Source: Candidatus Parcubacteria bacterium (lineage in GTDB: Bacteria; Patescibacteriota; Minisyncoccia; Phycocordibacterales; UBA6065). From it: a stretch of 64,000 nt of DNA. The translations under genes were made by a program, and so were the position numbers. Numbering within the stretch: the first letter of the stretch is position 1; every line of letters begins with the position of its first letter. The notes under the pieces were generated by a model. The model worked only from the letters and a program-made list of their open reading frames with translations, ran no database searches and was not told the origin of the DNA. The stretch lies in NCBI GenBank assembly GCA_039796155.1, contig JBDKKJ010000007.1:58409-122408 (forward strand). Reading direction: 5' to 3'. Positions 1 to 64,000 of this stretch are shown one piece after another.

Positions 1-239
1 TTATTCTTTAAAGCAAGAATATCGTCTTCTTTAGCATTTGGCACAAAGTACACATTGATATCAACTTTAGACTTTACTTCATCGAGCGATGAATTAAGAA
101 GCGCTCCGGCAAAAATAATGCCTCCAAGTGAAAAGAGTGTGAGAGTGATAATGAGAACAGATGAAAGCGACACAAAGCCGTTTCGCCAGAACGAAACGAA
201 ACCTGATTTTACGATACGCTTTGTGTTGATCCAGAACAT
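1..239 (-). CDS. ftsX: Cell-division ABC permease FtsX, N-terminal part (gene runs off window start)
   Basis: Not in ORF track (open at edge). Reverse translation from ATG at 239 reads MFWINTKRIVKSGFVSFWRNGFVSLSSVLIITLTLFSLGGIIFAG..., a typical FtsX N-terminus plus first TM helix, 18 nt downstream of ftsE. Confidence 0.7.
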   Translation of the reverse strand, partial: MFWINTKRIVKSGFVSFWRNGFVSLSSVLIITLTLFSLGGIIFAGALLNSSLDEVKSKVDINVYFVPNAKEDDILALKN

Positions 240-257
240 AGAGTGATTATAGCAAAT

Positions 258-938
258 TTACATCGCATACTTACCGTCCTTGTCATCGCGGACAACACGA
301 CCTTTCTCCATAGTGATAACGCGCTTCCCAATCGATTCAATCACACCCTTATTGTGAGTCGTTAGAATCACCGTTGTACCAAGGTCATTAATCTTCTTTA
401 AAATCTGAACGATTTCATAGGTATTAATAGGATCGAGGTTTCCTGTTGGCTCATCAGCAATGATTACGTCAGGCTGATTAACAATGGCACGTGCTATAGC
501 TACGCGCTGCTTCTCTCCTCCAGAAAGTTCTCCGGGAAAACTCCAAATCTTCTTGCCGAGGTCTACAAGGTCGAGTACATGAGGAACATCTGAAGCAATC
601 TCCTCGTCAGTACGCCCTGCAGCCTCCATGGCAAAGGCAATGTTCTCAAACACTGTTTTATTAGGAATGAGTCTAAAGTCCTGGAACACTGTTCCAAACT
701 TTCTACGATACTCAGGCATATGCTTTCGCTTGAGTTTGTGTACGTTTGTAGCATCAAACATCACAGAACCTCGTGAAGGACTATCTTCAGCAAGAATCAT
801 TTTAATTAGCGTGGTCTTGCCCGCTCCAGAGTGACCTACAATAGATACGAATTCCTTGGGAAGAATGGTAAAAGTCACCTCGTCGAGGGCAACTGATTCA
901 TCGGAGTAGATTTTTGATACTTTATCGAAATAGATCAT
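258..938 (-). CDS. ftsE: Cell-division ABC ATPase FtsE
   Basis: 226 aa; Walker A GHSGAGKTT, ABC signature LSGGEKQR, Walker B VIIADEPT; followed by ftsX. Confidence 0.9.
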   Translation of the reverse strand: MIYFDKVSKIYSDESVALDEVTFTILPKEFVSIVGHSGAGKTTLIKMILAEDSPSRGSVMFDATNVHKLKRKHMPEYRRKFGTVFQDFRLIPNKTVFENIAFAMEAAGRTDEEIASDVPHVLDLVDLGKKIWSFPGELSGGEKQRVAIARAIVNQPDVIIADEPTGNLDPINTYEIVQILKKINDLGTTVILTTHNKGVIESIGKRVITMEKGRVVRDDKDGKYAM

Positions 939-966
939 AGCCTGAGTATTATATCAATTCTAAAGA

Positions 967-1836
967 CTAAAGTCCTTTTTCTGCCTCAATAAAGAGGTCA
1001 AGGTTGCCTTCGAACACAGCATCTACGTTTGAAGTCTCGGCATCGGTTCGGTGATCTTTTACCATTTTGTATGGATGAATAACGTAAGAGCGAATCTGAT
1101 TCCCCCACTCAATGTCAGTTGTCTTTGAAATCGCCATGCCGCGCTCCTTTGCAATTCGTTCTTCTTCACGAATTTTATACAGTTTTGCCTGAAGCATATC
1201 CATAGCACGACTACGATTGTCGGCTTGTGAACGTTCAGAGTCTACATGCACCGCAATTTTTGTTGGAATATGAACCACGCGTACCGCAGTCTCTCTTTTA
1301 TTAACATTCTGCCCTCCAGGACCTGATGATCGAGCAAATTCCAATCGGATGTCGTCAGGATTAATAGTAAAGAGTTCGGCCTTTTCAAACTTGGGAATAA
1401 CTTCAACAAGGCAGAATGATGTCTGGCGCGCCTTCTTTGCACTTGTTGGTGAAATACGGACAAGGCGATGCACACCTGATTCATTCTTGAGGGTTCCATA
1501 CGCATTCTTGCCTTTAACTTCAAACGCCACGTTTCTATATCCCCCTCGTTCATTCTGGTTCTGGCTCAAGAAATAAATAGTCCAACCTTGGCGGTCAGCG
1601 TATTTCATATACATCTCGAGAAGCATCCGGGTAAAGTCCTCCGCGTCATCACCTCCCGCACCAGAGAAAATAGTGATGACCGCATTACCTCTTTCATATT
1701 TCTCGGATTCAGCTATGTCAGATTTGAGAGTGTTGAGCTCCTTGAGGATTGCTTGTGCTTTGTCTTTGTTTTCCCAGAAAGAAGCTTCGGCCATAAGCAC
1801 TTCAATCTCCTCTATTCGCTTGCGCTTTTCGTTCAT
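967..1836 (-). CDS. prfB: Peptide chain release factor 2 (short form, no frameshift site)
   Basis: 289 aa; GGQ motif (SGPGGQNVN), RF2-type block GVHRLVRISPTSAKKARQTSF and C-terminus GNLDLFIEA. TATAAT lies 6 nt upstream of the ATG; no upstream exon. Confidence 0.85.
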   Translation of the reverse strand: MNEKRKRIEEIEVLMAEASFWENKDKAQAILKELNTLKSDIAESEKYERGNAVITIFSGAGGDDAEDFTRMLLEMYMKYADRQGWTIYFLSQNQNERGGYRNVAFEVKGKNAYGTLKNESGVHRLVRISPTSAKKARQTSFCLVEVIPKFEKAELFTINPDDIRLEFARSSGPGGQNVNKRETAVRVVHIPTKIAVHVDSERSQADNRSRAMDMLQAKLYKIREEERIAKERGMAISKTTDIEWGNQIRSYVIHPYKMVKDHRTDAETSNVDAVFEGNLDLFIEAEKGL

Positions 1837-1882
1837 AAAAAGATTATAGCATCAAAGGAAATATAGTATACTTAGTACATAT

Positions 1883-2488
1883 ATGACGAAGTCTAACCCT
1901 ATTTCAAAAGAGACTCTCACACATCTTTATACATCGAAGAAGCTTTCGACAGCCTTAATAGCAAAGGAACTCAAACAATCTCAAAGAAAGATTGATTACT
2001 GGATTACAAAGTACAATATTAAAAAACGAACAATTTCAGAAGCAATATATGAACTTCGTAACCCGAACGGTGACCCCTTTAAATTTACACCACCTCAGAC
2101 TAAAGAAGATGCCCTGCTCTATGCGTTAGGTCTAGGGCTTTATTGGGGTGAAGGCGCAAAAAGAGGAAAAGGCGGAGTAAGACTTGCAAACACCGATATG
2201 AAGCTCGTAAAGATATTTATACGTTTTCTTCAAAAATTCTTTAATGTAGACAAAAAGAGGCTTCGATTTGGCCTTCAGATATTTGATGATATCAATCCGA
2301 ATGCAGCACTTAATTACTGGATGAAACAACTAGATGTTCCGAAGGAGCAATTTTATAAAGTGATCGTGTCAAAAGTAAGAGGCACTGGTACATACACCTA
2401 CAGATCGGAATACGGTGTACTCATGGTGTATTTCAACAATATAAAACTTAAAGCACTCATCTGTGAACTAATTGATAATCTTGAATAA
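1883..2488 (+). CDS. Free-standing LAGLIDADG-like homing-endonuclease-family protein with N-terminal HTH-like region
   Basis: 201 aa; single motif ALLYALGLGLYWGEGAK resembles LAGLIDADG (hydrophobic-G-hydrophobic...G-E/D-G); N-terminal LSTALIAKELKQSQRKIDYWITKY looks HTH-like. Ends 48 nt before the intron-containing tRNA. Confidence 0.5.
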   Translation: MTKSNPISKETLTHLYTSKKLSTALIAKELKQSQRKIDYWITKYNIKKRTISEAIYELRNPNGDPFKFTPPQTKEDALLYALGLGLYWGEGAKRGKGGVRLANTDMKLVKIFIRFLQKFFNVDKKRLRFGLQIFDDINPNAALNYWMKQLDVPKEQFYKVIVSKVRGTGTYTYRSEYGVLMVYFNNIKLKALICELIDNLE

Positions 2489-2536
2489 ATATACTACTCT
2501 GTCTTAGCGGTTATAAGGATATTTTCTTAATAATCA

Positions 2537-2788
2537 GCCAACGTAGCTCAGTTGGTAGAGCACGTCATTGGTGGGTCGTACAACCCCTGCCCACGCACTC
2601 GGTAACGTATGCGCGAATCCCGAATTACGGTTAAAGCCCTCTGGGTTAAGACCGTGGCGTTCAGATCTTGAACGCCCGAACGACTGACAAGGGTCTCCTC
2701 CAAGGAGAAAGATACAGTCTAGTCCTCCCGCAAGGTGAGGTGTAAACGAATGACGAGGTCATCGGTTCAATCCCGATCGTTGGCTCCA
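2537..2788 (+). tRNA. tRNA-Thr(GGU) interrupted by a group I intron after anticodon position 36 (exons 2537-2572 and 2749-2788 incl. CCA)
   Basis: Exon 1 is GCCAACG-TA-GCTC-AGTTGGTA-GAGC-A-CGTCA-TTGGT. Exon 2 is AA-TGACG-AGGTC-ATCGG-TTCAATC-CCGAT-CGTTGGC-T-CCA. Joined they give a perfect cloverleaf with loop TTGGTAA. Confidence 0.8.
2573..2748 (+). ncRNA. Group I intron (small, ORF-less, tRNA-anticodon-loop type)
   Basis: 5' exon ends in U paired to G in P1 (GGT|GGG 2570-2575 with CCTGCC 2586-2591); intron ends in G (2748). Core helices found by eye: P4 ACGG/CCGT (2627-30/2652-55) with A-rich J4/5 and J5/4; P6 GGCGTTC/GAACGCC (2656-62/2670-76); P7 GACTG/CAGTC (2682-86/2715-19); P8 TCTCCT/AGGAGA (2694-99/2703-08). 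J8/7-P7 reads AAGATACAGTC, matching the classic AAGAUAUAGUC element. P9 is CCTC/GAGG. Confidence 0.75.
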
Positions 2789-2798
2789 TAAATACCCA

Positions 2799-2821
2799 GC
2801 AACCTTAGCTGTTTTGGTAGC
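2799..2821 (+). pseudogene. Degenerate copy of a tRNA 5' half (acceptor/D-arm fragment)
   Basis: GCAACCTTAGCTGTTTTGGTAGC matches the first 22 nt of the following tRNA-Thr(CGU), GCCACCTTAGCTCAGTTGGTAG, at about 18 positions. No remainder of a cloverleaf. Confidence 0.4.
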
Positions 2822-2832
2822 TATCAAGGGTT

Positions 2833-2908
2833 GCCACCTTAGCTCAGTTGGTAGAGCAGCACATTCGTAATGTGAAGGTCCCGAGTTCGATCCTCGGAGG
2901 TGGCTCCA
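2833..2908 (+). tRNA. tRNA-Thr(CGU), CCA encoded
   Basis: GCCACCT-TA-GCTC-AGTTGGTA-GAGC-A-GCACA-TTCGTAA-TGTGA-AGGTC-CCGAG-TTCGATC-CTCGG-AGGTGGC-T-CCA. Confidence 0.9.
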
Positions 2909-2975
2909 GGGGCAAACCCTCGATTTTTTGGGCAAGATATGCTTAAATAGTCGAGCGGTAAAGAATATAACAATT

Positions 2976-3049
2976 GCGGGTGTAGCTCAGCTGGTTAGAG
3001 CGCTTCCCTGTCACGGAAGAGGCCGTGGGTTCGAGTCCCATCACTCGCG
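2976..3049 (+). tRNA. tRNA-Asp(GUC), CCA not encoded
   Basis: GCGGGTG-TA-GCTC-AGCTGGTTA-GAGC-G-CTTCC-CTGTCAC-GGAAG-AGGCC-GTGGG-TTCGAGT-CCCAT-CACTCGC-G. Confidence 0.9.
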
Positions 3050-3053
3050 CAGA

Positions 3054-3077
3054 AAAACCGCTTAAAAGCGGTTTTCT
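3054..3077 (+). terminator. Intrinsic terminator after the plus-strand tRNA cluster
   Basis: AAAACCGC-ttaaaa-GCGGTTTT followed by T-rich tail. Confidence 0.7.
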
Positions 3078-3100
3078 ACTATAAATTCAGACAAAAAATG

Positions 3101-3174
3101 TGTCGGCGGAAGGACTTGCACCTTCGACCTTAGCTTTATGAGTGCTATGCTCTAACTACCTGAGCTACGCCGAC
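3101..3174 (-). tRNA. tRNA with CAU anticodon, most likely elongator tRNA-Met
   Basis: Reverse strand GTCGGCG-TA-GCTC-AGGTAGTTA-GAGC-A-TAGCA-CTCATAA-AGCTA-AGGTC-GAAGG-TGCAAGT-CCTTC-CGCCGAC-A. Paired 1:72 and no G-C run in the anticodon stem, so not an initiator. Ile2(CAU) cannot be excluded. Confidence 0.75.
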
Positions 3175-3417
3175 TTATTGCTATTCACCAAACCCTCTAT
3201 AAGACCCAGTATCCTATACTTTAAGCCAGTTCCGTCTCTAAACTGGTTTGGTGGTAATCCTAGCAGAATAGACAAAAAATTCAAAACTTCTCGTGAAAAT
3301 AAATATTCGACATATCACAAAACTTTGACATATTACCTAATTACATTTTGTAATTATAAACGTGAAAGAAATACTATTCCCTCTCCGTAATATCTATGTG
3401 TCCTTCTCATAGTGATA

Positions 3418-3454
3418 GAAAACAGCGATCCTCTGATCGCTGTTTTCTATTTTT
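3418..3454 (+). terminator. Strong hairpin plus T-tract 35 nt upstream of the 3489 CDS (terminator/attenuator)
   Basis: GAAAACAGCGATC-ctct-GATCGCTGTTTTC followed by TATTTTT. Confidence 0.6.
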
Positions 3455-3488
3455 GAAATTATAAGGGGTAGCAGCACGTACTAACAGT

Positions 3489-3998
3489 ATGGAACCACAA
3501 CATTCGAAGAACACAGCATATTACTGGGTACAAGGAATAATCGTCGTGGCCGTTATTGCAGCTTTTATATACTTTAATTCGGGTGCAACAAAGACACCTA
3601 CAGACACTGCGTCGGACGGGACATCTGACACTACGGCACCTACCTCAATGGTAAGTCCTTATGGATCAGTCACTCTAAAAATTGGTGAGACGGCAAATTT
3701 TCGTGGAATTTCTATCACGCCACTTAAGGTTGAAGAAGACAGTCGCTGTGCAAAAGATGTTCAGTGCGTATGGGCAGGTACTGTAAAGGTAAGTGTTCGC
3801 TCTGACCTTGCTTCAGGCAAAAGTCCTATAAACATGATTACCCTCGGCCAGAAAACTACTGTCGACACCTTCTCTGTTGGTCTTACAGCAGTCGTTCCTG
3901 AAAAGCTCTCAACGAGCACTATAAGCACTTCAGATTATCGTCTCACCTTCGAAGTACACCAGAGTTCTGTTGTAGACGAAGAATTAATCGGAAAGTAA
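3489..3998 (+). CDS. Hypothetical exported/membrane-anchored protein
   Basis: 169 aa; N-terminal TM (YYWVQGIIVVAVIAAFIYF), T/S/D-rich linker, beta-rich C-terminal part with 2 Cys. No family recognised. Confidence 0.55.
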   Translation: MEPQHSKNTAYYWVQGIIVVAVIAAFIYFNSGATKTPTDTASDGTSDTTAPTSMVSPYGSVTLKIGETANFRGISITPLKVEEDSRCAKDVQCVWAGTVKVSVRSDLASGKSPINMITLGQKTTVDTFSVGLTAVVPEKLSTSTISTSDYRLTFEVHQSSVVDEELIGK

Positions 3999-4006
3999 TA
4001 AAAGAA

Positions 4007-4032
4007 AAAGCCGCCCTTACGGGTGGCTTTTT
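4007..4032 (+). terminator. Intrinsic terminator of the 3489 gene
   Basis: GCCGCCC-ttac-GGGTGGC followed by TTTTT. Confidence 0.7.
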
Positions 4033-4040
4033 CATACTTG

Positions 4041-4114
<74 letters not shown>

Positions 4115-4173
4115 ATGACTGAGCACTCAGTATACAACAACGAAACTAGAGGTGCAAGGGGTACAGAAAACCT

Positions 4174-4755
4174 TTATATATAGAAAAACTCTTCAAACAC
4201 CTTCTGGTAGAGCTCTATTGTGCGGCGTGCATCTCGATCATTTAAGAGGAAATCACTGCCCTGGTGAGCAATTTGGTTTCGAGTCTTGTGAGCTTCCCAT
4301 GCTAAATCAAGCGTAAGGAAGTCACTCTTTTCAACACCCTTGAGCTTGTCCCCAATTGAGTCACCTTGATAGCCCATTTTTTCGAGAATGGTGTCGAGCA
4401 TTATATCGGCTTCAAGAATTGCGAGGCGCCAATCAGAAGGATTGGTTGAATTGATATGAGCCTGAACTTTTTGCCATTTCTCATTGAGGACAGGATCAGT
4501 ACCCTGTTCCTTTACAGCCTCTTTAACACGGAGAAAGTGGAATTTTTTGCTCTCCTCCTCGCTAATCTGCTTGAGTCTAATGTGTGAGTACACAATTACA
4601 TATGCAAGAAAGAGTGTAAAAATAATAGCGAAAGGCCGAATCGCCTCTATAAAATGAATTATGTAGTTAAGAATGACTATAATGTCGAAATTCTGAAAGA
4701 ATTCGAATATACGCAGGAATACGTATTCAAGATTAATAAAGTTCACGCTGTCCAT
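4174..4755 (-). CDS. Membrane-anchored protein with C-terminal DUF4145/HEPN-like domain
   Basis: 193 aa; two N-terminal hydrophobic helices; C-terminal WEAHKTRNQIAHQG contains an R-x4-H motif within a helical bundle-like region. Confidence 0.45.
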   Translation of the reverse strand: MDSVNFINLEYVFLRIFEFFQNFDIIVILNYIIHFIEAIRPFAIIFTLFLAYVIVYSHIRLKQISEEESKKFHFLRVKEAVKEQGTDPVLNEKWQKVQAHINSTNPSDWRLAILEADIMLDTILEKMGYQGDSIGDKLKGVEKSDFLTLDLAWEAHKTRNQIAHQGSDFLLNDRDARRTIELYQKVFEEFFYI

Positions 4756-4761
4756 ATGACA

Positions 4762-6201
4762 TTATTGTACCTCGTTTAGGAATTTTTTTCCGAGAGCAAA
4801 GAGGATATCTTCCCGGCCGTGTGCTGCAGCAAGCTGAATACCAATAGGAAGTGACTTCCCTTCAACAGATTTAGTGCCTGCAGGAATAGATATGGCTGGG
4901 ATACCCACAAGGTTCGCGGTTACAGTAAAGATATCTTCAAGATACATAGCAACAGGGTCAGAAGCTTTCTCCCCTATTTTAAAGGCTGGAGCTGGAGCGG
5001 TTGGAGTGATGATTGCATCAACTGATTCAAAGGCTTTGGCAAAGTCGGCGCGGAGGAGCTCTCGCACGGCGGTGGCTTTGTTATAATAGGCGTCATAGTA
5101 CCCCGACGAGAGAACGTAGGCACCAAGCATAATGCGACGACGCGCTTCGCGACCGAAACCCTGTCCTCGTGACAGGAAGTAATCTTCAATCAAATCTTTG
5201 CCATCTACGTGGAGACCGTATTTAATACCGTCGAATCGCGAGAGGTTTGTTGAAACTTCCGCGGGCATCAAAACGTAATAGACCGCGAGAGAATAATCAA
5301 TATTTGGAAGTTCGACATCTTTAATCTCGTACCCGAGTGCTTCAAATTTTGTCAGCGATTCTTCAAACACCTTCATCACAGCAGGATCAATACCATCACC
5401 TTTCAAAAAGTGTCGTGGTACACCAATCGTTTTTGGTTTTGCCGCTGGATTTGGATGTGTATCAATAGAAGTGCTGTCGTATCTGTCTTTACCCTTCATA
5501 GCATTGAAAAGGATTTCTGCGTCAGCAACTGTTTTAGTCACGGGACCAATAACATCAAGTGACGATCCCATGGCCATGAGTCCGTGTCGTGAAATTGATC
5601 CGTAGGTTGGTTTGAGTCCAACCACTCCGCAGAATGATGCCGGCTGACGCACAGAACCTCCTGTATCAGAACCAAGTGAAGCAAGAGCCATATCACCTGC
5701 AACCGCAGCAACAGAACCTCCTGACGAACCTCCAGCGACACGTGATAGGTCGTGAGGATTCTTGGTTACGCCATACGCAGAGTTTTCTGTAGAACCTCCC
5801 ATGGCAAATTCATCCATGTTTGCCCGGCCAAGGAATACAACCCCGGCCTCCTTAAGCTTTGCAATTGCTGTTGCATCGTATGGACCAACATATCCTTCAA
5901 GGATTTTTGAAGCAGAACCCACCCTCTTGCCTTCAATCAAAAGATTGTCCTTGATTGCAATAGGAATTCCCGCCAAAACACTTCCACCCTTTCGAACAAG
6001 CTTCTGTGCCGCTTCAGCCTGAGCTATTACATCGTTGTACACTTCGAGATACGCGTGAATGTCGCCGTCTTTTTTTGCAATCGCATCAAGATACGCCTGA
6101 GCAAGTTCCTTTACAGTAAAGTCGCCCTTAACAAGGGCTTCGTGTGCTTTAGAAATAGTGAGGGTTGTGAGATCAATCATATTATTGTGAGGAACCACCA
6201 A
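4762..6201 (-). CDS. gatA: Glu/Asp-tRNA amidotransferase subunit A
   Basis: 479 aa; amidase signature GGSSGGSVAAVA and GSDTGGSVRQPA; preceded by gatC. Confidence 0.92.
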   Translation of the reverse strand: MVVPHNNMIDLTTLTISKAHEALVKGDFTVKELAQAYLDAIAKKDGDIHAYLEVYNDVIAQAEAAQKLVRKGGSVLAGIPIAIKDNLLIEGKRVGSASKILEGYVGPYDATAIAKLKEAGVVFLGRANMDEFAMGGSTENSAYGVTKNPHDLSRVAGGSSGGSVAAVAGDMALASLGSDTGGSVRQPASFCGVVGLKPTYGSISRHGLMAMGSSLDVIGPVTKTVADAEILFNAMKGKDRYDSTSIDTHPNPAAKPKTIGVPRHFLKGDGIDPAVMKVFEESLTKFEALGYEIKDVELPNIDYSLAVYYVLMPAEVSTNLSRFDGIKYGLHVDGKDLIEDYFLSRGQGFGREARRRIMLGAYVLSSGYYDAYYNKATAVRELLRADFAKAFESVDAIITPTAPAPAFKIGEKASDPVAMYLEDIFTVTANLVGIPAISIPAGTKSVEGKSLPIGIQLAAAHGREDILFALGKKFLNEVQ

Positions 6202-6478
6202 GGATTTTCTTTACCTTAAAATAATCACCTTCTTTCTTTGGAGCAAGAGCAATTATTTTCTTTGTATAAAGACCGCCCGCATGCGCATGAGCGTCTTCAC
6301 GCAATACATTTATATTTACAGACATAACTGGTCCAGTCTCGATACCTGTAGCTGATTTAAGCTTGTCTACATAAGCCAAAATAGAACCCATATCTTTCTG
6401 CATATGTGTAATTTCCTCCTCAGAAAGCTGAAGACGTGAAAGGATTGCTAGTTTTATGATTTCTTCGCGGGTAATCAT
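6182..6478 (-). CDS. gatC: Glu/Asp-tRNA amidotransferase subunit C
   Basis: 98 aa; typical GatC start (ITREEIIKLAILSRLQLSEEE) and 20-nt overlap with gatA. Confidence 0.85.
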   Translation of the reverse strand: MITREEIIKLAILSRLQLSEEEITHMQKDMGSILAYVDKLKSATGIETGPVMSVNINVLREDAHAHAGGLYTKKIIALAPKKEGDYFKVKKILGGSSQ

Positions 6479-6527
6479 ACGTTTTGTTGTTTGTACTATA
6501 GCAAATAAGGCTTATTTTTGCGAAAAA

Positions 6528-9133
<2,606 letters not shown>

Positions 9134-9136
9134 GCT

Positions 9137-9745
9137 TTAGAAATTTAGTATGTATTCTCTCACCGTGAACGTTCGAGGTGGTGAAAACAACGTGGTCTTC
9201 CATGCAACCGTCACAGAAATCAGCGCCTCCCTGCCCGAACCAGACACAGTATTATCAATCGAAATAGTTCGAGTGAACGGTGTTGTCACCCATGATCCAC
9301 CCATACCTGTATCATATCCGTACAGTTTGTTTGTTGTATCAAACGAAAGTACGGGACATCCACTACTACACTGTGAAATCGCGTTTGTGTTTACCGTACC
9401 GTCATTATTATTAAAGCTTGAATAGACTGAGTTTATTTGGTATGTCGCGTTTACGACAGAACAATTTGAATTTGCGGGTAAGCAGAACTGCTTGAGCCAC
9501 CACACAGCCTGGATACGATTTGTATCACGTACATTTCGAATATATTCAACTGCCTCCTGTGCAAGATAGAAAGCAGTAATTTGATCACGTGCATAAATTG
9601 CTGATCCAATTCCTTTTTGAGCAATGAGAAGAGGTCCCGTCACAGCCATCGAAAGAATCGAAATCGCAACCATTGATTCAACCAGAGTAAAGCCCGCTTT
9701 CGTTGCAGTTCTCTTTGAAAAAAAAGTGAGTAGAATTTTAAACAT
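9137..9745 (-). CDS. Minor pilin (prepilin-type N-terminal cleavage/methylation domain)
   Basis: KAG|FTLVESMVAISILSMAV signature. ORF-track start 9814 overlaps the upstream gene; ATG at 9745 (MFKILLTFFSKRTATKAGFTLVE) is more likely. Confidence 0.6.
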   Translation of the reverse strand: MFKILLTFFSKRTATKAGFTLVESMVAISILSMAVTGPLLIAQKGIGSAIYARDQITAFYLAQEAVEYIRNVRDTNRIQAVWWLKQFCLPANSNCSVVNATYQINSVYSSFNNNDGTVNTNAISQCSSGCPVLSFDTTNKLYGYDTGMGGSWVTTPFTRTISIDNTVSGSGREALISVTVAWKTTLFSPPRTFTVREYILNF

Positions 9746-9752
9746 AGTAGTG

Positions 9753-10334
9753 TTATGCATCAATTGCACGCTGAGATATTGTGGTTTGAATATTGAATTC
9801 AGATCGTGTTGCACCTATACCCGCATAACCTTGGAGGGTTATTACGACCTTTGGTTGTTTTCCATCAGCGGTACCAGTACCAATTACATAAAACTTAAGT
9901 GACTGAATAGTGATTTCATCTGCGGTCACATTCCACGTAGAAGAGTTTGTCCCAAGAATACTTTTAGTGATCTTTCCACTTGTAAGAGTGTACTCAATCT
10001 GATCATTAAGATTTGTAGCATCGTAAGATCCATCACCATCAATATCCCTATTTGCCTTAAAGGTAAGTCGTGTTCCGGGATTTGTTGAACAGTCACCACT
10101 ACCGTCACATGTATATTTAAAACCTACTCGAATATCACGAGTCATCGCTTCGAGTGCGTAGTTAAGGTTTGTCATCACCGACTTGAGTGTATGAGTCTTT
10201 TTATTTGCTTGAACAATTGAGAACACTGAACCTGTCGCAACCAACATTACAAGGGCAAAAATAGAAACAGAAACAAGCACCTCAATAAGTGTGAATGCTC
10301 TGTCCCTATTCGTGCGTAAGAGTGCTTGATTCAT
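9753..10334 (-). CDS. Minor pilin (PilW/GspJ-like)
   Basis: 193 aa; RDRA|FTLIEVLVSVSIFALVMLV prepilin signature. Confidence 0.6.
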   Translation of the reverse strand: MNQALLRTNRDRAFTLIEVLVSVSIFALVMLVATGSVFSIVQANKKTHTLKSVMTNLNYALEAMTRDIRVGFKYTCDGSGDCSTNPGTRLTFKANRDIDGDGSYDATNLNDQIEYTLTSGKITKSILGTNSSTWNVTADEITIQSLKFYVIGTGTADGKQPKVVITLQGYAGIGATRSEFNIQTTISQRAIDA

Positions 10335-10348
10335 ACAATGGGTCTTTA

Positions 10349-10981
10349 TTATCCTCCCGTATAATACGAACCATTAGAGCAAATACCGTTTGTATCTGCC
10401 GCTACGGCAATCTGCCCTGTCTGCTCTACTATAATCTTTCGTATAACCCCTTTTGGAGAAGAAATACAGATTTCTGCTTTCGCGAAAGCTGTTACCGAGT
10501 CAGTACCCACACGAATATATGCATCTGGATTAGGACGCACAAAAGAAATGTCAATCAAACGATTCGTACACACTGTGTCGACACACACTTTAGTGATTCG
10601 ATTCCCTTTTTGAAGACTAAATGATTCAACCACATTCGCGGCACCACACTCTGATGCATCACAAAGATGATTTATGGTTGGTTTATCTTCAAACAGTGTA
10701 TACGCTGTTGGTGTGTTCATATCAAAATGAATACCGTACGCAGAATCAAACGCTCCTGCCGCATTCTTTCGAACCGTCACACCATATACCTGAGATTGTC
10801 GAATTGAAATGGCAACCTCGTATGCAAGGTTTGTAAGAAGGACACTCGAATTAAACTGTGCATTATTAAAAACCGCCATGGTCGTAATAACCGAGAAAAT
10901 AGAAATAGAGACAAGAAGCTCGACAAGGGTAAAACCTTGCTGCGTCTTCTTGTGAGTATGTGTGGGAGATATGTTACGCAT
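10349..10981 (-). CDS. Minor pilin (FimT/GspH-like)
   Basis: 210 aa; QQG|FTLVELLVSISIFSVITTMAV prepilin signature. Confidence 0.6.
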   Translation of the reverse strand: MRNISPTHTHKKTQQGFTLVELLVSISIFSVITTMAVFNNAQFNSSVLLTNLAYEVAISIRQSQVYGVTVRKNAAGAFDSAYGIHFDMNTPTAYTLFEDKPTINHLCDASECGAANVVESFSLQKGNRITKVCVDTVCTNRLIDISFVRPNPDAYIRVGTDSVTAFAKAEICISSPKGVIRKIIVEQTGQIAVAADTNGICSNGSYYTGG

Positions 10982-11001
10982 GGAATCGTACTTTCATATC
11001 A

Positions 11002-11811
11002 TTATACAGTCAAAAACAAAAGAATAGTTTGCATATCAATACCCCACATGAAAGAGATAAGAAAACCTAAGAGTATATAAGGTCCAAACGGAATTTCACT
11101 CTTCATGCCGAGACCATGCTTTCGCAGGCCTAGTTTTTGCAAGAGCATAATAATGAGGGATACTGCTGCACCAATCCAGAACGACATAAGTACCGCAGCA
11201 ATTCCCTGCCACAAGCCAAGAAACCAACCGATAGAAAGCGCAAGTTTTGCATCACCAAGTCCCATCCACGTACCCTTTGACACCGCCCAGAAGAAAAAGA
11301 AGAAAAGAAAAAGAACTGGTCCGGCAATAAGCCTCATCATATCGATGTGACCTGTCGCGTACCACTCTAATAGAATCGTAACAAACGTAATTCCTGCAGC
11401 TGTATACGAAAATACATCAGGAATTATTTTATGTCGCATATCATAGATACAAATCACGATATACAGACACAAAACGATAGAAACTAGTGCGAAAAAACTA
11501 AATGCTATAGGATTTACAAACGCTGAAGGCACAACAAGGTATGCGAGTGGAAAAGATATGGCACCCAAAAACTCCACCAAAGGGTACTGCCAGGATATCT
11601 TTGCCATACACCCACGACATCTGCCCTTTTGTGCTACAAAACTCAGTACAGGAATGAGTTCATACCATGAAAGCGTCTTTGCACATGAAAAACACTTCGA
11701 CCTCCCCTTTGAAATACTTGCACCCGTATCAAAACGAAGAATAACAACATTAAGAAAGCTGCCAATAATCAATCCAAAGAGTGCGAGAGAGAGTAAAATA
11801 AAATAATCCAT
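11002..11811 (-). CDS. pilD: Prepilin peptidase / N-methyltransferase (A24 family)
   Basis: 269 aa polytopic; N-terminal CFSC...CRGC zinc motif, conserved Asp regions (IPDVF, GLGDAKL). Confidence 0.85.
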   Translation of the reverse strand: MDYFILLSLALFGLIIGSFLNVVILRFDTGASISKGRSKCFSCAKTLSWYELIPVLSFVAQKGRCRGCMAKISWQYPLVEFLGAISFPLAYLVVPSAFVNPIAFSFFALVSIVLCLYIVICIYDMRHKIIPDVFSYTAAGITFVTILLEWYATGHIDMMRLIAGPVLFLFFFFFWAVSKGTWMGLGDAKLALSIGWFLGLWQGIAAVLMSFWIGAAVSLIIMLLQKLGLRKHGLGMKSEIPFGPYILLGFLISFMWGIDMQTILLFLTV

Positions 11812-11814
11812 TTG

Positions 11815-12243
11815 CTATTTACTTACCTTGTAGGTGGCAATCGATCCTGACGGCTTGCTTGAACACGAAGCATTGTTGTCGCTTGGTGCAGATGTCATCT
11901 CGAGCTTTGCCCCCAAACAGTACGTTGTTGCAGATCCGGTGTACTCATATGTGCCGCCCGCTGGATCATTTGGAATTTCCGGGAGGTATTTATCAGTAAC
12001 GAGTTTAGTTACAAGGATACTCACATCAGTACCTACCGGATACACTTTGTTTACATCATAGTAAAGTGCGAGGCCAAGTTGTATTTCTTTAAGATCAGTA
12101 ATGCGTCTGTTGTCACGGGCGCGTGAACGACTCGCCGTTGTTGACCCGATAACAATCGTAAATAAAAAACCGATAATTGCGAGAACCGTGAGGAGCTCAA
12201 CGATAGAAAATCCTTTTTGTTTCATAGAGATATTATAACCCAC
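11815..12243 (-). CDS. Type IV pilin
   Basis: 142 aa; KQKG|FSIVELLTVLAIIGFLFTIV (start may be the second Met at 12225). Confidence 0.7.
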   Translation of the reverse strand: MGYNISMKQKGFSIVELLTVLAIIGFLFTIVIGSTTASRSRARDNRRITDLKEIQLGLALYYDVNKVYPVGTDVSILVTKLVTDKYLPEIPNDPAGGTYEYTGSATTYCLGAKLEMTSAPSDNNASCSSKPSGSIATYKVSK

Positions 12244-12244
12244 A

Positions 12245-12275
12245 AAACAAAAACCGCATGAAGCGGTTTTTGTTT
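12245..12275 (-). terminator. Intrinsic terminator after pilin 12284-12721
   Basis: Minus strand AAAAACCGC-ttcat-GCGGTTTTT + GTTTTG. Confidence 0.7.
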
Positions 12276-12283
12276 TACTGACC

Positions 12284-12721
12284 TTATGGACACTGACCAG
12301 AAGCCGCCGTTGCCGCCTTAAAGTCCCCTGTATTATCTATACACCATGCTGCGCCATTTCGTAACACAACTGACATTGCCCAATTCTGACCGTTTGATGC
12401 TGTAGAACATGTAAGTGTTGGAGTTGTCGCTGCGTTCTGTACAATATTTGCTTGTATTGTTGCAACTCGTGAATCAGCAAACATCCCAGAAGTACAGTTT
12501 GCAACGTCAGTTCCTCCCGCTGTCCCCGATCCATAACCACCGTTATCATTTCGATAAAGCTCCCCTTGAGCATAGAGTTGTTTCAAAGAAGATTTTACAG
12601 CAGAGTCCGCACCTTTTATACGAGCAGACTGAAGTGAAGAAAGCACAACTGAAGAAAGAAGTGCAATGATTGATATCACCACGAGAAGTTCTATGAGAGT
12701 AAAGCCTTTAGTTGATTTCAT
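12284..12721 (-). CDS. Type IV pilin (paralog 2)
   Basis: 145 aa; MKSTKG|FTLIELLVVISIIALLSSVVLSSLQSARIKGADSAVKSSL; C-terminal Cys pair. Confidence 0.75.
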   Translation of the reverse strand: MKSTKGFTLIELLVVISIIALLSSVVLSSLQSARIKGADSAVKSSLKQLYAQGELYRNDNGGYGSGTAGGTDVANCTSGMFADSRVATIQANIVQNAATTPTLTCSTASNGQNWAMSVVLRNGAAWCIDNTGDFKAATAASGQCP

Positions 12722-12767
12722 ATACTGTTTAATCTATGTGTAATAGATTATAGCAGAATATCGGAAA

Positions 12768-12800
12768 ATAAAAACACCCGCACAAGCGGGTGTTTTTATA
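12768..12800 (-). terminator. Intrinsic terminator after pilin 12820-13275
   Basis: Minus strand AAAAACACCCGC-ttgtgc-GCGGGTGTTTTT. Confidence 0.75.
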
Positions 12801-12819
12801 ACCAGCAAACAGTGTATTA

Positions 12820-13275
12820 TTACTGACCGCAGATAGACCCCTGAATCCTAAGGGCCACAGAAGTAGTTGTTGATTGACCCGTACCGTCAACACAAGCGAA
12901 CAAAGATGAGTTTGTCTTGAGAGGAACAGATATAGCCCAACCCACAGTACTAGTTGCGTGACAAGCTGCAACCGTCGCTGAAGAAACGGCTGTAGCATCA
13001 GCTGTTGCTGTAGTAACACCAGCAGCTGACTTTGCAGCTGCTAGCGCATTAAGAATAACTGAGTCTGAACAAACGTTTGCATAGCTGTTTGGAGATGCAG
13101 AGTCGTATACGTTCTCAGCCTGAGCTCGCATGTTGTTAAGGCTAGACTTGATTGCTGCGTCTGCTCCCTTTCCTCGAGCTGTGTTAAGAGAAGCGAGAAC
13201 AACTGATGAGAGAATACCGATGATCGCAATCACAACGAGGAGTTCGATCAATGTGAAACCTTTTGTCTTATTCAT
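12820..13275 (-). CDS. Type IV pilin, probable major pilin (own promoter and terminator)
   Basis: 151 aa; MNKTKG|FTLIELLVVIAIIGILSSVVLASLNTARGKGADAAIKSSL; C-terminal Cys pairs. Confidence 0.75.
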   Translation of the reverse strand: MNKTKGFTLIELLVVIAIIGILSSVVLASLNTARGKGADAAIKSSLNNMRAQAENVYDSASPNSYANVCSDSVILNALAAAKSAAGVTTATADATAVSSATVAACHATSTVGWAISVPLKTNSSLFACVDGTGQSTTTSVALRIQGSICGQ

Positions 13276-13409
13276 ATCTAATAGTGATGACTAATAATTA
13301 TTAAACCAACATACCGATTCCCGCTCCGCTCAAATGCTCGAGCCCTTCTCATATGCTAACCAGCGCTTGGGCGGGCCGGGAATGCGACCGACAGTGAATC
13401 GGTACCTAC

Positions 13410-13439
13410 ATTATACAGAACGGTTTTTTTCATGGCTAA
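13410..13439 (-). promoter_or_regulatory. Sigma70-like promoter of the major pilin gene (extended -10)
   Basis: Minus strand TTAGCC-N18-(TG)TATAAT; -10 at 13410-13415, TG at 13416-17, -35 at 13434-39. Predicts a leader of roughly 128 nt. Confidence 0.5.
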
Positions 13440-13475
13440 TGCACATGGGGATAAACCATTCGAAACCCGGCTCTA

Positions 13476-14684
13476 TTACGAGATATTCGAAGAGATGTTG
13501 TAGATCGGAATAAGCACAGAAGCAAGCAGGAATCCCACCCCAAGGCCAAGGAGCACGATCATAGCCGGTTCAATAAGGTCAACAAGCGTATCGACAGCAT
13601 TTACCACTTCTCGGCTATAGAATGCTGACAAAGTCTTTAAAATCTTACCCAATTCTCCAGATTCCTCCCCCACTTTTATCATTTGAATCATAATTCCTGG
13701 AATAATCTTCTTTTCAGAAAGTGCTTCAGATACTGAACGTCCACCCTTTACAGCTTCGGTTGCATCATCGATAACTTTCTTATACACCTGACTACCCACA
13801 ACACCTGAAGTAAGTTCAAGTGCACGAATCATGGGAATACCAGAAACAAGCATTGTATTCATGTTGTCTGAAATACGAGAGAGGTAAAGTTTTTGATACA
13901 AGTTCTTTACAAAAGGAGTCTTGAGCTTTGCGTCGTCGAGTGACGCTTTACCTGTAGGCGTTTGAAGAAAGCGGTACAAGAAGAAACCACCCACAAGAAC
14001 AGCCACGAAGAGGAAAATACCGTAGTTGACCATGAACTGCGACATACCAATAACAACTTTTGTATACAAAGGAATCTCCTGCCCTGATTCAGTTAAAATA
14101 GTACTGATCTTTGGAATAACCACCGTAAGCATGAGCACCATAACCACAAGGAAGGTGAAAATAACGAACGCCGGATAAATAAGTGCATTACGTGCTTTTG
14201 TGTTTACCTCATATGTTCGATCGAGGTGGTCTGCAAGGAAGACGAATACTTCATCGAGCTTTCCTGACTCCTCACCTGAACGCACCATGTTGGTATAAAA
14301 ATCAGAAAATATTTTCGGGTGCTTTGCGAGAGCATTTGAAATCGCGCTACCCGCCTGAAGATCATCAGCAATCTCAGTGAGAGCTTTACCGAGAGTCACA
14401 TTTTCAACTTCAGAAGCAAGAAGACGGAATACTCGAAGTGCAGAAACCTGTGCTTCGAAAAGAGTTGCGAGTTGTCGTGAAAGAACCACGACATCCTTTG
14501 TTGAAACACCATTAAACAGTGCAAAATCCTTTTCAAAGAAAGATACTTTCTCTGCAGGATTTACCTCTTTAATAACGAGACCTCTTCTCTGAAGTGAAGA
14601 AATTGCAACATCAATATTGATAGCATCAATAGATCCTTTTGCGTCTACTCCTTTATCATCAGTTGCGCTGTAATTAAATAGCAT
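13476..14684 (-). CDS. pilC: Type IV pilus platform protein (GspF/PilC family)
   Basis: 402 aa; two T2SS-F repeats, three TM segments. Confidence 0.85.
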   Translation of the reverse strand: MLFNYSATDDKGVDAKGSIDAINIDVAISSLQRRGLVIKEVNPAEKVSFFEKDFALFNGVSTKDVVVLSRQLATLFEAQVSALRVFRLLASEVENVTLGKALTEIADDLQAGSAISNALAKHPKIFSDFYTNMVRSGEESGKLDEVFVFLADHLDRTYEVNTKARNALIYPAFVIFTFLVVMVLMLTVVIPKISTILTESGQEIPLYTKVVIGMSQFMVNYGIFLFVAVLVGGFFLYRFLQTPTGKASLDDAKLKTPFVKNLYQKLYLSRISDNMNTMLVSGIPMIRALELTSGVVGSQVYKKVIDDATEAVKGGRSVSEALSEKKIIPGIMIQMIKVGEESGELGKILKTLSAFYSREVVNAVDTLVDLIEPAMIVLLGLGVGFLLASVLIPIYNISSNIS

Positions 14685-14690
14685 GATGTT

Positions 14691-15758
14691 TTAAATAAGT
14701 CTCTCAAGAACTTTTGGATTAGGAGAATAGAGATATGCATTCTCTGCAGAAATCTCTCCTTTTCGAACAAGTTCAGCAAGAGAACGATTCATATCAATCA
14801 TACCGCTTTCAAGACCAGTTTCGATAACTGTATTTATTTCGTGTACGCGCTTTTCTCGAATAAGGTTTGATACCGCATTATTTGCAATAAGAAGTTCATA
14901 TGCAGGAATAAGACCTCCTGATATACGAGGAATGAGTCGCTGAGAGAAAATACCCGTAAGAGTCGAGGCGAGCTGAACACGAATCTGGTCTTGCTGATTT
15001 CCCGGGAATGAGTCAATAATACGGTTAATTGTCTGTGCCGCATTGTTGGTGTGAAGTGTTGAAAGTACAAGGTGACCTGTTTCCGCGGCAGTTACAGCAG
15101 TTGCCATGGTTTCAATACCTCGCATTTCACCAATCAAAATCACGTCCACGTCCTGACGGAACACACTTCGTAGTGCTGTAGAGAAATCAATAGTATCAAC
15201 ACGCACTTCACGCTGATCGATAACACACTTCTTTTGCTCGTAGAGGTATTCAATCGGATCTTCGATTGTCACAATGTGTTCTGCTCTTTTTTCATTGATC
15301 GATTCAAGCATTGCTGCGAGAGTAGTGGTCTTGCCGTGTCCAACTGGCCCCACAACAAGGAAGAATCCCTGCTGTCGTTCACAGAATGTTTCAAGTATCG
15401 GCGGAAGGTTCAAATCAGCAAACGTCTTTATCTTCTTTGGTATGAGTCGGAATGCGAAAGATACCGCTCCACGCTGAAAGAATCCGTTACCTCGAAAACG
15501 AGCTTTGTCTTTATAGTCGTACGAAAAGTCTATCTCTTTGTTTCGCAAAAAGAGTTCACGATTTTCATCAGTCAATACAACACTCGTAATACCAAGAGTA
15601 TCCTCTTTAGTGAGCACTTTACGATTCATCAAAGGAACGAGAAATCCTGCGACACGTATCGTTGGATACCTGCCTTCAGACAGATGAAGGTCTGACGCTG
15701 ATTCTTTCATCACCGTCTCAACCAATTCTTCGAACTCTTTTTTGTAATCGAGTGCCAT
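14691..15758 (-). CDS. pilT: Twitching-motility retraction ATPase
   Basis: 355 aa; Walker A GPVGHGKTT, Asp box, Walker B DVILIGEMRG, His box TGHLVLSTLHTN. Confidence 0.85.
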   Translation of the reverse strand: MALDYKKEFEELVETVMKESASDLHLSEGRYPTIRVAGFLVPLMNRKVLTKEDTLGITSVVLTDENRELFLRNKEIDFSYDYKDKARFRGNGFFQRGAVSFAFRLIPKKIKTFADLNLPPILETFCERQQGFFLVVGPVGHGKTTTLAAMLESINEKRAEHIVTIEDPIEYLYEQKKCVIDQREVRVDTIDFSTALRSVFRQDVDVILIGEMRGIETMATAVTAAETGHLVLSTLHTNNAAQTINRIIDSFPGNQQDQIRVQLASTLTGIFSQRLIPRISGGLIPAYELLIANNAVSNLIREKRVHEINTVIETGLESGMIDMNRSLAELVRKGEISAENAYLYSPNPKVLERLI

Positions 15759-15773
15759 GAGTATGTATATGAA

Positions 15774-16175
15774 CTATTTTTTACCTCCCTTCTTTGCTGC
15801 GTATATCTTTTCCACCTCGTGGAGAACTTCAGATGGTATAGTTGCTGCCTTTACTATATATCCATCGACCTTCAATTCCTTTGCTCGCTCGATATCAGAT
15901 GATTGGCTCTGATTGGTGAGCATGACGACAATTGCATCTTCAACGAGCTTTTCGTCTCGAATTGTTTTAAGGAGTTCAAGACCATCCATGAAAGGCATAA
16001 TAATATCGAGGAGAACAATGTCTGGCTTTGCACCCGCGCGCAATTTTTCGAGCGCAGCGACAGACCCAACAGTTGTATCAACATCGTAACCATTGTTAGC
16101 AAATTTCAAAGAATACATTCCGAGCAGGAATTTGTCGTCATCAACTATGAATACTTTTATGTTTTTCTTTTCCAT
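15774..16175 (-). CDS. Receiver-only response regulator (CheY/PilH-like)
   Basis: 133 aa; DD pair (IVDDD), phospho-acceptor D in LLDIIMP, conserved T and K (KPA-equivalent YIVKA). Confidence 0.8.
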   Translation of the reverse strand: MEKKNIKVFIVDDDKFLLGMYSLKFANNGYDVDTTVGSVAALEKLRAGAKPDIVLLDIIMPFMDGLELLKTIRDEKLVEDAIVVMLTNQSQSSDIERAKELKVDGYIVKAATIPSEVLHEVEKIYAAKKGGKK

Positions 16176-16227
16176 GGTGTTACGTCTTATAGACTTCCTT
16201 TCAGTATATCACGTACAAATCTAACTT

Positions 16228-17943
16228 TTATAATTTATTCACTTCGCCCCACGGAATCTCTCTTCTAAAGGCCTTAAGCATGGCGTCTTCCTTCATAGTA
16301 AGCATTCCCTTTGCTCGGACGAGCTTGTAAATAGCCTCTTCTGTAGCACCTGTTAGGATTGCTCGTTCGAGGTCTTTATCTTTTTCAATAACCTCGGCTA
16401 CCGCCATACGTCCACGAACACCGTTTGGACACGTAGCACTTGGCTTTGGTTCCAGAACAAACGGTGGAGCAATAACATCCTTCTTGAACTCTCCAGGTAG
16501 GTCAGCAAACTGCTTATCGAGCTGCATTTGTATTGCACCCTCGGTTGGTATCTCCTCCCCACCTTCACAAATCTTCGATACAAGTCTCTGTGCCATAGCA
16601 AGCACAAGTGTCGGAGCAATCAAGTACGGATCAACTCCCATGTCTATAAGTCGTGGAATAACTCCGATAGCCGTGTTGGTGTGGATTGTTGAAAGCACAA
16701 GGTGACCGGTAAGCGCGGCTTGAATAGCCAGCTGTGCTGTTTCTTTATCTCGGATCTCTCCCACCATGATGATGTCAGGGTCTTGTCGGAGTGTTGTTCG
16801 AAGTCCTGATGCAAAGGTGTAACCAATTTCTGGACGAACCTGTGACTGTGAAACTCCTTCCATGTTGTATTCAACCGGATCTTCAAGCGAGAGCACGTTC
16901 TTTGACTCGTCATTGATCTCATTAAGCATCGAATAAAGAGTTGTAGACTTTCCAGATCCTGTCGGACCAGAGATAAGAATGAGTCCATACGGTCGTGCCA
17001 TTGCTCGACGAATCGCTTCTATGTTTCGAGGTGAGAATCCAATGTCCTCCAACTTCTTTACACCCTTTTCCTGATCAAGAATTCGCATCACCACCTTTTC
17101 ACCGTAGTATGCCGGGAATGTAGAAACACGGAAGTCGATTTTACGACCTTCAATACGCGCAGAGAATCGTCCGTCTTGAGGCTTTCGCTTTTCGTCGAGC
17201 TTCATGTTCGACAAAATCTTGATACGAGCTACTACCGCATCATGAACTTTTACCGGCAAAAGAAGCGAGGTGTGGAGATCTCCATCAACACGGAAACGAA
17301 CACGCACTTTATCAGAGAGTCGTTCAATGTGAATATCGGATGCGTTACCTTCTACCGCATAACGAAGAATTGTCGCCACAATTTTTGTAACTGGAGCGTC
17401 TTCAATGATTGTTGTCTCCCCTTTCTTACTCATTGATGAAGGACCTTCATCAGAACCATCGCTATCAATATCAGCAATATCAGTTTCAAGCTCGTCGAGC
17501 GCCTTTGTCACTTCCCCCGAAAGACCTTTATAAAGAGCTATTGCCTCGGCAAAATCTGTTTCTGAAATAAGAAACACTTTAAACGGCATACCTACCTTTG
17601 AAGCAATAAAGTTGAGAGCGTCACGCGCTTCGATATCATCAGGATCGACGACCCCCACTTCAAGAACGTTTTGATTTACAGAAATGGGAACAAAGCGGTA
17701 ATGCATCGCTGATTCCTCAGGGATATATTTAAGAATTTCAAAAGGAATCTTCTGATCCTTAAGTGCCTTAACAGGTACACCGAGGTAATCACCTTTTGCG
17801 GTGAGTAAATCAAAATCTTTTACACCTCTTTTTTTTAGAACAGAATCAATTGACTCACCAGTAAGACGCGCTTCCTCTGAGACGGCGACAGCCTCTTTTC
17901 TCTCAATAATCTTTTTATCAACAAGAGTGTCTAATATGCTCAT
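16228..17943 (-). CDS. pilB: Type IV pilus assembly ATPase (GspE/PilB family)
   Basis: 571 aa; N-terminal GSPII domain, Walker A GPTGSGKST, Walker B DIIMVGEIRD, His box TGHLVLSTIHTN. Confidence 0.9.
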   Translation of the reverse strand: MSILDTLVDKKIIERKEAVAVSEEARLTGESIDSVLKKRGVKDFDLLTAKGDYLGVPVKALKDQKIPFEILKYIPEESAMHYRFVPISVNQNVLEVGVVDPDDIEARDALNFIASKVGMPFKVFLISETDFAEAIALYKGLSGEVTKALDELETDIADIDSDGSDEGPSSMSKKGETTIIEDAPVTKIVATILRYAVEGNASDIHIERLSDKVRVRFRVDGDLHTSLLLPVKVHDAVVARIKILSNMKLDEKRKPQDGRFSARIEGRKIDFRVSTFPAYYGEKVVMRILDQEKGVKKLEDIGFSPRNIEAIRRAMARPYGLILISGPTGSGKSTTLYSMLNEINDESKNVLSLEDPVEYNMEGVSQSQVRPEIGYTFASGLRTTLRQDPDIIMVGEIRDKETAQLAIQAALTGHLVLSTIHTNTAIGVIPRLIDMGVDPYLIAPTLVLAMAQRLVSKICEGGEEIPTEGAIQMQLDKQFADLPGEFKKDVIAPPFVLEPKPSATCPNGVRGRMAVAEVIEKDKDLERAILTGATEEAIYKLVRAKGMLTMKEDAMLKAFRREIPWGEVNKL

Positions 17944-17957
17944 TCAGTATAAAAGTA

Positions 17958-18329
17958 TTAACGTGTGGTCGAAGACGCCACTGCAGTCGCAGCTGCTACG
18001 GCTGACACCACTTCGAATGTTGGAGGAAGTGGTGCGAACGGATTAGAGCGAAACTTTTCCTGTGGAGCAAGCTCTTTACCAAAATCAACCAAAGAAGTCC
18101 ACAAAGGGCTCTTGAAAAGAGAGTCATCGAGCTTGAGTCGCTTGAGCTCGTTAAGAGCAGCAAGAAAATTACTGTCAACAGGAGTACTTCGAGCATCCAT
18201 CACTGAACTTACAAGCAGATCCTCAGAAGACTGATCTCGTACGATATAGAAATATCCAGCAATGCCAATAGCAACAAAGATAGCGAGTACTATGAAGACA
18301 TTTGAGTTACCTTTTTCTTTGTTGTTCAT
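17958..18329 (-). CDS. Small single-pass membrane protein in the pilMNO operon
   Basis: 123 aa; N-terminal TM (VFIVLAIFVAIGIAGYFYIV). No family recognised; position suggests a pilus alignment accessory. Confidence 0.4.
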   Translation of the reverse strand: MNNKEKGNSNVFIVLAIFVAIGIAGYFYIVRDQSSEDLLVSSVMDARSTPVDSNFLAALNELKRLKLDDSLFKSPLWTSLVDFGKELAPQEKFRSNPFAPLPPTFEVVSAVAAATAVASSTTR

Positions 18330-18334
18330 AAAAT

Positions 18335-18868
18335 TTATTTTAGCCAGTAGGTCTTTACTGTTACACCGTAATCATAGAGTTGGTTGGTGTCACTCGAGTT
18401 AAACGAAATCGAAGTCACGTCTATTATACGCAAGCTGTGCTCGAGATCTCGAATGAATGCCAAGAACGTGTTATATGAAGCAGTTGTTGAGAACGAAAGT
18501 GTGAGAGTTCCATAAGGATTATGGCTCTGACCAATGGTGTCCTGCTGCTCAAGGGTATCTGTTTTAAAGTTACGGATTCGCATACCGTATGTCTTTGCCA
18601 TTTCATCTATATCAATAATCAAACGGACGTTATCAATATTGTCAGGTAAAAGTCGAGCAAGTTTATCCTGATCTTTCGGCGGCATCTCATTTAACTTTAC
18701 CAAAAGCTTGTCTCGTTCAGACTGAAGGTCCTTTGAATTATTAAGAGCTCGATCGTATGACTGCTTTTCAACAAGAAGCTCCTTGATACTTGTGTATGTT
18801 GGATCAACATATGCAAAGAAGAGACCCGCCGACGCTATGAGAAGTATTATTGATACGATGTTATTCAT
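18335..18868 (-). CDS. pilO: PilO-like pilus assembly protein
   Basis: 177 aa; N-terminal TM, coiled-coil, ferredoxin-like C-terminal part. ATGA overlap with the upstream gene, downstream of pilM/pilN. Confidence 0.5.
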   Translation of the reverse strand: MNNIVSIILLIASAGLFFAYVDPTYTSIKELLVEKQSYDRALNNSKDLQSERDKLLVKLNEMPPKDQDKLARLLPDNIDNVRLIIDIDEMAKTYGMRIRNFKTDTLEQQDTIGQSHNPYGTLTLSFSTTASYNTFLAFIRDLEHSLRIIDVTSISFNSSDTNQLYDYGVTVKTYWLK

Positions 18869-19509
18869 TGTCGTGGTGTTGTTGGTGCTGTCGATGTTCC
18901 TGTTGTTTTCTTTACTTCGGGTACGACCACTCCGATTGCTGATGCGTATGAAAGAAGCGCAGGATCAAGCGTTGTTGATACTGAGAATACCACTGTACCC
19001 GCCGCTTCGAGAGCCATACCGCTAACGATAGTATTTTTAAGCTGCTTCTGATCGTCGAAAAGATCAGATTGCAGAGCAACCGCAGCATAGTTCTGAGCCT
19101 GACCTTTCATAGAAACCTGAATCTTGTCTTTTGCGAGATATGCAAAACTAAAGTCCTTAAAGCGAACTGTCTTGAGCGTAACACTTGAAAGGAAGTCAAA
19201 GAAAGGTGTAACGGCTATGTGACTTGCAAGAAGCTTCTTCCCTACTTCGAGACGTGTATCAAGGCGAGTGATTTTTTTAACCGTGTCTGGTTCAAAAGCA
19301 TTCTTCGCACGGTCAAAAGTAGTTTTATTTACATCAATTTGTTTTACAACATACTGCTTGTAGAAAAAAGCTCCGCCAGAGAGCGCGAGTACTACAATAA
19401 AAACAACGGTCGACAAAAGAGAGAAAAGATTTATCGGCGCAGATTCCCGACCAGGTTGAGACATGATCGGCTTCTTTGGTATAAACGATGTTTGGAATCG
19501 AGGATCCAT
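18865..19509 (-). CDS. pilN: PilN-like pilus assembly protein
   Basis: 214 aa; short cytoplasmic N-terminus, TM (LLSTVVFIVVLALSGGAFFY), periplasmic-type domain; follows pilM. Confidence 0.5.
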   Translation of the reverse strand: MDPRFQTSFIPKKPIMSQPGRESAPINLFSLLSTVVFIVVLALSGGAFFYKQYVVKQIDVNKTTFDRAKNAFEPDTVKKITRLDTRLEVGKKLLASHIAVTPFFDFLSSVTLKTVRFKDFSFAYLAKDKIQVSMKGQAQNYAAVALQSDLFDDQKQLKNTIVSGMALEAAGTVVFSVSTTLDPALLSYASAIGVVVPEVKKTTGTSTAPTTPRQ

Positions 19510-19563
19510 GGGTTCTAATTACTCTTTTATTATACTACCCCGCACGTCTAATCGCTATCCACA

Positions 19564-20679
19564 CTATTCAGATTCTTGGAGTTTTCGGAGCGCAATACCA
19601 ATTGCAACAGCAAATTCTGGACCAGCGGTACGTAAGACAGGCTCAAGAAATGCTGGCGCTTCTGTTTTTGAGAACGGATCACCAAGCACCACCTCTGTTT
19701 GGAACTTTACCCGAGCTAAATCAAGAAAACCCTTGAGTAGTGAGCCTCCTCCGGTAAGAATAACCTTTGAAACGTTCTTATTGTATTTACGTTCAAACGC
19801 AGAAATAACGCGATTTGTCTCTGAAAATATATAGTCGAGGTTAAGGATGATGATTTCTTTAATATTCTTGTTATCTGGCTCAGGTGAAAGACCGATTGTG
19901 CGTTTGATGTGTTCTGCATCACCCACACTCATGCCTAATGAACGTGAAATGGCGAGAGTAATCTCTTGAGATCCACGGTTAATAGTATGAGACGCACGAA
20001 GTACCCCTCTTTCAATAATATAAAGTTTTGTTGAACCAGCACCCATGTCTACAATCATCACCGACTCGAGACTTTGGTCGATAACTGAACGCATTGAGCT
20101 GAAAATTTCGATTTCGAAGAAACTTGATTCGAGAGTAACTGCCTGAGAAATCTGGTTGAGGTGATCAAGTACGTCGTTGTGGATAACCACAAGAAGAATT
20201 TCAACACCTTTGTCTACAGGTTTGTCTGGAGTACCTGGAGTTTTTTCAAATTCAGAAAAGGAAGCTTCCTGTTTTGGAATAATCCACCAATCAAGAGCAA
20301 CTTCTGTAATAGGTACAGGAATATACTTTCGAGCTTCAATAGGCACCATTGTTGCGAGTTGTTTCTCATCCATTTCTGGCATATGGATAAATGAAAGAAG
20401 ACTCGACGATGAAGAAATAGAAATACCTGCTGACTTGGTGGTCACGTTTGATTCTTTGAGAAGGTCGCGGAGTGCCTCAGCTAGTTTTTCACTCGGCAGA
20501 TTTGTGGCACGACCAATTTCAATACCTGTATATGGACCAAGAGCGAGTTCCCCGTATGTTTCAAGCACTGCTTTGCCGGCCTTCTTTCGCAACTGAACTA
20601 CCTTTATCGATGAAGATCCGATATCAATACCGAGAACGCTTTGCCCATGTTTTTTAAAAAGAGAATCTAAGAAAGACAT
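19564..20679 (-). CDS. pilM: Type IV pilus assembly protein PilM (actin-like ATPase fold)
   Basis: 371 aa; LGIDIGSSSIKVVQL and DMGAGSTKL phosphate motifs typical of PilM/FtsA. Confidence 0.8.
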   Translation of the reverse strand: MSFLDSLFKKHGQSVLGIDIGSSSIKVVQLRKKAGKAVLETYGELALGPYTGIEIGRATNLPSEKLAEALRDLLKESNVTTKSAGISISSSSSLLSFIHMPEMDEKQLATMVPIEARKYIPVPITEVALDWWIIPKQEASFSEFEKTPGTPDKPVDKGVEILLVVIHNDVLDHLNQISQAVTLESSFFEIEIFSSMRSVIDQSLESVMIVDMGAGSTKLYIIERGVLRASHTINRGSQEITLAISRSLGMSVGDAEHIKRTIGLSPEPDNKNIKEIIILNLDYIFSETNRVISAFERKYNKNVSKVILTGGGSLLKGFLDLARVKFQTEVVLGDPFSKTEAPAFLEPVLRTAGPEFAVAIGIALRKLQESE

Positions 20680-20748
20680 ATGTATTTAGTATATCACGAC
20701 GCTCTTTTCTTTATAATTTTTTGATTAGGCGCCATGTAGAATTACCAC

Positions 20749-21411
20749 ATGAATGATGTTTTATGCCTTAAAGTATTACGCATATTGAAGAAAATAGCCG
20801 AATACACGCTCGACACCATTGCTCCGCCCGATCCTACCGTACGACTCATTGAATGTATGACCCCTGAAGGGTTTCTGAGTAAGGTTCAGCGGGCGGAGGT
20901 AGTAATGGATCCTTTGGTGCCGAAGGCGATCCTGTCGTACAAGGACCCTTTAGTTAAAACAGCTATTCTTGAAGTGAAATCATACGGCAATACAAAGCTC
21001 GCTCTGCTTTTGGGTTCCGTACTTTATACACACCTGCGCGCAGAGCTCGAATATCCAGCACTCATTATCCCCATCCCTATTACTAAAAAGAGTTTACGCG
21101 CTCGAGGATGGAATCAGTGTGAACTCATGTGTAAAGGATTACAGAAGATGGATACAGAAAAGCGATTTGAGGTGCGTACAGATATTCTATACAAAGTACG
21201 CGAGACCGCAGATCAGGTTGGGAAAGGTCGACAAGAGCGATTTGATAATTTGCGGAATTGCTTTGCAGTTTTTGAACCTGAAAAAGTTGCCGGTAGGTGC
21301 GTCATCATTTTTGATGACATTCTCACAACTGGTGCAACACTTGGTGAGGCGGCGAGCGCGATACGGCGCGCCGGAGCAAACCACGTGACGTGCATCGCGC
21401 TCGCCCACTAA
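20749..21411 (+). CDS. comFC: ComF-family phosphoribosyltransferase-like competence protein
   Basis: 220 aa; C-terminal PRTase motif VIIFDDILTTGATLGEAA; divergent from the pilus locus. Confidence 0.7.
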   Translation: MNDVLCLKVLRILKKIAEYTLDTIAPPDPTVRLIECMTPEGFLSKVQRAEVVMDPLVPKAILSYKDPLVKTAILEVKSYGNTKLALLLGSVLYTHLRAELEYPALIIPIPITKKSLRARGWNQCELMCKGLQKMDTEKRFEVRTDILYKVRETADQVGKGRQERFDNLRNCFAVFEPEKVAGRCVIIFDDILTTGATLGEAASAIRRAGANHVTCIALAH

Positions 21412-21435
21412 TTACCTAGACCTACCGGCTCACGC

Positions 21436-22329
21436 CTATTTAAACTTACATACCATCTTTAGAGAGCTTAAATCATCAACAGAAGCACTCATCACCATAT
21501 TTTTATTTAGGTAATACATGACTGATTCAGGGTTGTCGTTATGATCCATACCTAGTGCGTGACCAAGCTCATGTGCTAACACACGCACCAACGCATCCCT
21601 GTCTGTAAACTCGTAAACATTTATTTTTGTGCCCTGTGCATCTGAAATGTATTCTCCTTGCTCAAATTCCTTATCAGCAGACTCATTTATAACCGCTACA
21701 TTTGAATTGATATTTTTGATGATGCCGTTGTATGAACCAACCAAACCATTTAATTCGTTTGCGAGTGCATTTACTTCAGCTCTCTTTTTCTCTAAAGAAG
21801 CATAGAGGGTATTTAAAGCTTCTGATTCTTTATTTAATTGAGCGTATTCATTTTCTGGTGCTCCTCCCTTCTTATTCCAGTATGAAACATTCACGCCGTG
21901 TGCATCCTGTCTTGATTTAAATTCAGCAGAGAGTGCTTCGTATTCTGCTTTTACACGTGCATAGGCTAGCTTTGTTGTTTCTAACTGAGACTTTACATTG
22001 TCAGCAGAACCGTTTGCCAAATCAATTTTGTCAGCAAGTTTTTTATTCTGCTGAACCGTTGCTTGTCTCTCGTCATAGACGAGATTAATTGGCATACCCG
22101 CGGTTTCACTATAGGCAAACAACTGTTTGCCGGTAGGTTGTTCCCAAATTGCCTCCGCCTCGCGGATTGCCTGCATAAAGTCAGCTTTGCTAACACCAAA
22201 CTTCTCATTAAATATTCCAATCGTGTACTGCAAAGGCTCATCACATGGATTCTTGAAGTACCTGTAACCTGAGTACGAAAAAGACCCGGCGATTACAACA
22301 AGGAGAAGTAGTTTACGAAGCATGTTCAT
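21436..22329 (-). CDS. Secreted matrixin-like (M10) zinc metalloprotease with coiled-coil insert
   Basis: 297 aa; signal/TM N-terminus, HELGHALGMDH zinc motif followed by SVMYY Met-turn. Confidence 0.65.
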   Translation of the reverse strand: MNMLRKLLLLVVIAGSFSYSGYRYFKNPCDEPLQYTIGIFNEKFGVSKADFMQAIREAEAIWEQPTGKQLFAYSETAGMPINLVYDERQATVQQNKKLADKIDLANGSADNVKSQLETTKLAYARVKAEYEALSAEFKSRQDAHGVNVSYWNKKGGAPENEYAQLNKESEALNTLYASLEKKRAEVNALANELNGLVGSYNGIIKNINSNVAVINESADKEFEQGEYISDAQGTKINVYEFTDRDALVRVLAHELGHALGMDHNDNPESVMYYLNKNMVMSASVDDLSSLKMVCKFK

Positions 22330-22406
22330 ACTTATATCTTACTACGAAAAAGGCACCCATTTACTGAGCGCTTTTTATTTGCATAAAATCCCAAGAGTCC
22401 CGCACA

Positions 22407-22751
22407 CTACCACGAACCACTCGCTCCACCACCTCCAGATGAACCGCCGCCAAATCTACTGCCACCACCTCCGGTTCTTGAACTACCTCCACGGCGACTA
22501 CCACCAACACCGAATGATGCAAAAATACCCGTAACAGCATACATACCCGTAACAACATATGTACCATTATTTAGACCTGTCACATTCCACAAAAAAAGAA
22601 ATACACAGAAAGTAACACCCAACGAACAAAGAAATGCTTTCTTGTCACCTAAAAACTTTCGCAGGATCTGCAAAATAAGAACAAATATAAAAAGACCTAG
22701 AGGAAACACAAACCAAACTTCTCTATAAACTTCGGGTGACATTAATTCCAT
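22407..22751 (-). CDS. Small membrane protein with Gly/Ser/Arg-rich C-terminal tail
   Basis: 114 aa; 3 hydrophobic segments, tail GGSRRGGSSRTGGGGSRFGGGSSGGGGASGSW. Confidence 0.4.
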   Translation of the reverse strand: MELMSPEVYREVWFVFPLGLFIFVLILQILRKFLGDKKAFLCSLGVTFCVFLFLWNVTGLNNGTYVVTGMYAVTGIFASFGVGGSRRGGSSRTGGGGSRFGGGSSGGGGASGSW

Positions 22752-22998
22752 AGTTATTTTAGTTTATTACGTGGTCACTTACTAAAATCTGTTTTTATTG
22801 CTTTGGCATTGTTACCAGAAAACCTTTCAAACTTATAGCGTGCTTATGTATTGAATCATAACCCAAATTCTATTATTGAATACCATATATGAACCTGGGT
22901 CACTCCGATACCCTGTTTTCTGCGCGGTGATGGTGAGTTAAGTGCCTACGCTGGCTTAGTTTTAAGTTACCTCACGTCTATCACATATCAACCTTGAA

Positions 22999-23685
22999 CT
23001 AAAGGTCTTTCATGAGTATCTCTATTTTAGGTAACAGATACTTCTCCACCACTTTTTGATATCCTTGCTGATTATAATGGATGCCGTCACGAAGCTTATT
23101 TTCTGGATTAATATAAATCTCATTCGTAATAAAGGGTATTAATACGAGATCATTTTTTTCTGCAATTTCTTGGTATAAAGAATCAAATTCCTGTTTATAC
23201 AATAAGCCCGCATTGAGGGGTGCCTGCATTTGCAACAAAACAACAGTGGGTGGCTTCATACCACTTTTCAGAATCTCAATAGTCGAAATGATGTTTTGGC
23301 GTGTGTCTGCCACCGGCAAGAACCTCAACGCGTCATTGCCACCGATACCCAAAATAACTATGTTCGGGTTCTGTGCTCGGATAAATTGTGCACGTTCGAG
23401 GTTCCCTCTGGTTGTCTCCCCACTTACCCCGGAATTGATCACAGTAACCTCGTACCCCTTCTCACGGAGCACTTTTTCGAGCTGTGCTGGGTACGCTTCT
23501 TCTTGTGGTAAATCATAGCCGGCAGTAAGGCTATCTCCAAAAGCGATAATCTGTATCGCGGATTTCTTGTTATTAGCCAGTTCCACACTATTCGGACCCG
23601 CATCATTCTGTAATGATACAAAGATTGCTCCCGCTAAAGCACATGCGGCAACCAAAAAGACAGATACTATAATTTTTTTATTCAT
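22999..23685 (-). CDS. SGNH/GDSL hydrolase (TesA-like)
   Basis: IIAFGDSLTAGY (block I), GGND (block III), DGIHYN (block V). Start at 23685 (MNKKIIVSVFL signal) preferred over ORF-track 23718. Confidence 0.75.
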   Translation of the reverse strand: MNKKIIVSVFLVAACALAGAIFVSLQNDAGPNSVELANNKKSAIQIIAFGDSLTAGYDLPQEEAYPAQLEKVLREKGYEVTVINSGVSGETTRGNLERAQFIRAQNPNIVILGIGGNDALRFLPVADTRQNIISTIEILKSGMKPPTVVLLQMQAPLNAGLLYKQEFDSLYQEIAEKNDLVLIPFITNEIYINPENKLRDGIHYNQQGYQKVVEKYLLPKIEILMKDL

Positions 23686-26158
23686 ACGATAGTAATTCTC
23701 GTAGTTGTATCGTATCACTTTTATACAGAAAAAAAGCTATTCCGGTAATAAAAAATACAATCAAAGCGAGTCCTGACAATATTTCAAGGTCAAATAAAAC
23801 CACCGACTTGAGTTTGAGAAAATAAGAACTAACTAATGCAGAAATGACCACACTCAAGCCATAGGCAAGAAAGGAAGCAACAACTGTGAGAGATAATGTC
23901 TCACTTATATATTGACAAAAACTTTTCTGTCGAGTCAAACCAAGTGTACGAAACCTCGCCCCCTCACGCCGACGTGTTGTATAAGAAGAAACAACAAGAG
24001 TCGCGATGAGTAGTGTAGCAATGAGTAATGGCGGAATAGTCACAATGAATACAAGTACCATCAGTGTACCGACAAGTTGTACGAGGAATGGTCCAATTGA
24101 CTGAGTGTTAATGACCGAAACGTTGGACATTGCACTTGCTACGAACCTTCCCAGCTCAGCCTGGATATCATTCTCGTAATACGCATAGCCAAAGTACACG
24201 CTCGGAAAGGAACCAATATCCAAGGGTGACATAACAAAATAAAAGAACGGCAATCCAGACCGAGAGTCTGTGGTACGCAGACTCGTTACCGTACCCGAGA
24301 CTTCGAACCCTTGAATTGAAAAGGTTATTTTTGATCCAAGAGATATATTTGCCTGTTTTGCAAAATCCTCATCAACAGAAATCTCTCCCTTTTTGCCCGC
24401 AGACCATGTCCCCGCGACAACAGATTCACTTTTCAGCAGAGAATCCCTGGCGGTAAGATTGAATTCCCTACCAAGCTCCCTTGATACGTCAGAGTCACCA
24501 GATTTGAGTTCGTCTTGAATTCGTGTTGCATCAATCGAAATAATCCTTGCACGAACATTTGAGAACAATTGGATATCTGGGTACTTCTCAATCAATAAAT
24601 CCTTTTGCGACGGCTGAACGTCTAAAACATAAGTTGATGGTACAGTCTCGCTCAGATTATCTACCAAGAACTTTTCGAGCGAAACTTGTATTAAGGACAA
24701 TGTACACAAGGCTGTGAGTGCAATAAACAGTGATGCAAAGGAAACGATACCAAACAATCCATCAGCATATTTTTGACTGACAATACTTCTTATGAAAAAA
24801 GATGCTCGTGCTCGTTTTTGGTAGATTTTGCGCAACGTAAATGCAAACGTAAACGCAACAATACTATAAAAAGCTGCGATTCCCATAATAACCAACGTCC
24901 CCTGCGTAGCACTTTTTAATAAAAATGAAGACAGAAAAATGAGAGGGATCAAAGTTGAAACAGTGATCAGGGTGAAGGAACGGTAGGAACGCTTTTCCAT
25001 AACCTCCACATTTCCGCCAATGAGAATCTGTTTAGGATTGAGCTCCAAACTTCTCCTTGTAGCGGGAATAAACGACATGACTGCAATAAGAAAAATGAGC
25101 ACTATGCTGATACCGCCATACAAAAATAGTGACGGGTCTGGTAAGGCTATTGCGTAGTTTTTCAAAACAAACTCTTGAACACCAGTAAAAATAGCAAGCC
25201 CTGTGAATACCCCCATTCCGTTAGCCAATACAACGACGTATGCAAGCGCAGTTCCAAGAACGTAGACTAATTTTTTCTTAGTGAGCCCGAGTGCCAAAAG
25301 TATCGCAAGGCTCTTTCGTTCGATGGTGATTAAGTAGAGGATACTCGCATATACATTAACTGCCGCAAGGATTGCGGTAACTAGTACGGCAAACACAAGG
25401 AAATCTGATACCGCCTCGAGCCCGAACTGTAGCCCTTGCTGATCTACTCCAGCCACATCAACGTCAACCTCTGGGTATGCTTTTTGTACTTGGCGAAGCG
25501 ATTCAACCATACCCGAGGTGAGGTTTGTTACTTTTGCAGCGTAGGTATATTCAGCACGCAACAATCGTGTATCGATTTGCGCTTCTTCGAAACTCGACTG
25601 ACTCATGAACACCTTCGGCAGAAAACGAAAACCACCAAAGAGTGATGTCGGTTCGGTAACAACCTCGTTTGCAACACGAAGAGAAACCCCTCCAAACATG
25701 ACCATGTCACCAACTGAAACGCCGAGGCTCTTCAGCCCTGACGCATCTAACAGCACTTCGCCCTGAATGATTCCTTCATAGATTCCCGATTTCAACTGTA
25801 TAGTTCCATAAAGAGGATATTCACTATCAACCACCTCGATAGTAAAGGGAGCAGTGGCGGTCTCGCTTTGTAACGTACCAGAAAAGGATAACTGTTCCGA
25901 CACTCTCTCTGGCTTGATATTGGCATCAGCAAAAAATACAGCTCCGGGAATCGGTGAATTACTTTCCAAAACCACATCACCTCCTTGCAATTCACGCGCT
26001 TGGTCTGATAGTAACTGCTTGCTTGATCCTGTGAGCAGTAATATAAGAATAAGCACAATGCTCGTAATCGTGAGTGAAGCAAACGGCAAAACAAAACGGC
26101 GCCATTCGCGCCTGACTATTCTGAAGCTATACAGAAAAATTAACTTACTTGCGCTCAT
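23678..26158 (-). CDS. FtsX-domain ABC transporter permease (YbbP-like, 10 TM)
   Basis: 826 aa; two FtsX-type 4-TM modules separated by large extracytoplasmic domains; overlaps the ATPase gene. Confidence 0.8.
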   Translation of the reverse strand: MSASKLIFLYSFRIVRREWRRFVLPFASLTITSIVLILILLLTGSSKQLLSDQARELQGGDVVLESNSPIPGAVFFADANIKPERVSEQLSFSGTLQSETATAPFTIEVVDSEYPLYGTIQLKSGIYEGIIQGEVLLDASGLKSLGVSVGDMVMFGGVSLRVANEVVTEPTSLFGGFRFLPKVFMSQSSFEEAQIDTRLLRAEYTYAAKVTNLTSGMVESLRQVQKAYPEVDVDVAGVDQQGLQFGLEAVSDFLVFAVLVTAILAAVNVYASILYLITIERKSLAILLALGLTKKKLVYVLGTALAYVVVLANGMGVFTGLAIFTGVQEFVLKNYAIALPDPSLFLYGGISIVLIFLIAVMSFIPATRRSLELNPKQILIGGNVEVMEKRSYRSFTLITVSTLIPLIFLSSFLLKSATQGTLVIMGIAAFYSIVAFTFAFTLRKIYQKRARASFFIRSIVSQKYADGLFGIVSFASLFIALTALCTLSLIQVSLEKFLVDNLSETVPSTYVLDVQPSQKDLLIEKYPDIQLFSNVRARIISIDATRIQDELKSGDSDVSRELGREFNLTARDSLLKSESVVAGTWSAGKKGEISVDEDFAKQANISLGSKITFSIQGFEVSGTVTSLRTTDSRSGLPFFYFVMSPLDIGSFPSVYFGYAYYENDIQAELGRFVASAMSNVSVINTQSIGPFLVQLVGTLMVLVFIVTIPPLLIATLLIATLVVSSYTTRRREGARFRTLGLTRQKSFCQYISETLSLTVVASFLAYGLSVVISALVSSYFLKLKSVVLFDLEILSGLALIVFFITGIAFFLYKSDTIQLRELLSYE

Positions 26159-26828
26159 GGAGTGTGTTTTCTCTTAATTCCAAAACTCTTCCCATCCTGT
26201 TAGCTATCGACTCGTCATGAGTAATAATAATGAGTGTTCCTTTTGCTTTGTCGACCGCATCGAGAAGTAGTGACAATACCCTTTCGCCGGTAGCACGGTC
26301 GAGGCTCCCTGTCGGTTCATCAGCTAAAATAAGTGCGGGTGAATTTACCAGAGCGCGACCTATTGCAACTCGCTGCTTTTCTCCACCAGAGAGAGTCTGT
26401 GGCAATGCATGAAGTCGCTCATGGAGGCCCAGTTTTTCAGTTAAGGTAGAGATTGCCTCTGTCGAAACTATTTTATTGCCAATTTCAAGTGGTGCAGTAA
26501 TATTTTCGGCTACAGTAAAAGGTGAGATCAACTCAAATGATTGGAAAATAAAGCCGATCTCTTTGTTACGAAACAATGCTTGTTCGGATTCACTTAATTC
26601 ATTTATTTTGACTCCCGCAATTTCGATTGAACCTTTGGTTGGCGTATCGAGTAATCCAATGAGCGACAAAAGAGTAGATTTACCAGATCCAGATGGCCCG
26701 ATAATGGCTACCCTCTCGCCTCTTTTTACAGTAAAGGAAACCCCGTGCAAGATAGGTAGCTTGCCGTTGATAGTATCGAATGTTTTGCTGACATTCTCCA
26801 ATCTGAGGATTATTTCTGTTTGTTCCAT
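26145..26828 (-). CDS. ABC transporter ATP-binding protein (YbbA/LolD-like)
   Basis: 227 aa; Walker A GPSGSGKST, signature LSGGEKQR, Walker B LILADEPTGSLD. Confidence 0.9.
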   Translation of the reverse strand: MEQTEIILRLENVSKTFDTINGKLPILHGVSFTVKRGERVAIIGPSGSGKSTLLSLIGLLDTPTKGSIEIAGVKINELSESEQALFRNKEIGFIFQSFELISPFTVAENITAPLEIGNKIVSTEAISTLTEKLGLHERLHALPQTLSGGEKQRVAIGRALVNSPALILADEPTGSLDRATGERVLSLLLDAVDKAKGTLIIITHDESIANRMGRVLELRENTLHERK

Positions 26829-26871
26829 GTAATATAATTATCTGTACAACCGTGTGTGATTTGGGTCTATT

Positions 26872-27123
26872 CTAGCATTTTTTAATGCCTGGTTTGGTTT
26901 TTGTTTTCTGTGGCGAGCTATTGCGCGCAGGCCCACTTTTGGCCCATTTCACCAAACTATTACTCTCCGTCTTCTTGCCGATATATCCACCACCCCGTTC
27001 CTTATACAGCTTTACTGCGTACTGCATCGCGCGTGCAGAAAATTTACCCATCTTGTCTACCGCCTCAGCTTTGCAGTATCCCCAAAGTTGCTCATTGTTT
27101 CTGTGTGCGGAAGTTCTTTTCAT
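26872..27123 (-). CDS. Small basic hypothetical protein
   Basis: 83 aa; KFSARAMQYAVKLYKERGGGY core that I recall from small conserved proteins of unknown function. No function assigned. Confidence 0.4.
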   Translation of the reverse strand: MKRTSAHRNNEQLWGYCKAEAVDKMGKFSARAMQYAVKLYKERGGGYIGKKTESNSLVKWAKSGPARNSSPQKTKTKPGIKKC

Positions 27124-27131
27124 TTTTTACG

Positions 27132-27536
27132 TTAGGCAACAAAATGTAATACATATAAAACCAAAAGAGCCATCACGAGCATCCCTATGGCAGGCACTGT
27201 TTTTACCAGAGAGTCTTTCACTTTAATATGCATCGATATAGCACCAAGCATAAGCAGACAAAGGAGAAGTAGTGCTGGTACTACGAGCACTTGCATGACA
27301 ACAGGCACAAACACACTGACAATCATCACGAGAGCAATAAAGATTTTGAAGAAGCCCACTACGTACATGAACCAGACGGGTAATCCGTAAGCAGAAAACT
27401 CCTCCTTCATGTTTTGTGCATCACCACCACGATACTTTGTCTGATGCTTCGAGCGAACCAGCCACACATTGATGAGTCCAAAAGCTATAAGGGTTTGCAA
27501 AATAGGTGCTATAGAAACTAGTGGTATTTCTGACAT
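27132..27536 (-). CDS. DoxX-like membrane protein
   Basis: 134 aa, 4 predicted TM helices, DoxX-like size and pattern. Confidence 0.5.
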   Translation of the reverse strand: MSEIPLVSIAPILQTLIAFGLINVWLVRSKHQTKYRGGDAQNMKEEFSAYGLPVWFMYVVGFFKIFIALVMIVSVFVPVVMQVLVVPALLLLCLLMLGAISMHIKVKDSLVKTVPAIGMLVMALLVLYVLHFVA

Positions 27537-27550
27537 AATTTTTCTTGTAA

Positions 27551-27973
27551 TTATAAAACCATGAGTAATGCACCCAGTACAACAAGTACTGCCCCGCCCG
27601 CCTTCATGTACGTAAAAGACTCTCCCAGAAAAATGAGTGCCAGAATAAATACAAACGCGATACTTGTTTTATCAATTGCAGCTACAGCACTGGTTGGACC
27701 AATTTTTATTGCGAGAAAATAAAACAACCATGATACAGCACCAGCAATCCCTGAAAGGATAATAAAAGTTAGGGTCTTGCTAGTAAGACTCTCAAGCATA
27801 TTAAACTTACCCAACGAGAAAGAAACCGCCACAAGAAATAGTGCCATGACAATCGAACGAATTGTTGTAGCGAGAGTGGAATCAATATCCTTTAAACCGA
27901 TTTTTCCAAATATTGCTACCAGTGAAGCAAATAGCGCGGAGAGGAGTGCATATACAATCCAGTTCATATACAA
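27551..27973 (-). CDS. EamA/DMT-superfamily small transporter
   Basis: 140 aa, 5 hydrophobic helices, single EamA-like repeat (IFGKIGLK..., LGESF...). Confidence 0.55.
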   Translation of the reverse strand: MYMNWIVYALLSALFASLVAIFGKIGLKDIDSTLATTIRSIVMALFLVAVSFSLGKFNMLESLTSKTLTFIILSGIAGAVSWLFYFLAIKIGPTSAVAAIDKTSIAFVFILALIFLGESFTYMKAGGAVLVVLGALLMVL

Positions 27974-28022
27974 AGTAGTATATCAAAAAATATTGCACTC
28001 GATCATACCTAAAAAAGTTTTG

Positions 28023-28115
28023 TGGCGGAGACGGAGGGATTCGAACCCTCGGAGCCTTATTAAAGGGCTCGCCTCTTTAGCAAAGAGGTACATTCGACCA
28101 CTCTGACACGTCTCC
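28023..28115 (-). tRNA. tRNA-Ser(GCU), CCA encoded
   Basis: Reverse strand GGAGACG...CCTCT-TTGCTAA-AGAGG, long variable arm (CGAGCCCTTTAATAAGGCTC), GAGGG-TTCGAAT-CCCTC-CGTCTCC-G-CCA. Confidence 0.85.
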
Positions 28116-28238
28116 GTATGACTGTGTGCAAAGACAATATCATAATAAAGTCTGTTTTTCTAGGTAGTTTGAAAAGAAAAAATGGTGTGGTAAGGTCAAA
28201 TCTGAAACAGCAACCGCAACCCTTGAAATAACCATACG

Positions 28239-28727
28239 ATGAAGACGATAATCATCCTCGACCCGAAAAGCACCGCCCTCCCGCCGTTATGGTGGAGTCT
28301 CATGGGTGAACTGGTCTGGATACCCACAACCAGCAATCAAGAAGTCCTGAAGTTCGCTACGGGAAAAACCCGTGAAAGAGCCTCAGGACATTTCACCGTC
28401 AGTAAAGAAAGATTGAAAGACATGTGGAGTATCGACTGGCACATTTTTTCGAAAAACGGTGAATTCGAAGGCAGTATCATTCTGTTGACCGCAGAACTCC
28501 TCACAGCATTTGGTTTGCTTCAAACCAATGTCGAGCCGACCAACGACGAAGAATTCTGTGCCAAACATTGTGCTGATGTCGGCATTCCGGGGAAATTTAT
28601 CCGTCAGGATGTCTACCTCAACGTTCCCTGTCCAAAAGCGGAGCACGTGGGTGATCCAAATTTTTCAATCAAAATTACACCCTTTGTTCTCACCAAGGTC
28701 CAAAGGTTTGTTGAAAAACATCTTTAG
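28239..28727 (+). CDS. Hypothetical protein (accessory, next to tRNA-Ser)
   Basis: 162 aa, no recognisable motif. Somewhat more GC-rich by eye than its neighbours; own strong terminator. Confidence 0.5.
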   Translation: MKTIIILDPKSTALPPLWWSLMGELVWIPTTSNQEVLKFATGKTRERASGHFTVSKERLKDMWSIDWHIFSKNGEFEGSIILLTAELLTAFGLLQTNVEPTNDEEFCAKHCADVGIPGKFIRQDVYLNVPCPKAEHVGDPNFSIKITPFVLTKVQRFVEKHL

Positions 28728-28733
28728 TATTTA

Positions 28734-28767
28734 GGGCCGGTTCGCTGCGCGAACCGGCCCTTTTTTT
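28734..28767 (+). terminator. Intrinsic terminator (12-bp GC stem)
   Basis: GGGCCGGTTCGC-tgc-GCGAACCGGCCC + TTTTTTT. Confidence 0.8.
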
Positions 28768-30541
28768 AACTCTGCCTCTTCCCGTGAAGCAACATCCCTA
28801 CCGCATGCTCCATCGAGCCTGCTTCAACCACCTCCCCTCCGTTTACAAAAAATATTTCATCAGCGTTTTCAATAGTGTTGAGTCGGTGTGCAATCACAAT
28901 ACGCACAGTATGCTCTGGAAGCTTCTCTAAAATAGTCTGAAGTAACTCTTCAGTAACAGTATCGATATTTGCTGTCGCTTCATCAAGTATCAAAATGTCG
29001 GGTCGTCGAAGCACGGCGCGTATAAATGCCACCAACTGCCTCTCACCAAGCGAGAGGCTTGTGTTTGAACCAACCTTAGTATCAAGACCCTTCGTAAAGC
29101 GAGAGATAAGTGATTCAAGACCAGCTTCCTTTAAATGAACCTCGAGCTTTTCAATCTCTTTTCCTTCATAGAGAGGATTTCCATAGGCAATATTTTCTCG
29201 AACAGTACCTGTAAAGAGGAATGGTTCCTGCAAAATGAATCCAATCTTTTGAGAACGCACTGCAGGATCATATGAACGTATATCTTTACCATGCAAGTAC
29301 ACAATCCCTTCTGTTGGATCAAACAAACGAGACACCAATGATGCACTCGTAGTCTTGCCCCCTCCCGTTGGCCCTACGAACGCGTACGTCTTACCCTTCT
29401 CAAAAACAAAGTTCACATTATTTAATACCTTGGTATTGCCATCAGGATATCCGAATGACACATTCTTAAATTCCATAACTGCCCCCAAATGGTTCTCCGA
29501 TGTAGTCTCAGGAACAATGGTGAGGTTTGACTCCATACGCAACAAATTTCCAATACGATCCCATGCGGCCATAGCAATCTGGAACGTGGACCAGAGACGC
29601 GCCATCTCACGGAGAGGATCATAGAATCGCGTAACGTAGAGTACAAAACCCACCAAGAGTCCCACAGCAAACTGCCCTTGTGCAATCAGATAGAATCCAA
29701 CACCTAAAACAATGAGCTGAGCAATGTTTCCCAAGAATTCAAACACCGGTGTAAAGAGTTCATTTGCAACCCCTGCTCCCAAGGCTCCTTTGAAATTATT
29801 CTGATTCACTTCACTAAAACGATTCTTAAAATAATCCCTTCTGTTAAAAGCAATAATTACTTTAAAGTTGGCAATGCTTTCTTGAATCTCGGCCGAAAGG
29901 AGTCCACCAGCAGTAAGACTTGCAGCATTACTCTTCTTTACCCAGCCAGAAACTACGCGGGTGAAAATGAATATCACTATACCCGGAGCAAGCGCCGAGA
30001 GTGCGAGCTTCCAATTAATAAAAAGAATAAAGATACCGGCCCCAGTCACAAGACAAACATTCCCCACAAAGCGCATTAACCCCTGTGAAAAGAAGGTATT
30101 TATTTTATCGGTGTCACTGTTGATGCGAGAGATCAGATCTCCAGTTTTATTTTGATTAAAGAATGCGAGCGGCAGACTCTGAAGTTTTGAAAATACATCG
30201 TGGCGTAGTCGAAACAAGGTACGCTGTGCTACTCCTCCCATAGTTTTCATCTGAACGTAGTTCACGACAAATGCTGTAGCATAGATCACCAAAAGAATTC
30301 CTGAGTTTACGAGCACGCCGTGATAGTCACGGTTCTGTATCGCTGTATCAATGGTATACCCCACCATAAGAGGCCCCACCAGGTTGAGTCCTGCATTCAA
30401 AAGCACAGCAACAAACGAAATAACAACCTGTTTTTTCTCCGTCGCCAAAAGCGGCAGCATCTTTAATAATGCCGACTTGGTAGAAGCCTTTTGCGAACCG
30501 TCTTGTTTTCGTGAAAGTGAATAATCCATATTAGTGTTCAT
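28766..30541 (-). CDS. ABC exporter, fused TMD-NBD (MdlB-like)
   Basis: 6-TM domain plus NBD (GPTGGGKTT, LSLGERQ, ILILDEATA). Start at 30541 or 30529 is more likely than ORF-track 30568. Confidence 0.85.
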   Translation of the reverse strand: MNTNMDYSLSRKQDGSQKASTKSALLKMLPLLATEKKQVVISFVAVLLNAGLNLVGPLMVGYTIDTAIQNRDYHGVLVNSGILLVIYATAFVVNYVQMKTMGGVAQRTLFRLRHDVFSKLQSLPLAFFNQNKTGDLISRINSDTDKINTFFSQGLMRFVGNVCLVTGAGIFILFINWKLALSALAPGIVIFIFTRVVSGWVKKSNAASLTAGGLLSAEIQESIANFKVIIAFNRRDYFKNRFSEVNQNNFKGALGAGVANELFTPVFEFLGNIAQLIVLGVGFYLIAQGQFAVGLLVGFVLYVTRFYDPLREMARLWSTFQIAMAAWDRIGNLLRMESNLTIVPETTSENHLGAVMEFKNVSFGYPDGNTKVLNNVNFVFEKGKTYAFVGPTGGGKTTSASLVSRLFDPTEGIVYLHGKDIRSYDPAVRSQKIGFILQEPFLFTGTVRENIAYGNPLYEGKEIEKLEVHLKEAGLESLISRFTKGLDTKVGSNTSLSLGERQLVAFIRAVLRRPDILILDEATANIDTVTEELLQTILEKLPEHTVRIVIAHRLNTIENADEIFFVNGGEVVEAGSMEHAVGMLLHGKRQS

Positions 30542-32255
30542 AGGTCTCAGTACTCTTCTGAGATTCAATTATCTGAATATATTCTGGCGAAGAGTTTACA
30601 AGGTGAGTGTGGGTACCCTGAGCCAGTACTTCCCCTTCCATAAGAAGAATAATCTTTTCAAAGTGTTCAACCGCGCGCACCTTTTGTGTAACAGAGACAA
30701 TCGTAATGCCCGGATAATTCTTTTCAACGTTTGAAAGAATCTTTCGTTCGGTTGCGGTATCCACACGCGCCGTAAAATCGTCGAGCAAAAGCACTCGAGG
30801 GTTGATAGAAAGCGCACGAGCCAACATGATGCGCTGTTTCTGTCCGCCTGAAAGACTCGTCCCTCGTTCAGAAACAATGCTATCGAGACCTTTTGGAAGT
30901 GTTGAGATAAAATCGGAAAGTTCAGCAGTGTCTATCGCCTTCTTAACATCTTCGTCTTTAGCGGTTGGGCTAAAGGCAATATTTTCGCGGACGCTCATGT
31001 TAAACATCACGCTGTCCTGGAACACCAAAGCGACCTGAGAGTGAATCGTTTGTCTATCGTATTCAGCAAGCGGTTTGTCGTCATACAGCACCGTACCCGA
31101 TGTTGGATGCACGAGACCAATCAATGTATAGAGAAGCTGTGTCTTGCCTGCTGCGGTTGGACCAATAATCGCAGTCTTGGTTCCCGCTTTAATCTTAAAA
31201 GAAACATTACGAAGAGCATGCTTGTCAGCAAATGTTAAATTCACACCCTTTGCCTCGATCTCTCCTCGAATAGCTGTTGTGATAGTACCTGTCTCCTTCT
31301 CTACCGGCGCATTGAGGATGCTCGCGATACGCACATACGATTCTTGTGCTCTCGAAATAATATTTGATACGAAGCCGAGCATGATAATAGGAAAAATAAG
31401 AATGATGACGTAGCTGTTGAATGCCGTGAAATCACCGAGCGAAAGCGAACCACCAATAACAAACTTTCCTCCCAGGGCGAGGATGATAAGCATCGCGAGG
31501 TTGGCAATGATTCCAACCGATGGAATAACAATTGAGAAAAGCCCCAGAATCTTCATACTGTTATCACGTGAATTCTTGTTTTCTACATCAAACTTTTCCA
31601 GTTCTTTATTCTGAGAATTGAAAACTCGAATCAAAGCAGCGCCGATGATGCTTTCACTAATAATTGCGTTTAATCTGTCGATGATTTCCTGAGATTTTTT
31701 AAAGAGTGGACCCAGCTTTGAAAAAACGAGAAAGAAAATTACTCCAATCACCGGCAAAATAGCCAGAACAGCAAGGGCGAGCCGCCAATCAATAGTCAAA
31801 AGAAGCGCAGCTGAACCCACTATGAGCACAACCGAAGAAATAATAATCACGACCGCTTGTGATATGAATGATTTCACCGCATCAATATCAGACGTGAGGT
31901 TGGTGAGGAGTTTTGATTCAGTCTCCTGCACAAGTCGGGCAAAACTGAATTCAGAAATCTTTAATATAAGGTTTTGTCGCATGTCTCGAGCTGCGCGTTC
32001 TGCAGCATATGTCTGAAACACACCCTGAAGGTACGTGAACAGAAAGACTCCGAACGATACAATAGCGAACTGAAGACCCAGGGTTCCAGCATCAAAGCCC
32101 CCTTTCGCATAGGTGTCGATTGCTTTAGAAATTAGCTTTGGAATAATGAGGCTGAGCGCATTACCCGCAAGCGTGAGAATGAGAAGCGTAAAAATTAAAA
32201 ACTTGTAGGGCTTTACGATTGCAAAAATACTTGGTTTGCCGCTCTTTTCTTTCAT
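30531..32255 (-). CDS. ABC exporter, fused TMD-NBD (MdlA-like)
   Basis: NBD motifs GPTAAGKTQ, LSGGQKQR, VLLLDDFTA. Start at 32255 (MKEKSGKPSIF) avoids overlap with the divergent gene. Confidence 0.85.
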   Translation of the reverse strand: MKEKSGKPSIFAIVKPYKFLIFTLLILTLAGNALSLIIPKLISKAIDTYAKGGFDAGTLGLQFAIVSFGVFLFTYLQGVFQTYAAERAARDMRQNLILKISEFSFARLVQETESKLLTNLTSDIDAVKSFISQAVVIIISSVVLIVGSAALLLTIDWRLALAVLAILPVIGVIFFLVFSKLGPLFKKSQEIIDRLNAIISESIIGAALIRVFNSQNKELEKFDVENKNSRDNSMKILGLFSIVIPSVGIIANLAMLIILALGGKFVIGGSLSLGDFTAFNSYVIILIFPIIMLGFVSNIISRAQESYVRIASILNAPVEKETGTITTAIRGEIEAKGVNLTFADKHALRNVSFKIKAGTKTAIIGPTAAGKTQLLYTLIGLVHPTSGTVLYDDKPLAEYDRQTIHSQVALVFQDSVMFNMSVRENIAFSPTAKDEDVKKAIDTAELSDFISTLPKGLDSIVSERGTSLSGGQKQRIMLARALSINPRVLLLDDFTARVDTATERKILSNVEKNYPGITIVSVTQKVRAVEHFEKIILLMEGEVLAQGTHTHLVNSSPEYIQIIESQKSTETYEH

Positions 32256-32279
32256 AGAATTAGAGATATAGTAACACGC

Positions 32280-33065
32280 ATGAACACGAAGAAGTTTCAA
32301 AGCATTATAAAGGATTACTACGCGAAATGTGGTCGCCATACTTTGCCATGGAGACAAACTTGTGACCCGTATGAAATTTTAGTTTCTGAGATCATGCTTC
32401 AGCAGACGCAGGTCAGTCGTGTGATGACTAAATATAATGAATTTCTGACCCTGTTCCCGACAGCACATGATCTTGCACAGGCTTCAACAGCTACAGTGTT
32501 AAAGACGTGGCAAGGGTTGGGATATAACAGACGGGCGCTGAATCTGAAACGTGCAGCTGAAACCATTGTTAAAAATTTCGGCGGAAAATTTCCACGCACT
32601 GCAGAAGAACTCGAATCGCTGCCCGGAATTGGCCAGTCGACACGTGGCGCTATTATGGCTTTTGCTTTTGGAATACCGACGGTGTTTATAGAAACGAATA
32701 TACGAGCAATTTATCTACACCATTTCTTTCCTACACAGCGGAACGTTCACGACCGTGACATTCTTCCCTTTATTGAAAAGACACTTGATACAGAAAATCC
32801 TCGTGACTGGTACTATGCCCTCATGGACTACGGCGTTCACCTCAAACAAACCCTCCCCAACCCTTCACGCAAAAGCGTGCATCACACAAAACAATCATCT
32901 TTTAAAGGATCAAACCGAGAAGTTCGTTCTCGCATATTAAAGTTTGTTCTCCTTAAAAAACGAACTCGTCAGGAAATCGTAGAACATATTGGAAAGACAT
33001 CTTATGACGTAGAAAAGAATATAGATGATTTGGTTAAAGAAGGGTTTATGAAGAAACCTCTTTAG
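32280..33065 (+). CDS. HhH-GPD base-excision glycosylase (MutY/Nth family) with C-terminal winged-helix-like tail
   Basis: 261 aa; PYEILVSEIMLQQTQV, HhH LPGIGQSTRGAI; lacks the MutY NUDIX-like C-terminal domain. Confidence 0.7.
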   Translation: MNTKKFQSIIKDYYAKCGRHTLPWRQTCDPYEILVSEIMLQQTQVSRVMTKYNEFLTLFPTAHDLAQASTATVLKTWQGLGYNRRALNLKRAAETIVKNFGGKFPRTAEELESLPGIGQSTRGAIMAFAFGIPTVFIETNIRAIYLHHFFPTQRNVHDRDILPFIEKTLDTENPRDWYYALMDYGVHLKQTLPNPSRKSVHHTKQSSFKGSNREVRSRILKFVLLKKRTRQEIVEHIGKTSYDVEKNIDDLVKEGFMKKPL

Positions 33066-33079
33066 TGTAAAATTAAAAT

Positions 33080-33298
33080 ATGAAAAAAATCATCATATCT
33101 ATAATTGTTATCGCCGTGATTAGTGTTGGAGTTTACACATATACAACCTCACAGAATAAAGCTGAAGTAGAGCAGATTGCATGTACCATGGACGCAAGGA
33201 TGTGTCCGGACGGTTCATATGTCGGACGCCAAGGACCAAAGTGTGAGTTTGAAGCTTGTCCCAATACAAAGGGGGTGGAAGTAAAAGTAAGTATCTAG
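33080..33298 (+). CDS. Small membrane-anchored Cys-rich protein
   Basis: 72 aa; N-terminal TM then 4 Cys (CTMDARMCPDG...CEFEAC). Confidence 0.45.
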   Translation: MKKIIISIIVIAVISVGVYTYTTSQNKAEVEQIACTMDARMCPDGSYVGRQGPKCEFEACPNTKGVEVKVSI

Positions 33299-33305
33299 AA
33301 TAAAT

Positions 33306-33338
33306 AAGCGCCCCTCTTTGAGGGGCGCTTGCGTTTTT
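33306..33338 (+). terminator. Intrinsic terminator
   Basis: AAGCGCCCCTC-ttt-GAGGGGCGCTT + GCGTTTTT. Confidence 0.75.
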
Positions 33339-33376
33339 GAAGCAATATTTGGGACATAATTTGCTACAATCAATTC

Positions 33377-35593
33377 ATGCACCCCTTGTCTCTTCTTTCA
33401 GAACACATCCGTACATTAGGGCCTCATAAAGAGGCTCTTTCAAAGCTTGGTATAAAGACTATTGAAGATCTGCTCTATCACTTCCCTGTGCGCTATGGAG
33501 ATACCGCTGAATCAAAATCAGTCGGCAATCTCATTGCTGGAGAGAATGCGGTCGTATTCGGGACAATTTCACATTTGAAAACAGGTAAAGGATTCCGTAC
33601 AAAAATCACCATGGCTGATGGACGCCTCACTGATGAAACCGGTTCTATAAAATGTGTGTGGTTTAACCAACCCTACATCGCAAAAATGATTCAGGATGGC
33701 GCACTGGTCCGCGTTGAAGGAAAAGTTTCTCAGAAACGAATAAAAGTCGATCCTGAGTGCGCGACACCGAGCAAAAAGGGTGAGCTCTATTTCTCGAATC
33801 CCAAAATTGAGAAAGTGGAAAAGCTCCCGACAGCTGTCGGGGACTCTCTCTTTGGTGAAGCAGGTGCGGTTCACACTCTTTATCCTGTATATCCAGAGTC
33901 TCGTGGCATCACTTCAAACTGGATTTATCACGCAATCCAGAAAATATTTAAAAGCGGCATTCTCGATACGATTAAAGATCCGATTCCTTCAGATATTCTT
34001 GAACGATATAATCTCCCAACTCTCACCACAGCACTCGTCTGGATGCACGCCCCACAAAAAGCAGAAGATGCACAAGTTGCTCGTAAACGTTTTGCTTTTG
34101 AAGAAGTCTTTTTGATTCAAGTAGAACTTCAAAAAGAAAAGAAGGAGTGGAAAAAGAATCCCGCATTCATCATTGAACCAAAGGTAGAACTTATTGAGAA
34201 CTTTGTCTCGCGTTTCCCCTTTAAAATGACTCCGGCTCAAACGAAATCAATTAATGACATCCTGGCAGATTTCAAAGCAGGACACGCTATGGGGCGCCTC
34301 CTTGAAGGTGATGTGGGATCGGGAAAAACTGCCGTTGCAGCCACCACCACATTCGCCACTATCATGACCCGCCCCCGAGGACAGGATTATGGTTCGCTGC
34401 AGGTGGCATATATGGCACCGACAGAAATACTTGCCACACAGCATTTTGAATCATTCATTGAGTATTTTGAGCATACAGGAGTATCGATCGGTCTCATCAC
34501 CGGATCAGGATGTCGAAAGTTTCCAGCAAAAGTCCCTCAGTTTAAAAACGGCCAAAAGCAAAACTGGACCGATATTTCCCGTGCCCAGCTTTTGAAATGG
34601 GTAGCAAATGGCGAGATTCCTATTCTCATCGGTACGCACGCACTTATCCAAAAATCTGTTCAATTTAAAAACCTTGCATATGTTGTTGTGGACGAGCAGC
34701 ACCGATTTGGTACCGCTCAGAGGCAGAAACTGGTGCGTAAAGACAATATTCATCCTCATCTTCTCTCTATGACCGCAACCCCTATTCCCCGTACACTGGC
34801 CCTCACTATATATGGTGACCTCGATCTGACTCTTCTCGATCAGATGCCCCATGGTCGTAAGCCAATCATCACAGAAGTGATTATTCAGGCAAAAAGAAAT
34901 GAGATGTATGAAAAGATGCGCGGGCAACTACAGCTTGGACGTCAGGCATATATCATTTGCCCGCGCATCGATGAGCCAGACCTAACAATGGAGAGTGCTC
35001 TCATTGCTAAGTCAGTAAAGGAAGAAGCAAAACGTCTTCAACAAAGTGTATTCAAGGAATACACCATCGGAGTCCTCCACAGCAAAATGAAAGATGCTGA
35101 AAAAGAACGTGTCATGCAAGAATTTAAACAAGGTAAACTTCACATCCTTGTTGCCACGTCGGTAGTTGAAGTCGGCGTAAACGTTCCAAACGCAACTGTA
35201 ATCCTGATTGAAGGCGCAGAACGATTCGGACTTTCACAACTCCATCAACTTCGTGGTCGTGTCGTACGAAGTAATCACCAGGCATACTGCTACCTCTTTG
35301 CAGAAAGTAATGGGGATAAAACAATCGAACGTCTTCATGCACTTACAACTGCAAAGAATGGTTTTGAGTTAGCAGAATTTGATTTAAAGTTCCGTGGAGC
35401 CGGAGAACTCTATGGACGCAAACAGTGGGGTGTCTCAGACGTTGCCATGGAAGCAATCAGAAATATTAAAATGGTTGAGGCTGCACGAACTGAGGCTCTA
35501 CGACTCGTAAACACCGACGACACATTTGCAGACCTCCCTCTTCTTAAAGCTGAACTCGAGAGACGCAGAGCTCAACGAATACATTTTGAATAA
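33377..35593 (+). CDS. recG: ATP-dependent DNA helicase RecG
   Basis: 738 aa; wedge domain, helicase motifs GDVGSGKT, DEQHRFG, SATPIPRT, QLHQLRGRVVR. Confidence 0.92.
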   Translation: MHPLSLLSEHIRTLGPHKEALSKLGIKTIEDLLYHFPVRYGDTAESKSVGNLIAGENAVVFGTISHLKTGKGFRTKITMADGRLTDETGSIKCVWFNQPYIAKMIQDGALVRVEGKVSQKRIKVDPECATPSKKGELYFSNPKIEKVEKLPTAVGDSLFGEAGAVHTLYPVYPESRGITSNWIYHAIQKIFKSGILDTIKDPIPSDILERYNLPTLTTALVWMHAPQKAEDAQVARKRFAFEEVFLIQVELQKEKKEWKKNPAFIIEPKVELIENFVSRFPFKMTPAQTKSINDILADFKAGHAMGRLLEGDVGSGKTAVAATTTFATIMTRPRGQDYGSLQVAYMAPTEILATQHFESFIEYFEHTGVSIGLITGSGCRKFPAKVPQFKNGQKQNWTDISRAQLLKWVANGEIPILIGTHALIQKSVQFKNLAYVVVDEQHRFGTAQRQKLVRKDNIHPHLLSMTATPIPRTLALTIYGDLDLTLLDQMPHGRKPIITEVIIQAKRNEMYEKMRGQLQLGRQAYIICPRIDEPDLTMESALIAKSVKEEAKRLQQSVFKEYTIGVLHSKMKDAEKERVMQEFKQGKLHILVATSVVEVGVNVPNATVILIEGAERFGLSQLHQLRGRVVRSNHQAYCYLFAESNGDKTIERLHALTTAKNGFELAEFDLKFRGAGELYGRKQWGVSDVAMEAIRNIKMVEAARTEALRLVNTDDTFADLPLLKAELERRRAQRIHFE

Positions 35594-35595
35594 AG

Positions 35596-35979
35596 TTATA
35601 TCGATGACGCTGAACTGAAGAAAGCTTTTGATTTAGGATCGAAAAAGGAAATAAAGTAAAAAATAGAAGAAAAGACTCCCGGAATAACTAGATAATTCAT
35701 ACTGAGTTCACTCGAAGGCATAAAAATAAACACAGCAGTGGTCAAGGCAACTAAAACAAAAGCAGTTTTTCTTGCCAGATTTCTTTTCTTAAACATGCTC
35801 GCAAAAGCTGACGCAATCAAAACAAGTGCAACAATGAGACCGATTAGACCTATCAACACATGGTACCAACCTCCTCCAAAACCAGCGGAGGCTATTGCTA
35901 GGCACGAAAAACCTCCAATAATAATCGCATGGACCATTCCAAAAATAGACGCCGTTATAACAAACCCTGGTGTTTTCAT
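35596..35979 (-). CDS. Small membrane protein
   Basis: Start moved to MKTPGFVITASIF (35979) because the ORF-track N-terminus overlaps the tRNA-Ile gene. 4 hydrophobic helices. Confidence 0.45.
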   Translation of the reverse strand: MKTPGFVITASIFGMVHAIIIGGFSCLAIASAGFGGGWYHVLIGLIGLIVALVLIASAFASMFKKRNLARKTAFVLVALTTAVFIFMPSSELSMNYLVIPGVFSSIFYFISFFDPKSKAFFSSASSI

Positions 35980-36007
35980 AGGTTTAACTATATCAGTAAA
36001 TTTATTG

Positions 36008-36081
36008 TGCGCCCACATGGACTCGAACCATGGACCCCCGAGGTATAAGCTCGATGCTCTAACCAACTGAGCTATGGGCGC
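36008..36081 (-). tRNA. tRNA-Ile(UAU)
   Basis: Reverse strand GCGCCCA-TA-GCTC-AGTTGGTTA-GAGC-A-TCGAG-CTTATAC-CTCGG-GGGTC-CATGG-TTCGAGT-CCATG-TGGGCGC-A; anticodon TAT. Confidence 0.8.
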
Positions 36082-36198
36082 GTTGTTACATTTTATGCTT
36101 TCTAGCCAAAACAGCTATGGGCGCATTCTTGTAACCGTCGTTACATCCTAAGGCAAAGAAACCGAATATACAATATAATACCGCAGGGAGAACCCGCT

Positions 36199-36588
36199 AT
36201 GTTCAATTCAAGACCACCAGTTTGGGTCTTGGCGCCGATATTAGACGGCAAGTTGGTTCTTTTGAAATCAGGTAATCACTGGAGACTGCCACACAGCCAC
36301 GATCAATCCCACCCTCATGAGATTTACCTTGGCTGGATGCTTGAACCCTTCTTTGAAGCTGCCCACGTGCGTGATCACACGCTCATAACGCCGCCTCTGT
36401 CGGACTTCTCGCTCAATGACAATCTCTATACCTGCACTTTCCTCGCATGCAATTTCAGCGGCATACTACGCCCCGAAAAAGCAAACGAGGTTGCGGTTAT
36501 TTCAAAAGGAAACCTTGTCCCTCATATCTTCGTCGAAGACATGCGACCCCTCATCGGGATTCGCGAATTCGAAAGCCACCTCAGTTGA
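36199..36588 (+). CDS. Hypothetical protein, possibly degenerate Nudix-fold
   Basis: 129 aa; N-terminus VWVLAPILDGKLVLLKSGNHWRLP resembles the first strands of Nudix proteins, but no Nudix box. Confidence 0.4.
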   Translation: MFNSRPPVWVLAPILDGKLVLLKSGNHWRLPHSHDQSHPHEIYLGWMLEPFFEAAHVRDHTLITPPLSDFSLNDNLYTCTFLACNFSGILRPEKANEVAVISKGNLVPHIFVEDMRPLIGIREFESHLS

Positions 36589-36601
36589 GGTGGCTTTTTT
36601 A
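36572..36601 (+). terminator. Intrinsic terminator
   Basis: AAAGCCACCTC-agtt-GAGGTGGCTTT + TTTT. Confidence 0.75.
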
Positions 36602-36631
36602 TTTAAAAAAATATACTAAACAAGTAAACTC

Positions 36632-36907
36632 ATGAATATACCCCGTGTCCTGTTCTTTGCTGTAAAGAGGAACGGCAGGCTACTCCACATTGAGCGTGGC
36701 AACTATCTGGGTATCCCTTTCTGGGAAAACCCTGCGGATATGCCCCTTGTTGAGTGTGCTCGTCGTGCCATCGAACCCAGCGCAACCATCATTGATCTTG
36801 GAGAGCCAACATCGACATCTAGATTTATTGGTGAATGGAATGGCGTTGAAAGTTGGATTGAAGTTTACTTCTTCTGTAAAGCCGTTATCATTCCACGCAC
36901 AAAATAA
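36632..36907 (+). CDS. Hypothetical protein, possibly degenerate Nudix-fold
   Basis: 91 aa; VLFFAVKRNGRLLHIERGNYLGIPFWENPADMPLVECARRAIEPS loosely parallels a Nudix box (G..E...E....A.RE..EE) with catalytic residues replaced. Confidence 0.35.
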   Translation: MNIPRVLFFAVKRNGRLLHIERGNYLGIPFWENPADMPLVECARRAIEPSATIIDLGEPTSTSRFIGEWNGVESWIEVYFFCKAVIIPRTK

Positions 36908-36936
36908 GTGCTGGTATACCAAGGGTCGCCTAAAGC

Positions 36937-36967
36937 AAAACGCGAGACAAGTGTCTCGCGTTTTTTT
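36937..36967. terminator. Hairpin terminator shared by convergent genes (36632 ORF and ftsH)
   Basis: CGCGAGAC-aagt-GTCTCGCG flanked by AAAA / TTTTTTT. Confidence 0.7.
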
Positions 36968-36968
36968 A

Positions 36969-38891
36969 TTATCCTAAATGCTCTATATCTTTCTTTTTCT
37001 TTGGCACTACCCCGTTTGCAACAAGGAGCTTTTCAAATTCTTCACGCTCAATAGTTTCCACTTCCATAAGTCGTGCTGCAATTACATCGAGGAGTTTCTT
37101 ATGCTTCTTTATGGTCTCCTCTGCGCGATCCATTGCTGTAGTCATAATTGCTTTTACCTCAGCATCAACTTCACCTGCAACTTTTTCAGAATACGCACCG
37201 TCCTCTACCCCACGACCAAACAATACGCGTCCACCCGCCCCCTCGAGCGCCACAGGACCCATTTTGTCTGACATACCGTATTTGGTAACCATATCGCGAG
37301 CAAGAGCTGTTGAAACCTGTAGATCGTTTGAAGGACCGGTTGTAAGATCAGCAAACATCATGCGCTCTGTGACATATCCACCGAGCGACACTGCAATGTC
37401 ATCAAGGAATTCCTTGCGTGACTGAAGTTTTCGATCTTCTAAAGGAAGATGAAGAACGTATCCTGCCGCACGTCCACGAGAAATAATAGAAATTTTATGC
37501 ACAGGATCAGCGTATTCAAGAACCGATGAGACGACCGCATGCCCAGCTTCGTGATATGCGGTAATTTTCTTTTCAGCCTTTGAAAGAATATGACTCTTTC
37601 GTTCAGGACCGAGCATTACTTTTTCAATTGAACGGATCAAATCAAACTGAGACACTTTCGTGCGGTCTTCGCGGGCTGCCAGAATAGCTCCTTCGTTCAT
37701 CAATGAATAAAGGTCCGCTCCAGAGAATCCAGGAGTGCGTTCTGCAATAACAACAAGATTTACATCTTCTGCAAACGGCTTCTTGCGAGCATGTATTTTA
37801 AGAATTTCTTCGCGGTCACTTCGGTCTGGTAGGTCAATAGTCACACGTCGGTCGAATCGTCCCGGTCGAAGGAGTGCGGGATCGAGGACGTCCGGTCGGT
37901 TTGTCGCAGCCATAACAATCACTTTTTCATTAGGTTCGAACCCATCCATCTCTACGAGGATTTGGTTGAGAGTTTGTTCTCGTTCATCATTTCCTCCTCC
38001 CATGCCGACACCGCGGCTCCGGCCCACGGCGTCTATTTCGTCAACGAAAATAATGGCCGGAGCCGCCGCTTTCGCCATTTTGAAAAGGTCGCGTACACGT
38101 GAAGCACCAACACCTACAAACATTTCAACAAATTCAGACCCAGAGATTGAAAAGAATGACACACCTGCTTCCCCAGCCACTGCTCGAGCGAGCAATGTCT
38201 TTCCTGTTCCTGGTGCACCCATGAGAAGAATTCCTTTTGGGATCACCGCACCAAGATCTAGAAACTTTTTAGGATTTTTGAGAAAGTCTACAATTTCTGA
38301 AAGCTCCTGCTTTGCTTCTTTTGCCCCTGCAACGTCTTTGAATGTCACACGAGACTTTTTGTCATCAGGGTGTGTCATGCGTGCCTTTGACTGGCCGAAT
38401 GACATTGCCTGCATACCCGCCCCCTTTACCTGACGCGAGAGTAGCCACACCAAAAACCCTACAAATATGAGAGGAATAATAAATGGTGCCAAGTTCACCA
38501 ACCAATACATGAGTCCTGACTGTTCTTTAATATCAATCTTTACCGCAGAAATTTGATCTGCCTTTACGCCATAGTTTACGAGAGTGGTTGTGAGCGCATT
38601 GTCTGATTCCTTCTTTGAAGATTTTTCAACACCGTCTTTGTATATAGCCTTGAGGTTGTCGCCATCTATGGTGATAGTTGAAACTAACCCTTTGCTAATG
38701 TCGGTTGAAAGCTCAGACAAAGACACTGTTGGTACAACGACAGATTTGTTGGCAACAAACGAATAAACGACTATTAAAAGAAAGAAAATAAGAAGACCCG
38801 TGCCGAAGCTGCCAAAAAACCGTGTGATTGATTGAACAGGTTCCTCCTTCTTATTCTTTTGATTTGGTTGTTTTTTAAATTGTAGAGACAT
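36969..38891 (-). CDS. ftsH: ATP-dependent zinc metalloprotease FtsH
   Basis: AAA+ motifs [25 protein letters not shown] region, HEAGHA zinc site. Start at 38891 ([11 protein letters not shown]); the longer ORF-track N-terminus overlaps smpB. Confidence 0.92.
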
Positions 38892-38914
38892 AGATGAAAT
38901 GATAGCATACCCAT

Positions 38915-39358
38915 ATGGCACTCGTAGAAAATCGTAAAGTTCACTTCGATTATGAAATCCTCGAAACCTTCTCTGCAGGGATCGAGCTTTTAGGATTGGA
39001 AGTAAAGTCTCTCCGAGTACATTCAGCCAGCCTCGAAGGCGCATACATAGCAATACGCGGAAAAGAGGCCTTTCTCCTACAATCTTCCATACCTGCATAC
39101 CAGCCGTCAAATACCGCTGCTGATTACAATCCCCTCCGTGTACGAAAACTCCTTTTAACAAAGAAGGAGCTTCATACTTTGGAAGATGCAGAGTCTGGTA
39201 AAGGGTTGACAATAGTGCCTTTAAAAGTGTATAATAAAGGTAAGAAAATCAAGGTAGATATAGCGATTGTGCGCGGAAAAAAGAAGTTTGACAAACGCGC
39301 ATCGATCAAGAAAAGAGAGTCGGACAGAGATATACAGAGAACTTTGAAATATGAATAG
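38915..39358 (+). CDS. smpB: SsrA-binding protein
   Basis: 147 aa; VENRKVHFDYEILETFSAGIEL, typical SmpB; followed by tmRNA. Confidence 0.92.
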   Translation: MALVENRKVHFDYEILETFSAGIELLGLEVKSLRVHSASLEGAYIAIRGKEAFLLQSSIPAYQPSNTAADYNPLRVRKLLLTKKELHTLEDAESGKGLTIVPLKVYNKGKKIKVDIAIVRGKKKFDKRASIKKRESDRDIQRTLKYE

Positions 39359-39378
39359 GCGCGCGCTTCGCGCGCGCC
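39358..39378 (+). other. Perfect alternating-GC hairpin between smpB and ssrA
   Basis: GGCGCGCGC-ttc-GCGCGCGCC, 9-bp stem, overlapping the smpB stop codon, 10 nt before the tmRNA 5' end. Confidence 0.8.
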
Positions 39379-39388
39379 ACACAACAAT

Positions 39389-39778
39389 GGGGATGATCGG
39401 CCTAGACATATGGTTCCCTTTCTTTTGTGCGCGATAGAGCACCAGTAACTCTTTAATCTGCTGGAAACATCAAATGCAAAAAACACCGTTTCTCCGTTTT
39501 TCGGAGCTAAGGATTTTTCATTCGCTTACGCAATAGCCTAAGCGACGTTGGCACACTCGCATTTCTGGCGCGGTGTTCACCAGTGTTATAAATCCAGGAT
39601 AGAACATGATGTGCCTCCGTCTGTTCGAAGAGCTTCGGCTCATTGGCTCGGCGCCTGTACGTTTTGCGTGTCCTAAAGTACACCCGCTCAAATTCCCTTC
39701 TGGGATAAAGATCCGCTACATCGCGTAGAAACACTAGAAAGCATCATGTGCATCCGAGTTCGATTCTCGGCATCTCCA
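39389..39778 (+). ncRNA. ssrA: tmRNA (SsrA), one-piece
   Basis: 5' GGGGATGATCGGCCTAGAC pairs with 3' ...GGCATCTCC-A; T-arm CCGAG-TTCGATT-CTCGG. Tag ORF from GCA at 39476 to TAA at 39539-41 encodes AKNTVSPFFGAKDFSFAYAIA. Confidence 0.88.
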
Positions 39779-39786
39779 CATACCAA

Positions 39787-39821
39787 TAAAACCACCTCGC
39801 TCGAAAGGTGGTTTTATTTTT
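39787..39821 (+). terminator. Intrinsic terminator after tmRNA
   Basis: AAAACCACCT-cgctcgaa-AGGTGGTTTT + ATTTTT. Confidence 0.75.
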
Positions 39822-39842
39822 ACCTTGCTTTAGTGCAACCAG

Positions 39843-40424
39843 CTAGTCTTTCTCACTAAACACAACCCATCGGTCTGAATAACTCATTTCTGTGGCACTC
39901 CACGCCCCAGAACATGTAATAAGATTCAAGTGCGCCTTGCCATCATTTGAATAGAACACCTCAGGAACGACCTCATCTTTTCCATAGAAGTGTGTGCTCT
40001 GAACAATGAAAACAATCTTCGAGGCACCTTCTTCAATATATATTTTGTCCCCTATCTGTACAGATCCCAGATTATCAAATGCGGCTGGTTTATTTTTATA
40101 CCAGCCGAAATGCCCACTCATCACAGCAGTGCCGATTTCACCAGGACGTTTACCCGCACTAAAGAGACCCACTACCATAGGGTCCTTTGGCACATCCATT
40201 GCACCTGACTTTGTTAGCCCTACATTCTCGACAGACGCGGAAATAGATACCGAAGGAATTCGGATACGTAGACTTGATGTGGCGTTAATGGAAAGTGCAC
40301 CTTCAGCAACCGCAATTTTGTATTCAGGGAGTCTTACTTTATCCGACAGAAAAATCAGGGCTAAAATTACAACAACAAAGGCGGATGCAGATGCGTAACG
40401 ATGACTTTGTAGCCTACTTAACAT
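39843..40424 (-). CDS. Sortase (class F-like)
   Basis: 193 aa; N-terminal TM anchor, catalytic His region AVMSGHFGW, catalytic Cys in LNLITCSG, Arg near the C-terminus (YSDRWVV). Confidence 0.7.
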   Translation of the reverse strand: MLSRLQSHRYASASAFVVVILALIFLSDKVRLPEYKIAVAEGALSINATSSLRIRIPSVSISASVENVGLTKSGAMDVPKDPMVVGLFSAGKRPGEIGTAVMSGHFGWYKNKPAAFDNLGSVQIGDKIYIEEGASKIVFIVQSTHFYGKDEVVPEVFYSNDGKAHLNLITCSGAWSATEMSYSDRWVVFSEKD

Positions 40425-41547
40425 ATTCCGCTAACATTCTAAGCGCGGAGTCGTACCAGTGTGATTCTATAGCGTGCGGTGCAATACCTGTGTTTGGAAA
40501 ACTTGGTGCAACGTTACTTGCAAGAGAAAGGATTTGCTCCAATGTTGGACCGCCGACTATGACCAAAGTCGAGAGCGGCTGAGCACTTACTGGCTCAGAA
40601 ACCACAGTTGCAACTACAGTGGCAACAACAGGGTCAGTAACAGGGTCAGCGACAGGATTAATCCAGTTTCTATTGTGACCACCGCTCGTTGAGGACGACC
40701 CCTGACCTCCTGATGTAGACGACTGAGCGACCACAGGCGCAACATAACCAGCCATTGAAATGCGGTTCGCATCCAGTGTTACTTGAGTCTGTGAAAAGGC
40801 CTGTCCTGTAAGCACGGCACCTGTCTGAATGACAATCTGTTTCGATGCCAATATCGTTCCGTTAAATGTTGAATACGTTCCCAATGTCGTACCCGAGACT
40901 CCTCCAACTTGCCAAAAGACATTAGACGCCTGTGCCCCACCAGCAAGTATGATCTGGGTACCAGTAGGAATACTCGCGCCTGATGAGACATCAAGATTTC
41001 CTGCAATTTGGAATATCCACACATCATTTGATCCACCAGAAAGAGTCATACTCGTGGGAATGATGACATTTGTACTCCACTTATATAGTCCCGGTGCAAA
41101 CGTCTGACTTCCGAGATTTCCCGCATAGAGTTCTGTGCCATCGGGAAGCGTTCGTCCTTCTGCGTCTGTGTATGCGGTCCCCATATCAAGCACAGCATTA
41201 TCGATAGTGGTTTTATTGCTCAAAGGAGGATTACCCGCAAAACATGTTGTCGCACCACTTCCTGTATAGGCGGCGTCAACACCATATATTGTCCCTGTAA
41301 TTTCTGAACAGAACACATTGTCCATTGCAGCAGATGTGATCGGACTTGAACCAATATTTCCCGTGAGAGTTGATGTATGTGAACCAGTGTTTGTGATTCC
41401 CGTCTTGGTAATAATAGTAAAGTTACCAGCAGACATGAGGTCGAGTCTGGTAGGACCTGCAGCATATGCAAAAGCAGGTAAACCAAAACTCAAAATAGAT
41501 AAAAAAGTGGCGCTATAGATACGTATTTTTTGTTTCATACTAACCAT
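40414..41547 (-). CDS. Secreted DUF3494 (ice-binding-like beta-helix) surface protein with C-terminal FPNTG motif
   Basis: 377 aa; signal peptide; DUF3494 pattern (AGNFTIITKTGITNTG..., LTGNIGSSP, DVWIFQIAGNL, ASNVFWQVGG, FNGTILA); FPNTG encoded at 40486-40500. Confidence 0.7.
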   Translation of the reverse strand: MVSMKQKIRIYSATFLSILSFGLPAFAYAAGPTRLDLMSAGNFTIITKTGITNTGSHTSTLTGNIGSSPITSAAMDNVFCSEITGTIYGVDAAYTGSGATTCFAGNPPLSNKTTIDNAVLDMGTAYTDAEGRTLPDGTELYAGNLGSQTFAPGLYKWSTNVIIPTSMTLSGGSNDVWIFQIAGNLDVSSGASIPTGTQIILAGGAQASNVFWQVGGVSGTTLGTYSTFNGTILASKQIVIQTGAVLTGQAFSQTQVTLDANRISMAGYVAPVVAQSSTSGGQGSSSTSGGHNRNWINPVADPVTDPVVATVVATVVSEPVSAQPLSTLVIVGGPTLEQILSLASNVAPSFPNTGIAPHAIESHWYDSALRMLAEYVK

Positions 41548-41654
41548 GACGAAACGAAACGTTCATTATTACAGGGAAATAATGGATTTTAGATGCTATA
41601 CTGAGCGCTAGTTAGGATTCTTCACCCTTTTCCTCACCTCCCGCTACTCCCTTT

Positions 41655-42488
41655 ATGACCAACCATACTCATGAGGATCATGCTGAAGAACGTTTTTCAG
41701 TCTGGTTCTTTGCCATTGTTATTGTCTCGTCGCTCGCTTTACTCTGTTTATCTGTCGCATTTCTTGCGCCAAACATTCTGAGGAACGAGCTTCATGCAGG
41801 CTGGAAATCATTCGTGATTATCTTCCTGTTCGTCCACCTCGCGATGTCATTCGTCGAGTTCTTCTTCCACCGATATGTGTTGCATGCACCTGTGGTGCCT
41901 TTCTTGGCCCACTTTTACAAGCAACACACACTTCATCACAACCTTACCCGTGTCGCACTTCCGCGCACAAGTAATATTGTGACGAATGAATATCCTATTC
42001 TTGTTGAGGAACAACATGAGGCGTCATTTTTCCCATGGTATTCACTCCTCGTGTTTGCCGGAATTACGACACCCTTCTTTGTTCTTGTGCACTACCTCGT
42101 GCCGAGCGCACCTATATTCATGGCAGGATATCTTGCTATAGCATGGTCGCTTGTGCTCTACGAGCTTCTGCACGCACTTGAACACAAGTCTGTTGAGAGC
42201 TGGAAACCACTTCTTGAACATCCGCACCTTGGAGGTGTCTGGAAAGTGATTTACGGATTTCATCTGCGCCATCATGCAGATATCCGCTCGAACGAATCGA
42301 TATCCGGATTCTTTGGACTACCTGTTCCAGACTTTGTGTTTGGCACCTGGGTAAATCCAGACACTCTTTACGAACATCAAACCGTAGTTGAGAAAAAAGA
42401 ATTCGAATCACCGCGCCCCGGATTCTTTATCCGTTGGCTCGATCGATACACAGAAGCAGCAATACAAAAAAGACGGTCACGGGCGTAA
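41655..42488 (+). CDS. Fatty-acid hydroxylase / sterol-desaturase-superfamily membrane protein
   Basis: 277 aa; histidine boxes HRYVLH, HTLHH, HALEH, HLRHH in a polytopic membrane protein. Confidence 0.6.
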   Translation: MTNHTHEDHAEERFSVWFFAIVIVSSLALLCLSVAFLAPNILRNELHAGWKSFVIIFLFVHLAMSFVEFFFHRYVLHAPVVPFLAHFYKQHTLHHNLTRVALPRTSNIVTNEYPILVEEQHEASFFPWYSLLVFAGITTPFFVLVHYLVPSAPIFMAGYLAIAWSLVLYELLHALEHKSVESWKPLLEHPHLGGVWKVIYGFHLRHHADIRSNESISGFFGLPVPDFVFGTWVNPDTLYEHQTVVEKKEFESPRPGFFIRWLDRYTEAAIQKRRSRA

Positions 42489-42504
42489 GCCCAAGACCGT
42501 CTCT

Positions 42505-42531
42505 GCCGCCCTATCCCGGGCGGCTTTTTTT
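42505..42531 (+). terminator. Intrinsic terminator
   Basis: GCCGCCC-tatccc-GGGCGGC + TTTTTTT. Confidence 0.75.
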
Positions 42532-42534
42532 AGG

Positions 42535-42585
42535 GAAATAATGAGCCTTGCTAATATATTTCCCTTATCTCCCTTGGAGATATGA
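42535..42585 (+). repeat. Intergenic repeat copy A (AAATAATGAGC...AATATATTT...TATCTCC-ctt-GGAGATA)
   Basis: About 50 nt shared with 54565-54616 (roughly 40 identities by eye), including an identical 17-nt palindrome ATCTCCCTTGGAGATAT. Confidence 0.7.
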
Positions 42586-42586
42586 A

Positions 42587-43306
42587 TTACACCCCCGCAA
42601 AACGAATAGCGAAATAAATTACCGCCATACCAAGTACAGTTGCAATCGTAGTCCAGCGCGTTGGATGATTGTGATGGCTTTCAGGCAAGAGATCACTAGC
42701 ACCAATATAAAGAAAAAATCCTGAGAAAAGCGCGAGCAGTATACCAAGTCCCGATTCAGGAATCGTAAAGAGGAATGTTGAAGCAATACCAATAACTGGC
42801 GCAATCGCGTCTGTAGCAAGCCACTTGAAGGCCTGCTTCTTTGTACCACCATGACGCAGAATCATTGAAACGGTATTTATACCATCAGAAAAATCGTGAG
42901 CCAAAACAGCAGCAGCAACTATCGCACCCACAGCAGGAGAAACATGAAAAGCAACACCCACAGCAATACCATCGAGAAAGCTGTGAAATGAGAGACTTCC
43001 AGCACCGAGTATTCCTTTATGATGGCCATGGTCGTGACCTTCTTCGTGACAGTGCGTAAAGAAAACACGGTCGAGAAGAAGATACGTAACGAAACCAACT
43101 GCAACCGCGAGCATAAGTGTTGATGATTCCCAGTACTGACCACCAATCTCAAGCGCCTCTGGAAGCAAATCAAAAAAAGCTACGCCAATAATTGCCCCCG
43201 CACTGAAGCCGAGAACAAGATGTAGTTTGTCGCTCCATTTAAGTGCCACAAAACCACCAAGAATAGTTGCCACGAAAGCACCGATTGCGATAAGAGTAAG
43301 TGTCAT
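42587..43306 (-). CDS. zupT: ZIP-family divalent metal transporter (ZupT-like)
   Basis: Start at 43306 (MTLTLIAIGAF); His-rich loop HCHEEGHDHGHH, conserved HSFLDG and HDFSDG motifs. Confidence 0.8.
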   Translation of the reverse strand: MTLTLIAIGAFVATILGGFVALKWSDKLHLVLGFSAGAIIGVAFFDLLPEALEIGGQYWESSTLMLAVAVGFVTYLLLDRVFFTHCHEEGHDHGHHKGILGAGSLSFHSFLDGIAVGVAFHVSPAVGAIVAAAVLAHDFSDGINTVSMILRHGGTKKQAFKWLATDAIAPVIGIASTFLFTIPESGLGILLALFSGFFLYIGASDLLPESHHNHPTRWTTIATVLGMAVIYFAIRFAGV

Positions 43307-43343
43307 AGAACAAAGTCTATACGTATCCCCAAGCACTTGCAAC

Positions 43344-44525
43344 TTAATTGCCGAACGTAAAGGCAAAAGCCTGGAGCCCTGCCGCACCGGCTCGGATAGT
43401 AATGGTGTGTGTAGAAGATTCACTAGCCGCATACAGTGAATACAGACGTGAATCAGAAACGGTCACAACACCTTTATTACTCACCATTTTGACGTCATCA
43501 CCTTTTTCTAATGTGGAGATTGGTTTTCCATCTATCAAAATCTCAGCATCTGTTGGTGTGCGCGCTGACATCACAAGAAACACTTTCTTTGCAGAGAATG
43601 GATAGACAATAGAAGCGTTGGCATCGGTGCTTTCAACATTCTGTGGACCAACATTCCATGTACCATCTAGATACAATTTATTCGTTGAAAGTTTTGCGGG
43701 CACGGTAAACGTCTTTGTTCCCGATTCTCCAGGCGTACCGTTCGCCAAAAATTCATTTCGAGCGGAACCAAGGTACGTTTCAGGACTTTGCCCAAAAGAT
43801 TGCCGTTCAGTTGCACCAGATGTAACGGCCATATTCAAATCCACACTAAGACCTAGCACATTTGCCCTTTCTTTAAGCAAATCTTTAATAACTTCCTCTG
43901 TTTCAGCATAGCCCCCTTCTCCGATGTGGTCATAACGAACGAAGCCGTCGATATCAATCAAATACTTTCGTGGCCAGTACAAATTTTTATACGCACTCCA
44001 TGTGCCGTAATCATTATCAAGAACTACGGGAAACTTTATTCCGTATTTTTTCATTGCAGTCTCCACATTCGACTGAACCTTTTCAAAATCAAACTCTGGA
44101 GTATGAATACCAATCACAATAAGCCCTTTGTCCTCGTACTTTGAGTACCACTCATTTATGTAGGGATACGTGCGAATACAATTGATACAACTGTAGGTCA
44201 TGATATCGAGCAAAATTACTTTCTTACCGACGTAATCAGCAATTTTAACTGGCTTCCCTTGCGTGTTCACAAATCCAGACGGGTTCGTAATTTCTTTTGC
44301 ACGGTCGTATTTTGCTGTTTTTGAAGCAATGCGATCCTGAGCAGAAACCATGGCAACAGGCCCTTCTTCCTTTTTCATCGTTGAATCAACAACGGGTACA
44401 ACAACGTCCTGTGCAGGAGTATTCGAGATAACTGGTTTTACTTTACCGTTCCCAAGGTAGACAATCGCCGCAACAATACAAACAACAACAAGTAGAAGCG
44501 AGACGATTTGTTTTGTGCCCATCAT
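43344..44525 (-). CDS. Exported thioredoxin-fold (redoxin) protein with beta-rich C-terminal domain, DipZ C-terminal-like
   Basis: 393 aa; N-terminal TM; CxxC = YSCINCIRT in an AhpC/TSA-like domain; paired with ccdA. Confidence 0.65.
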   Translation of the reverse strand: MMGTKQIVSLLLVVVCIVAAIVYLGNGKVKPVISNTPAQDVVVPVVDSTMKKEEGPVAMVSAQDRIASKTAKYDRAKEITNPSGFVNTQGKPVKIADYVGKKVILLDIMTYSCINCIRTYPYINEWYSKYEDKGLIVIGIHTPEFDFEKVQSNVETAMKKYGIKFPVVLDNDYGTWSAYKNLYWPRKYLIDIDGFVRYDHIGEGGYAETEEVIKDLLKERANVLGLSVDLNMAVTSGATERQSFGQSPETYLGSARNEFLANGTPGESGTKTFTVPAKLSTNKLYLDGTWNVGPQNVESTDANASIVYPFSAKKVFLVMSARTPTDAEILIDGKPISTLEKGDDVKMVSNKGVVTVSDSRLYSLYAASESSTHTITIRAGAAGLQAFAFTFGN

Positions 44526-44526
44526 A

Positions 44527-45231
44527 TTATTTTAAAAGAAGCTTATTGATAAAGTCGAAACTCGCAATTCGAGACAACTCTTGTGTAAAGACGAACACCC
44601 CAAGAATAATCAGAACAAATCCGAATACTTTGCTTAGTGTTTCAAAAGCTTTTGCGTGACGAGAGATAAAACCAGTTGCCTGACTCGCAAAGAGACCGAC
44701 AAGTAGAAATGGCACACCAAGACCGATCGAATACGAGAGAAGAAGTGCGAAGGCTGATCCCGGATTTGATGCCGCCAAGGCGATAATTGCACCAAGAATT
44801 GCTCCAACACACGGTGTCCATCCTGCGGCGAAAGCAAATCCAAACAAAAACGATGTGATGTAGCGAGAGTGCTTTTTGGTGCTTATTTTCATTGTGTGAG
44901 CCTTTGCCAAGAACGGAATATTGAGAAGGCCTGTGAGATAGAGCCCGAACACAATAATGATTATTCCCCCGATACGTGAGAGCCACGTCTGTGCACCGTA
45001 CGCAACGTTTGCGAGCACCGTGTTGAGCAAGACACCAAGCACAGCGAACACAATTGAGAATCCCAGCACAAAGAAAAGGCTCGCAAAAAATATTTCACGC
45101 TTCTTTGCATTCTCCCCCAATGTGGTTCCAGCAATGTATGCGAGAAAACCAGGTATGATTGGTAGTACGCACGGTGAAGCGAATGATATGAGACCAGCAA
45201 GAAATGCTACAGGTAAAGAAATATCAATCAT
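44527..45231 (-). CDS. ccdA: Thiol:disulfide electron-transfer membrane protein CcdA/DsbD-core
   Basis: 234 aa; 6 TM; conserved Cys in ASPCVLP and WTPCVG. Confidence 0.8.
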   Translation of the reverse strand: MIDISLPVAFLAGLISFASPCVLPIIPGFLAYIAGTTLGENAKKREIFFASLFFVLGFSIVFAVLGVLLNTVLANVAYGAQTWLSRIGGIIIIVFGLYLTGLLNIPFLAKAHTMKISTKKHSRYITSFLFGFAFAAGWTPCVGAILGAIIALAASNPGSAFALLLSYSIGLGVPFLLVGLFASQATGFISRHAKAFETLSKVFGFVLIILGVFVFTQELSRIASFDFINKLLLK

Positions 45232-45237
45232 AAATAT

Positions 45238-45588
45238 TTAATTTGTATTCTTCTGATATATAAGTGCCGAAGCTTTAGCGACAATCATAACTACAAGAGC
45301 CAACACGAGCCACGGTGAAAGCATGCTCGCAAGCGCCTCTACAACAATTGCCACCAAGAGGACGAGTGCGCCAAACATGAAGCCGAATCGATCTGCCTTC
45401 TGAATATGCGTCTGCTCCCTTTCATCGCCACCCTTTTCTCGCCAGAGAAAGAGCGCAAAGACTGCAAATACTGCCACAACAGCAATCACCACCGTCATAA
45501 CCGCCATTCCCGGCATAAAACCAAACGGTTCGAGCAGGAGTCCGAGAAGTACAACGAGCACTGCTGGTACTAATATATCTTTTGTCAT
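45238..45588 (-). CDS. Small membrane protein co-transcribed with XRE regulator
   Basis: 116 aa, 4 hydrophobic helices; 2-nt gap from the HTH gene. Confidence 0.45.
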   Translation of the reverse strand: MTKDILVPAVLVVLLGLLLEPFGFMPGMAVMTVVIAVVAVFAVFALFLWREKGGDEREQTHIQKADRFGFMFGALVLLVAIVVEALASMLSPWLVLALVVMIVAKASALIYQKNTN

Positions 45589-45590
45589 AA

Positions 45591-45797
45591 TTATGAAATT
45601 TTAAATACTTCTTCTACACGAACTTTAAAAAACTGAGCGATTTTAAGAGCGAGTAGCACCGAAGGAACGTAATTCCCTTTCTCAATCGAGATAATTGTCT
45701 GACGCGTAACTCCTATTGCGCGAGCAAAATCTTCTTGAGTCGCCCCTTTCTTTGAACGCAATTCATGTACATTATTTTTAACTGATTCAAGTGGCAT
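45591..45797 (-). CDS. XRE-family HTH transcriptional regulator
   Basis: 68 aa; LRSKKGATQEDFARAIGVTRQTIISIEKGNYVPS is a canonical Cro/C1 HTH. Confidence 0.8.
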   Translation of the reverse strand: MPLESVKNNVHELRSKKGATQEDFARAIGVTRQTIISIEKGNYVPSVLLALKIAQFFKVRVEEVFKIS

Positions 45798-45820
45798 GTA
45801 GAAATTCTATCAGATACCTA

Positions 45821-45840
45821 ATGTAAAGTAAACTTTACAT
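45821..45840. promoter_or_regulatory. Candidate operator palindrome of the XRE regulator
   Basis: ATGTAAAGT-AA-ACTTTACAT, perfect 9-bp arms, 24 nt upstream of the regulator start in the divergent region with infC. Confidence 0.5.
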
Positions 45841-45878
45841 ATTGTCCAAACCAGCAAAATATGCTTTAATCGTCACAC

Positions 45879-46391
45879 ATGAGTAAAGACCGAACACGTA
45901 TAAATCACCATATCAAATCACCTCAAGTCCGAGTTATTGGACCTGAGGGTGAAAATTATGGGATTCTCACTATTAGCGAAGCCCTCAACAAAGCACACGA
46001 AGCTGGACTCGACCTCATCGAGATCTCACCTAACGCCATGCCCCCTGTCGCTAAAATCAGCGACTACGGAAAGTTTGCCTACGAAGAGAGCAAGAAGGAA
46101 AAGGCTGCAAAGGCAAAGTCACACGTTATTGAACTCAAGACCCTCCAGGTAAAGATTGGTACTGGTGACCATGACCTTGGACTTAAAGCAAAGAAGGCAT
46201 CTGAATGGCTCAAAGAAGGTCAGCGCATTAAAATCGATCTTTTCCTCCCTGGCCGCGCTAAATACCTTGAACCAAAGTTCCTCGAAGAACGACTCCAGCG
46301 AGTACTCGCTCTCATTACCGAAAACTTTAAAGTAGCTGAAAAGCCTACTAAAAGCCCTAAGGGTTTAACCACTATTATCGAAAAGGCCTAA
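45879..46391 (+). CDS. infC: Translation initiation factor IF-3
   Basis: 170 aa; RINHHIKSPQVRVIGPEGENYGIL and a C-domain typical of IF3. Confidence 0.9.
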   Translation: MSKDRTRINHHIKSPQVRVIGPEGENYGILTISEALNKAHEAGLDLIEISPNAMPPVAKISDYGKFAYEESKKEKAAKAKSHVIELKTLQVKIGTGDHDLGLKAKKASEWLKEGQRIKIDLFLPGRAKYLEPKFLEERLQRVLALITENFKVAEKPTKSPKGLTTIIEKA

Positions 46392-46476
46392 AAGACTGGA
46401 CAAATAGCCGTAATCTGTTAGACTATCCCCTAACAGCCCGCGGTCTATATGGGCTCTTATTTTTTCCCAAAAAGTC

Positions 46477-46665
46477 ATGAAGACTAACAAATCATACGCA
46501 AAGAGACTCAAGGTAACCAAGAATGGAAAGATTCTTGCTCGACGAGCTGGTCAGAACCACTTCAATGCAAAGGAAAGTGGCCGATCACAGATCAAAAAAG
46601 GTACTCTTACCGTCTTTCACATGACTATGAAAGATAAGTCACGCTTCCTCTCAGGCATTCGATAA
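46477..46665 (+). CDS. rpmI: 50S ribosomal protein L35
   Basis: 62 aa; MKTNKSYAKRLKVTKNGKI. Confidence 0.9.
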   Translation: MKTNKSYAKRLKVTKNGKILARRAGQNHFNAKESGRSQIKKGTLTVFHMTMKDKSRFLSGIR

Positions 46666-46683
46666 TTTTTAATATATACATTT

Positions 46684-47028
46684 ATGGCACGAGTAAAAAA
46701 AGGAGTAAACGCACTCAAGACACGACGAAATATCCTCAAGGCAGTTAAAGGATACCGATTCCGACGTTCAACAAACGAACGAGCAGCATACGAAGCTATC
46801 TCACATGCAGGTGCTTATGCTTTCGCTCACCGCCGAGACAAGAAGTCAGACCGCCGAAGCCTCAACATCACTAAAATTAACGCCGCTCTCGATGCAAAGG
46901 GTATTTCATACTCAAAGTTCATGGGCCAGGTAAAGAAGATGGGTATCGTAGTTGATCGAAAGATCCTCGCAGATATCGCTCACAACAACCCAGAGACATT
47001 CGAACGATTCGTTGCTCAGGTAAAGTAA
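46684..47028 (+). CDS. rplT: 50S ribosomal protein L20
   Basis: 114 aa; MARVKKGVNALKTRRNILKAVKGYR. Confidence 0.92.
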   Translation: MARVKKGVNALKTRRNILKAVKGYRFRRSTNERAAYEAISHAGAYAFAHRRDKKSDRRSLNITKINAALDAKGISYSKFMGQVKKMGIVVDRKILADIAHNNPETFERFVAQVK

Positions 47029-47032
47029 AACA

Positions 47033-47060
47033 AAAAAACCGCCTTCTGGCGGTTTTTTGT
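47033..47060 (+). terminator. Intrinsic terminator of infC-rpmI-rplT
   Basis: AAAAAACCGCC-ttct-GGCGGTTTTTT. Confidence 0.8.
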
Positions 47061-47076
47061 TTCCATATATGTTCCA

Positions 47077-47106
47077 TAAAAAAGGCGGCGCACGAAGTGC
47101 GCCGCC
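47077..47106 (-). terminator. Intrinsic terminator of the 47114 gene
   Basis: Minus strand GGCGGCGCAC-ttc-GTGCGCCGCC + TTTTTTT. Confidence 0.75.
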
Positions 47107-47113
47107 AAACTAA

Positions 47114-48070
47114 TCACAACGTTAGAGGTGAAAGATCTAAACCCAGCCACTGATACACCAACACTTTTCCTTCAATCCCCTTTCCTCGCATTTCACAGAG
47201 TTTAAATCCAATAGTGAGGATGACATTGTTAGCCAGCATAGCCCGTGGAGCCTCTGTATTTTCACAATCAAACATCCTATACAGCAGACTTTTTTCCTCG
47301 GGTGTAATCGAGGTAATGACCACATCAAATCTGGACTCAGTCTTGTTGCGGTCAATGATTTTCTGTAACAGGGTGTAATACGCACCTTCGGTCAGGTGAT
47401 TCAGGATGAAACCCGCGAACTCATGCATTGCGACTTCCTCAGCCAACATCTCCTTTTCACCATCCTTGAATCGGCCATCTTCATTATTATGTCTGATGGA
47501 GTGTCCGAGTTCGTGGAACATGACCGCAACCAATAACTTTTCAGGAACAGTGAATGCCGGAAGTGAAATGGTATTCGCCTCAACGTGCCACATCGGGCTG
47601 TATTGCAAATGTTTACTTGCCACATCTTCTGGAATGAAACACAATCCAATCGCCTTTCCGGTTGGTGCCGTAGGAACATCATTCACATTCATGAAACGAT
47701 AGCCGTTATTAACAAAAGCACCCGCCCGAATATCACTGAACCGTTCGACAATCCTTCTTGTCTCAGGTGAGATGTCTTTGTGCTTACGAAGCAAACCCAT
47801 CACATAATTGGCTTTTTGCTGAAGTAGGTTATGCATCTCCAAGCTGGCAGACGGATTCGAGCGCATCCACCATCCATCAACCGCCCTACTGCGTCTGACC
47901 TCAATTACGGTAAAGTCCTGATAGTCTTTCACAGCTTGCTCCTTCTTTTGTCTAACACTCTTTTTATGCACAAGGTAGCCAGAGGCCAACACACATGCAA
48001 TCACGAACAGGGCAGCTATAAGCCAACCCGAGAAGCCGCGCTTTTTAGTGCGGTTAGGTATAGATTTCAT
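47114..48070 (-). CDS. Membrane-anchored hypothetical protein with HExxH motif (putative metallopeptidase)
   Basis: 318 aa; N-terminal TM (WLIAALFVIACVLASGYLV); VAVMFHELGHSIRH zinc-binding-like motif. No family recognised. Confidence 0.5.
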   Translation of the reverse strand: MKSIPNRTKKRGFSGWLIAALFVIACVLASGYLVHKKSVRQKKEQAVKDYQDFTVIEVRRSRAVDGWWMRSNPSASLEMHNLLQQKANYVMGLLRKHKDISPETRRIVERFSDIRAGAFVNNGYRFMNVNDVPTAPTGKAIGLCFIPEDVASKHLQYSPMWHVEANTISLPAFTVPEKLLVAVMFHELGHSIRHNNEDGRFKDGEKEMLAEEVAMHEFAGFILNHLTEGAYYTLLQKIIDRNKTESRFDVVITSITPEEKSLLYRMFDCENTEAPRAMLANNVILTIGFKLCEMRGKGIEGKVLVYQWLGLDLSPLTL

Positions 48071-48124
48071 AGGTAAAATGTCGGTATTCGTGTGACGAAC
48101 AACGAAGCCTACAATAACATATTA

Positions 48125-49921
48125 TTATATGTTAGTCAAAATATGCATCTCGCTCATCGCACGCGTTAATGCCACATACATCAGATCTTTACCAATCTTC
48201 TCATCTTCTGCATTTTGATCTTCCGATAGTTTGTTGCTCTTGTCTTGAACAGCACCCTGCTCTGCTTGAATAATACAGGTGATATCAAATTCCACACCCT
48301 GTGTTTCAATCATGCGTGCGACTTTAATCAAAGTATTCTTCTCATATTCCTTTTTATAAAACTCCATATCTGTTACATCGGCAAATATGAGACCAATCAT
48401 TTTACATTCACTTCCTTTAATAAGATCTGAAACATATGTGCGTGCATCTTCGATTCTCAGTGATAATTCTTTAACGGTCGGACCATCTTTTATTCCCTCA
48501 GGGATTTCTACGCTGTACCCTAGCTCGCGAATGTACTCCAAAATCTGACGAGTGTTTCGGTAGACTTTATGTAACCTCACATTACGGTCCGTGGGTACCA
48601 CCTCATTGATTTCCTCCCACGATCGGATGGTCCCACGGTACACCTGTTGAGCCATGTCACCCACAAATACCGCGGATTGGGTTTCTTCAGAAAGACAGCT
48701 CTTTAGGATAGCCAACTGCTCTGGCATGTAGTTTTGAAATTCATCGATAATCATGAGCGAGTACTGGACTGGAATAGTTCTTCGTATAGGTGAATACTTT
48801 CCATTTTTATACGACTGGTAGTTTCGAACTATCTTTACGCCCTTCTCTGTTTTATGAAGTGACTTCATGAGAATTGCGAGATCAATACGATCTAATATCC
48901 CAGACTTCTTCTGCTCAGACCATAGTAATGCGTGTGCGGGCGAGAGTTTCTTATACACCTGATCGAGATATGTTGAGTGATCTCTGTTCCATTTTGGTAA
49001 AAGTGTGCTTCGCAAAATGCGTAGTTTTTCGTATTCGTATGTTTCACCTCCATCTCCGCTCAGAATAAGTGAAGAAACGTATGTAACATTCTTAAGATCC
49101 AATATTTCCTCGGCCCATTCGAAAAAGGTAGTTATCTTTACCCCATTAATACCAAGCTCGGGTAGTAGGTGTGAGAAGTAATCTTTGGTTCCATTATCTT
49201 GAACAAAAACAATTACTGAATTGTCGTGATATAAATGGGCGCTATCCGGTGACTGAATCAAATAAGCTACACGGTGAAGAGCAAGCGTTGTTTTTCCTGA
49301 TCCAGCAGGTCCAGATATCACAAAGGATCCTTTGTGATGAGCGCGGATGACAGCATCTTGAGCCTTCTCCATAAGTGAAACAATTTCAGGCAACATAAAG
49401 CCCGATTTGCGTGAAGCCCAATGCTCTTGATGGATGAGTTCACGTGGTGAATCAGTTGCTTCGGTAGCAAAAAACATAATCTTCCCGTCGACAATCATGT
49501 ATTGCTCTTTTTTTACCATCAACGCTTCTTCGATGGAACCATTAGGTAGTTTATACGTAACCTTACCTGGGGTTTCGAATCTTACAGATGATACTGGTGC
49601 CACCCATGAATAGATTCCCTCTTCAATAAAAGAATGCTTCGCAAAATAGAGCGACCTTTGCTTACCTGTCTTCTTATAGACAAGGTCACACTTTACAAAA
49701 AATGGTGAGCCAAAGAGGCGCGACAGCTCCACTAGACGTTCCTCGGTATACGCACGCAGATTCAAGTAGACCATACGGTCGTCGTTCTCAAGCGCTTTGA
49801 TTTGCGAACCTGTCTTTGTGGCCAAACCTTTGATGCGACCCTTTTCAACCTCGATTTTACTTTGCACGTCAGCAATCTTCGACGTCAGACCGACCATTAA
49901 GACTGATTTATCTTGCTTCAT
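48125..49921 (-). CDS. helD: HelD-like (helicase IV / UvrD-superfamily) protein
   Basis: 598 aa; N-terminal FGSPFFVKCDL...YFAKHSF...YSWVAPVSSVRFE resembles the HelD N-domain (PYFGRIDF...W.AP); Walker A GPAGSGKTT; C-terminal LMYVALTRA. Confidence 0.65.
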   Translation of the reverse strand: MKQDKSVLMVGLTSKIADVQSKIEVEKGRIKGLATKTGSQIKALENDDRMVYLNLRAYTEERLVELSRLFGSPFFVKCDLVYKKTGKQRSLYFAKHSFIEEGIYSWVAPVSSVRFETPGKVTYKLPNGSIEEALMVKKEQYMIVDGKIMFFATEATDSPRELIHQEHWASRKSGFMLPEIVSLMEKAQDAVIRAHHKGSFVISGPAGSGKTTLALHRVAYLIQSPDSAHLYHDNSVIVFVQDNGTKDYFSHLLPELGINGVKITTFFEWAEEILDLKNVTYVSSLILSGDGGETYEYEKLRILRSTLLPKWNRDHSTYLDQVYKKLSPAHALLWSEQKKSGILDRIDLAILMKSLHKTEKGVKIVRNYQSYKNGKYSPIRRTIPVQYSLMIIDEFQNYMPEQLAILKSCLSEETQSAVFVGDMAQQVYRGTIRSWEEINEVVPTDRNVRLHKVYRNTRQILEYIRELGYSVEIPEGIKDGPTVKELSLRIEDARTYVSDLIKGSECKMIGLIFADVTDMEFYKKEYEKNTLIKVARMIETQGVEFDITCIIQAEQGAVQDKSNKLSEDQNAEDEKIGKDLMYVALTRAMSEMHILTNI

Positions 49922-49961
49922 ATAATTGTTTGATTATACCTACATTCCTTATTTCTCCCTA

Positions 49962-49992
49962 TAAAAAGCAAAAACCGCCATTTCTGGCGGTT
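49962..49992 (-). terminator. Intrinsic terminator downstream of the MBL gene
   Basis: Minus strand AACCGCCA-gaaa-TGGCGGTT + TTTGCTTTTT. Confidence 0.65.
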
Positions 49993-50082
49993 CTAGCTAA
50001 CAAGAGCTGCTCCCTTGAGGGATTTTTTAAATAATGCTCTATGTTTATATTTCATAGGTAAAGATATTTATACCACAGGCGA

Positions 50083-51456
50083 TTACAAAAGCAAATACTC
50101 TTTATTTTTCTCCGCTACGATAGCATCTATCCCCACTTCAGAACGAATGCGTTGCGCGAGGAATGAAGAAGACTTTGTCTCCCCCATGGCCACGAATATC
50201 TGCTTCATTTTAGGAGCGGTGTGTGTCACGAATTCAACAAGGTGATTAGAATCTTTATGTGAAGAATATCCAGTGATGTTTTCAATGTGTGCCCGAACCT
50301 TTACCTTTTCGCCTTCAATTACAAGATTTGAAACCCTCTCCTGAATCTTGCGGCCGAGACTTCCTGGAACCTGATATCCCACCACAAGTACTGTTGCGTT
50401 AGGGTCTTCGAGATAGAATCGCTCATGGCCGAGAACGCGACCCCCAACAGACATTCCAGAACCAGCGATAATAATCTTCGGACCTTTCATAGTATGAATT
50501 GCTCGGGATTCTTCAGGATTGCGAACCATGCGCATGCCGGGAAAATCAAATATGTCGTCACCTCCTGCAATAATACCCTGTACCTTCTGATTAAAGTCTT
50601 CAATGTGCTGTTTATAAATCTCTGTTACTTTGCTACCAAGAGGCGCATCTACAAATACAGGCACACTCGGCAACTCTTTCTTTTCAACCAAGTTATTTAC
50701 TTCATAAAGCAGCACCTGAGTTCGTTCAAGAGAAAATGCTGGAATAACAACAGTTCCGCCTCGTTCGAGTGTAGTCAGCAAGACTTCTTTGAGTTTCGCA
50801 TCGCGTTCGTCTTTAGGTTCATGGTTTCGATCGCCATACACGCTTTCAATGACCATGTAATCTGCGTCAGTAACGTATTCAGTGTCACGTAGAAGCGGCG
50901 TCGGTGAGTTTCCAAGGTCACCCGTGAAAGCAATCTTTCTTTGCCCCTCTTCACCCGTGAGTGTCATTTCAATAATGCATGAGCCGAGTACATGTCCCGC
51001 ATCTTTAAGATAGAAAGAAATACTTTTTGAAATCACCTGATTCTCGTGATATGGAACTGTTTTCCAGAGAGCCATCGCCTGAGCAATGTGAACTTTTTCA
51101 TACAAAGGTTCATACCCAACATTTTTTGCTTCACGAGCAAGGAGCGCCTGTGCATCATCGAGCATCACTTCAGCCAACTCTTTTGTTTCTGATGTTGAAT
51201 AGATTGTTCCCGCAAAACCTTCTTTAACTAGCTTTGGAATTCGGCCAATGTGATCCATGTGAGGATGGGTAATCAAAAGATATGAAATCTCTTCGGGCGC
51301 ATAGATAAATGCATCACGATTCTCCAAAGATTGCTCACGTGAGCCCTGAACAAGCCCACAGTCAACAAGAATTTTCATTTCGGGAGTCTTTAATAAAAAG
51401 TTCGCACCTGTCGCATTCCCTATTGCCCCGCAACCAGTCAGTGTATAGCCTTTCAT
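50083..51456 (-). CDS. Beta-CASP metallo-beta-lactamase-fold RNA/DNA nuclease (CPSF73/RNase J-related)
   Basis: 457 aa; HPHMDH motif, DAGHVLGS, beta-CASP motifs (ESVYGDR, ...GYSSHKD). Confidence 0.8.
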   Translation of the reverse strand: MKGYTLTGCGAIGNATGANFLLKTPEMKILVDCGLVQGSREQSLENRDAFIYAPEEISYLLITHPHMDHIGRIPKLVKEGFAGTIYSTSETKELAEVMLDDAQALLAREAKNVGYEPLYEKVHIAQAMALWKTVPYHENQVISKSISFYLKDAGHVLGSCIIEMTLTGEEGQRKIAFTGDLGNSPTPLLRDTEYVTDADYMVIESVYGDRNHEPKDERDAKLKEVLLTTLERGGTVVIPAFSLERTQVLLYEVNNLVEKKELPSVPVFVDAPLGSKVTEIYKQHIEDFNQKVQGIIAGGDDIFDFPGMRMVRNPEESRAIHTMKGPKIIIAGSGMSVGGRVLGHERFYLEDPNATVLVVGYQVPGSLGRKIQERVSNLVIEGEKVKVRAHIENITGYSSHKDSNHLVEFVTHTAPKMKQIFVAMGETKSSSFLAQRIRSEVGIDAIVAEKNKEYLLL

Positions 51457-51459
51457 ATA

Positions 51460-51915
51460 TTAAAGATTATTCCGGATAGCCTTTTTATAAATTGCAGCCA
51501 CCACACTCGCACCTACAACATCCATGATCAAATCATGTGTCGTGTCCCAGGCATACCCAATATCATGGATGTTATTAAAGTGAAGGCCAATTTCCAAAAA
51601 TTCCCAGGCGATACCGACGGCGAGCGTCCAGAGAATAAGACTCTTTATGCTTATATATTTTTTAAAGAAAGTACCGTATTGAGTTGATACCGCCCACAAA
51701 CTAAAGAGTGCAACCCATGCACCGCCTAAAAAATGCATAGGAAAATCGTACCAATTCGTCAAATAATAAAAGTCTTTAAGCGTACCAAACCAGTGAAGGC
51801 TCACCACCAGAAGCATGACAATAAATGAGGGTATGAAGTATTTGTTCCAAAACATAAAATAAAGTATAGCATTGAAAAAACCTGCTTTCGCAGGTGTTCT
51901 CAGGGGGTCATTCAA
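51460..51915 (-). CDS. Polytopic membrane protein of unknown function
   Basis: 151 aa; 4 hydrophobic helices. True start may be an internal Met (MFWNKYF). Confidence 0.45.
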   Translation of the reverse strand: MNDPLRTPAKAGFFNAILYFMFWNKYFIPSFIVMLLVVSLHWFGTLKDFYYLTNWYDFPMHFLGGAWVALFSLWAVSTQYGTFFKKYISIKSLILWTLAVGIAWEFLEIGLHFNNIHDIGYAWDTTHDLIMDVVGASVVAAIYKKAIRNNL

Positions 51916-52255
51916 AATATTGTCCCTAGTATAAACTAGGTGGGTGACCGCAGATGTGATACCGAGGTATACACCGATATGAGTCTCCCTAAAAAAATGT
52001 TATAGAGTTAATATTTTGAATAACCCTACAGTCATTATAGTTCTCTCTCCTCCCTGTGCAACGGTGGATAACTTATACGAAACAGAAAAAATAAATCGTA
52101 AACTTTTTAGAATTTTTGATGGGGATAACTCCCGCTTGCCCGCTCTCAAAATACTGCTAGAGTTATCAGGTTAACGCTCTTTGAAGATACATGTCCTTCC
52201 CAGGATGATGTGTTTGGAGCACAACCACAATAGCTAGGTTCAGATACTCAGTCCC

Positions 52256-52777
52256 ATGAGAAACCTCCCACGCAAGTTCAGACTTGCATTGGCTGGCATG
52301 ATCGCAAGCCTGTTCAGTATCGGTCCGACACTTGCACTCGCAAGTCCGGCACCTGCCCCCAACAACAACGATCCCGGAAAAGCAGTCGCTACCGCCAACA
52401 TCGATCCGCAGATCACGGCCACGGCGCCCGAATACGTCACGAGCATGAAGGCGAACGCGCCCAACTGCTTTATTGACGTCTTTACGGCACCCGACACCAC
52501 GACCACGATTGCCACGACGACCGACCCGGCCAATATCAAGAAGGCACCGGCGGCCATCACGGCACGTTCCACGACGATGTTCAACGACACGAGCCAATTG
52601 CTCAAGGATCAAGGTGGGACCGCTCTCGTCACCAATACCGGCGTTGTTCAAAACCATCACGGCACTGCGATCGCCGGCGTGAATAATCACCACGGCACCA
52701 CCGCACCGCCAGGACAAGATACCGGCACATTCGTCGCGACCACCGCGAATACCGCGCAGCAACAGCAGGCGGGTTAA
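52256..52777 (+). CDS. Secreted low-complexity (T/A/P/N-rich) protein, first gene of GC-rich island
   Basis: 173 aa; signal peptide MRNLPRKFRLALAGMIASLFSIGPTLALA; repeated NHHGT. GC-rich third codon positions unlike neighbours. The opposite-strand 210-aa ORF is R/G-rich antisense noise. Confidence 0.5.
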   Translation: MRNLPRKFRLALAGMIASLFSIGPTLALASPAPAPNNNDPGKAVATANIDPQITATAPEYVTSMKANAPNCFIDVFTAPDTTTTIATTTDPANIKKAPAAITARSTTMFNDTSQLLKDQGGTALVTNTGVVQNHHGTAIAGVNNHHGTTAPPGQDTGTFVATTANTAQQQQAG

Positions 52778-52808
52778 CGCAGCCCTACCGATCCACAAGG
52801 ATCACTCG

Positions 52809-52834
52809 GCGCCCTCACAAGAGGGCACTTTTTT
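52809..52834 (+). terminator. Intrinsic terminator of island gene 1
   Basis: GCCCTC-acaa-GAGGGC + ACTTTTTT. Confidence 0.7.
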
Positions 52835-52839
52835 ATACC

Positions 52840-52867
52840 TTGACATCCATTAAACGTGTGCTAATGT
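52840..52867 (+). promoter_or_regulatory. Sigma70-like promoter of island gene 2
   Basis: TTGACA (52840-45), 16-nt spacer ending in TGC, TAATGT (52862-67). Confidence 0.5.
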
Positions 52868-53003
52868 CACAAATAGAACAACGCTCACGGGAGCGTTTTT
52901 ACATTGTAAAAAGGCAGAGGGACACAGTTTTTAGTGCTTTATGGAGCCTTAAAAGCTGTGTCTCTCCGATACGTCGGATGCGCAGCAAATACACAAAACA
53001 ACC

Positions 53004-53486
53004 ATGAAAAAGTTCCACACACCCCGTATCGTCATTGCCCTCATCATCACCGCCTGCCTCGGCTTCGCCGGCCTCCACGCCAACGAGACCACAAAGACCG
53101 CCCCCTCGAACACCAAGATCGATGTCGTCCAGCCGATCCAGTTCACCTTCCCCGAGAAGGTTTCTGACGGCACGGTGACGGTTCTCTCCCGCGACCTCCA
53201 GGTTCCGATGAGTAACACCCTCATGATCTCGATGAACATTCTCGCCGGCGTCGGCAAGGTCGACGCGGAAATGGTTGCGCGGTTCGCAAAACAGGGTTAC
53301 GTCCCTGCATCACCCGAGCAAGTGCTGTTGTTCAACCAAACCATCGTGAAAAGCCCAACCTCGACCAACCTGCAGGCACGGCTCGACATGGCCAGCAAGA
53401 CGATCGGCAAGCCGATCGACCAGATGATCATCGTGAAGACGCCGGCCGCCGGCCTCGTGATGAACGACGTCCCGCAGCGTAAATAG
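53004..53486 (+). CDS. Secreted hypothetical protein, island gene 2
   Basis: 160 aa; signal peptide MKKFHTPRIVIALIITACLGFAGLHA; GC-rich codons; no family recognised. Confidence 0.55.
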   Translation: MKKFHTPRIVIALIITACLGFAGLHANETTKTAPSNTKIDVVQPIQFTFPEKVSDGTVTVLSRDLQVPMSNTLMISMNILAGVGKVDAEMVARFAKQGYVPASPEQVLLFNQTIVKSPTSTNLQARLDMASKTIGKPIDQMIIVKTPAAGLVMNDVPQRK

Positions 53487-53506
53487 CTCCTCGGCTTCGG
53501 CCACCC

Positions 53507-53535
53507 GCCACACACTCATCTGTGTGGCTTTTTTA
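53507..53535 (+). terminator. Intrinsic terminator of island gene 2
   Basis: GCCACACA-ctcatc-TGTGTGGC + TTTTTT. Confidence 0.7.
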
Positions 53536-53559
53536 TTGTAAAAACATACTGCGGTTACA

Positions 53560-53587
53560 TTGACAAATGACTTAAAATATGTAGTAT
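53560..53587 (+). promoter_or_regulatory. Sigma70-like promoter of island gene 3
   Basis: TTGACA (53560-65), 16-nt spacer, TAGTAT (53582-87). Confidence 0.5.
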
Positions 53588-53638
53588 CGATAAGGACGGT
53601 TCCTCGTCAACGAACAGTTTTCAACCCAACATAACAGC

Positions 53639-54514
53639 ATGAAAACCAACATATCGGTCCTCGGGCTCATTATGAGCCTTTGCCTTGCAGTGTCTGCATT
53701 TGCGGATACCAAGATCATCAATCTATCGACGCGCGGAGAAGTCGGCGTCGGTAGCAAAGTCCTCATCACGGGTTTCGTGATCACTGGAAATCAACCAAAA
53801 CAAGTCATGATTCGGGGCGTAGGTCCCGGTCTGGCGCCATATGGGGTGACGAAGTTCATCACTGCCCCACGACTAACCCTGGTTGATAGCAACCAGAAAG
53901 AAATCACGAGTGTGACTGGTTGGGACGGCCTTCCCGCCACCCGACTGATTGCGCTCAACGCAGGTGCCTTTGCGCTCTTGCCTGGTAGTAAGGATTGCGT
54001 CATCGTCACAACCCTGCAACCCGGGCTTTACACAGCAGTCATGTCGTCGACAGATACCGCTACGGGCACTGGCCTCATTGAAGTCTACGACGTATCAAAA
54101 AATCCGGGCAGTCGACTCATCAATGAGTCAGCGCGCGTCGTTGGAGATGGCAGCACCATCATCACCGGCGCGGCATTCGAAGGCCTGGGCAAGAAAAAGG
54201 TGTATATCCGCGCCGTCGGACCCGCCCTCGGAGCCCTCGGTGTCACCGAACCAATGGCGAACCCCTCGATCTCAGTGTATAACGGTCGAGGCGTCCTCAT
54301 TGCCAATAACAATAGCTGGCAGACGAGCGGTTTGACAGCACAGTTGCAAGCTCAGACCGGCATGTTCCCCCTCGGAAACGACACCCTGTCAGCAGGTCTC
54401 GTTCTCGAGGTGGACGTCGACGGTCCGACCAGCCTCACCATCCACGTGATTGGTGGTTCACCTGATAAACCCGACACAGGAACAGTCCTTGTCGAAATTT
54501 ACGAAGCTCCTTAG
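53639..54514 (+). CDS. Secreted protein with two tandem copies of a ~130-aa beta-rich domain, island gene 3
   Basis: 291 aa; signal peptide ...LAVSAFA. Repeat 1 is INLSTRGEVGVGSKVLITGFVITGNQPKQVMIRGVGPGLAPYGV. Repeat 2 is LINESARVVGDGSTIITGAAFEGLGKKKVYIRAVGPALGALGV. Confidence 0.6.
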   Translation: MKTNISVLGLIMSLCLAVSAFADTKIINLSTRGEVGVGSKVLITGFVITGNQPKQVMIRGVGPGLAPYGVTKFITAPRLTLVDSNQKEITSVTGWDGLPATRLIALNAGAFALLPGSKDCVIVTTLQPGLYTAVMSSTDTATGTGLIEVYDVSKNPGSRLINESARVVGDGSTIITGAAFEGLGKKKVYIRAVGPALGALGVTEPMANPSISVYNGRGVLIANNNSWQTSGLTAQLQAQTGMFPLGNDTLSAGLVLEVDVDGPTSLTIHVIGGSPDKPDTGTVLVEIYEAP

Positions 54515-54528
54515 AAGCAAGGCCAAGA

Positions 54529-54562
54529 GCCAGGTTCGCAACGCGAACCTGGCCCTTTTTTA
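54529..54562 (+). terminator. Intrinsic terminator of island gene 3
   Basis: GCCAGGTTCGC-aac-GCGAACCTGGC + CCTTTTTT; core GGTTCGC/GCGAACC is shared with the terminator at 28734. Confidence 0.8.
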
Positions 54563-54564
54563 TT

Positions 54565-54640
54565 GAAAATAATGAGCGCATGGCGAATATATTTTCAATA
54601 TCTCCCTTGGAGATATTTTACCCTCCCCTGGAGATATTCT
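54565..54640 (+). repeat. Intergenic repeat copy B plus an extra half-repeat
   Basis: GAAAATAATGAGC..AATATATTTTCAATATCTCCCTTGGAGATAT, then a second related hairpin CCCTCC-cct-GGAGAT. Partner of 42535-42585. Confidence 0.7.
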
Positions 54641-55247
54641 ACTCCTCCCTCCCATCCATATTCACGTCGTACAAAATCTTTTCTTGGATGTGACGATAGT
54701 CAATCAATTCATCTTTTTTAAACCAGTGTGGAATCTCCTGTTCAGCTTCTGCAGGAGAACCCGAAGCATGAATAAGGTTTCGTACAGACCGAGTATCAAT
54801 ATCTGACATCTGGTATGAATCCAACACAAAATCTCCGCGGATAGTTCCCACGTCAGATGAAAGAGGCTCAGTAGAACCAATTATTTTTCGTACAATTGCT
54901 ACAGCATGCGCACCTTCAACAACAAAGGCCACAACAGGTCCACTCGTCATGTACTTGCGAAGCTTTCCAAGAACTATATCAGCAACTTTAATTGGATCGT
55001 TCCCTGCTGGGTGCATCTCGCCTTTAACTGTATATGCTTTGATGGACTTTTCGCCCACATTCTTTTTCCAAAGAGGGTCAAGTGTATAGTGTGCTTCAAT
55101 AAAATCAGCACTTGGTGTAAGCATCTTCATAGCAACAACCTTTAGACCAATTCGTTCGAATCGTCCAAGAATTTCACCAATAAGAGATCTTTGCACTCCG
55201 TCCGGCTTTATAACTGCAAGTGTTCGTTCTTTCTTTGGATGCTGCAT
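54639..55247 (-). CDS. ndk: Nucleoside diphosphate kinase (long form with insertion)
   Basis: 202 aa; TLAVIKPDGVQRSLIGEILGRFE, catalytic-His region NLIHASGS; about 50 aa longer than usual NDKs. Confidence 0.85.
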   Translation of the reverse strand: MQHPKKERTLAVIKPDGVQRSLIGEILGRFERIGLKVVAMKMLTPSADFIEAHYTLDPLWKKNVGEKSIKAYTVKGEMHPAGNDPIKVADIVLGKLRKYMTSGPVVAFVVEGAHAVAIVRKIIGSTEPLSSDVGTIRGDFVLDSYQMSDIDTRSVRNLIHASGSPAEAEQEIPHWFKKDELIDYRHIQEKILYDVNMDGREE

Positions 55248-55257
55248 GTGTGAAAAA

Positions 55258-56028
55258 TTATTGAGTAAGAACTTCGCAACCTTTCTCTGTGATCACTATC
55301 GTATGTTCAAAATGTGCACTGCGCTTTCCGTCTTTGGTTCGGTAGGTATACCCATCCTTATCAAGACGAATCTTTTCAGTACCTTCGTTAATGATTGGTT
55401 CAATGGCAATCACCATTCCAGGGATCAATGGATCACCCTCGCCTGCAATGCCGTAATTTGGCACATAGGGGTCTTCATGGACTTTGTAGCCAACACCGTG
55501 CCCAGCGAGCTCCTCGACGATTCCATAGCCCATAGGGCCTATATAGAGCTCTATAGCTTCGCCAATATGACCTGTGGTATTTCCACCCTTTGCAGCTGCA
55601 ATTCCGAGGCTGAGGGCGTGTTTGGTAGCCCTCAAAAGCTCTGTTGCCTCGGCATCTATTTTACCTACAGGCAAAGTCGTTGCCATGTCGGTAATGAGAC
55701 CTTTATGAACCAAACCAAGGTCGAGAGTCACAATATCACCCTCTTTGAGAATGTAGGGTGTTTCATTCGGAATACCGTGCACAACCGCATCGTTTACCGA
55801 CACACAAAGTGATGCAGGAAACGGTCGCTTTGCACCGTACGGTTTGTAATTAAGAAAAGCGGCAGTATCTCCCCCTTCAGCAATGAGTCGTGCTGCTTCA
55901 GCATCGATTGCTTTGGTTGTGACACCCGGAGCAACCATTTTAGAAAGTTCGTTCAAGATAAAAGCGTGACGCTTACCGCCTTCACGTAATATTTCTATGT
56001 CTTCTCTTGTTTTAAGTTTAATGGCCAT
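55258..56028 (-). CDS. map: Methionine aminopeptidase type I
   Basis: 256 aa; VVHGIP, DIVTLDLG, GHGVG, IEP, FEHT metal-ligand motifs. Confidence 0.92.
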   Translation of the reverse strand: MAIKLKTREDIEILREGGKRHAFILNELSKMVAPGVTTKAIDAEAARLIAEGGDTAAFLNYKPYGAKRPFPASLCVSVNDAVVHGIPNETPYILKEGDIVTLDLGLVHKGLITDMATTLPVGKIDAEATELLRATKHALSLGIAAAKGGNTTGHIGEAIELYIGPMGYGIVEELAGHGVGYKVHEDPYVPNYGIAGEGDPLIPGMVIAIEPIINEGTEKIRLDKDGYTYRTKDGKRSAHFEHTIVITEKGCEVLTQ

Positions 56029-56624
56029 TAGAGTTCAAGCGCCTTCATAATGTCAGCATGCACTTTCTCGGCTGCCTGATGCCCATTAACAGAAATAAAG
56101 TTAACATTTGGGCTTTTCTCAAAGTATCGCACTGAGTGAATGATATCAGTTTCAAATGCACGGAGGCGCTCCGCAATCTTTTCATCTTTATCATCATGAC
56201 GTCCACGCTTCAAGAGTCGTGACTTTACCTCAGGCACGGGCACATCAAGAAAAATAACGTTTGGTTTTTGCTTGCTGTACAGCTGCATAGCAGAATCAAG
56301 AATCGGAGCCTCTTCAGGTCGTCGTGCAACACCATCAAAAATAATGTGCTCACTTCCCGTGTATTCATCAATCAAAAATCCCGTCCACACCCAAATAGGA
56401 ATAAAGGCGCCAAGAAGCTTTCCCTGACCCAATGTCTCTTTAACAATGGCAGCGCTGTAGCTACTGCCAGTCATGAATTTTCGGAGACGTTCACCTGTCT
56501 CAACATAAATAGACTTAAGAGAAGGGTCTGCCTTTTTAAGTGCCTCCATGAGCATAGTCGCCTGGGTACCTTTACCAGCTCCCGCCCTACCGAAAAAGAC
56601 ACACGTAATTTGTTTCATATCCAT
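56028..56624 (-). CDS. adk: Adenylate kinase (short, no zinc lid)
   Basis: 198 aa; P-loop FGRAGAGKGTQ, FDGVARR; located between secY and map as usual. Confidence 0.85.
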   Translation of the reverse strand: MDMKQITCVFFGRAGAGKGTQATMLMEALKKADPSLKSIYVETGERLRKFMTGSSYSAAIVKETLGQGKLLGAFIPIWVWTGFLIDEYTGSEHIIFDGVARRPEEAPILDSAMQLYSKQKPNVIFLDVPVPEVKSRLLKRGRHDDKDEKIAERLRAFETDIIHSVRYFEKSPNVNFISVNGHQAAEKVHADIMKALEL

Positions 56625-56699
56625 AGTCTACCCGAATCACTGAAATAACAAAACCCTCCATAAAGGAGGGTTTTGTTTTCTTTAAAATCAGAGTGAGAT

Positions 56700-57971
56700 C
56701 TAGTACTCTCTCATCGAAAGCTGTGCGTCGAGCTTCTTTACGATATCGAGAACTACAGATACTACGATAAGGAGAGCCGTACCACCGATAGCAAGGGTTG
56801 TAATACCTGAAAGTGATCGGAGGATGAGTGGAAGCACTGCGATGAGACCAAGGAATGTTGCGCCCACAAGAGTGATGCGAGTAACAATCTTTGAGAGGTA
56901 TTCAGCAGTAGACTGTCCTGGTCGAACACCTGGAATGAACGCACCTGACTTCTGGAGGTTTTCCGAAATCATCATAGGATCGAACGTAACCGCAGTGTAG
57001 AAGTATGTGAATACGAATACAAGGAGGAAGTAGAACGAGTTATAGAAGAGATGATTGTTGATGAGTGAAAGACCAACAGATGAAACTTTGAGCAATACAG
57101 GGCTCGCTGATGTTGCAAAGAAGTTGAAAAGCATCTGAGGGAAAAGGAGAATTGAGAGAGCAAAGATGATCGGAATAACTCCAGCCTGATTGAGGCGCAA
57201 TGGAAGGTATGTTGATACTCCACCGTACACTTTCATTCCCCGCACCTGCTTTGCATAGGTAACTGGAATTGGTCGTTCTGCTTCAGTAACTACAACCACG
57301 GCATAGATAACGGCAAGAGCGAGAACAAACACACCAATGTATACAGGAAGCTGGCTTGGGTCGTATGAAGCAAGAGCACCTGAAATTCCCTTTGGAAGAC
57401 CGGCTACGATACCCGCAAAGATGATGAGGGATGTACCGTTACCCATACCGAATTCAGTAATGAGTTCACCAATCCACATAAGAAGCATAGAGCCCGCAGC
57501 AATGGTGAGTACGTTCAAGATGAGCGCCATTGTTGTGAGATCAGGAATGATTCCCTGTCGCTGGAAAATGATGATAAAGCTGAAAGCCTGGATCAAAGCG
57601 AGAGGTAAAGCAATGCGTCGTGAGTACTGCGCAAACTTTGCACGACCCGCTTCCCCTTCTTCTTGATACATTGCCTTCATTGTAGGAGACATGATTGTCA
57701 AAAGCTGCATGATGATAGATCCAGTAATGTATGGACCTACACCGAGCATAACGATTGAGAGATTAGAAAGTCCACCTCCAGAGAAGATGTTCAAAAGTCC
57801 AAGAAACTGACTGTTTGCAAAGAGGCTTGCAAGCTTTGCAGTATCAATACCTGGGATTGGAATTGTAGTGAGAAGTCGGAATACAACGAGAGCTAATACG
57901 ACGAAGAAAATCCTCTTTCGAAGGCTCTTGTCACGGAATGTGAGGGAAAGCTTGTTTAGAAATGCGTTCAT
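56700..57971 (-). CDS. secY: Preprotein translocase subunit SecY
   Basis: 423 aa; 10 TM; conserved FSGGGLSNLSIVMLGVGPYITGSII. Confidence 0.95.
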   Translation of the reverse strand: MNAFLNKLSLTFRDKSLRKRIFFVVLALVVFRLLTTIPIPGIDTAKLASLFANSQFLGLLNIFSGGGLSNLSIVMLGVGPYITGSIIMQLLTIMSPTMKAMYQEEGEAGRAKFAQYSRRIALPLALIQAFSFIIIFQRQGIIPDLTTMALILNVLTIAAGSMLLMWIGELITEFGMGNGTSLIIFAGIVAGLPKGISGALASYDPSQLPVYIGVFVLALAVIYAVVVVTEAERPIPVTYAKQVRGMKVYGGVSTYLPLRLNQAGVIPIIFALSILLFPQMLFNFFATSASPVLLKVSSVGLSLINNHLFYNSFYFLLVFVFTYFYTAVTFDPMMISENLQKSGAFIPGVRPGQSTAEYLSKIVTRITLVGATFLGLIAVLPLILRSLSGITTLAIGGTALLIVVSVVLDIVKKLDAQLSMREY

Positions 57972-58040
57972 ATCTGTAATATTAGCTCTTTAATAATCCT
58001 TGTAAATAACGAAACATCCCGTTGTGCGGGATGTTTGCGC

Positions 58041-58484
58041 TTAAGCGTGAACTGTACCGCCTGCCTTTTCTATTACCGCCTTTACTGATGCTGATACTTC
58101 TACACCTGAAACGATAACCTTCTTTGTAATCTCACCTGAGAGCAAGATCTTGATTCGTGGGAAGTTACCTTCTGTCTTTTCAATGAGACCCTTTGCAAAC
58201 AATGTTGCTGGTTCTACTCGGTCACCGTCCTTAAATACTTTGCTGAGTGCTGAAAGAGGTACAACAGTAGCTCGTTCTGCAAATGACTTGAAAGAGTTCT
58301 TTCCTCGTCCTCGCATCTTTGGCACCTTCTTAATAAAGTCTCGGAGCTCTGGGCGCTTCTTGTGACCAGAACGTGAGTCCTGTCCCTTTGTTCCTCGGCC
58401 TGATGTTTTACCGCGCTTTCCTCCGCGACCCACCTGGGCTGCTTTGTAATTTGGAGTCTTTCGCTTGAGATCGTGAAGTTTCAT
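58041..58484 (-). CDS. rplO: 50S ribosomal protein L15
   Basis: 147 aa; GRGGKRGKTSGRGTKGQ. Confidence 0.92.
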   Translation of the reverse strand: MKLHDLKRKTPNYKAAQVGRGGKRGKTSGRGTKGQDSRSGHKKRPELRDFIKKVPKMRGRGKNSFKSFAERATVVPLSALSKVFKDGDRVEPATLFAKGLIEKTEGNFPRIKILLSGEITKKVIVSGVEVSASVKAVIEKAGGTVHA

Positions 58485-58495
58485 ATATTTTAATA

Positions 58496-59113
58496 TTACT
58501 TAGCAACCTTTGACGAAGTCGGTCGAGTAAGAGTAAGTCCCTGGAGCGCCATGATAGTTGCTCGAGCGATGTTGAGTTTGTTCTTTGATGGAGAAATGAT
58601 CTTTGCAGCAACGTTTGTGAGTCCTGCGAGTTCGAGTACAGTTCGGCATGCAGATCCAGCTACAAGTCCTCGGTCCTGCACAGGTCGGATAGCAATTCGC
58701 GCTGAGTTGTATTTTGCAAAAACTTCGTGAGGAATAGACATGTCCTTTGTCACATTGATCTTCACCATGTTCTTCTTTGCGTTTCGAGTAGCTTTGTCGA
58801 TAGCGAGAGCTGTGTCCCCTGCCTTTCCGAGTCCTACGCCAACAAGTCCCTTTCGGTTACCTGCAACGAGAGCTACAGAGAAAGCAAATCGTCGTCCTCC
58901 AGAAACAGTTCGAGACACACGTCGAATGTTGAGCATTACGCTGTCATATTCTGGCTTTGCGCGAGGAGCACGTGAGTCTGGCTTTCGGCCACCACGAGCA
59001 CCTGGACGTCCACCACGAGCACCGCGAGGTGCATCAAAAGCGCCTGGGGCCTGAGTTGCTGGAGCGACTGGTGCCGCTGCGATATCCTTATTTACTGTTG
59101 TTTCTGGATTCAT
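58496..59113 (-). CDS. rpsE: 30S ribosomal protein S5 (with A/P/G/R-rich N-terminal extension)
   Basis: 205 aa; core VMLNIRRVSRTVSGGRRFAFSVALVAGN...GLGKAGD. Confidence 0.92.
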   Translation of the reverse strand: MNPETTVNKDIAAAPVAPATQAPGAFDAPRGARGGRPGARGGRKPDSRAPRAKPEYDSVMLNIRRVSRTVSGGRRFAFSVALVAGNRKGLVGVGLGKAGDTALAIDKATRNAKKNMVKINVTKDMSIPHEVFAKYNSARIAIRPVQDRGLVAGSACRTVLELAGLTNVAAKIISPSKNKLNIARATIMALQGLTLTRPTSSKVAK

Positions 59114-59121
59114 ATAATAAT

Positions 59122-59469
59122 TTAGAACTTAAGTCCGCCTTCTCGAGCGCCGTCTGCAAGAGCCTTAACTCGACCCTTGTATCCGAAGCCTCCTCGGTCA
59201 AAGACAACCGCTGTTATCTTGAGAGCGATAGCCTTCTTTGCAATGTCCTTTCCTACCGCAAGAGCCGCTTCTGACTTCTTTGTCTTTGCTTCAAGAGATG
59301 AAGCTGAGACAAGTGTCTTTGCATTCTCATCATCAATGAGCTGAGCATACATGAACTTGTTTGAACGAAATACCGCAAGTCGAGGCATAGATGCAGTACC
59401 CGCAATCTTTGTTCGGATCTTAACGTGTCGTCGTACTCGCTTTTCTTTTTTAATATTTGATATAGCCAT
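59122..59469 (-). CDS. rplR: 50S ribosomal protein L18
   Basis: 115 aa; [13 protein letters not shown]...[18 protein letters not shown]. Confidence 0.92.
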
Positions 59470-59487
59470 AAAAATAGATTAATCAGA

Positions 59488-60015
59488 TTACGCAGCCTTC
59501 TTACCCTGCTTACGTCGGATAACTTCGCCTTCGTATCGAATACCCTTACCCTTATATGGTTCTGGCTTCTTCAAGGTTCGTACCTTTGATGCGAATCCAC
59601 CAACAGCTTCTGCTGAAACACCTGTGATTGTAAGGATGTTCTTGTCTGCAGTTACTTTGAGATCTGTAGGGATAACGAGTGAAATAGGATGTGAGAAACC
59701 GAGAGCGAGATCGAGCTTTCCGTTCTTTACATCTGACTTGAAACCGATACCTTCGATGATGAGCTTCTTTGTAAAGCCGACTGTTACACCCTTAATCATG
59801 TTCTTCAAGTGTGAAGCATATGTTCCAACGAGCATGTAGTCTTCAGGTCGCTTGAGAGAAACAGTAACCGTTCCCGCTTCGATCTTGAAATCAACACCCG
59901 CTTTGAAAAGACGAGACATTTCGCCGAGAGGACCCTTCACAGTGATAGTTCCCTTGTCTGCTACGACAGTGGTCTTCTCTGGAATTACAATTGGTTTTTT
60001 TGCTACGCGTGACAT
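59488..60015 (-). CDS. rplF: 50S ribosomal protein L6
   Basis: 175 aa; MSRVAKKPIVIPE...GFSHPI. Confidence 0.92.
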   Translation of the reverse strand: MSRVAKKPIVIPEKTTVVADKGTITVKGPLGEMSRLFKAGVDFKIEAGTVTVSLKRPEDYMLVGTYASHLKNMIKGVTVGFTKKLIIEGIGFKSDVKNGKLDLALGFSHPISLVIPTDLKVTADKNILTITGVSAEAVGGFASKVRTLKKPEPYKGKGIRYEGEVIRRKQGKKAA

Positions 60016-60039
60016 AGAAGTTTTGTTATATAAAAAATA

Positions 60040-60429
60040 TTACCAAATTTGGAAGAGGACCTCACCGCCGACCTTTTCTTTACGTGCTTCATCATCCGAA
60101 AGGATACCCTTTGGAGTAGAGACGAAAGTTGAACCGAAGCCCTGCTTTACCTGATGGATTTCAGAGTAACCCTTGTAAAGTCGCTTTGAAGGCTTTGAAA
60201 TTCGCTTTACATCGTTGATGCGAGCGTGTCCGTTTACGTAGATAAGACCTACTTCGAGAGTCTTCTGTATACCCTTACCCTTTTTCTGAGCAGGCTTTAC
60301 GAAACCCTTACGAGCGAGCGCCAGCGCTACTGACTCTGTAAAGTTTGAATGTGGCATTGCAACAGTTTCCTTCTTTGCAGCGGAACCGTTCTTTAACTGA
60401 ATGATGAGATGTGAGATTGAATCTTGCAT
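60040..60429 (-). CDS. rpsH: 30S ribosomal protein S8
   Basis: 129 aa; DSISHLIIQLKNG...GGEVLFQIW. Confidence 0.92.
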   Translation of the reverse strand: MQDSISHLIIQLKNGSAAKKETVAMPHSNFTESVALALARKGFVKPAQKKGKGIQKTLEVGLIYVNGHARINDVKRISKPSKRLYKGYSEIHQVKQGFGSTFVSTPKGILSDDEARKEKVGGEVLFQIW

Positions 60430-60499
60430 GTTGTTTAGCGTCTAGTTTGCGGTCGTGACTTGAATGTTCTTCCGCACCCTACTGCCTAAATAATAATGT

Positions 60500-60685
60500 C
60501 TACCAAGACGATTTCTTTATACCTGGAATGAGGCCATCGTTGGCGAGCTCTCGGAAACAAATTCGGCACACGCCGAAGTCTCGCATAAATCCGTTCTTTC
60601 GCCCGCAGCGGAAGCAACGTCGTACAATTCTCGATGAGAACTTTGGTTTCTTATTAGCTCGTGCTATTACTGATGTTTTTGCCAT
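60500..60685 (-). CDS. rpsN: 30S ribosomal protein S14, zinc-binding type Z
   Basis: 61 aa from [16 protein letters not shown]; CFRCGRK...CRICFRE Cys motif. The ORF-track N-terminal extension is not credible. Confidence 0.9.
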
Positions 60686-60732
60686 TTTTTCCGTGGTGTA
60701 AATAAAAAAGCCTTGAAAAAGCTTGTCCAGGC

Positions 60733-60761
60733 ATACTAGCAAACGAATTACAGGCTGTCAA
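60733..60761 (-). promoter_or_regulatory. Sigma70-like promoter re-starting rpsN-rpsH-rplF... after the inserted cassette
   Basis: Minus strand TTGACA (60756-61), 17-nt spacer, TAGTAT (60733-38). Confidence 0.55.
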
Positions 60762-60775
60762 ACCTGTTACCTCCC

Positions 60776-60883
60776 TCCCTCATATTCTGCCTATCTGGGG
60801 CACGCGTCACGGGTCCCTAACCCATGCGCTCACTCTCGGCCCGTCGGCCTGCGAGAGCCCCCATCCAGGCAGAATATGAGGGA
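60776..60883 (-). ncRNA. Unassigned 108-nt GC-rich structured element (17-bp terminal inverted repeat enclosing a three-way junction); RNA or DNA-level element, strand tentative
   Basis: TCCCTCATATTCTGCCT (60776-92) is the perfect complement of AGGCAGAATATGAGGGA (60867-83). Inside: TGGGG/CCCCA, hairpin CTCTCG..GGCC-GGCC..CGAGAG, and hairpin GCGC..GGGT-ACCC..GCGT. One G-T pair on the minus strand would be an A-C mismatch on the plus strand. Confidence 0.45.
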
Positions 60884-60898
60884 AAGATAAAGAGTATG

Positions 60899-60926
60899 TT
60901 GACTCGTTGTTATTAGTTGCTAGTAT
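60899..60926 (+). promoter_or_regulatory. Sigma70-like promoter facing the 3' end of the toxin gene
   Basis: TTGACT (60899-904), 16-nt spacer, TAGTAT (60921-26). Confidence 0.45.
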
Positions 60927-60932
60927 AGACAT

Positions 60933-61014
60933 ACAAACGGCCTTCGGGCTTTGATTTACTAAGGTAAATCAGGAAAAAAAAAGCGGTCAAAGCAAGTCTT
61001 TGACCGCTTTTCTT
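60933..61014 (+). ncRNA. Candidate ~80-nt sRNA convergent with and antisense to the 3' end of the MazF-like gene
   Basis: Downstream of the promoter: hairpin GCC-ttcg-GGC (60940-49), hairpin GATTTAC-taag-GTAAATC (60953-70), an A9 linker, and a 10-12-bp terminator hairpin GCGGTCAAAG-caagt-CTTTGACCGC (60983-61007) + TTTTCTT. No ATG. Confidence 0.4.
60974..61010. terminator. Bidirectional intrinsic terminator at the toxin gene 3' end
   Basis: Hairpin 60983-61007 flanked by A9 (T9 on the minus strand) and TTTTCTT on the plus strand; includes the toxin stop codon. Confidence 0.75.
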
Positions 61015-61379
61015 ATAACCTTAAAGGAAAACTCTTCTGTAAAACCAATTTTATTAATAAGTCTTTTTACACTCATGAGTCGTATTTGAGAGATAATAGC
61101 AGTTCGCTTCTCCCCTTCCTGGCTTATGCATTCAACATAATATGGATTACTTTTATGTTTCGTGGAGAGTGGTATGGCCCAAAATATGTACTGATTAAAC
61201 TTTTTAAGCACAATAATTGGCCTGCTAAATAGACCTCCTTTACCGTCCTGTTCATAACCAATATTTGCACCCAATCTACTCCACCAAATATCACCCTCTT
61301 TGAAATAAAGATTAGACTCACCAACCTGGCAATCAATTGATTCTTTTTGCTCGCCCCATGTTTTAAAGTCTTTTTTCAT
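60987..61379 (-). CDS. MazF/PemK-family toxin-like protein (solo, no adjacent antitoxin ORF)
   Basis: 130 aa; EGDIWWSRLGANIGYEQDGKGGLFSRPIIVLKKF...AIPLSTKHK...AIISQIRLMSVKRL follows the PemK/MazF pattern (GDIW..L....G.EQ.G..RP..VL....PLT/S....Q.R). Confidence 0.6.
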   Translation of the reverse strand: MKKDFKTWGEQKESIDCQVGESNLYFKEGDIWWSRLGANIGYEQDGKGGLFSRPIIVLKKFNQYIFWAIPLSTKHKSNPYYVECISQEGEKRTAIISQIRLMSVKRLINKIGFTEEFSFKVIRKAVKDLL

Positions 61380-61423
61380 AGAACCAGTTTACAGAAGATA
61401 AGATAAAGTAAAGATAAAACATA

Positions 61424-61453
61424 AAGCAAAAACCACCTTGCGGTGGTTTTTGC
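61424..61453 (-). terminator. Intrinsic terminator directly after rplE (interrupts the spc operon)
   Basis: Minus strand AAAAACCACC-gcaa-GGTGGTTTTT + GCTTTATGTTTT, 7 nt after the rplE stop. Confidence 0.8.
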
Positions 61454-61459
61454 GGAGTA

Positions 61460-62008
61460 TTATTTTGCAGATTCTGTCTTCTTGATTGGGAATCCGAGGA
61501 GTTCGAGGAATTTCTTTGTCTGATCCTTTGGCTTCAAGTTTGTGAGAACTGTGATACCAAGACCGAACACATCCTTCAATTCTTCTTCAGAACATTCAGG
61601 GAAAATAGTGTTTTCCTTGATTCCGATTGAGTATCCACCCATTCCGTCAGCTGATGTTGATGGGAGTCCGCGGAAGTCCTTTGTTCGAGGGAGAGCAATG
61701 TTTACAAGCTTCTCGAGGAAGTGCCACATCTTTGCACCTCGGAGAGTAACCTGGTAGCCCATAGGATCTCCTTCTCGGCTCTTGAATGATGCAATAGATT
61801 TCTTTGCACCTCGGAGAACTGACTTCTGACCTGTGATTTTCATCAATCGGTCGCCAGCGAGTTCAACCTTCTTCTTATCACCAAAAGATCCAACACCCAC
61901 GGTTACAACAACCTTGAGCACCTTTGGAGCTTGCATAGCGTTTGTGAATCCGAATTGCTTCTTCATCACTTCGAATGCGTCAACCTGTTTTTCTTTAAGA
62001 GTTTTCAT
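61460..62008 (-). CDS. rplE: 50S ribosomal protein L5
   Basis: 182 aa; NAMQAPKVLKVVVTVGVG...YSIGIKENTIFPE. Confidence 0.92.
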   Translation of the reverse strand: MKTLKEKQVDAFEVMKKQFGFTNAMQAPKVLKVVVTVGVGSFGDKKKVELAGDRLMKITGQKSVLRGAKKSIASFKSREGDPMGYQVTLRGAKMWHFLEKLVNIALPRTKDFRGLPSTSADGMGGYSIGIKENTIFPECSEEELKDVFGLGITVLTNLKPKDQTKKFLELLGFPIKKTESAK

Positions 62009-62026
62009 AAAAATAGTGTAAGGAAA

Positions 62027-62284
62027 TTATTTTGCCTTCTTTACAGACTTAACTGCCTTTGCCTTTGGTGTAGCCAATGCAACGTTTGAAGCGTGGAGAG
62101 GCATTTCCTTGTCTATAACCTGTCCCTTTCCTCCCTGCTTTGTAGGGCGGAGGTGTCGCTTTACTTTGTTAGCACCTGAAACGATAACCTTGTTTTCTTT
62201 TGGAAAAGCTACAAGAACCTCGCCTGTTGCGCCCTTGTCCTTACCAGCTAATACCACTACCTTATCTCCTTTTTTGATATGCAT
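62027..62284 (-). CDS. rplX: 50S ribosomal protein L24
   Basis: 85 aa; [21 protein letters not shown] motif. Confidence 0.9.
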
Positions 62285-62299
62285 AAAATTTTGATGAGG

Positions 62300-62671
62300 T
62301 TATACGATTTCAGCAGCACGTGAAGCGATAGTCTGGAAGCCCATTTCTGCGATTTCACGTGGAATAGGACCGAACACACGTCCCGCGAGAGGTTCCTTCT
62401 TTGTCTTTTCGAGGATAACTACTGCGTTTTCATCGAATCGGATGTATGAACCGTCCTTTCGCTTTGTAGCGTTTCGAGATCGAACAACTACTGCGTGGAG
62501 AACATCCTTCTTCTTTACAGACTTTCGTGGTTCTGCCTTCTGTACTGAGAGCACGACAATGTCTCCGATGTATGCGTATCGCTTTGCAGCAGATCCGAGC
62601 ACCTTAAAGATGCGGCCTACTTTTGCACCTGAGTTGTCTGCGATCTGGACTATTGAGCGTGGTTGTAACAT
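62300..62671 (-). CDS. rplN: 50S ribosomal protein L14
   Basis: 123 aa from MLQPRSIVQIADNSGAK. ORF-track start 62737 would overlap rpsQ. Confidence 0.92.
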   Translation of the reverse strand: MLQPRSIVQIADNSGAKVGRIFKVLGSAAKRYAYIGDIVVLSVQKAEPRKSVKKKDVLHAVVVRSRNATKRKDGSYIRFDENAVVILEKTKKEPLAGRVFGPIPREIAEMGFQTIASRAAEIV

Positions 62672-62690
62672 GGGAGTGTTTGTTAAAAAA

Positions 62691-62999
62691 TTATGCGACC
62701 TTAAAATGCTTATCCTTTGAGATTGGTCGGCATTCAATGATGGTCACTGTCTCGCCTTCCTTCTTTGTGTTGCCTGCGTCGTGTGCCTTGTACTTCTTTG
62801 AGATCTTTACGAATCGTTCGTACTTTGAGTGCTTAACGAAGCGGTTTACACGAACAACAATGGTGTCCTTCATCTTTGTAGATGTAACGATACCAGTGAG
62901 CTGCTTTGGTTCTGAAGTCTTTACTTCAACCTGAGCCACAGCATTTGGAGCTTTAGCAGCAACCTTCTTTTCTTCTGTTTTTTTAGTAAATATTGCCAT
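62691..62999 (-). CDS. rpsQ: 30S ribosomal protein S17 (with ~30-aa N-terminal extension)
   Basis: 102 aa from MAIFTKK...; core LTGIVTSTKMKDTIVVRVNRFVKHSKYERF. Confidence 0.85.
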   Translation of the reverse strand: MAIFTKKTEEKKVAAKAPNAVAQVEVKTSEPKQLTGIVTSTKMKDTIVVRVNRFVKHSKYERFVKISKKYKAHDAGNTKKEGETVTIIECRPISKDKHFKVA

Positions 63000-63010
63000 A
63001 TATGTATGAA

Positions 63011-63436
63011 TTAGAGGAGTTCGCGAGTTACGATAATGCACTTCGTTGGGAGCTTTGTAGCACCTTTTCGGAGAGCTTCACGAGCAACTGCTTCGCTTAC
63101 GCCGTCAACTTCGAAGAGCACGCGTCCTGGCTTTACCGGAGCGCAGTATCCAGCGAGGTCTCCCTTACCCTTTCCGAGCTTTACTTCGGCAGGCTTCTGA
63201 GTGTAAGGCATGTCTGGGAAGATTCGAATCCAAATCTTTCCGTTCTTTCCTACTTCTCGAGAAATAACCTTTCGAGCAGATTCAATCTGTTCAGAACGAA
63301 TTCGTTCCGCTGTGATTGCCTTGAGGCCGAATGATCCGAATGAGAGGAGTGTACCGCGAGTCTCAAATCCAACCTTTGCTGGATTCTTTCGCATAACGTG
63401 CCACTTTCGGTATTTAACTTTTTTAGGGACGAGCAT
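63011..63436 (-). CDS. rplP: 50S ribosomal protein L16
   Basis: 141 aa; MLVPKKVKYRKWH... Confidence 0.92.
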   Translation of the reverse strand: MLVPKKVKYRKWHVMRKNPAKVGFETRGTLLSFGSFGLKAITAERIRSEQIESARKVISREVGKNGKIWIRIFPDMPYTQKPAEVKLGKGKGDLAGYCAPVKPGRVLFEVDGVSEAVAREALRKGATKLPTKCIIVTRELL

Positions 63437-63447
63437 GGGAGTTTTTA

Positions 63448-64000
63448 TTAATTCTTAGCTTTATTGAAAACTTCACCTGTGTAGATCCACACCTTGATAC
63501 CGATGTCTCCATAGGTCATGTGTGCCTTCTCTCGAGCGAAATCGATGTTTGCGCGGAAAGTCTGAAGAGGAATCTGTCCCTTCTTCATGTCTTCTACACG
63601 TGCCATTTCAGCACCTCCAAGGCGACCACCAAGGAAGATACGAATTCCCTTTACTTCGCGGTTTGCCATGACCTTTTCGATCATCTGCTTCATAACACGG
63701 CGGAATGGGAGACGCTTTTCGAGACCTTCAGCAATCATGTAAGCAACGATAGCCGCATTTGCTTCTGGAGTTCGGATTTCTTCGATATCAATCTTGAGAT
63801 CCTGACCCTTTGCAAGTCGAGCACCGTTCTTCTGCATGCAAGCGAGAATGTCTGCCTTGAGCTTTACTGCACCCTCACCCTGTCGGCCGATGATAACACC
63901 CGGTCGAGAAGTTGAGATGATAACTCGAACAGCCTTTTCTGTTCGTTCAATGTTTACGTCAGCAACGTACATGCCACGGAACTTCTTTGAAAGGTATTCT
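63448..64000 (-). CDS. rpsC: 30S ribosomal protein S3, C-terminal part (gene continues beyond window end)
   Basis: The frame stays open to the window end (...EYLSKKFRGMYVADVNIERTEKAVRVIISTSRPGVIIGRQG = KH domain), so the Met at 63972 is internal. Confidence 0.9.
   Translation of the reverse strand, partial: EYLSKKFRGMYVADVNIERTEKAVRVIISTSRPGVIIGRQGEGAVKLKADILACMQKNGARLAKGQDLKIDIEEIRTPEANAAIVAYMIAEGLEKRLPFRRVMKQMIEKVMANREVKGIRIFLGGRLGGAEMARVEDMKKGQIPLQTFRANIDFAREKAHMTYGDIGIKVWIYTGEVFNKAKN

What the first reader, a model, noticed from the sequence alone, without database searches (positions are those of the whole stretch)
52170..54565. Abrupt GC-rich island of three secreted proteins inside an AT-leaning core region (horizontal transfer or assembly chimera)
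Between the membrane-protein gene ending at 51915 and ndk, composition switches visibly. Codons become G/C-ended (for example atc gcc ctc atc atc acc gcc tgc ctc ggc ttc gcc), and antisense frames become long R/G-rich ORFs, which is typical of high-GC DNA. The island carries three plus-strand genes. Each has a signal peptide, its own hairpin terminator and, for genes 2 and 3, TTGACA-N16-TAxxxT promoters. I saw no integrase, transposase or flanking direct repeat. Both flanks are host-like, and the right junction is followed by a repeat shared with 42.5 kb. This argues for true insertion rather than contig mis-joining. For an episymbiotic lineage, surface proteins captured from a high-GC organism could relate to host interaction, but that is speculative.
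Basis: partly seen in the sequence, partly recalled or inferred. Interest (0 to 1): 0.6.

Follow-up and report, generated by a model that had tools for sequence, protein, structure and literature searches.

The report
Variable GC-rich secreted-protein gene slot
The GC-rich stretch is real chromosomal DNA, not an assembly error. It is a fixed "slot" next to ndk in one clade of tiny Parcubacteria-type bacteria, holding fast-changing, compositionally foreign genes for secreted, probably surface-binding, proteins.

Summary
Observation confirmed. Window 52.2-54.55 kb has GC 0.55 against 0.434±0.014 elsewhere (z=8). It holds three + strand ORFs with GC3 of 0.68, 0.83 and 0.60 against a host value of 0.39±0.05, and each ORF has a terminator.

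A chimera is excluded. Four other assemblies from other sequencing runs span both junctions at 99.96-100% identity.

It is not a one-off insertion. The same site, between ndk and a conserved small RNA gene, holds a homologue of gene 3 in every sampled member of one Paceibacteria clade. Host GC in that clade runs from 0.43 to 0.615. The site is empty in the sister lineage and in all other relatives sampled.

The excess GC lies only in the ORFs. Spacers, promoters and a structured leader are host-like and conserved.

Gene 3 is a tandem beta-jelly-roll protein. Its family is common in high-GC bacteria, some of them named Verrucomicrobiota or Opitutaceae. Genes 1 and 2 are near-orphans, with one homologue each.

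Coding parts turn over quickly:
- A sister lineage has an unrelated GC-rich core in gene 2.
- dN/dS reaches about 1.
- The gene-3 tree conflicts with the species tree.

Best reading (confidence 0.5): a clade-specific variable locus of the replacement-island type, repeatedly supplied with GC-rich coding DNA. High-GC relatives are the likely source. Why the ORFs stay GC-rich is not settled.

The parts
51460..51816 (-). Left host flank: DUF2238-type membrane protein, followed by the beta-CASP/metallo-beta-lactamase gene at 50083-51456.
   Evidence: JGI's Pfam label is PF09997, although my own Pfam scan of the longer 151-aa ORF gave no hit. The gene is syntenic in relatives. GC3 of the longer ORF (51460-51915) is 0.43, which is host-like.
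51894..52042 (-). Conserved structured small RNA gene (unnamed) with its own TATAAT box. Its terminator lies at 51880-51895. This RNA is the true left neighbour of the island.
   Evidence: RNAalifold predicts 37 pairs, 23 with compensatory changes. Covariance model R1 finds 46 copies in ndk-anchored loci, always just downstream of ndk on the ndk strand. No Rfam family matches; the only hit is to 6S at E=3.1, 16 bits against a gathering score of 46.
52043..52255 (+). Spacer upstream of gene 1, with host-like GC (0.42). It holds the -35 region of the small RNA promoter and presumably the gene-1 promoter. Part of it is conserved only in island-bearing genomes.
   Evidence: Alignment A2, columns 1-100. 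GC. The stretch is 74% identical to L178.
52256..52777 (+). Gene 1: a 173-aa secreted, Thr/Ala/Pro/Asn-rich, low-complexity protein, with GC3 0.68. It is a near-orphan.
   Evidence: ORF and translation. The 5.8-billion-protein search returned only itself. The one homologue is in L178: 183 aa, 50% identity over aligned columns, GC3 0.83. WIN against L178 gives dN/dS 0.47.
52811..52826 (+). Terminator of gene 1.
   Evidence: GCCCTCACAAGAGGGC followed by a T-run.
52840..53003 (+). Gene-2 promoter (TTGACA-N16-TAATGT) and a structured leader of about 125 nt with three hairpins. The first hairpin looks like a terminator.
   Evidence: Sequence. The leader is about 88-90% conserved with L178, while the coding region is only 61% identical.
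53004..53486 (+). Gene 2: a 160-aa secreted or lipoprotein-like near-orphan, with GC3 0.83. Its mature part is an exchangeable core lying between a conserved signal peptide and a conserved C-terminal ...QRK.
   Evidence: The word-index search returned only itself. The exhaustive HMMER search gave one credible homologue, P0138, at 42% identity. In L010 only the first 70 nt (93% identical) and the last ~30 nt are homologous. The cores, 365 nt against 683 nt, are unrelated by blastn, tblastx and hhalign. WIN against L178 gives dN/dS of about 1.1. The AF2 single-sequence model is unusable (pLDDT 38).
53507..53528 (+). Terminator of gene 2.
53560..53587 (+). Gene-3 promoter, TTGACA-N16-TAGTAT. The surrounding motif ACATTGACAA...TATGTA(A/G)TATC is conserved upstream of the gene-3 homologues in all five genomes compared.
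   Evidence: Scan. Alignment A3 of WIN, L010, L011, L013 and L096.
53639..54514 (+). Gene 3, the anchor gene: a 291-aa secreted protein made of two tandem beta-jelly-roll (beta-sandwich) repeats, with GC3 0.60.
   Evidence: 410 homologues were found. The AF2 model has pLDDT 88.7 and pTM 0.85. The top PDB match is the ColG tandem collagen-binding domains, E 5e-9 but TM only 0.26. Syntenic homologues occur in L010, L097, L011, L012, L013 and L096. Against L010, dS is 0.71, similar to the flanks, and dN/dS is 0.12.
54529..54553 (+). Terminator of gene 3, an 11-bp stem.
54555..54643 (.). Host-type intergenic repeat. It contains the palindrome ATATCTCCCTTGGAGATAT (54598-54616) and a second degenerate copy (54623-54643). 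It lies between the convergent 3' ends of gene 3 and ndk.
   Evidence: The same element lies at 42524-42583, behind the stop of the minus-strand ZIP gene, and in the gene 1-gene 2 spacer of L178.
54639..55247 (-). Right host flank: ndk, the last gene of the run of ribosomal-protein genes followed by secY-adk-map-ndk.
   Evidence: Pfam PF00334, E 2.5e-37. GC3 is 0.335.

Best explanation
The GC-rich stretch is a genuine, clade-specific variable locus of the replacement-island type. It is neither a mobile island nor a mis-join.

**Where it sits.** In one clade of Paceibacteria (Parcubacteria, near 'Kaiserbacteria') a slot lies between the 3' end of ndk and a conserved small RNA gene. It holds one to three separately transcribed genes for secreted proteins.

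**The anchor gene.** Gene 3 is a tandem beta-jelly-roll, binding-type protein. Its family is otherwise abundant in high-GC bacteria, some of them named Verrucomicrobiota or Opitutaceae. It entered the slot at or near the base of the clade.

**Scaffold versus coding parts.** Promoters, a structured leader, signal-peptide codons and terminators form a conserved scaffold with host-like composition. The coding parts change quickly in two ways:
- fast protein evolution, with dN/dS of 0.12 to about 1;
- replacement of coding segments by recombination within the conserved ends.

**Why it is GC-rich.** The incoming DNA is GC-rich (GC3 0.83-0.95). It most plausibly comes from high-GC members of the same clade that carry the same slot. 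This is why low-GC members such as this one show a GC island limited to the ORFs.

**Likely role.** The products are probably variable surface or secreted proteins used in attachment to, or recognition of, the host cell.

**Shown:** reality of the locus, its position, its distribution, conservation of the scaffold, turnover of the cores, and the foreign codon usage.

**Inferred:** the recombination mechanism, the identity of the donors, and the function.
For: **The locus is real**
- Five assemblies of different runs carry gene 3 beside ndk; two besides the JGI contig span both junctions.

**Fixed site, with a clade-limited distribution**
- tblastn of island and flank proteins was run on 160 ndk-anchored loci. 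Gene-3 homologues lie at this site only in the WIN group (L010, L097), L013/L098, L011/L012 and L096.
- These genomes form a clade with 100% NJ bootstrap on 1573 columns of five proteins.
- The sister L099 has only about 390 bp between ndk and DUF2238. Every more distant locus in which both flanks were found lacks a homologue as well.

**Orthologous scaffold**
- The gene-3 promoter motif is conserved in five genomes.
- The gene-2 leader is about 90% conserved between WIN and L178.
- Spacers have host-like GC.
- The host itself also lacks Shine-Dalgarno sites (5 of 47 genes), so the island's translation-start regions look native.

**Turnover of coding parts**
- L010 is closer to WIN than L178 is. 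L178 shares the WIN-type gene 2, yet L010 has an unrelated GC3-0.83 core with sharp breakpoints inside the ORF. The L010 core is therefore a derived replacement that arrived GC-rich.
- Accessory genes differ among species. L011's 183-aa protein and L013's 137-aa protein are not homologous to gene 1 or gene 2.

**The gene-3 tree conflicts with the species tree**
- The gene-3 tree groups WIN with L011 (88%) and L013 with L096 (81%), and never WIN with L013 (0%).
- The species tree groups WIN with L013 (92%).
- Each low-GC species therefore pairs with a high-GC one.

**Composition**
- Third-position base composition of the island (A .15, C .43, G .25, T .16) nearly equals that of the high-GC relative L011 (.14.44.25.18).
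- L096 host genes reach GC3 0.87-0.95, enough to supply cassettes of GC3 0.95.

**Signs of amelioration**
- WIN gene 2 has 18% A/T at four-fold sites, where L178 has 0%.

**Literature**
- In a set of aquifer (groundwater) MAGs, 83% of inferred transfers into Patescibacteria came from other Patescibacteria (PMC12455944).
Against: **No donor allele has been found**
- Genes 1 and 2 have only one homologue each in 5.8 billion (word index) and 1.84 billion (exhaustive search, gene 2 only) proteins.
- The nearest high-GC relative of gene 3 is only about 40% identical.
- L011 and L096 have no homologues of gene 1 or gene 2.

**Gene 3 has co-diverged with its flanks**
- Since the WIN-L010 split, its dS is 0.71 against 0.5-0.98 for the flanks.

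**No detectable decay of GC in gene 3**
- Polarised substitutions show no net GC-to-AT drift.
- At third positions there were 20 S>W and 21 W>S changes, against an expected ratio of about 2.35 to 1.
- My normal-approximation estimate gives p of about 0.002. Parsimony with a distant outgroup could bias this.
- This fits a force that maintains GC better than a recent import does.

**Weak points in the trees**
- Monophyly of the Patescibacteria gene-3 sequences has only 34% bootstrap.
- All trees are neighbour-joining trees on small data sets.
Confidence: 0.5

Rival explanations
1. Vertical locus with actively maintained high GC. The genes have sat in the slot since the base of the clade. A force specific to these coding regions keeps their GC3 above the genomic equilibrium, with no further import. 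The force could be selection on synonymous sites, for example for mRNA structure or stability or for deliberately rare codons. It could also be GC-biased gene conversion tied to frequent recombination.
For: - Every ORF in the slot is GC-rich in every low-GC lineage, whether or not the ORFs are homologous.
- Gene-3 alleles are so diverged (34-42% amino-acid identity; WIN-L011 dS about 3) that synonymous sites should have equilibrated. Yet GC3 stays at 0.53-0.60 against a host value of 0.35-0.39.
- S>W and W>S changes are balanced on recent branches.
- Across hosts, gene-3 GC3 is damped toward about 0.7: 0.53-0.60 in low-GC hosts, 0.77 in L011 and 0.82 in L096, where it is below the host value.
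- No donors were found.
Against: - It does not explain the unrelated gene-2 core in L010 or the non-homologous accessory genes. These must have come from somewhere, and they are GC-rich.
- A mutational force or gene conversion should also raise GC in the spacers, and it does not.
- The host's translationally preferred codons, seen in ribosomal-protein genes, are A/T-ending at four-fold sites. This is the opposite of the island's usage.
- No known mechanism gives a GC3 shift of +0.2 to +0.55 for a few genes.
Confidence: 0.22
2. A single horizontal transfer of the whole 2.4-kb block from an unrelated high-GC organism (for example Verrucomicrobiota), followed only by vertical descent and slow amelioration. 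This is essentially the first reader's view.
For: - The composition and codon usage are foreign.
- The gene-3 family is large outside the Patescibacteria. Two members are named Verrucomicrobiota and Opitutaceae, and two sit on GC-rich (0.64-0.68) contigs whose neighbouring genes are unlike those of Patescibacteria.
- GC3 is graded: gene 3 at 0.60 is below gene 1 at 0.68 and gene 2 at 0.83, as partial amelioration would predict.
Against: - The locus is shared by species whose housekeeping proteins are only 70-74% identical, with gene 3 at 34-42% identity. Amelioration would have finished long ago.
- Genes 1 and 2 have no homologues outside the WIN/L178 group.
- The three genes have different ages and distributions.
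- The spacers are host-like and conserved.
- The gene-2 core was replaced in L010.
Confidence: 0.12
3. Assembly chimera or bin contamination: a fragment of a high-GC genome mis-joined into a Parcubacteria contig.
For: Only the abrupt change in composition.
Against: - The same junctions appear at 99.96-100% identity in assemblies of four other sequencing runs made by a different pipeline.
- The same architecture is present in six further, diverged genomes.
- The GC-rich ORFs are separated by host-like spacers that carry conserved promoters.
Confidence: 0.01
4. Extreme codon bias from very high expression, that is, translational selection on major surface proteins, rather than foreign origin.
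For: - Gene 3's shift is mostly toward C-ending codons.
- Ribosomal-protein genes also prefer C over T in two-fold families, 0.70 against 0.41.
- The RSCU correlation of gene 3 with ribosomal-protein genes is 0.46, against 0.20 with the bulk host genes.
Against: - At four-fold sites the ribosomal-protein genes prefer A/T (A .41, T .37, G .04). The island genes use C/G (C .40-.55, G .21-.30).
- Genes 1 and 2 correlate at 0.03-0.16 with ribosomal-protein genes and at 0.45-0.75 with high-GC genomes.
Confidence: 0.03

Closest known systems
Replacement-type flexible genomic islands or islets: fixed chromosomal sites that hold divergent, compositionally atypical surface-structure genes. Examples are O-antigen and capsule loci and pilin-variation loci. 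(From general knowledge, not tested here.)
   Same: - A fixed position between conserved core genes, with no integrase.
- Compositionally deviant content and highly divergent or non-homologous alleles among close relatives.
- Products that are exported.
- Exchange presumably by homologous recombination in conserved flanks.
   Different: - This locus is tiny: 1-3 monocistronic genes.
- The deviation is toward higher GC, and only inside the ORFs.
- One breakpoint pair lies inside an ORF, between the signal peptide and the C-terminus.
- The locus is present in hosts whose own GC ranges from 0.43 to 0.615.
- The products are proteins of unknown function, not glycan-synthesis enzymes.
Genomic islands and individually transferred genes reported in groundwater Patescibacteria (PMC12455944).
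   Same: - The recipient is a Patescibacteria genome.
- Detection is by compositional deviation.
- That study infers that most donors are other Patescibacteria.
   Different: - That paper reports islands of 2.7-45 kb found with IslandViewer, together with metabolic genes.
- As far as I read, it does not describe a fixed slot with conserved regulatory scaffolding and swapped coding cores.
DVUA0089 family (NCBIfam NF038127), and the beta-sandwich pre-peptidase C-terminal / collagen-binding domains of clostridial collagenase ColG (PDB 5iku).
   Same: - Gene 3 is predicted with high confidence as two tandem beta-jelly-roll domains.
- ColG's tandem collagen-binding domains are the top PDB match (E 5e-9).
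- The syntenic homologue in L011 passes the NF038127 cut-off (31.4 bits against 29).
   Different: - Window gene 3 itself gives no NF038127, Pfam or PDB sequence hit.
- TM-scores are low (0.26), so only the domain type is shared, not the arrangement.
- No catalytic or anchoring domain is attached.
Hypervariable Ig-domain gene module of Thermococcales (PMC8416519; title and abstract only).
   Same: A locus built around a hypervariable beta-sandwich-type protein, with varying partner genes. It is interpreted as involved in conflict or self/non-self recognition.
   Different: - It is archaeal.
- Its proteins are large and multi-domain.
- I know of no reported GC anomaly there.
- There is no sequence relationship.

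Membership tests
Mobile genomic island (integrative element) | An integrase, recombinase or transposase gene in or beside the segment. | tested here: not met
   The three island ORFs and the two immediately flanking ORFs I scanned (the 151-aa DUF2238 ORF and ndk) have no such Pfam domain. JGI's Pfam labels for genes within 10 kb show none.
Mobile genomic island (integrative element) | Insertion at a tRNA or tmRNA gene, with flanking direct repeats. | tested here: not met
   The nearest tRNA or tmRNA genes are at 39.4 kb and 36.0 kb. No direct repeat brackets 52.1-54.6 kb.
Mobile genomic island (integrative element) | Composition that deviates from the host genome. | tested here: met
   GC z=8.3, tetranucleotide z=12.6, GC3 z=4.2-8.8.
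Mobile genomic island (integrative element) | Sporadic presence or absence among close relatives. | tested here: not met
   The slot is occupied in every sampled member of the clade and empty in the sister lineage and all more distant relatives sampled.
Replacement-type flexible island (variable locus at a fixed site) | The same chromosomal position in different genomes, bounded by conserved core genes. | tested here: met
   The locus lies between ndk and the small RNA/DUF2238/beta-CASP genes in WIN, L011/L012, L013 and L096. The partial contigs L010 and L097 show the ndk side, and L178 shows the small-RNA side.
Replacement-type flexible island (variable locus at a fixed site) | Non-homologous or highly divergent content among relatives. 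| tested here: met
   - Gene-3 homologues are 34-42% identical, while housekeeping proteins are 70-74% identical.
- The gene-2 core is unrelated in L010.
- The accessory genes are unrelated to one another.
Replacement-type flexible island (variable locus at a fixed site) | Exchange by homologous recombination, seen as gene trees that conflict with the species tree or as recombination breakpoints. | tested here: inconclusive
   The gene-3 NJ tree conflicts with the species tree (88% and 81% against 92% bootstrap). Sharp breakpoints lie inside gene 2. No donor allele or population-level recombinant was observed.
DVUA0089 family (NCBIfam NF038127), for gene 3 | HMM score at or above the curated cut-off of 29 bits. 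| tested here: not met
   - Window gene 3 gives no hit at E<=1.
- The syntenic L011 homologue scores 31.4 bits and passes.
- The L013 homologue scores 21.7 bits and fails.
- The L096 homologue gives no hit.
Collagen-binding / pre-peptidase C-terminal beta-sandwich fold, for gene 3 | Structural superposition of the domains. | tested here: inconclusive
   Foldseek's top hit is 5iku at E 5e-9, but TM is 0.26 and rmsd 17 A over the tandem. Double-jelly-roll capsid proteins score similarly. The domains were not searched singly.
6S RNA (Rfam RF00013), for the flanking small RNA | Covariance-model score at or above the gathering score of 46.4 bits. | tested here: not met
   The score is 16.1 bits, E=3.1, and the match is partial. 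The 12 other loci scanned whole gave no 6S hit; 11 of them carry a copy of the RNA.
Cassette-based antigenic variation (expression site plus silent copies) | Silent partial copies elsewhere in the same genome. | not testable with these tools
   The 64-kb window holds no paralogue of genes 1-3 or of the relatives' cassettes. The rest of the genome was not available.

The most novel reading that the evidence does not exclude
The slot is a dedicated expression site for host-interaction proteins of an episymbiont. It has a conserved promoter, leader, signal peptide and terminator scaffold. GC-rich coding cassettes are swapped into it again and again, from high-GC relatives or from the host's phylum. 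Alternatively, a high-GC state is actively maintained there. On either version it works as a surface-variation or host-range system, and the ORF-restricted GC signature marks it across a clade whose own GC spans 0.43-0.615.
Probability: 0.2. Interest if true: 0.7.

Novelty: new member of a known kind. Interest (0 to 1): 0.4.

Why it matters
**What it settles.** A striking compositional island in a candidate-phyla-radiation (CPR) metagenome-assembled genome is real biology, not contamination. This matters for trust in such genomes.

**What it points to.** A small, easily recognised locus where ultra-small, probably episymbiotic bacteria diversify their secreted proteins. These proteins are candidates for attachment to, or recognition of, the partner cell. 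For Paceibacteria that partner is essentially unknown.

**The open question.** The ORFs stay GC-rich in low-GC genomes, while their promoters and spacers stay host-like. If recurrent import is the cause, the donors identify gene-flow partners. If selection is the cause, it is an unusual case of gene-specific base composition.

**Side result.** The work also turned up a widespread, unannotated structured RNA downstream of ndk.

Tried and rejected
**Searches that gave nothing**
- Pfam and NCBIfam scans of the three proteins gave no significant family. The only hit was a chance-level NF047899 match for gene 2 (E 0.014, 15 bits against a cut-off of 280).
- Word-index searches for genes 1 and 2 returned only themselves.
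- A PDB sequence search with the gene-3 profile gave nothing.
- The afdb50 fold library was unavailable.
- No silent cassettes were found within the window.

**Results set aside as uninformative**
- The exhaustive HMMER search for gene 2 gave two giant repeat proteins, P0137 and P0139. I read these as summed weak matches to low-complexity repeats, not homology.
- The AF2 model of gene 2 without an alignment has pLDDT 38 and is unusable.
- hhalign of the gene-1 and gene-2 pairs against L011's 183-aa protein, L013's 137-aa protein and the L010 core showed no relationship beyond the signal peptide.
- The first bootstrap run timed out. I redid it with a faster NJ implementation.

**Ideas tested and rejected**
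- Translational selection as the cause of the bias.
- Absence of a Shine-Dalgarno site as a foreign mark; the host lacks them too.
- 6S RNA identity for the flanking RNA.

**Tests that could not discriminate**
- The polarised-substitution test for amelioration in gene 3 showed no GC decay, but the numbers are small.
- Codon usage could not separate donors within the clade from Verrucomicrobiota-like donors.

Full report
**1.

Sliding-window GC rises from about 0.40-0.43 to 0.52-0.60 between roughly 52.2 and 54.55 kb, then falls back. No other part of the 64-kb window does this.

All other 2.4-kb windows give 0.434±0.014 with a maximum of 0.467, so z=8.3. Its tetranucleotide profile is 12.6 sd from the rest.

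Three + strand ORFs fill the interval:

| Gene | Coordinates | Length | GC3 |
|---|---|---|---|
| gene 1 | 52256-52777 | 173 aa | 0.68 |
| gene 2 | 53004-53486 | 160 aa | 0.83 |
| gene 3 | 53639-54514 | 291 aa | 0.60 |

The other 62 ORFs have GC3 of 0.394±0.050.

- Each of the three ORFs is followed by a terminator-like hairpin.
- The scan finds the gene-3 promoter. The gene-2 site is in the sequence but has a weak -10 box.
- The repeat shared with 42.5 kb is real.

One refinement matters later. The GC excess is restricted to the ORFs. The four spacers have GC 0.39-0.465, indistinguishable from pooled host intergenic DNA at 0.421.

**2. It is not an assembly artefact**

The window is identical to JGI contig Ga0451722_0000036 (126 kb). 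Exact-protein look-ups also found contigs from four other sequencing runs, assembled by a different pipeline.

| Run | Contig size | Window span | Identity |
|---|---|---|---|
| SRR35181981 | 11.7 kb | 45942-57662 | 100% |
| SRR35626843 | 4.8 kb | 51788-56628 | 100% |
| SRR35626827 | 7.3 kb | 52018-59277 | 3 mismatches |
| SRR35626842 | 1.3 kb | 54213-55546 | 100% |

The first two span both junctions. Gene 3 is also deposited in NCBI as MEN9621985.1, from a 'Candidatus Parcubacteria bacterium' MAG.

**3. The organism and the site**

The right flank is ndk, which ends the run of ribosomal-protein genes followed by secY-adk-map-ndk. The left flank is a DUF2238-type membrane protein and a beta-CASP metallo-beta-lactamase.

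I anchored scans of GTDB genomes and of metagenomes on ndk. They returned 160 loci of Paceibacteria/'Kaiserbacteria'-like Patescibacteria, with ndk 42-74% identical to the window's.

In nearly all loci where both flanks were found, ndk is followed within about 0.1-0.7 kb by DUF2238 and beta-CASP. A few have larger gaps, but none of those holds a homologue of the island genes.

Between ndk and DUF2238 sits a conserved structured RNA of about 150 nt that I had not expected.
- It lies on the ndk strand and has its own TATAAT box and terminator.
- RNAalifold predicts 37 pairs, 23 of them with compensatory changes.
- A covariance model finds 46 copies, all in this position.
- Rfam has no family for it.

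In the window this RNA is at 51894-52042 (-). The island is therefore a wedge between the stop of ndk and the promoter of this RNA.

**4. The slot is occupied throughout one clade**

Homologues of gene 3 occur at exactly this site in the following genomes.

| Locus | Relation to the window | Gene-3 identity | Host GC | GC of the slot genes |
|---|---|---|---|---|
| L010 | ndk 96% identical | 85% | flank-gene GC3 0.35-0.41 | gene 3 GC3 0.53 |
| L097 | gene 3 and part of ndk only | 93% | not determined | gene 3 GC3 0.55 |
| L013 / L098 | ndk 73% identical | 34% | about 0.42 | island GC 0.52-0.60 |
| L011 / L012 | GCA_028866595 and GCA_028871755 | 37% | 0.556 | GC3 0.77-0.84 |
| L096 | Logan assembly | 37% | 0.615 | GC3 0.82 |

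A neighbour-joining (NJ) tree of beta-CASP, ndk, map, adk and secY (1573 columns) gives these results:
- WIN, L013, L011 and L096 form one clade, with 100% bootstrap.
- Inside it, the two low-GC species pair together (92%) and the two high-GC species pair together (63%).
- L099 (GC 0.427) is the sister lineage (100%).

L099 has only about 390 bp between ndk and DUF2238. That stretch holds the small RNA, a lone ACATTGACA promoter-like motif and a bidirectional terminator.

The simplest history is one gain on the stem of the clade.

**5. What the genes are**

*Gene 3* has 410 database relatives.
- Outside its own species group the best are only about 40% identical.
- Two relatives are named 'Verrucomicrobiota' and 'Opitutaceae'. 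Two others lie on GC-rich (0.64-0.68) contigs next to genes unlike those of Patescibacteria (DUF3999, DUF2339 and a 2416-aa PATR-repeat protein). Many relatives are fused to Ig, TonB, GH10 or other modules.
- No Pfam model covers it.
- NCBIfam NF038127 ('DVUA0089 family') passes its cut-off for the L011 homologue but gives no hit for window gene 3.
- An AlphaFold model built on 51 sequences is confident (pLDDT 88.7, pTM 0.85). It shows two tandem beta-jelly-roll domains.
- The top PDB match is the tandem collagen-binding domain pair of ColG. Double-jelly-roll capsid proteins follow. TM-scores are low, at 0.26.
- I conclude only that gene 3 is a secreted, tandem beta-sandwich protein of the binding-module type.

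*Genes 1 and 2* are near-orphans.
- Both returned only themselves in the word-index search.
- An exhaustive HMMER search with gene 2 gave one credible homologue, P0138.
- The contig carrying P0138 is L178. It reads: small RNA (99% identical to the window's), then a gene-1 homologue (50% identity over aligned columns, GC3 0.83), then a gene-2 homologue (41%, GC3 0.955). Its spacers again have low GC, 0.39-0.45.

**6. The scaffold is conserved and the coding parts are not**

- The promoter region of gene 3 (ACATTGACAA...TATGTAATATC) aligns across WIN, L010, L011, L013 and L096, although the proteins are only 34-42% identical.
- The 125-nt leader of gene 2 folds into three hairpins. It is about 90% identical between WIN and L178, whereas the mature coding region is 61% identical.
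- Between WIN and L010 the flanks are about 85% identical at the DNA level. Gene 2 is homologous only in its first 70 nt (93% identical, the signal peptide) and its last ~30 nt.
- The cores in between, 365 nt against 683 nt, are unrelated by blastn, tblastx and hhalign. Both have GC3 of about 0.83.
- L178, which is more distant, shares the WIN-type gene 2. The L010 core is therefore a derived replacement that arrived GC-rich.
- The accessory genes of L011 (183 aa) and L013 (137 aa) are unrelated to genes 1 and 2.

Rates of protein evolution are high.

| Comparison | dS | dN/dS |
|---|---|---|
| gene 3, WIN-L010 | 0.71 | 0.12 |
| four flank genes, WIN-L010 | 0.5-0.98 | 0.02-0.03 |
| gene 1, WIN-L178 | 0.86 | 0.47 |
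| gene 2, WIN-L178 | 0.46 | about 1.1 |

The gene-3 dS resembles that of the flanks, so the gene co-diverged with the chromosome over that period.

**7. Why are the ORFs GC-rich?**

Translational selection is excluded. Ribosomal-protein genes of this genome prefer A/T at four-fold sites (A .41, T .37, G .04). The island uses C/G instead (C .40-.55, G .21-.30).

Island codon usage is uncorrelated with the host (r=0.00). It matches high-GC genomes equally well, whether they are clade members (L011 0.73, L096 0.67) or the GC-rich contigs outside the Patescibacteria (0.69-0.77).

Points that favour recurrent import of GC-rich coding DNA:
- The L010 gene-2 core is a derived replacement.
- The accessory genes are not homologous among species.
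- GC3 is graded and consistent with different ages: gene 3 at 0.60, gene 1 at 0.68, gene 2 at 0.83.
- WIN gene 2 has A/T at 18% of four-fold sites where L178 has none.
- In the gene-3 tree each low-GC species pairs with a high-GC one: WIN with L011 at 88%, L013 with L096 at 81%, and WIN with L013 at 0%. The species tree gives WIN with L013 at 92%.
- High-GC clade members carry the same slot and reach GC3 0.87-0.95, so they are plausible donors.
- In a set of aquifer (groundwater) MAGs, 83% of inferred transfers into Patescibacteria came from other Patescibacteria (PMC12455944).
- Replacement with breakpoints inside the ORFs would also explain why the spacers stay host-like.

Points against it:
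- No donor alleles were found for any of the three genes.
- Gene-3 alleles are so diverged (WIN-L011 dS about 3) that a one-time import should have equilibrated.
- On the WIN and L097 branches, polarised with L010, third-position changes in gene 3 are balanced. There were 20 S>W and 21 W>S, where decay toward the host's GC3 predicts about 2.35 to 1. The numbers are small and parsimony is imperfect.

These points keep alive a rival explanation: some coding-level force maintains high GC in situ. A mutational force or gene conversion is unlikely, because the spacers are not enriched.

I commit to recurrent cassette import at a fixed slot with confidence 0.5. I give the maintained-GC rival 0.22 and a single foreign block transfer 0.12.

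**8. Comparison with what is known**

The locus behaves like a miniature replacement-type flexible island. It has a fixed position, no mobility genes, divergent or non-homologous content, and exported products.

It fails the tests for a mobile integrative island:
- no integrase;
- no tRNA target;
- no direct repeats;
- not sporadic among close relatives.

Window gene 3 resembles the DVUA0089 / pre-peptidase C-terminal / collagen-binding type of domain, but it does not pass the family threshold.

The kind of thing is known. The unusual aspects are these:
- the GC signature is restricted to the ORFs;
- it persists across hosts of very different GC;
- the regulatory scaffold is conserved;
- one breakpoint pair lies inside an ORF.

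**9. Verdict**

- The function, variable secreted or surface binding proteins possibly for host contact, is an inference.
- Interest is moderate.

Noticed in passing
window 51880-52042 (-); also L099 6726-6875, L013 12746-12893, L011 8850-8998, L096 7628-7777 and about 40 other loci: An unannotated structured RNA of about 150 nt with its own TATAAT box and intrinsic terminator. It always lies just downstream of ndk and upstream of DUF2238/beta-CASP in Paceibacteria. RNAalifold predicts 37 pairs, 23 with compensatory changes, and the covariance model finds 46 copies. No Rfam family matches; the 6S hit is at chance level. It could be a new small RNA or a leader for the DUF2238/beta-CASP genes.
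   Followed up: partly
window 52870-53003 (+); L178 1005-1138: The 5' leader of gene 2 (about 125 nt) is about 90% conserved between WIN and L178, although the coding region is only 61% identical. It folds into three hairpins. The first (52880-52897) is followed by a T-run like an attenuator. It may be a regulatory leader.
   Followed up: partly
window 42524-42583 and 54555-54643; L178 903-959: An intergenic element of about 60 nt containing the palindrome ATATCTCCCTTGGAGATAT. In the window it lies behind the stop codons of two minus-strand genes (ZIP transporter and ndk), each facing a + strand terminator. In L178 it lies between the homologues of genes 1 and 2. Its role is unknown: a terminator module, a protein-binding site or a small repeat element.
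   Followed up: partly
window 60987-61379 (-): A PemK/MazF-type toxin gene (JGI's Pfam label is PF02452) sits inside the ribosomal-protein gene run between rplE and rpsH. Its GC of 0.356 is the lowest among the ORFs tabulated. In relatives such as L011 this interval holds rpsN (S14) instead.
   Followed up: no
L099 6600-6720: The empty site of the sister lineage contains an ACATTGACA motif, the same extended -35 as the island promoters. It points at a bidirectional terminator with nothing to transcribe. It is either a remnant of a lost cassette or a pre-existing landing pad.
   Followed up: no
L011, L096 compared with window, L013, L099: Genomic GC ranges from 0.43 to 0.615 (GC3 from 0.38 to 0.9) within a clade whose housekeeping proteins are 70-74% identical. 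The two high-GC and the two low-GC species each pair up in the species tree. This is a large and apparently single GC shift inside a narrow Patescibacteria clade.
   Followed up: partly
window 41655-42488 (+): A + strand gene for a 277-aa membrane protein with histidine-box motifs (HxxHH, HxxxH). From those motifs I take it to be fatty-acid hydroxylase/desaturase-like. Its GC3 is somewhat raised (0.46), and it is followed by the same terminator-plus-repeat arrangement as gene 3.
   Followed up: no
window 39389-41547: A tmRNA gene (39389-39781) lies next to what looks like a sortase gene (39843-40424; identified by eye, not scanned) and a 377-aa secreted Thr/Ser/Gly-rich protein (40414-41547). 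The latter has ordinary host GC3 (0.365). Secreted proteins in this genome are therefore not GC-rich as a rule.
   Followed up: no

Follow-up and report, generated by a model that had tools for sequence, protein, structure and literature searches.

A MazF-fold toxin gene and a convergent small RNA as a probable two-part module at the variable rplE–rpsN junction of Parcubacteria

What keeps in check a MazF-like gene that has no protein antitoxin beside it, and why should such a gene lie between two genes for ribosomal proteins? MazF is the textbook example of a type II toxin and is restrained by a protein, MazE. In the largest families, over half of the toxin genes stand alone, and small RNAs have been suggested as a substitute for the antitoxin (Makarova et al. 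2009). The case analyzed here comes from a stretch of 64,000 nucleotides of a Candidatus Parcubacteria genome (the window), in which rplE and rpsN are separated by a gap of 774 nt (60686-61459); an initial annotation had read this gap as a cassette that splits the spc ribosomal-protein operon. We consider it probable that the gap is a permissive slot occupied by a module of about 0.5 kb (61391-60899) that is complete in itself and has two parts, a MazF-fold toxin joined to a small RNA (sRNA) in a type I-like architecture.

All of the features that had been named in 60686-61459 are confirmed to be present. The slot is bordered upstream by rplE (61460-62008, minus strand), an ORF for ribosomal protein L5 with matches to Pfam Ribosomal_L5 and L5_C, and downstream by rpsN (60500-60685, minus strand), which encodes a 61-aa S14 of the zinc-ribbon type (PF00253, E 1.9e-22). 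The strong terminator that was said to end rplE was located at 61426-61453 (minus strand), where a 12-bp stem is followed by a T-run. Upstream of rpsN there is, again as described, a TTGACA-N17-TAGTAT promoter (60733-60761, minus strand, read from 60761 to 60733), comparable to promoters found in relatives, and between it and the gene a leader hairpin followed by a U-run (60700-60723, minus strand) that is also conserved in relatives.

The assignment of the 130-aa ORF in this gap (60987-61379, minus strand) to the MazF/PemK proteins was borne out by Pfam PF02452 (E 4e-9; 37.1 bits against a cut-off of 23.1; profile positions 1-108 of 109), and both the fold and the catalytic residues agree with it. 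An AF2 model (pLDDT 84.8, pTM 0.80) predicts the SH3-like barrel of the MazF/Kid fold, and the top 50 matches of a Foldseek search of the PDB were all MazF (target-normalised TM 0.59-0.80). When aligned by hhalign with E. coli MazF, R53-P54 corresponds to R29-P30 and P70-L-S72-T73 to P50-C-T52-T53; R29 and T52 have catalytic roles in the E. coli protein, and the protein has equivalents of this Arg and Thr/Ser pair. R53, P54 and P70 are invariant in 34 relatives, as are F5, W8 and K12 of an N-terminal helix that is specific to the family, which also has a 5-residue insertion in the beta1-beta2 loop relative to the MazEF/PemIK toxins. The NCBIfam equivalog model for MazF gave only 18 bits against a cut-off of 120, and the protein is therefore not an ortholog of E. 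coli MazF; the PADLOC defence-system models gave no match. We regard it as a putative sequence-specific endoribonuclease toxin.

No MazE/PemI-like gene accompanies it: the 80 nt upstream of the toxin gene are filled by the rplE terminator and a candidate toxin promoter. Protein partners were sought throughout the family by clustering the same-strand ORFs of 40-160 aa that abut the toxin gene in the 71-73 loci with enough flank, and no conserved family of neighboring small ORFs was found; 63 ORFs were singletons, and the few clusters came from near-identical contigs or from frames running through the sRNA region. The claim that a protein antitoxin is missing consequently holds for this locus and, as regards a conserved MazE/PemI-like gene, for those 71-73 loci. 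The adjacent and co-transcribed protein antitoxin gene of a type II MazEF operon is absent. A 41-codon frame that had been mentioned as the only small ORF nearby does exist (60807-60932, minus strand) and runs through a palindrome, as described; we rejected it as an antitoxin, since it has no Pfam match and is not conserved, and its palindrome is missing from the orthologous locus L085. The palindrome is a 108-nt Y-shaped structured element (60776-60883, minus strand; arms 60776-60800 and 60859-60883) with a minimum free energy of -79.4 kcal/mol (z -7.9, minus strand) and no match in Rfam. It is present where it had been placed but, although it had been listed as a part of the cassette, it is unrelated to the toxin module. 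It occurs in three loci only (the window, L004 and L005), of which L005 has the palindrome and no toxin, and it is missing in L085, the closest toxin ortholog; for these reasons it was also rejected as an RNA antitoxin.

The partner that does accompany the toxin is predicted on the opposite strand. A promoter had been noted there, and its -35 box TTGACT (60899-60904) and -10 box TAGTAT (60921-60926) are indeed found with 16 nt between them (60899-60926, plus strand). A promoter scan of the single sequence yielded 3 sites versus 3.6 expected, which is not above chance; we take the promoter sites as real because they are conserved across about 80 loci. From this promoter an sRNA of about 84 (or 85) nt would be transcribed (60933-61016, plus strand; ends deduced from promoter and terminator), antisense to the 3' end of the toxin gene. 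Its parts on the plus strand are a 5' motif ACAAACG (60933-60939), a cUUCGg hairpin (HP1, 60940-60949), a second hairpin (HP2, 60953-60970) and an A-rich linker (60971-60982), followed by a terminator hairpin that would act on both strands (60976-61014) and provide a common 3' end for the toxin mRNA and the sRNA. The toxin stop codon (60987-60989) lies, as had been stated, inside this bidirectional terminator, within the inverted repeat 60976-60992/60998-61014. The folded sRNA has a minimum free energy of -33.1 kcal/mol (z -6.2).

This organization is not peculiar to the window. In nearly all of about 80 loci with relatives of the toxin, whose genomic neighbors are unrelated, the convergent module recurs in the same order: a TTGAC-N17-TAnnnT promoter, a 5' AYAAAYG, the cUUCGg hairpin, a GNRA hairpin, the A-rich linker, and a bidirectional terminator built from the last toxin codons. 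The spacing from the -35 to the -10 box is fixed at 16-18 nt, and the TTG of the -35 box and the T, A and final T of the -10 box are invariant columns among 45 aligned loci. A covariance model built from 45 loci scores 106 bits at the window's sRNA, finds the module at 82 places, and detects it in held-out toxin loci; it found no module in the toxin-free rplE-gap loci that were searched. Within the window its only other match (3323-3465, E 0.05) has no adjoining toxin ORF. Counted on the alignment fitted to this model, compensatory changes affect 20 of the 20 modelled pairs, and helix 3, which is the terminator 60976-61014 of the window, has such changes in all of its 12 pairs. Paired cells make up 93.7%; shuffled controls reach 67.6%, and slid partners no more than 54%. 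G-U exceeds A-C by 128:20; of the 82 copies, 66 have a UUCG loop in HP1 and 57 a GNRA or UUCG loop in HP2, and such loops appear only on the strand antisense to the toxin. It is the G-U excess together with these tetraloops that places the RNA on that strand. The initial proposal that an opposite-strand transcript of some 80 nt controls the toxin is thus strongly backed by the comparative data, with covariation over about 80 loci, and by the mapped convergent sRNA of a homolog (see below).

Rfam offered only sub-threshold matches of the terminator type at the toxin 3' end. An integron attC site would form a single long, imperfect hairpin between inverted core sites (RYYYAAC/GTTRRRY), with an integrase nearby. 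Such a reading was considered and rejected: the conserved region consists of three separate helices and a promoter of fixed spacing, no paired core sites were seen by eye, and no integrase was noticed on inspection of the flanks examined.

The coupling of toxin and sRNA module is one-to-one, across unrelated hosts and also in tandem arrays, where each toxin paralog has its own sRNA copy. This bears directly on the possibility that the protein is simply a solo MazF homolog, held by a protein encoded elsewhere or by its own N-terminal helix, or else a non-toxic housekeeping RNase. MazF genes that stand alone and are held by an antitoxin acting in trans are known; for example, the mazF of Myxococcus xanthus (MazF-mx) lacks an adjacent mazE and is restrained by the far-encoded protein MrpC. 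The family-specific helix, with its invariant F5, W8 and K12, would likewise suit such a reading. In MazF-mx, however, the partner is a distant protein, whereas the toxin described here is accompanied by an RNA gene of its own, and a covarying sRNA gene attached to every copy would be left unexplained. In addition, the occurrence of the family is patchy, its location variable, and it includes tandem paralogs as well as plasmid and prophage copies, and so it fits an accessory mobile module rather than a housekeeping function. Even a close relative, L005, has no such gene at this site. On balance, we find a solo MazF of this kind distinctly unlikely.

How, then, might the sRNA act? In the window a candidate toxin -10 box, TAAACT (61386-61391, minus strand), lies 6 nt before the ATG. 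Of 83 loci, 37 have a TAnnnT hexamer that ends 6-8 nt before the toxin ATG (background 2.8 per offset), and only 5 have an SD-like core ahead of the ATG; these counts imply that the toxin would have its own promoter and a leaderless mRNA. In the mechanism that we propose, the toxin would be transcribed in this manner, and the structured sRNA of about 84 nt would be transcribed toward it and end in the shared terminator. Because this bidirectional terminator is shared, the final ~40 nt of the toxin mRNA should have a perfect complement in the sRNA. The antitoxin is most likely this sRNA, and we infer the neutralization itself. By one route, antisense pairing at the shared terminator would destabilize or silence the toxin mRNA in a type I-like fashion. 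By another, the toxin would be bound directly, in a type III-like fashion, by the near-invariant single-stranded 5' AYAAAYG and the cUUCGg hairpin. Both of these routes may operate together.

The overlap in cis amounts to only about 40 nt, mainly the terminator hairpin, and the most conserved parts of the sRNA, the 5' AYAAAYG and the UUCG hairpin, lie outside it. No extra cognate-specific complementarity was found between the 5' part of the sRNA and the 5' end of the toxin mRNA (-14.9 vs -15.0 kcal/mol, p 0.56), and a second interaction like that of par was rejected on these equal duplex energies of cognate and non-cognate pairs. As a candidate cleavage motif of the toxin, AYAAAYG was examined for depletion in the toxin ORFs; it occurs there 5 times versus 6.8 expected, which is no depletion in a test of low power. 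As a tentative suggestion, possible though hardly probable, this large MazF-fold family, which counts 422 clusters at 50% identity (E <= 1e-30) and ranges from Parcubacteria to the plasmids and prophages of Campylobacterota, could be neutralized by its dedicated sRNA mainly through toxin binding. The 5' AYAAAYG, as a pseudo-substrate, and the cUUCGg hairpin would bind the toxin, whose N-terminal helix may recognize the RNA. If true, a type I gene architecture would be combined with a type III mechanism, and part of the long-noted excess of solo MazF genes would be explained.

The conservation outside the overlap and the lack of additional antisense complementarity would also be expected of an sRNA that is real but has some other role, with toxin control residing elsewhere; it could be an RNase substrate or regulator, an sRNA that has its own targets and is processed by the PemK-like protein, or a transcriptional insulator. 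We judge this unlikely in view of the strict one-to-one coupling over unrelated hosts and tandem arrays, the absence of an alternative conserved partner, and the report of an RNA antitoxin on the Campylobacter plasmid pVir, where a homolog of the toxin carries such an sRNA.

That homolog, pVir0047 (405 nt; C. jejuni 81-176), is a PemK homolog with 36% identity to the window protein over residues 5-108. Read by eye, the two share the N-terminal F..W...K motif, the RP motif and PLSS. The gene is solo and is the sole toxin-antitoxin-like gene annotated on pVir. A cjrA/cjpT type I toxin-antitoxin system has reportedly been described from pVir of this strain. cjpT may be gene 47 of the plasmid, in which case it would equal pVir0047; among the publications on cjrA/cjpT that we searched for its gene identity, none naming it was found. 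For pVir, cjrA has been reported as an antisense RNA that serves as antitoxin (PMC10470494, PMC7826846), and transcriptome mapping has revealed CJpv3, a very abundant and Northern-positive sRNA of 77 nt that is convergent toward the 3' end of pVir0047 (Dugar et al. 2013). Its transcription start site, at 31119 on the minus strand, exceeds in step height the other pVir entries that were examined and is 1 nt off the position that we estimated from the -10 box in the sequence. A Nitratiruptor plasmid homolog has the same toxin-sRNA layout, including a 5' AUAAAUC. There are also differences. In our reading the Campylobacter sRNA contains three hairpins that differ from those described above, and its end lies about 5 nt before the stop codon would be reached; the pVir toxin mRNA has a 26-nt leader, whereas the toxin genes of the Candidate Phyla Radiation (CPR) look leaderless. 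The covariance model built from the CPR loci did not detect the Campylobacter and Nitratiruptor sRNAs, and RNA homology across the phyla is therefore argued from layout alone.

The initial annotation knew of no described arrangement like this one. That view cannot be maintained, as a convergent antisense RNA that shares a bidirectional terminator with its target is a classic type I layout, and the pVir homolog has such an sRNA. In the type I systems par/Fst (RNA I-RNA II of pAD1), txpA/ratA and bsrG/SR4 (Bacillus subtilis), the toxin mRNA and the antitoxin RNA are convergent and overlap at their 3' ends, and in par they have a common bidirectional intrinsic terminator, which the terminator of the window resembles in serving both strands. 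As in type I, an antisense RNA gene that is encoded in cis and overlaps with the toxin transcript is predicted at 82 places, with transcription verified only for the C. jejuni homolog. The toxins of these type I systems are small hydrophobic membrane peptides, a typical although not universal trait of the type, whereas that of the window is a soluble 130-aa protein with the predicted fold of a MazF RNase; par also has 5' complementary repeats, none of which were found in the window's module. With type II MazEF and PemIK (Kis-Kid) the family has in common the toxin family, the fold and the catalytic residues, but its partner is an RNA instead of a MazE/PemI-like protein. The type III systems ToxIN and CptIN likewise unite an RNase of MazF-related fold with a structured non-coding RNA, and the conserved single-stranded motif of our sRNA is one that the toxin could recognize directly. 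Type III antitoxins, however, are tandem repeats located upstream on the same strand, with a terminator between them and the toxin gene, and are processed by the toxin; the RNA of the window is single-copy, downstream and convergent, and no tandem repeat array of the ToxIN kind was found in 60400-61600.

A MazF subfamily with a covarying antisense sRNA offers a concrete and testable account of one large set of orphan MazF genes, whose missing partners could be annotated with the covariance model. It is also the likely family context of the only case studied by experiment, that of C. jejuni pVir, for which the RefSeq label is still type II. Furthermore, it provides a rare conserved regulatory sRNA in the CPR bacteria, in which RNA regulation is almost uncharted.

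There remains the question of why the module lies in a ribosomal-protein operon. According to the initial annotation the cassette had split the spc operon with terminators and promoters of its own, and the toxin was embedded in the operon for its likely target machinery. Some recurrence does favor a specific association: the toxin family occupies the rplE|rpsN slot in at least five independent lineages (the window and L085, L004, L012, L107, L116), which, as a rough estimate and not a computed test, exceeds chance placement among hundreds of intergenic sites. Yet the supposedly imported signals exist in relatives that have no insert. A sigma-70-like rpsN promoter is found in 45 of 63 relatives, and in 25 of the 33 whose rplE-rpsN gap is below 300 nt; a terminator after rplE is also seen in many relatives without an insert, similar ones being present in several that we inspected. 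In the synteny of rplE and rpsN there is no break made by a cassette; rather, gap size and cargo vary throughout the lineage. More than 30 genomes have unrelated cargo in the slot, and most sampled family members lie elsewhere, with only 3 of the 84 loci retrieved by toxin similarity beside rplE. In L005 the gap contains a promoter and ~480 nt with neither an ORF nor an Rfam match, and a search of it for a degraded toxin found none. From these comparisons the junction appears to be a lineage-wide, hypervariable and permissive slot with diverse cargo, and the rpsN promoter appears to be ancestral to the lineage, not cassette-borne. A module that split the operon and has a functional link to the ribosomal machinery is accordingly a very improbable explanation, and the recurrence of the family is accounted for by a general insertion hotspot. 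In our preferred reading, the module would have landed at rplE|rpsN because the break, a terminator followed by a promoter, already existed there in the lineage and behaved as a permissive slot. Such a slot in Parcubacteria matters wherever ribosomal-protein synteny is used in binning or phylogeny. The rpsN leader that follows the promoter is likewise found well outside the window: its hairpin and T-run are present in 35 of 63 relatives, insert-free ones included, and among them base changes occur on both sides of the stem.

On the minus strand of the window, the ribosomal-protein genes run in the order rplX, rplE, a 774-nt gap, rpsN, rpsH and rplF, with rplE (61460–62008) upstream of the gap and rpsN, which encodes a 61-aa protein of the zinc-ribbon type, at 60500–60685. 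The features that the initial annotation had listed in this gap were all found in place: a strong terminator 3' of rplE (61426–61453, minus), a 130-aa ORF (60987–61379, minus), an inverted repeat containing the stop codon of this ORF (60976–61014), a sigma-70-like plus-strand promoter aimed at the ORF (TTGACT 60899–60904, TAGTAT 60921–60926), a palindromic element of 108 nt (60776–60883) and a TTGACA-N17-TAGTAT promoter ahead of rpsN (60761–60733, minus).

The assignment of the ORF to the MazF/PemK type proved sound. A profile search matched it to PF02452 (PemK/MazF) above the curated cut-off, and the 50 best PDB fold matches of its AlphaFold model (alignment input of 34 relatives; pLDDT 84.8, confident) were all MazF structures. 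By profile alignment, the catalytic R29-P30 of E. coli MazF correspond to R53-P54, T52 to S72 and E24 to E43, and the beta1-beta2 loop carries 5 inserted residues. R53, P54 and P70 are invariant across the toxin family, as are F5, W8 and K12, which sit in an additional N-terminal helix not present in canonical MazF. The family comprises 422 clusters at 50% identity (E <= 1e-30); the close homologs with an assigned organism belong to Parcubacteria/Paceibacterota, and an identical protein has been recorded in a Candidatus Parcubacteria MAG. Distant members reside on plasmids of Campylobacter, Helicobacter and Nitratiruptor and in Campylobacter prophages.

Nothing but the rplE terminator and a candidate -10 box occupies the 80 nt upstream of the toxin. 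A search for small same-strand ORFs abutting the toxin gene revealed no conserved partner family among the 71–73 loci with enough flank; 63 ORFs were singletons, and the few clusters stemmed either from near-identical contigs or from frames across one conserved non-coding stretch. That stretch, a sequence pattern shared downstream of nearly all toxin-family members, is an sRNA module convergent with the toxin. Its promoter, on the strand opposite the toxin, consists of TTGAC, a spacer of ~17 nt and TAnnnT, often TG-extended; the nearly invariant YAYAAAYG lies ~7 nt further on and is followed by a cUUCGg-closed hairpin, a second hairpin whose sequence varies, an A-rich linker and a terminator hairpin. 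The latter comprises the codons for KAxKDLL at the toxin's C-terminus together with the stop codon and the next CCGC, and because A- and T-runs flank it, both strands can be terminated.

A covariance model trained on 45 loci recovered the module in held-out toxin loci, giving 82 matches at E < 1e-4, and none in the searched rplE-gap loci without a toxin. The paired cells amounted to 93.7%, versus 67.6% after shuffling and no more than 54% with partners slid, and compensatory changes affected 20 of 20 pairs, although both counts favour the model since the alignment was fitted to it. There are 128 G-U pairs against 20 A-C pairs; of the 82 matches, 66 have UUCG as the first loop and 57 have GNRA or UUCG as the second, and such loops are present in the antisense orientation only. 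The G-U excess and the two loop counts settle that the RNA strand is antisense to the toxin. Where toxins stand in tandem, three at one locus (L137, 196–1856) and two at another (L114, 2254–3476), each has its own convergent module; these tandem paralogs have diverged from each other. The RNA control suggested by the initial annotation is thus backed, at the level of sequence, by a conserved and covarying antisense module. No description of this family-wide coupling was found in the literature searched.

The window's predicted sRNA (~60933–61016) receives 106 bits from the model, and its fold (-33.1 kcal/mol, z -6.2) consists of exactly the three module hairpins. A weak match at 3323–3465 (plus; 20.7 bits, E 0.05) has no adjoining toxin ORF and is probably a chance promoter-plus-terminator arrangement. 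A TAnnnT ends 6–8 nt before the toxin start codon at 37 of 83 loci (background 2.8 per offset), the window having TAAACT 6 nt before the ATG, and a Shine-Dalgarno-like core occurs at only 5 of 83, which suggests that the toxin is probably translated from a leaderless mRNA. Were this mRNA to end at the shared terminator near 60975, it would be perfectly complementary to the sRNA over ~40 nt.

On plasmid pVir of C. jejuni 81-176, the sole TA-annotated gene, CJJ81176_pVir0047 (405 nt), is a solo homolog of the window toxin. On the strand opposite it lies a TSS at 31119 whose step height of 16,164 is the highest among the pVir rows examined, and CJpv3, a Northern-positive sRNA of 77 nt (31119–31043), lies between pVir0047 and pVir0048 (Dugar et al. 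2013). The start that we estimated from the pVir -10 box is 1 nt off this TSS. Passages in PMC10470494 and PMC7826846 credit Shen et al. (2016) with a type I system on pVir whose antitoxin, cjrA, is an antisense RNA. That cjpT is pVir0047 is a strong lead rather than a fact, and the toxin-sRNA module is probably related to cjrA/cjpT. The homolog on a Nitratiruptor plasmid has the same layout, including a 5' AUAAAUC.

Convergent RNAs overlapping at their 3' ends are known from the type I systems par/Fst and txpA/ratA, which share the architecture of the module; in contrast to that setting, the toxin here is a MazF-fold RNase. The best-conserved sRNA parts, the 5' motif and the UUCG hairpin, fall outside the overlap with the toxin mRNA, and the module moves among very different hosts, so the sRNA may act by more than antisense pairing. 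MazF proteins bind short single-stranded motifs, and the toxin would be the only constant partner able to read the 5' motif and the UUCG hairpin. Beyond the cis overlap, no cognate-specific pairing of the sRNA 5' part with the toxin mRNA 5' end was found, and AYAAAYG occurs in toxin ORFs 5 times versus 6.8 expected, in a test of low power. The most fitting description of the system is that of a type I-like toxin-sRNA module whose toxin has a MazF fold, lodged in a permissive slot.

This slot, the rplE|rpsN junction, was surveyed in 80 related species-level genomes (L004–L083). Its length ranges from 24 to 1944 nt and reaches at least 400 nt in 30 of the 63 measurable gaps; a further 11 loci showed no rpsN within 2.5 kb. 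The neighbouring junctions extend to at most 284 nt (L24-L5) and 198 nt (S14-S8). Across Parcubacteria, this junction is a hypervariable slot with diverse, unrelated cargo (hypothetical proteins, a DksA/TraR zinc finger, a multi-HTH protein, a receiver domain, an aspartyl protease). The supposed tie between toxin and ribosome fails on this unrelated cargo and on the many other sites of the relatives' toxins, among them after recG, between dnaE and rnhB and after a Mur ligase gene. Independent entries of the family into the slot (window/L085, L004, L012, L107, L116) are expected of such a hotspot. Nor did the cassette split the operon with a new promoter, as had been claimed: 45 of 63 genomes have a sigma-70-like promoter ahead of rpsN, usually with a small hairpin and U-run behind it, and among the 33 with short gaps the figure is 25. 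In this lineage, therefore, the operon already had its break at this point, and the restart promoter did not arrive with the cassette.

Of 63 relatives, 35 retain the window's rpsN leader hairpin and U-run (60700–60723, minus), and base changes have occurred in both arms of the stem; this leader may act as an attenuator or mediate autoregulation of rpsN-rpsH by a ribosomal protein. Slot cargo is mostly without Pfam matches. A family of 133–146-aa proteins (MSENTLI...LPWR...) recurs in L006 (3126–3527), L009 (3133–3573) and L018 (3133–3561); the L006 member, the one scanned, has no Pfam match. In the slot of L005 (3041–3633), a strong promoter, TTGACT-N17-TATAGT, is followed by ~480 nt in which no ORF exceeds 73 aa and Rfam gives no match; this may be an undescribed ncRNA gene. 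In L004, the closest relative by L5 (95% identity), the slot toxin (3625–4089) is only 39% identical to that of the window, which suggests cassette replacement or fast divergence inside the slot; its ORF is 24 codons longer, the extension seems by eye to enter the sRNA region, and the sRNA promoter is still recognisable (TTGACT-N16-TATACT). A direct repeat, TTTATCTTT, lies on either side of the window's cassette (61410–61418 and 60883–60891, minus); L004 and L085 have a similar motif 5' of their toxin genes, and the repeat may have arisen as a target-site duplication or may belong to the toxin promoter.

The palindromic element, which had been counted as part of the toxin system, is a separate feature not coupled to the toxin: L085 has an orthologous toxin and the element is cleanly absent. 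It is confined to three close relatives, the window, L004 (4137–4329; longer, with extra arms) and L005 (3634–3742), and has no Rfam match. Its fold in the window is convincing, 17 kcal/mol better on the minus strand, and Y-shaped (-79 kcal/mol, z -7.9) with a closing stem of 22–25 bp. The only Rfam families reaching gathering scores within the window are a tmRNA (39389–39781, plus) and six tRNA genes (2833–4114; 28026–28115; 36008–36081).

Follow-up and report, generated by a model that had tools for sequence, protein, structure and literature searches.

Genomic context of the element

The structured element described here lies between rplE and rpsN in the 64-kb stretch of DNA that was analyzed (the window), the sequence of which is also present in JGI and Logan contigs (L001 and L002). 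The genes at this position are all on the minus strand, in the order rplX, rplE, a toxin gene, a bidirectional terminator, the element, a promoter, rpsN, rpsH, and onward. The rplE gene (61460-62008, minus strand) is followed by an intrinsic terminator (61426-61453, minus strand) that forms the upstream edge of a variable slot, and equivalent rplE terminators were found in the related loci L034, L035, L036, and L037. The slot contains a gene for a 130-aa toxin of the PemK/MazF family (60987-61379, minus strand; Pfam PF02452; E value, 4e-9), and its stop codon is overlapped by the bidirectional terminator (60976-61014). The terminator upstream of the element in the window is strong, with a 10-bp stem and 9 U residues. 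Homologues of the toxin also occupy other genomic contexts, and the toxin gene is accessory cargo inserted between rplE and rpsN.

On its other side, the element is followed by the rpsN promoter (60733-60761, minus strand), which has the form TTGACA-N17-TAGTAT with the TG of an extended -10 and is conserved in every related locus whether the element is present or absent. The first gene downstream of the element is rpsN itself (60500-60685, minus strand; 61 aa; zinc-type S14; Pfam PF00253). An initial annotation of this DNA had correctly placed the element upstream of the rpsN -35 box (60761-60756), at a distance given as 15 nt; the measured distance is 14 nt. The same annotation was silent on a divergent plus-strand promoter, TTGACT-N16-TAGTAT (60899-60926), which lies 15 nt from the element and points away from it. 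This divergent promoter is also present in L003, L004, L005, L026, L027, and L032. The element is therefore flanked by back-to-back promoters and lies upstream of both.

The divergent promoter is the putative promoter of a small RNA of the toxin module that is convergent with the toxin gene (60932-61014, plus strand). This predicted RNA is approximately 83 nt long and has three hairpins, the last of which is the bidirectional terminator; 10 of its 28 base pairs show compensatory change. The apparent partner of the MazF-fold toxin is this convergent small RNA and not a protein antitoxin, which makes the module a second lead from the locus.

Inverted repeat and predicted fold

The 17-mers TCCCTCATATTCTGCCT (60776-60792) and AGGCAGAATATGAGGGA (60867-60883) are exact complements, as the initial annotation had stated, and constituted the longest inverted repeat recovered from the window in a repeat search. 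The arms have no other match in the window, even when 3 mismatches are allowed (chance expectation, 0.16). The interior of the element has a GC content of 70%, compared to 47% for the arms and 43.8% for the whole window, which bears out the earlier description of an interior richer in GC than its surroundings. Folded as minus-strand RNA, the element reaches -79.4 kcal/mol, compared to -44.0 ± 3.6 kcal/mol for shuffled sequences (z = -9.98), and the plus strand reaches -62.4 kcal/mol (z = -7.9).

In the minimum free energy (MFE) fold of the minus strand, the outer stem (P1) lengthens to 22 bp (60772-60887) by using G-U pairs. The additions to the 17-bp core are one G-U pair on the inside and four pairs on the outside (two G-U, one C-G, and one U-A). 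With this extension, the whole structured element spans 116 nt (60772-60887, minus strand; core, 60776-60883). Both the MFE fold and covariation support the 5' strand of P1 (60866-60887, minus strand; 22 nt; pyrimidine rich; UCUUUCCCUCAUAUUCUGCCUG) and its 3' strand (60772-60793, minus strand; 22 nt; purine rich; UAGGCAGAAUAUGAGGGAGGGA). The MFE fold then has, all on the minus strand, a 2x2 tandem GA/GA internal loop (5' half, 60864-60865; 3' half, 60794-60795) and helix P2, in which UGGGG (60859-60863) pairs with CCCCA (60796-60800). P2 closes on the hairpins P3 (60832-60858; GCUCUC-GCA-GGCC-GACG-GGCC-GAGAGU, with a GCA bulge and a GACG tetraloop) and P4 (60804-60829; an 11-bp stem with a bulged A and an AGG loop), and the junction strands are GA (60830-60831) and, between P4 and P2, GUG (60801-60803). 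The fold recovered every helix that had been named beforehand as well as the three-way junction, with small corrections: what had been drawn as a 3x3 loop is better described as one G-U pair plus the 2x2 tandem GA/GA loop, and the second hairpin is present but with the 11-bp stem and bulged A given above.

Distribution among related loci

Orthologous regions were located by exact-protein look-ups of toxin homologues and S8 homologues, and the identities given below are DNA identities to the window over rpsN-rpsH. The element is present in L033 (91.8%), where P3 has a 21-nt extension and any cargo lies beyond the contig end; in L036 (88.0%), where it is 207 nt long with three extra hairpins beside a cargo of a distant toxin and other small open reading frames (ORFs); and in L035 (86.5%), where the cargo is about 450 nt of promoter-driven, toxin-free noncoding DNA. 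It is also present in L032, where the toxin is 80% identical over 73% of the query. The contig of L027, which carries the toxin, stops in the first bases of the element; L027 and L032 have no identity value since their contigs end. The element is absent from L034 (94.5%), which has no cargo, from L003 (92.5%), which carries the toxin and the small RNA and retains a purine tract resembling the P1 3' end, and from L037 to L040 (80.8%), which have no cargo. In every member, the element ends 7 to 14 nt before the same rpsN promoter.

The element was thus limited to cargo-bearing loci, namely, the window, L032, L027, L035, L036, and L033 (for which the cargo is uncertain), and the cargo-free loci L034 and L037 to L040 lack it. 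We considered and rejected the idea that the element is a part of the toxin module or its antitoxin. The module of toxin and small RNA occurs without the element both elsewhere (L004 and L005) and at the same locus (L003), and the element occurs without a toxin in L035, indicating that it is the rplE/rpsN slot, not the toxin, that the element accompanies. The element is present on both deep branches of the clade with an identity of at least 85%. This distribution suggests that the element is old and that losses or allele exchange came later, and not that it is a fresh insertion in the window.

Covariation and strand asymmetry

Covariation was evaluated with the five full sequences (window, L032, L033, L035, and L036), which represent one narrow clade. 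Each member alone folds into the common architecture, with z scores between -3.9 and -10. The RNAalifold consensus of the five contains 44 pairs, 26 of them with compensatory change, with the caveat that the structure tested came from the same five-sequence alignment. An explicit count found 89.5% of the cells paired and both-side changes in 27 of the 44 pairs. None of 500 column shuffles reached any of the five measures, and controls in which the 3' partners were slid by 1 to 3 columns gave only 5 to 8 pairs with changes on both sides. A covariance model of the family (R1) matched the window at 60767-60889 on the minus strand with 119.6 bits. The initial annotation had named a single-copy, unconserved element as grounds for discarding a functional structure; the element is instead conserved in relatives, with abundant compensatory changes.

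Both-side changes affect 17 of the 26 pairs of P1 and P2 across the five members. The P1 arms of the window and L032 are almost unrelated in sequence and still form 22 and 26 bp, respectively, the latter with one mismatch; in L035, P1 comprises 24 bp, and the P1 stems of L033 and L036 are degraded, with 13 and 6 nonstandard cells, respectively. P2 alternates between UGGGG/CCCCA and, in L035 and L036, UAGGG/CCCUA, a compensatory change from G-C to A-U. The tandem loop is GA/GA in the window and L036, AA/GG in L035, and Watson-Crick paired in L032. At the tip of P3, the stem is GGCC/GGCC in the window, CCGC/GCGG in L032, and GGGC/GCCC in L036, while the tetraloop stays GRCG. MAFFT pairs the P4 of the window with the P4b hairpin of the other members, with both-side changes in 7 of 10 pairs, and the P4 sequence of the window resembles the first extra hairpin of L036.

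The sense strand was more stable in all five members, in agreement with the minus-strand preference noted before, and G-U cells outnumbered A-C cells by 18 to 7. The compensatory pattern shows selection on the folded single strand. In addition, the P2-P3 block GCCUGGAUAGGGGCUCACGGAGG is identical between L033 and L036 (23 of 23 positions) despite a scrambled neighboring promoter spacer, which points to a sequence-level constraint on the P2-P3 core.

Searches for known families and further copies

The Rfam search proposed by the initial annotation returned no known family. The element had no match in Rfam 15 at the gathering threshold, and at an E value of ≤10 the only hit was a chance match to MIR1446 (15.7 bits versus a threshold of 70), with zero ribozyme families; L032, L033, L035, and L036 had zero Rfam matches at an E value of ≤1. 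Searched with the family covariance model, neither the window nor 124 kb of related loci yielded any copy apart from those at the orthologous site. A pattern based on the arms gave 3 chance matches with unrelated interiors in 185,579 species-representative genomes, and a pattern of the loop plus P2 gave 1 chance match in metagenome contigs, inside a high-GC coding sequence; both exact patterns predate any known homologue, are too strict for diverged relatives, and did not return the window's own contig, and these are therefore weak negatives. In viral contigs, a 16-mer arm gave 20 single-arm chance matches, and neither two consensus patterns nor a search based on S8 gave any match. A blastn search against plasmids and phages gave no meaningful match, and no description of the element was found in the literature.

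Several known classes of structure were also considered and rejected. The element resembles a type III hammerhead in topology only, in that an open stem leads into a three-way junction from which two capped hairpins branch. Unlike in a hammerhead, the junction strands are 0 to 2, 1 to 2, and 3 nt long (GA and GUG among them), the CUGANGA core is absent from either strand of every member, as had been reported for the element of the window, the GAAA core is missing, and Rfam is silent at an E value of ≤10. The self-cleaving ribozyme suggested earlier was accordingly dropped. An integron attC site was rejected because the RYYYAAC/GTTRRRY boxes are missing at the stem base in five of five members, with a lone, unrelated GTTRRRY in the L036 flank. 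An autoregulatory leader of rpsN does not fit, as the rpsN promoter lies downstream of the element and L034 and L037 have the operon without it. Nor is the element an intrinsic terminator: P1 is followed by GGGAGGUAACAGGUUUGAC, with no U tract, and nothing terminator-like lies 3' of the element in L032, L033, and L036. The window and L035 each have one weak terminator-like site overlapping the rpsN -35 box, which is not conserved in the other members. A k-turn in the ACGGA/GA region of P3 was discarded because its registers, inspected by eye, are incompatible. Short sequence similarities to 5S rRNA helix I, to the 16S 530 loop (ACGGAGGGUG, seen only in L033), and to the sarcin-ricin loop were attributed to chance, and a Shine-Dalgarno-like purine tract at the 3' end of P1 was set aside because the downstream ORF is not conserved.

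A structured family in a ribosomal protein gene cluster

We conclude, with a probability of about 0.85 to 0.9, that the element is a member of a small, previously undescribed structured family that is found at a single locus in a Parcubacteria/Paceibacteria clade, always in the slot bounded by the rplE terminator and the rpsN promoter. The shared plan is a P1 of 17 to 26 bp that is variable in sequence, with a pyrimidine-rich 5' strand and a purine-rich 3' strand; then usually a tandem purine 2x2 loop and a 5-bp P2; and a junction with the conserved P3 (GGA/GA internal loop and GRCG tetraloop) and one to four more hairpins. The element is real, selected, lineage restricted, and outside Rfam; its family is new, but objects of this kind are familiar. 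The Patescibacteria (CPR) have tiny genomes with very little noncoding DNA and few described noncoding RNAs, and compensatory evolution in such compact genomes indicates that the element is likely functional. Its location is within the most conserved gene cluster of the cell, bordering a slot in which the toxin and RNA cargo differs among relatives.

Possible functions of the element

The favored reading, of low confidence, is that the element is a cis-acting RNA on sense transcripts, its duplex being a module that separates the cargo from the rpsN operon by processing or insulation. Rather than an autonomous gene, the element would be part of longer sense transcripts that extend across the cargo/rpsN boundary. 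These would originate from read-through at the upstream terminator or from initiation on the sense face of the nearly symmetrical -10 of the divergent promoter. With its 22 bp or more, the coaxial duplex of P1 and P2 could then be a site for a double-strand-specific nuclease or binding protein of the RNase III type, as well as a very stable end. By cutting or sealing transcripts, the duplex would uncouple the cargo (toxin mRNA and sequences antisense to the small RNA) from the operon of rpsN, rpsH, rplF, and following genes, and the essential rpsN operon would retain its own promoter. The conserved P2-P3 core may position a protein or set the geometry of cleavage. Transcription and cleavage of the element and insulation of the operon are steps that we infer.

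A scan of the five loci detected neither a two-hexamer promoter directly upstream of the element nor a terminator directly downstream, which favors a cis-acting module on longer transcripts. By contrast, another structured RNA of the window, a candidate small RNA gene at 51880-52062, has a terminator that the scan did find and a promoter-like TTGCAC-16-TATAAT that was unflagged by the scan and seen by eye only. The association of the element with cargo fits an insulating role. The sense strand opposite the -10 of the small RNA carries hexamers of the TATACT/TATAGT/TATATT type, which fit the bidirectional-promoter principle described in PMC10268837 and PMC12825309. However, the strong upstream terminator in the window would leave little read-through, a plain processing stem needs neither the conserved P2-P3 sequence nor a multihairpin junction, P1 is degraded in L033 and L036, and the toxin cargo of L003 without the element indicates that insulation is dispensable; all of these count against the mechanism. 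The window itself has no RNase III signature, which says nothing about the rest of the genome.

The stems of the Escherichia coli rplL-rpoB and rpsO-pnp intercistronic regions, and those of rRNA spacers, are RNase III processing hairpins of bacterial operons. Like these intercistronic hairpins, the element has a duplex of approximately two turns that is broken by a small internal loop and lies between transcription units of translation gene clusters, with a terminator or attenuator adjacent to it. Together, P1 and P2 form a duplex of no less than 22 bp in the window, L032, and L035, and P1 alone (22, 26, and 24 bp, respectively) reaches the minimum RNase III substrate, quoted as 22 nt (PMC5371410). 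Unlike in those hairpins, the stem closes a conserved multihairpin junction and lies upstream, and not downstream, of the promoter of the next unit, and its cleavage is putative. An insulating or processing module of this kind would show how an essential operon tolerates selfish insertions.

Almost as likely as a cis-acting module, and equally tentative, is a stand-alone small stable RNA, trans-acting or protein binding, that matures from a weak or noncanonical promoter or from longer precursors. P1 would clamp its ends, and the P2-P3 core would be its binding surface. Like 6S RNA, 4.5S/SRP RNA, and bacterial Y RNAs, the element has 5' and 3' ends that a long stem brings together, an inner domain that is conserved, peripheral hairpins that vary, and a length of 110 to 200 nt; the core is conserved in primary sequence, and the peripheral hairpins come and go in modules, as in many stable noncoding RNAs. 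By eye, L033 has an extended -10-like TGGTGTAAT located 3 nt before P1, and a conserved block, GTTGTTA(C/A)ATA(G/A)AC, directly precedes P1 in L027, L032, and L036. However, this block is missing the key A at -11 and might just as well belong to the upstream portion of the divergent promoter. In contrast to 6S, 4.5S, and Y RNAs, the element has no Rfam score at an E value of ≤10, no two-hexamer promoter or terminator of its own at any locus, and a patchy occurrence, such that the close relatives L034 and L003 live without it. An unlikely explanation is a folded single-stranded DNA site, acting by an attC-like logic as a recombination site or landing pad for small cassettes beside the rpsN promoter. 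attC sites are conserved in structure and not in sequence, and they adjoin exchangeable cassettes that include toxin-antitoxin modules. The element is likewise conserved in structure and not in stem sequence, falls in the attC length range of 57 to 141 nt, and has a stem with a small unpaired interruption and a variable, sometimes branched tip, and different small cargoes abut its 5' side (the toxin and small RNA, a distant toxin with ORFs, or a 450-nt noncoding insert). Its stems are nearly all Watson-Crick (44 of 44 pairs in L035), which is typical of DNA-level inverted repeats, and the negative GC skew of the plus strand suggests that the folding strand may be the leading-strand sequence, the lagging-strand template exposed at the fork. 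Unlike for attC, the R-box consensus is missing, the interior is the most conserved part and not the stem base where attC is recognized, and the toxin module is found elsewhere without the element (L004 and L005). There is also one element per locus even in L036, which has two cargo units, and no integrase or other recombinase was seen nearby in the window, where the neighbors are all ribosomal proteins. Less likely again is that the element, as RNA or single-stranded DNA, is the recognition structure of an undescribed cassette-capture or hot-spot system in the ribosomal protein superoperon of Patescibacteria. Such a system would operate beside a strong housekeeping promoter and would exchange small selfish modules, among them RNA-controlled MazF toxins, small hydrophobic peptides, and orphan noncoding RNAs, with no known integrase or attC signature.

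A role as duplex DNA is lower still in probability. The inverted repeat or a cruciform would be a spacer or supercoil sink between the divergent promoters, with the small RNA leftwards and rpsN rightwards. The element does lie exactly between the back-to-back -35 boxes, 15 and 14 nt from them, and between divergent promoters in L032 and L036 as well, and the -35 boxes of L003 are only 19 nt apart. However, the excess of G-U over A-C cells and the covariation of P3 and P4 are unexpected for a symmetrical duplex, the scan detected no divergent promoter beside the L035 element, and the spacer between the arms is 74 nt long; a long interarm spacer disfavors cruciform extrusion. We consider it very improbable that the element is a miniature inverted-repeat transposable element (MITE) or other nonautonomous transposon, newly arrived between the toxin module and rpsN, an alternative that the initial annotation had offered. 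The perfect 17-bp terminal inverted repeat, the size of about 110 bp, the GC content of the interior above that of the genome, and the absence from the closest relatives, L034 and L003, would suit a MITE. Correia, RUP, ERIC, and REPIN elements are similar in having about 100 to 130 bp, terminal inverted repeats, long hairpins, and intergenic positions near promoters. Unlike these, the element is single copy in the window and in all related loci, has no partner transposase, and is flanked by no direct repeat that could be a target-site duplication (ACTCTTTATCTT | ... | GGGAGGTAACAG). Homologues at the same, orthologous site have different, covarying arms in lineages down to 86% rpsN-rpsH identity, the exact-pattern scan of species-representative genomes did not find these arms, and the purine tract left in L003, similar to the P1 3' end, has the look of a deletion scar and not of an empty site. 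The least probable of all is a small protein encoded antisense across the element. An open frame crosses it in five of five members, and both differences in length, of 21 and 84 nt, are divisible by three, but the frame in L032 and L033 is shifted by one relative to that in the window, L035, and L036, and the L035-type frame is stopped in L032. There is no conserved start codon, the stem substitutions are compensatory, and the frame would run head-on into the rpsN promoter.

If the element is a small RNA or a recombination site and not the cis-acting module proposed above, it would provide a new family for a poorly explored phylum.

A cargo hot spot between rplE and rpsN

A terminator and a strong promoter lying between rplE and rpsN split the spc ribosomal-protein cluster of this clade. 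Comparison of the slot in the window and in four relatives' loci with cargo (L003, L032, L035, and L036) against two loci without cargo (L034 and L037) shows that the rplE-rpsN gap is a hot spot whose small cargo differs among close relatives. In the window, the cargo includes a PemK/MazF-family toxin gene (60987-61379, minus strand).

Eight PemK/MazF-family toxin loci were examined, and in seven of them no protein antitoxin gene adjoins the toxin gene. The same seven (the window, L003, L004, L005, L026, L027, and L032) carry a convergent promoter after the toxin gene, driving a small RNA; in the window, promoter and RNA together span 60899-61014 on the plus strand. In close relatives this promoter reads TTGACT-N16/17-TAGTAT; in L004 and L005, the -35 or -10 hexamer deviates from that version. 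The RNA of about 85 nt downstream is predicted to fold into an invariant GGCC-UUCG-GGCU hairpin, a covarying 9-bp hairpin, and, as its third part, a terminator stem overlapping the final toxin codons. RNAalifold returned 28 pairs, 10 of them with a compensatory change, and no Rfam match to the small RNA was found. The arrangement of toxin gene and convergent RNA occurs in three different genomic contexts. The small RNA is a candidate RNA antitoxin or a candidate 3'-overlapping antisense regulator of the MazF-fold toxin. The eighth locus, L036, encodes a distant toxin with a convergent small RNA of another type.

A near-repeat, TTTATCTTT(A/C)C, occurs upstream of the toxin gene (about 61408-61418, minus strand) and immediately 5' of the 108-nt structured element (60888-60898, minus strand); TTTATCTTTCC lies upstream of the toxin genes in L032 and L036. 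The near-repeat could be a trace of toxin-module entry, or it could be a mere pyrimidine-rich coincidence.

The L032 toxin gene has one additional A in the A-run directly after its ATG (326-345), and as a result the public gene call begins at an internal codon and predicts 95 amino acids. Despite this short call, the tblastn alignment spans residues 2-128. The additional A reflects either a frameshift or an error in the assembly.

In L035 (1513-2000), the toxin module is replaced by another insert, in which about 450 nt lie downstream of a consensus promoter (TTGACT-16-TATAGT). This stretch contained no convincing open reading frame (ORF) and had no match in an Rfam search. Its folding excess is moderate (z of -2.35), and a terminator-like hairpin closes its 3' end. 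It may be an orphan noncoding RNA or a decayed gene. L036 carries further cargo, namely, a promoter-driven ORF for a 22-amino-acid hydrophobic peptide and an additional ORF at about 960-1400.

The rpsN leader and gene annotation

The 5' leader of rpsN (60686-60732, minus strand; GCCyrgACAAGCUUUUUUCAAGGCUUUUUUAUUUACAyCAsGGAAAAAAUGG) is shared with L003 and L033 to L037 and is near-invariant among relatives that share just 80% identity in their coding DNA. The leader has no strong Shine-Dalgarno sequence and may act as a regulatory or translation-enhancing leader of the rpsN-rpsH unit. The gene itself (60500-60685, minus strand) encodes a zinc-type S14 protein of 61 amino acids. Public gene calls omit it on the window contig, on the two contigs with the same sequence (L001 and L002), and on L003; on L001 and L002, an antisense 57-amino-acid ORF is called in its place.

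Other features of the window

The range 52001-54000 has a GC content of 52.7%, compared to 40.6% to 47.7% across the rest of the window. It gave no Rfam match at the gathering threshold, and its ORFs overlap on both strands.

A second clamp-closed structured RNA, at 51880-52062 (minus strand), resembles an ordinary small RNA gene, with a promoter-like TTGCAC-16-TATAAT spotted by eye, two hairpins enclosed by a closing stem of some 17 bp (z of -5.3), and an intrinsic terminator at 51895-51880. Its match to the Rfam 6S model was below threshold (16.1 bits; E value of 0.4), and the organism's 6S RNA may be encoded here in shortened form.
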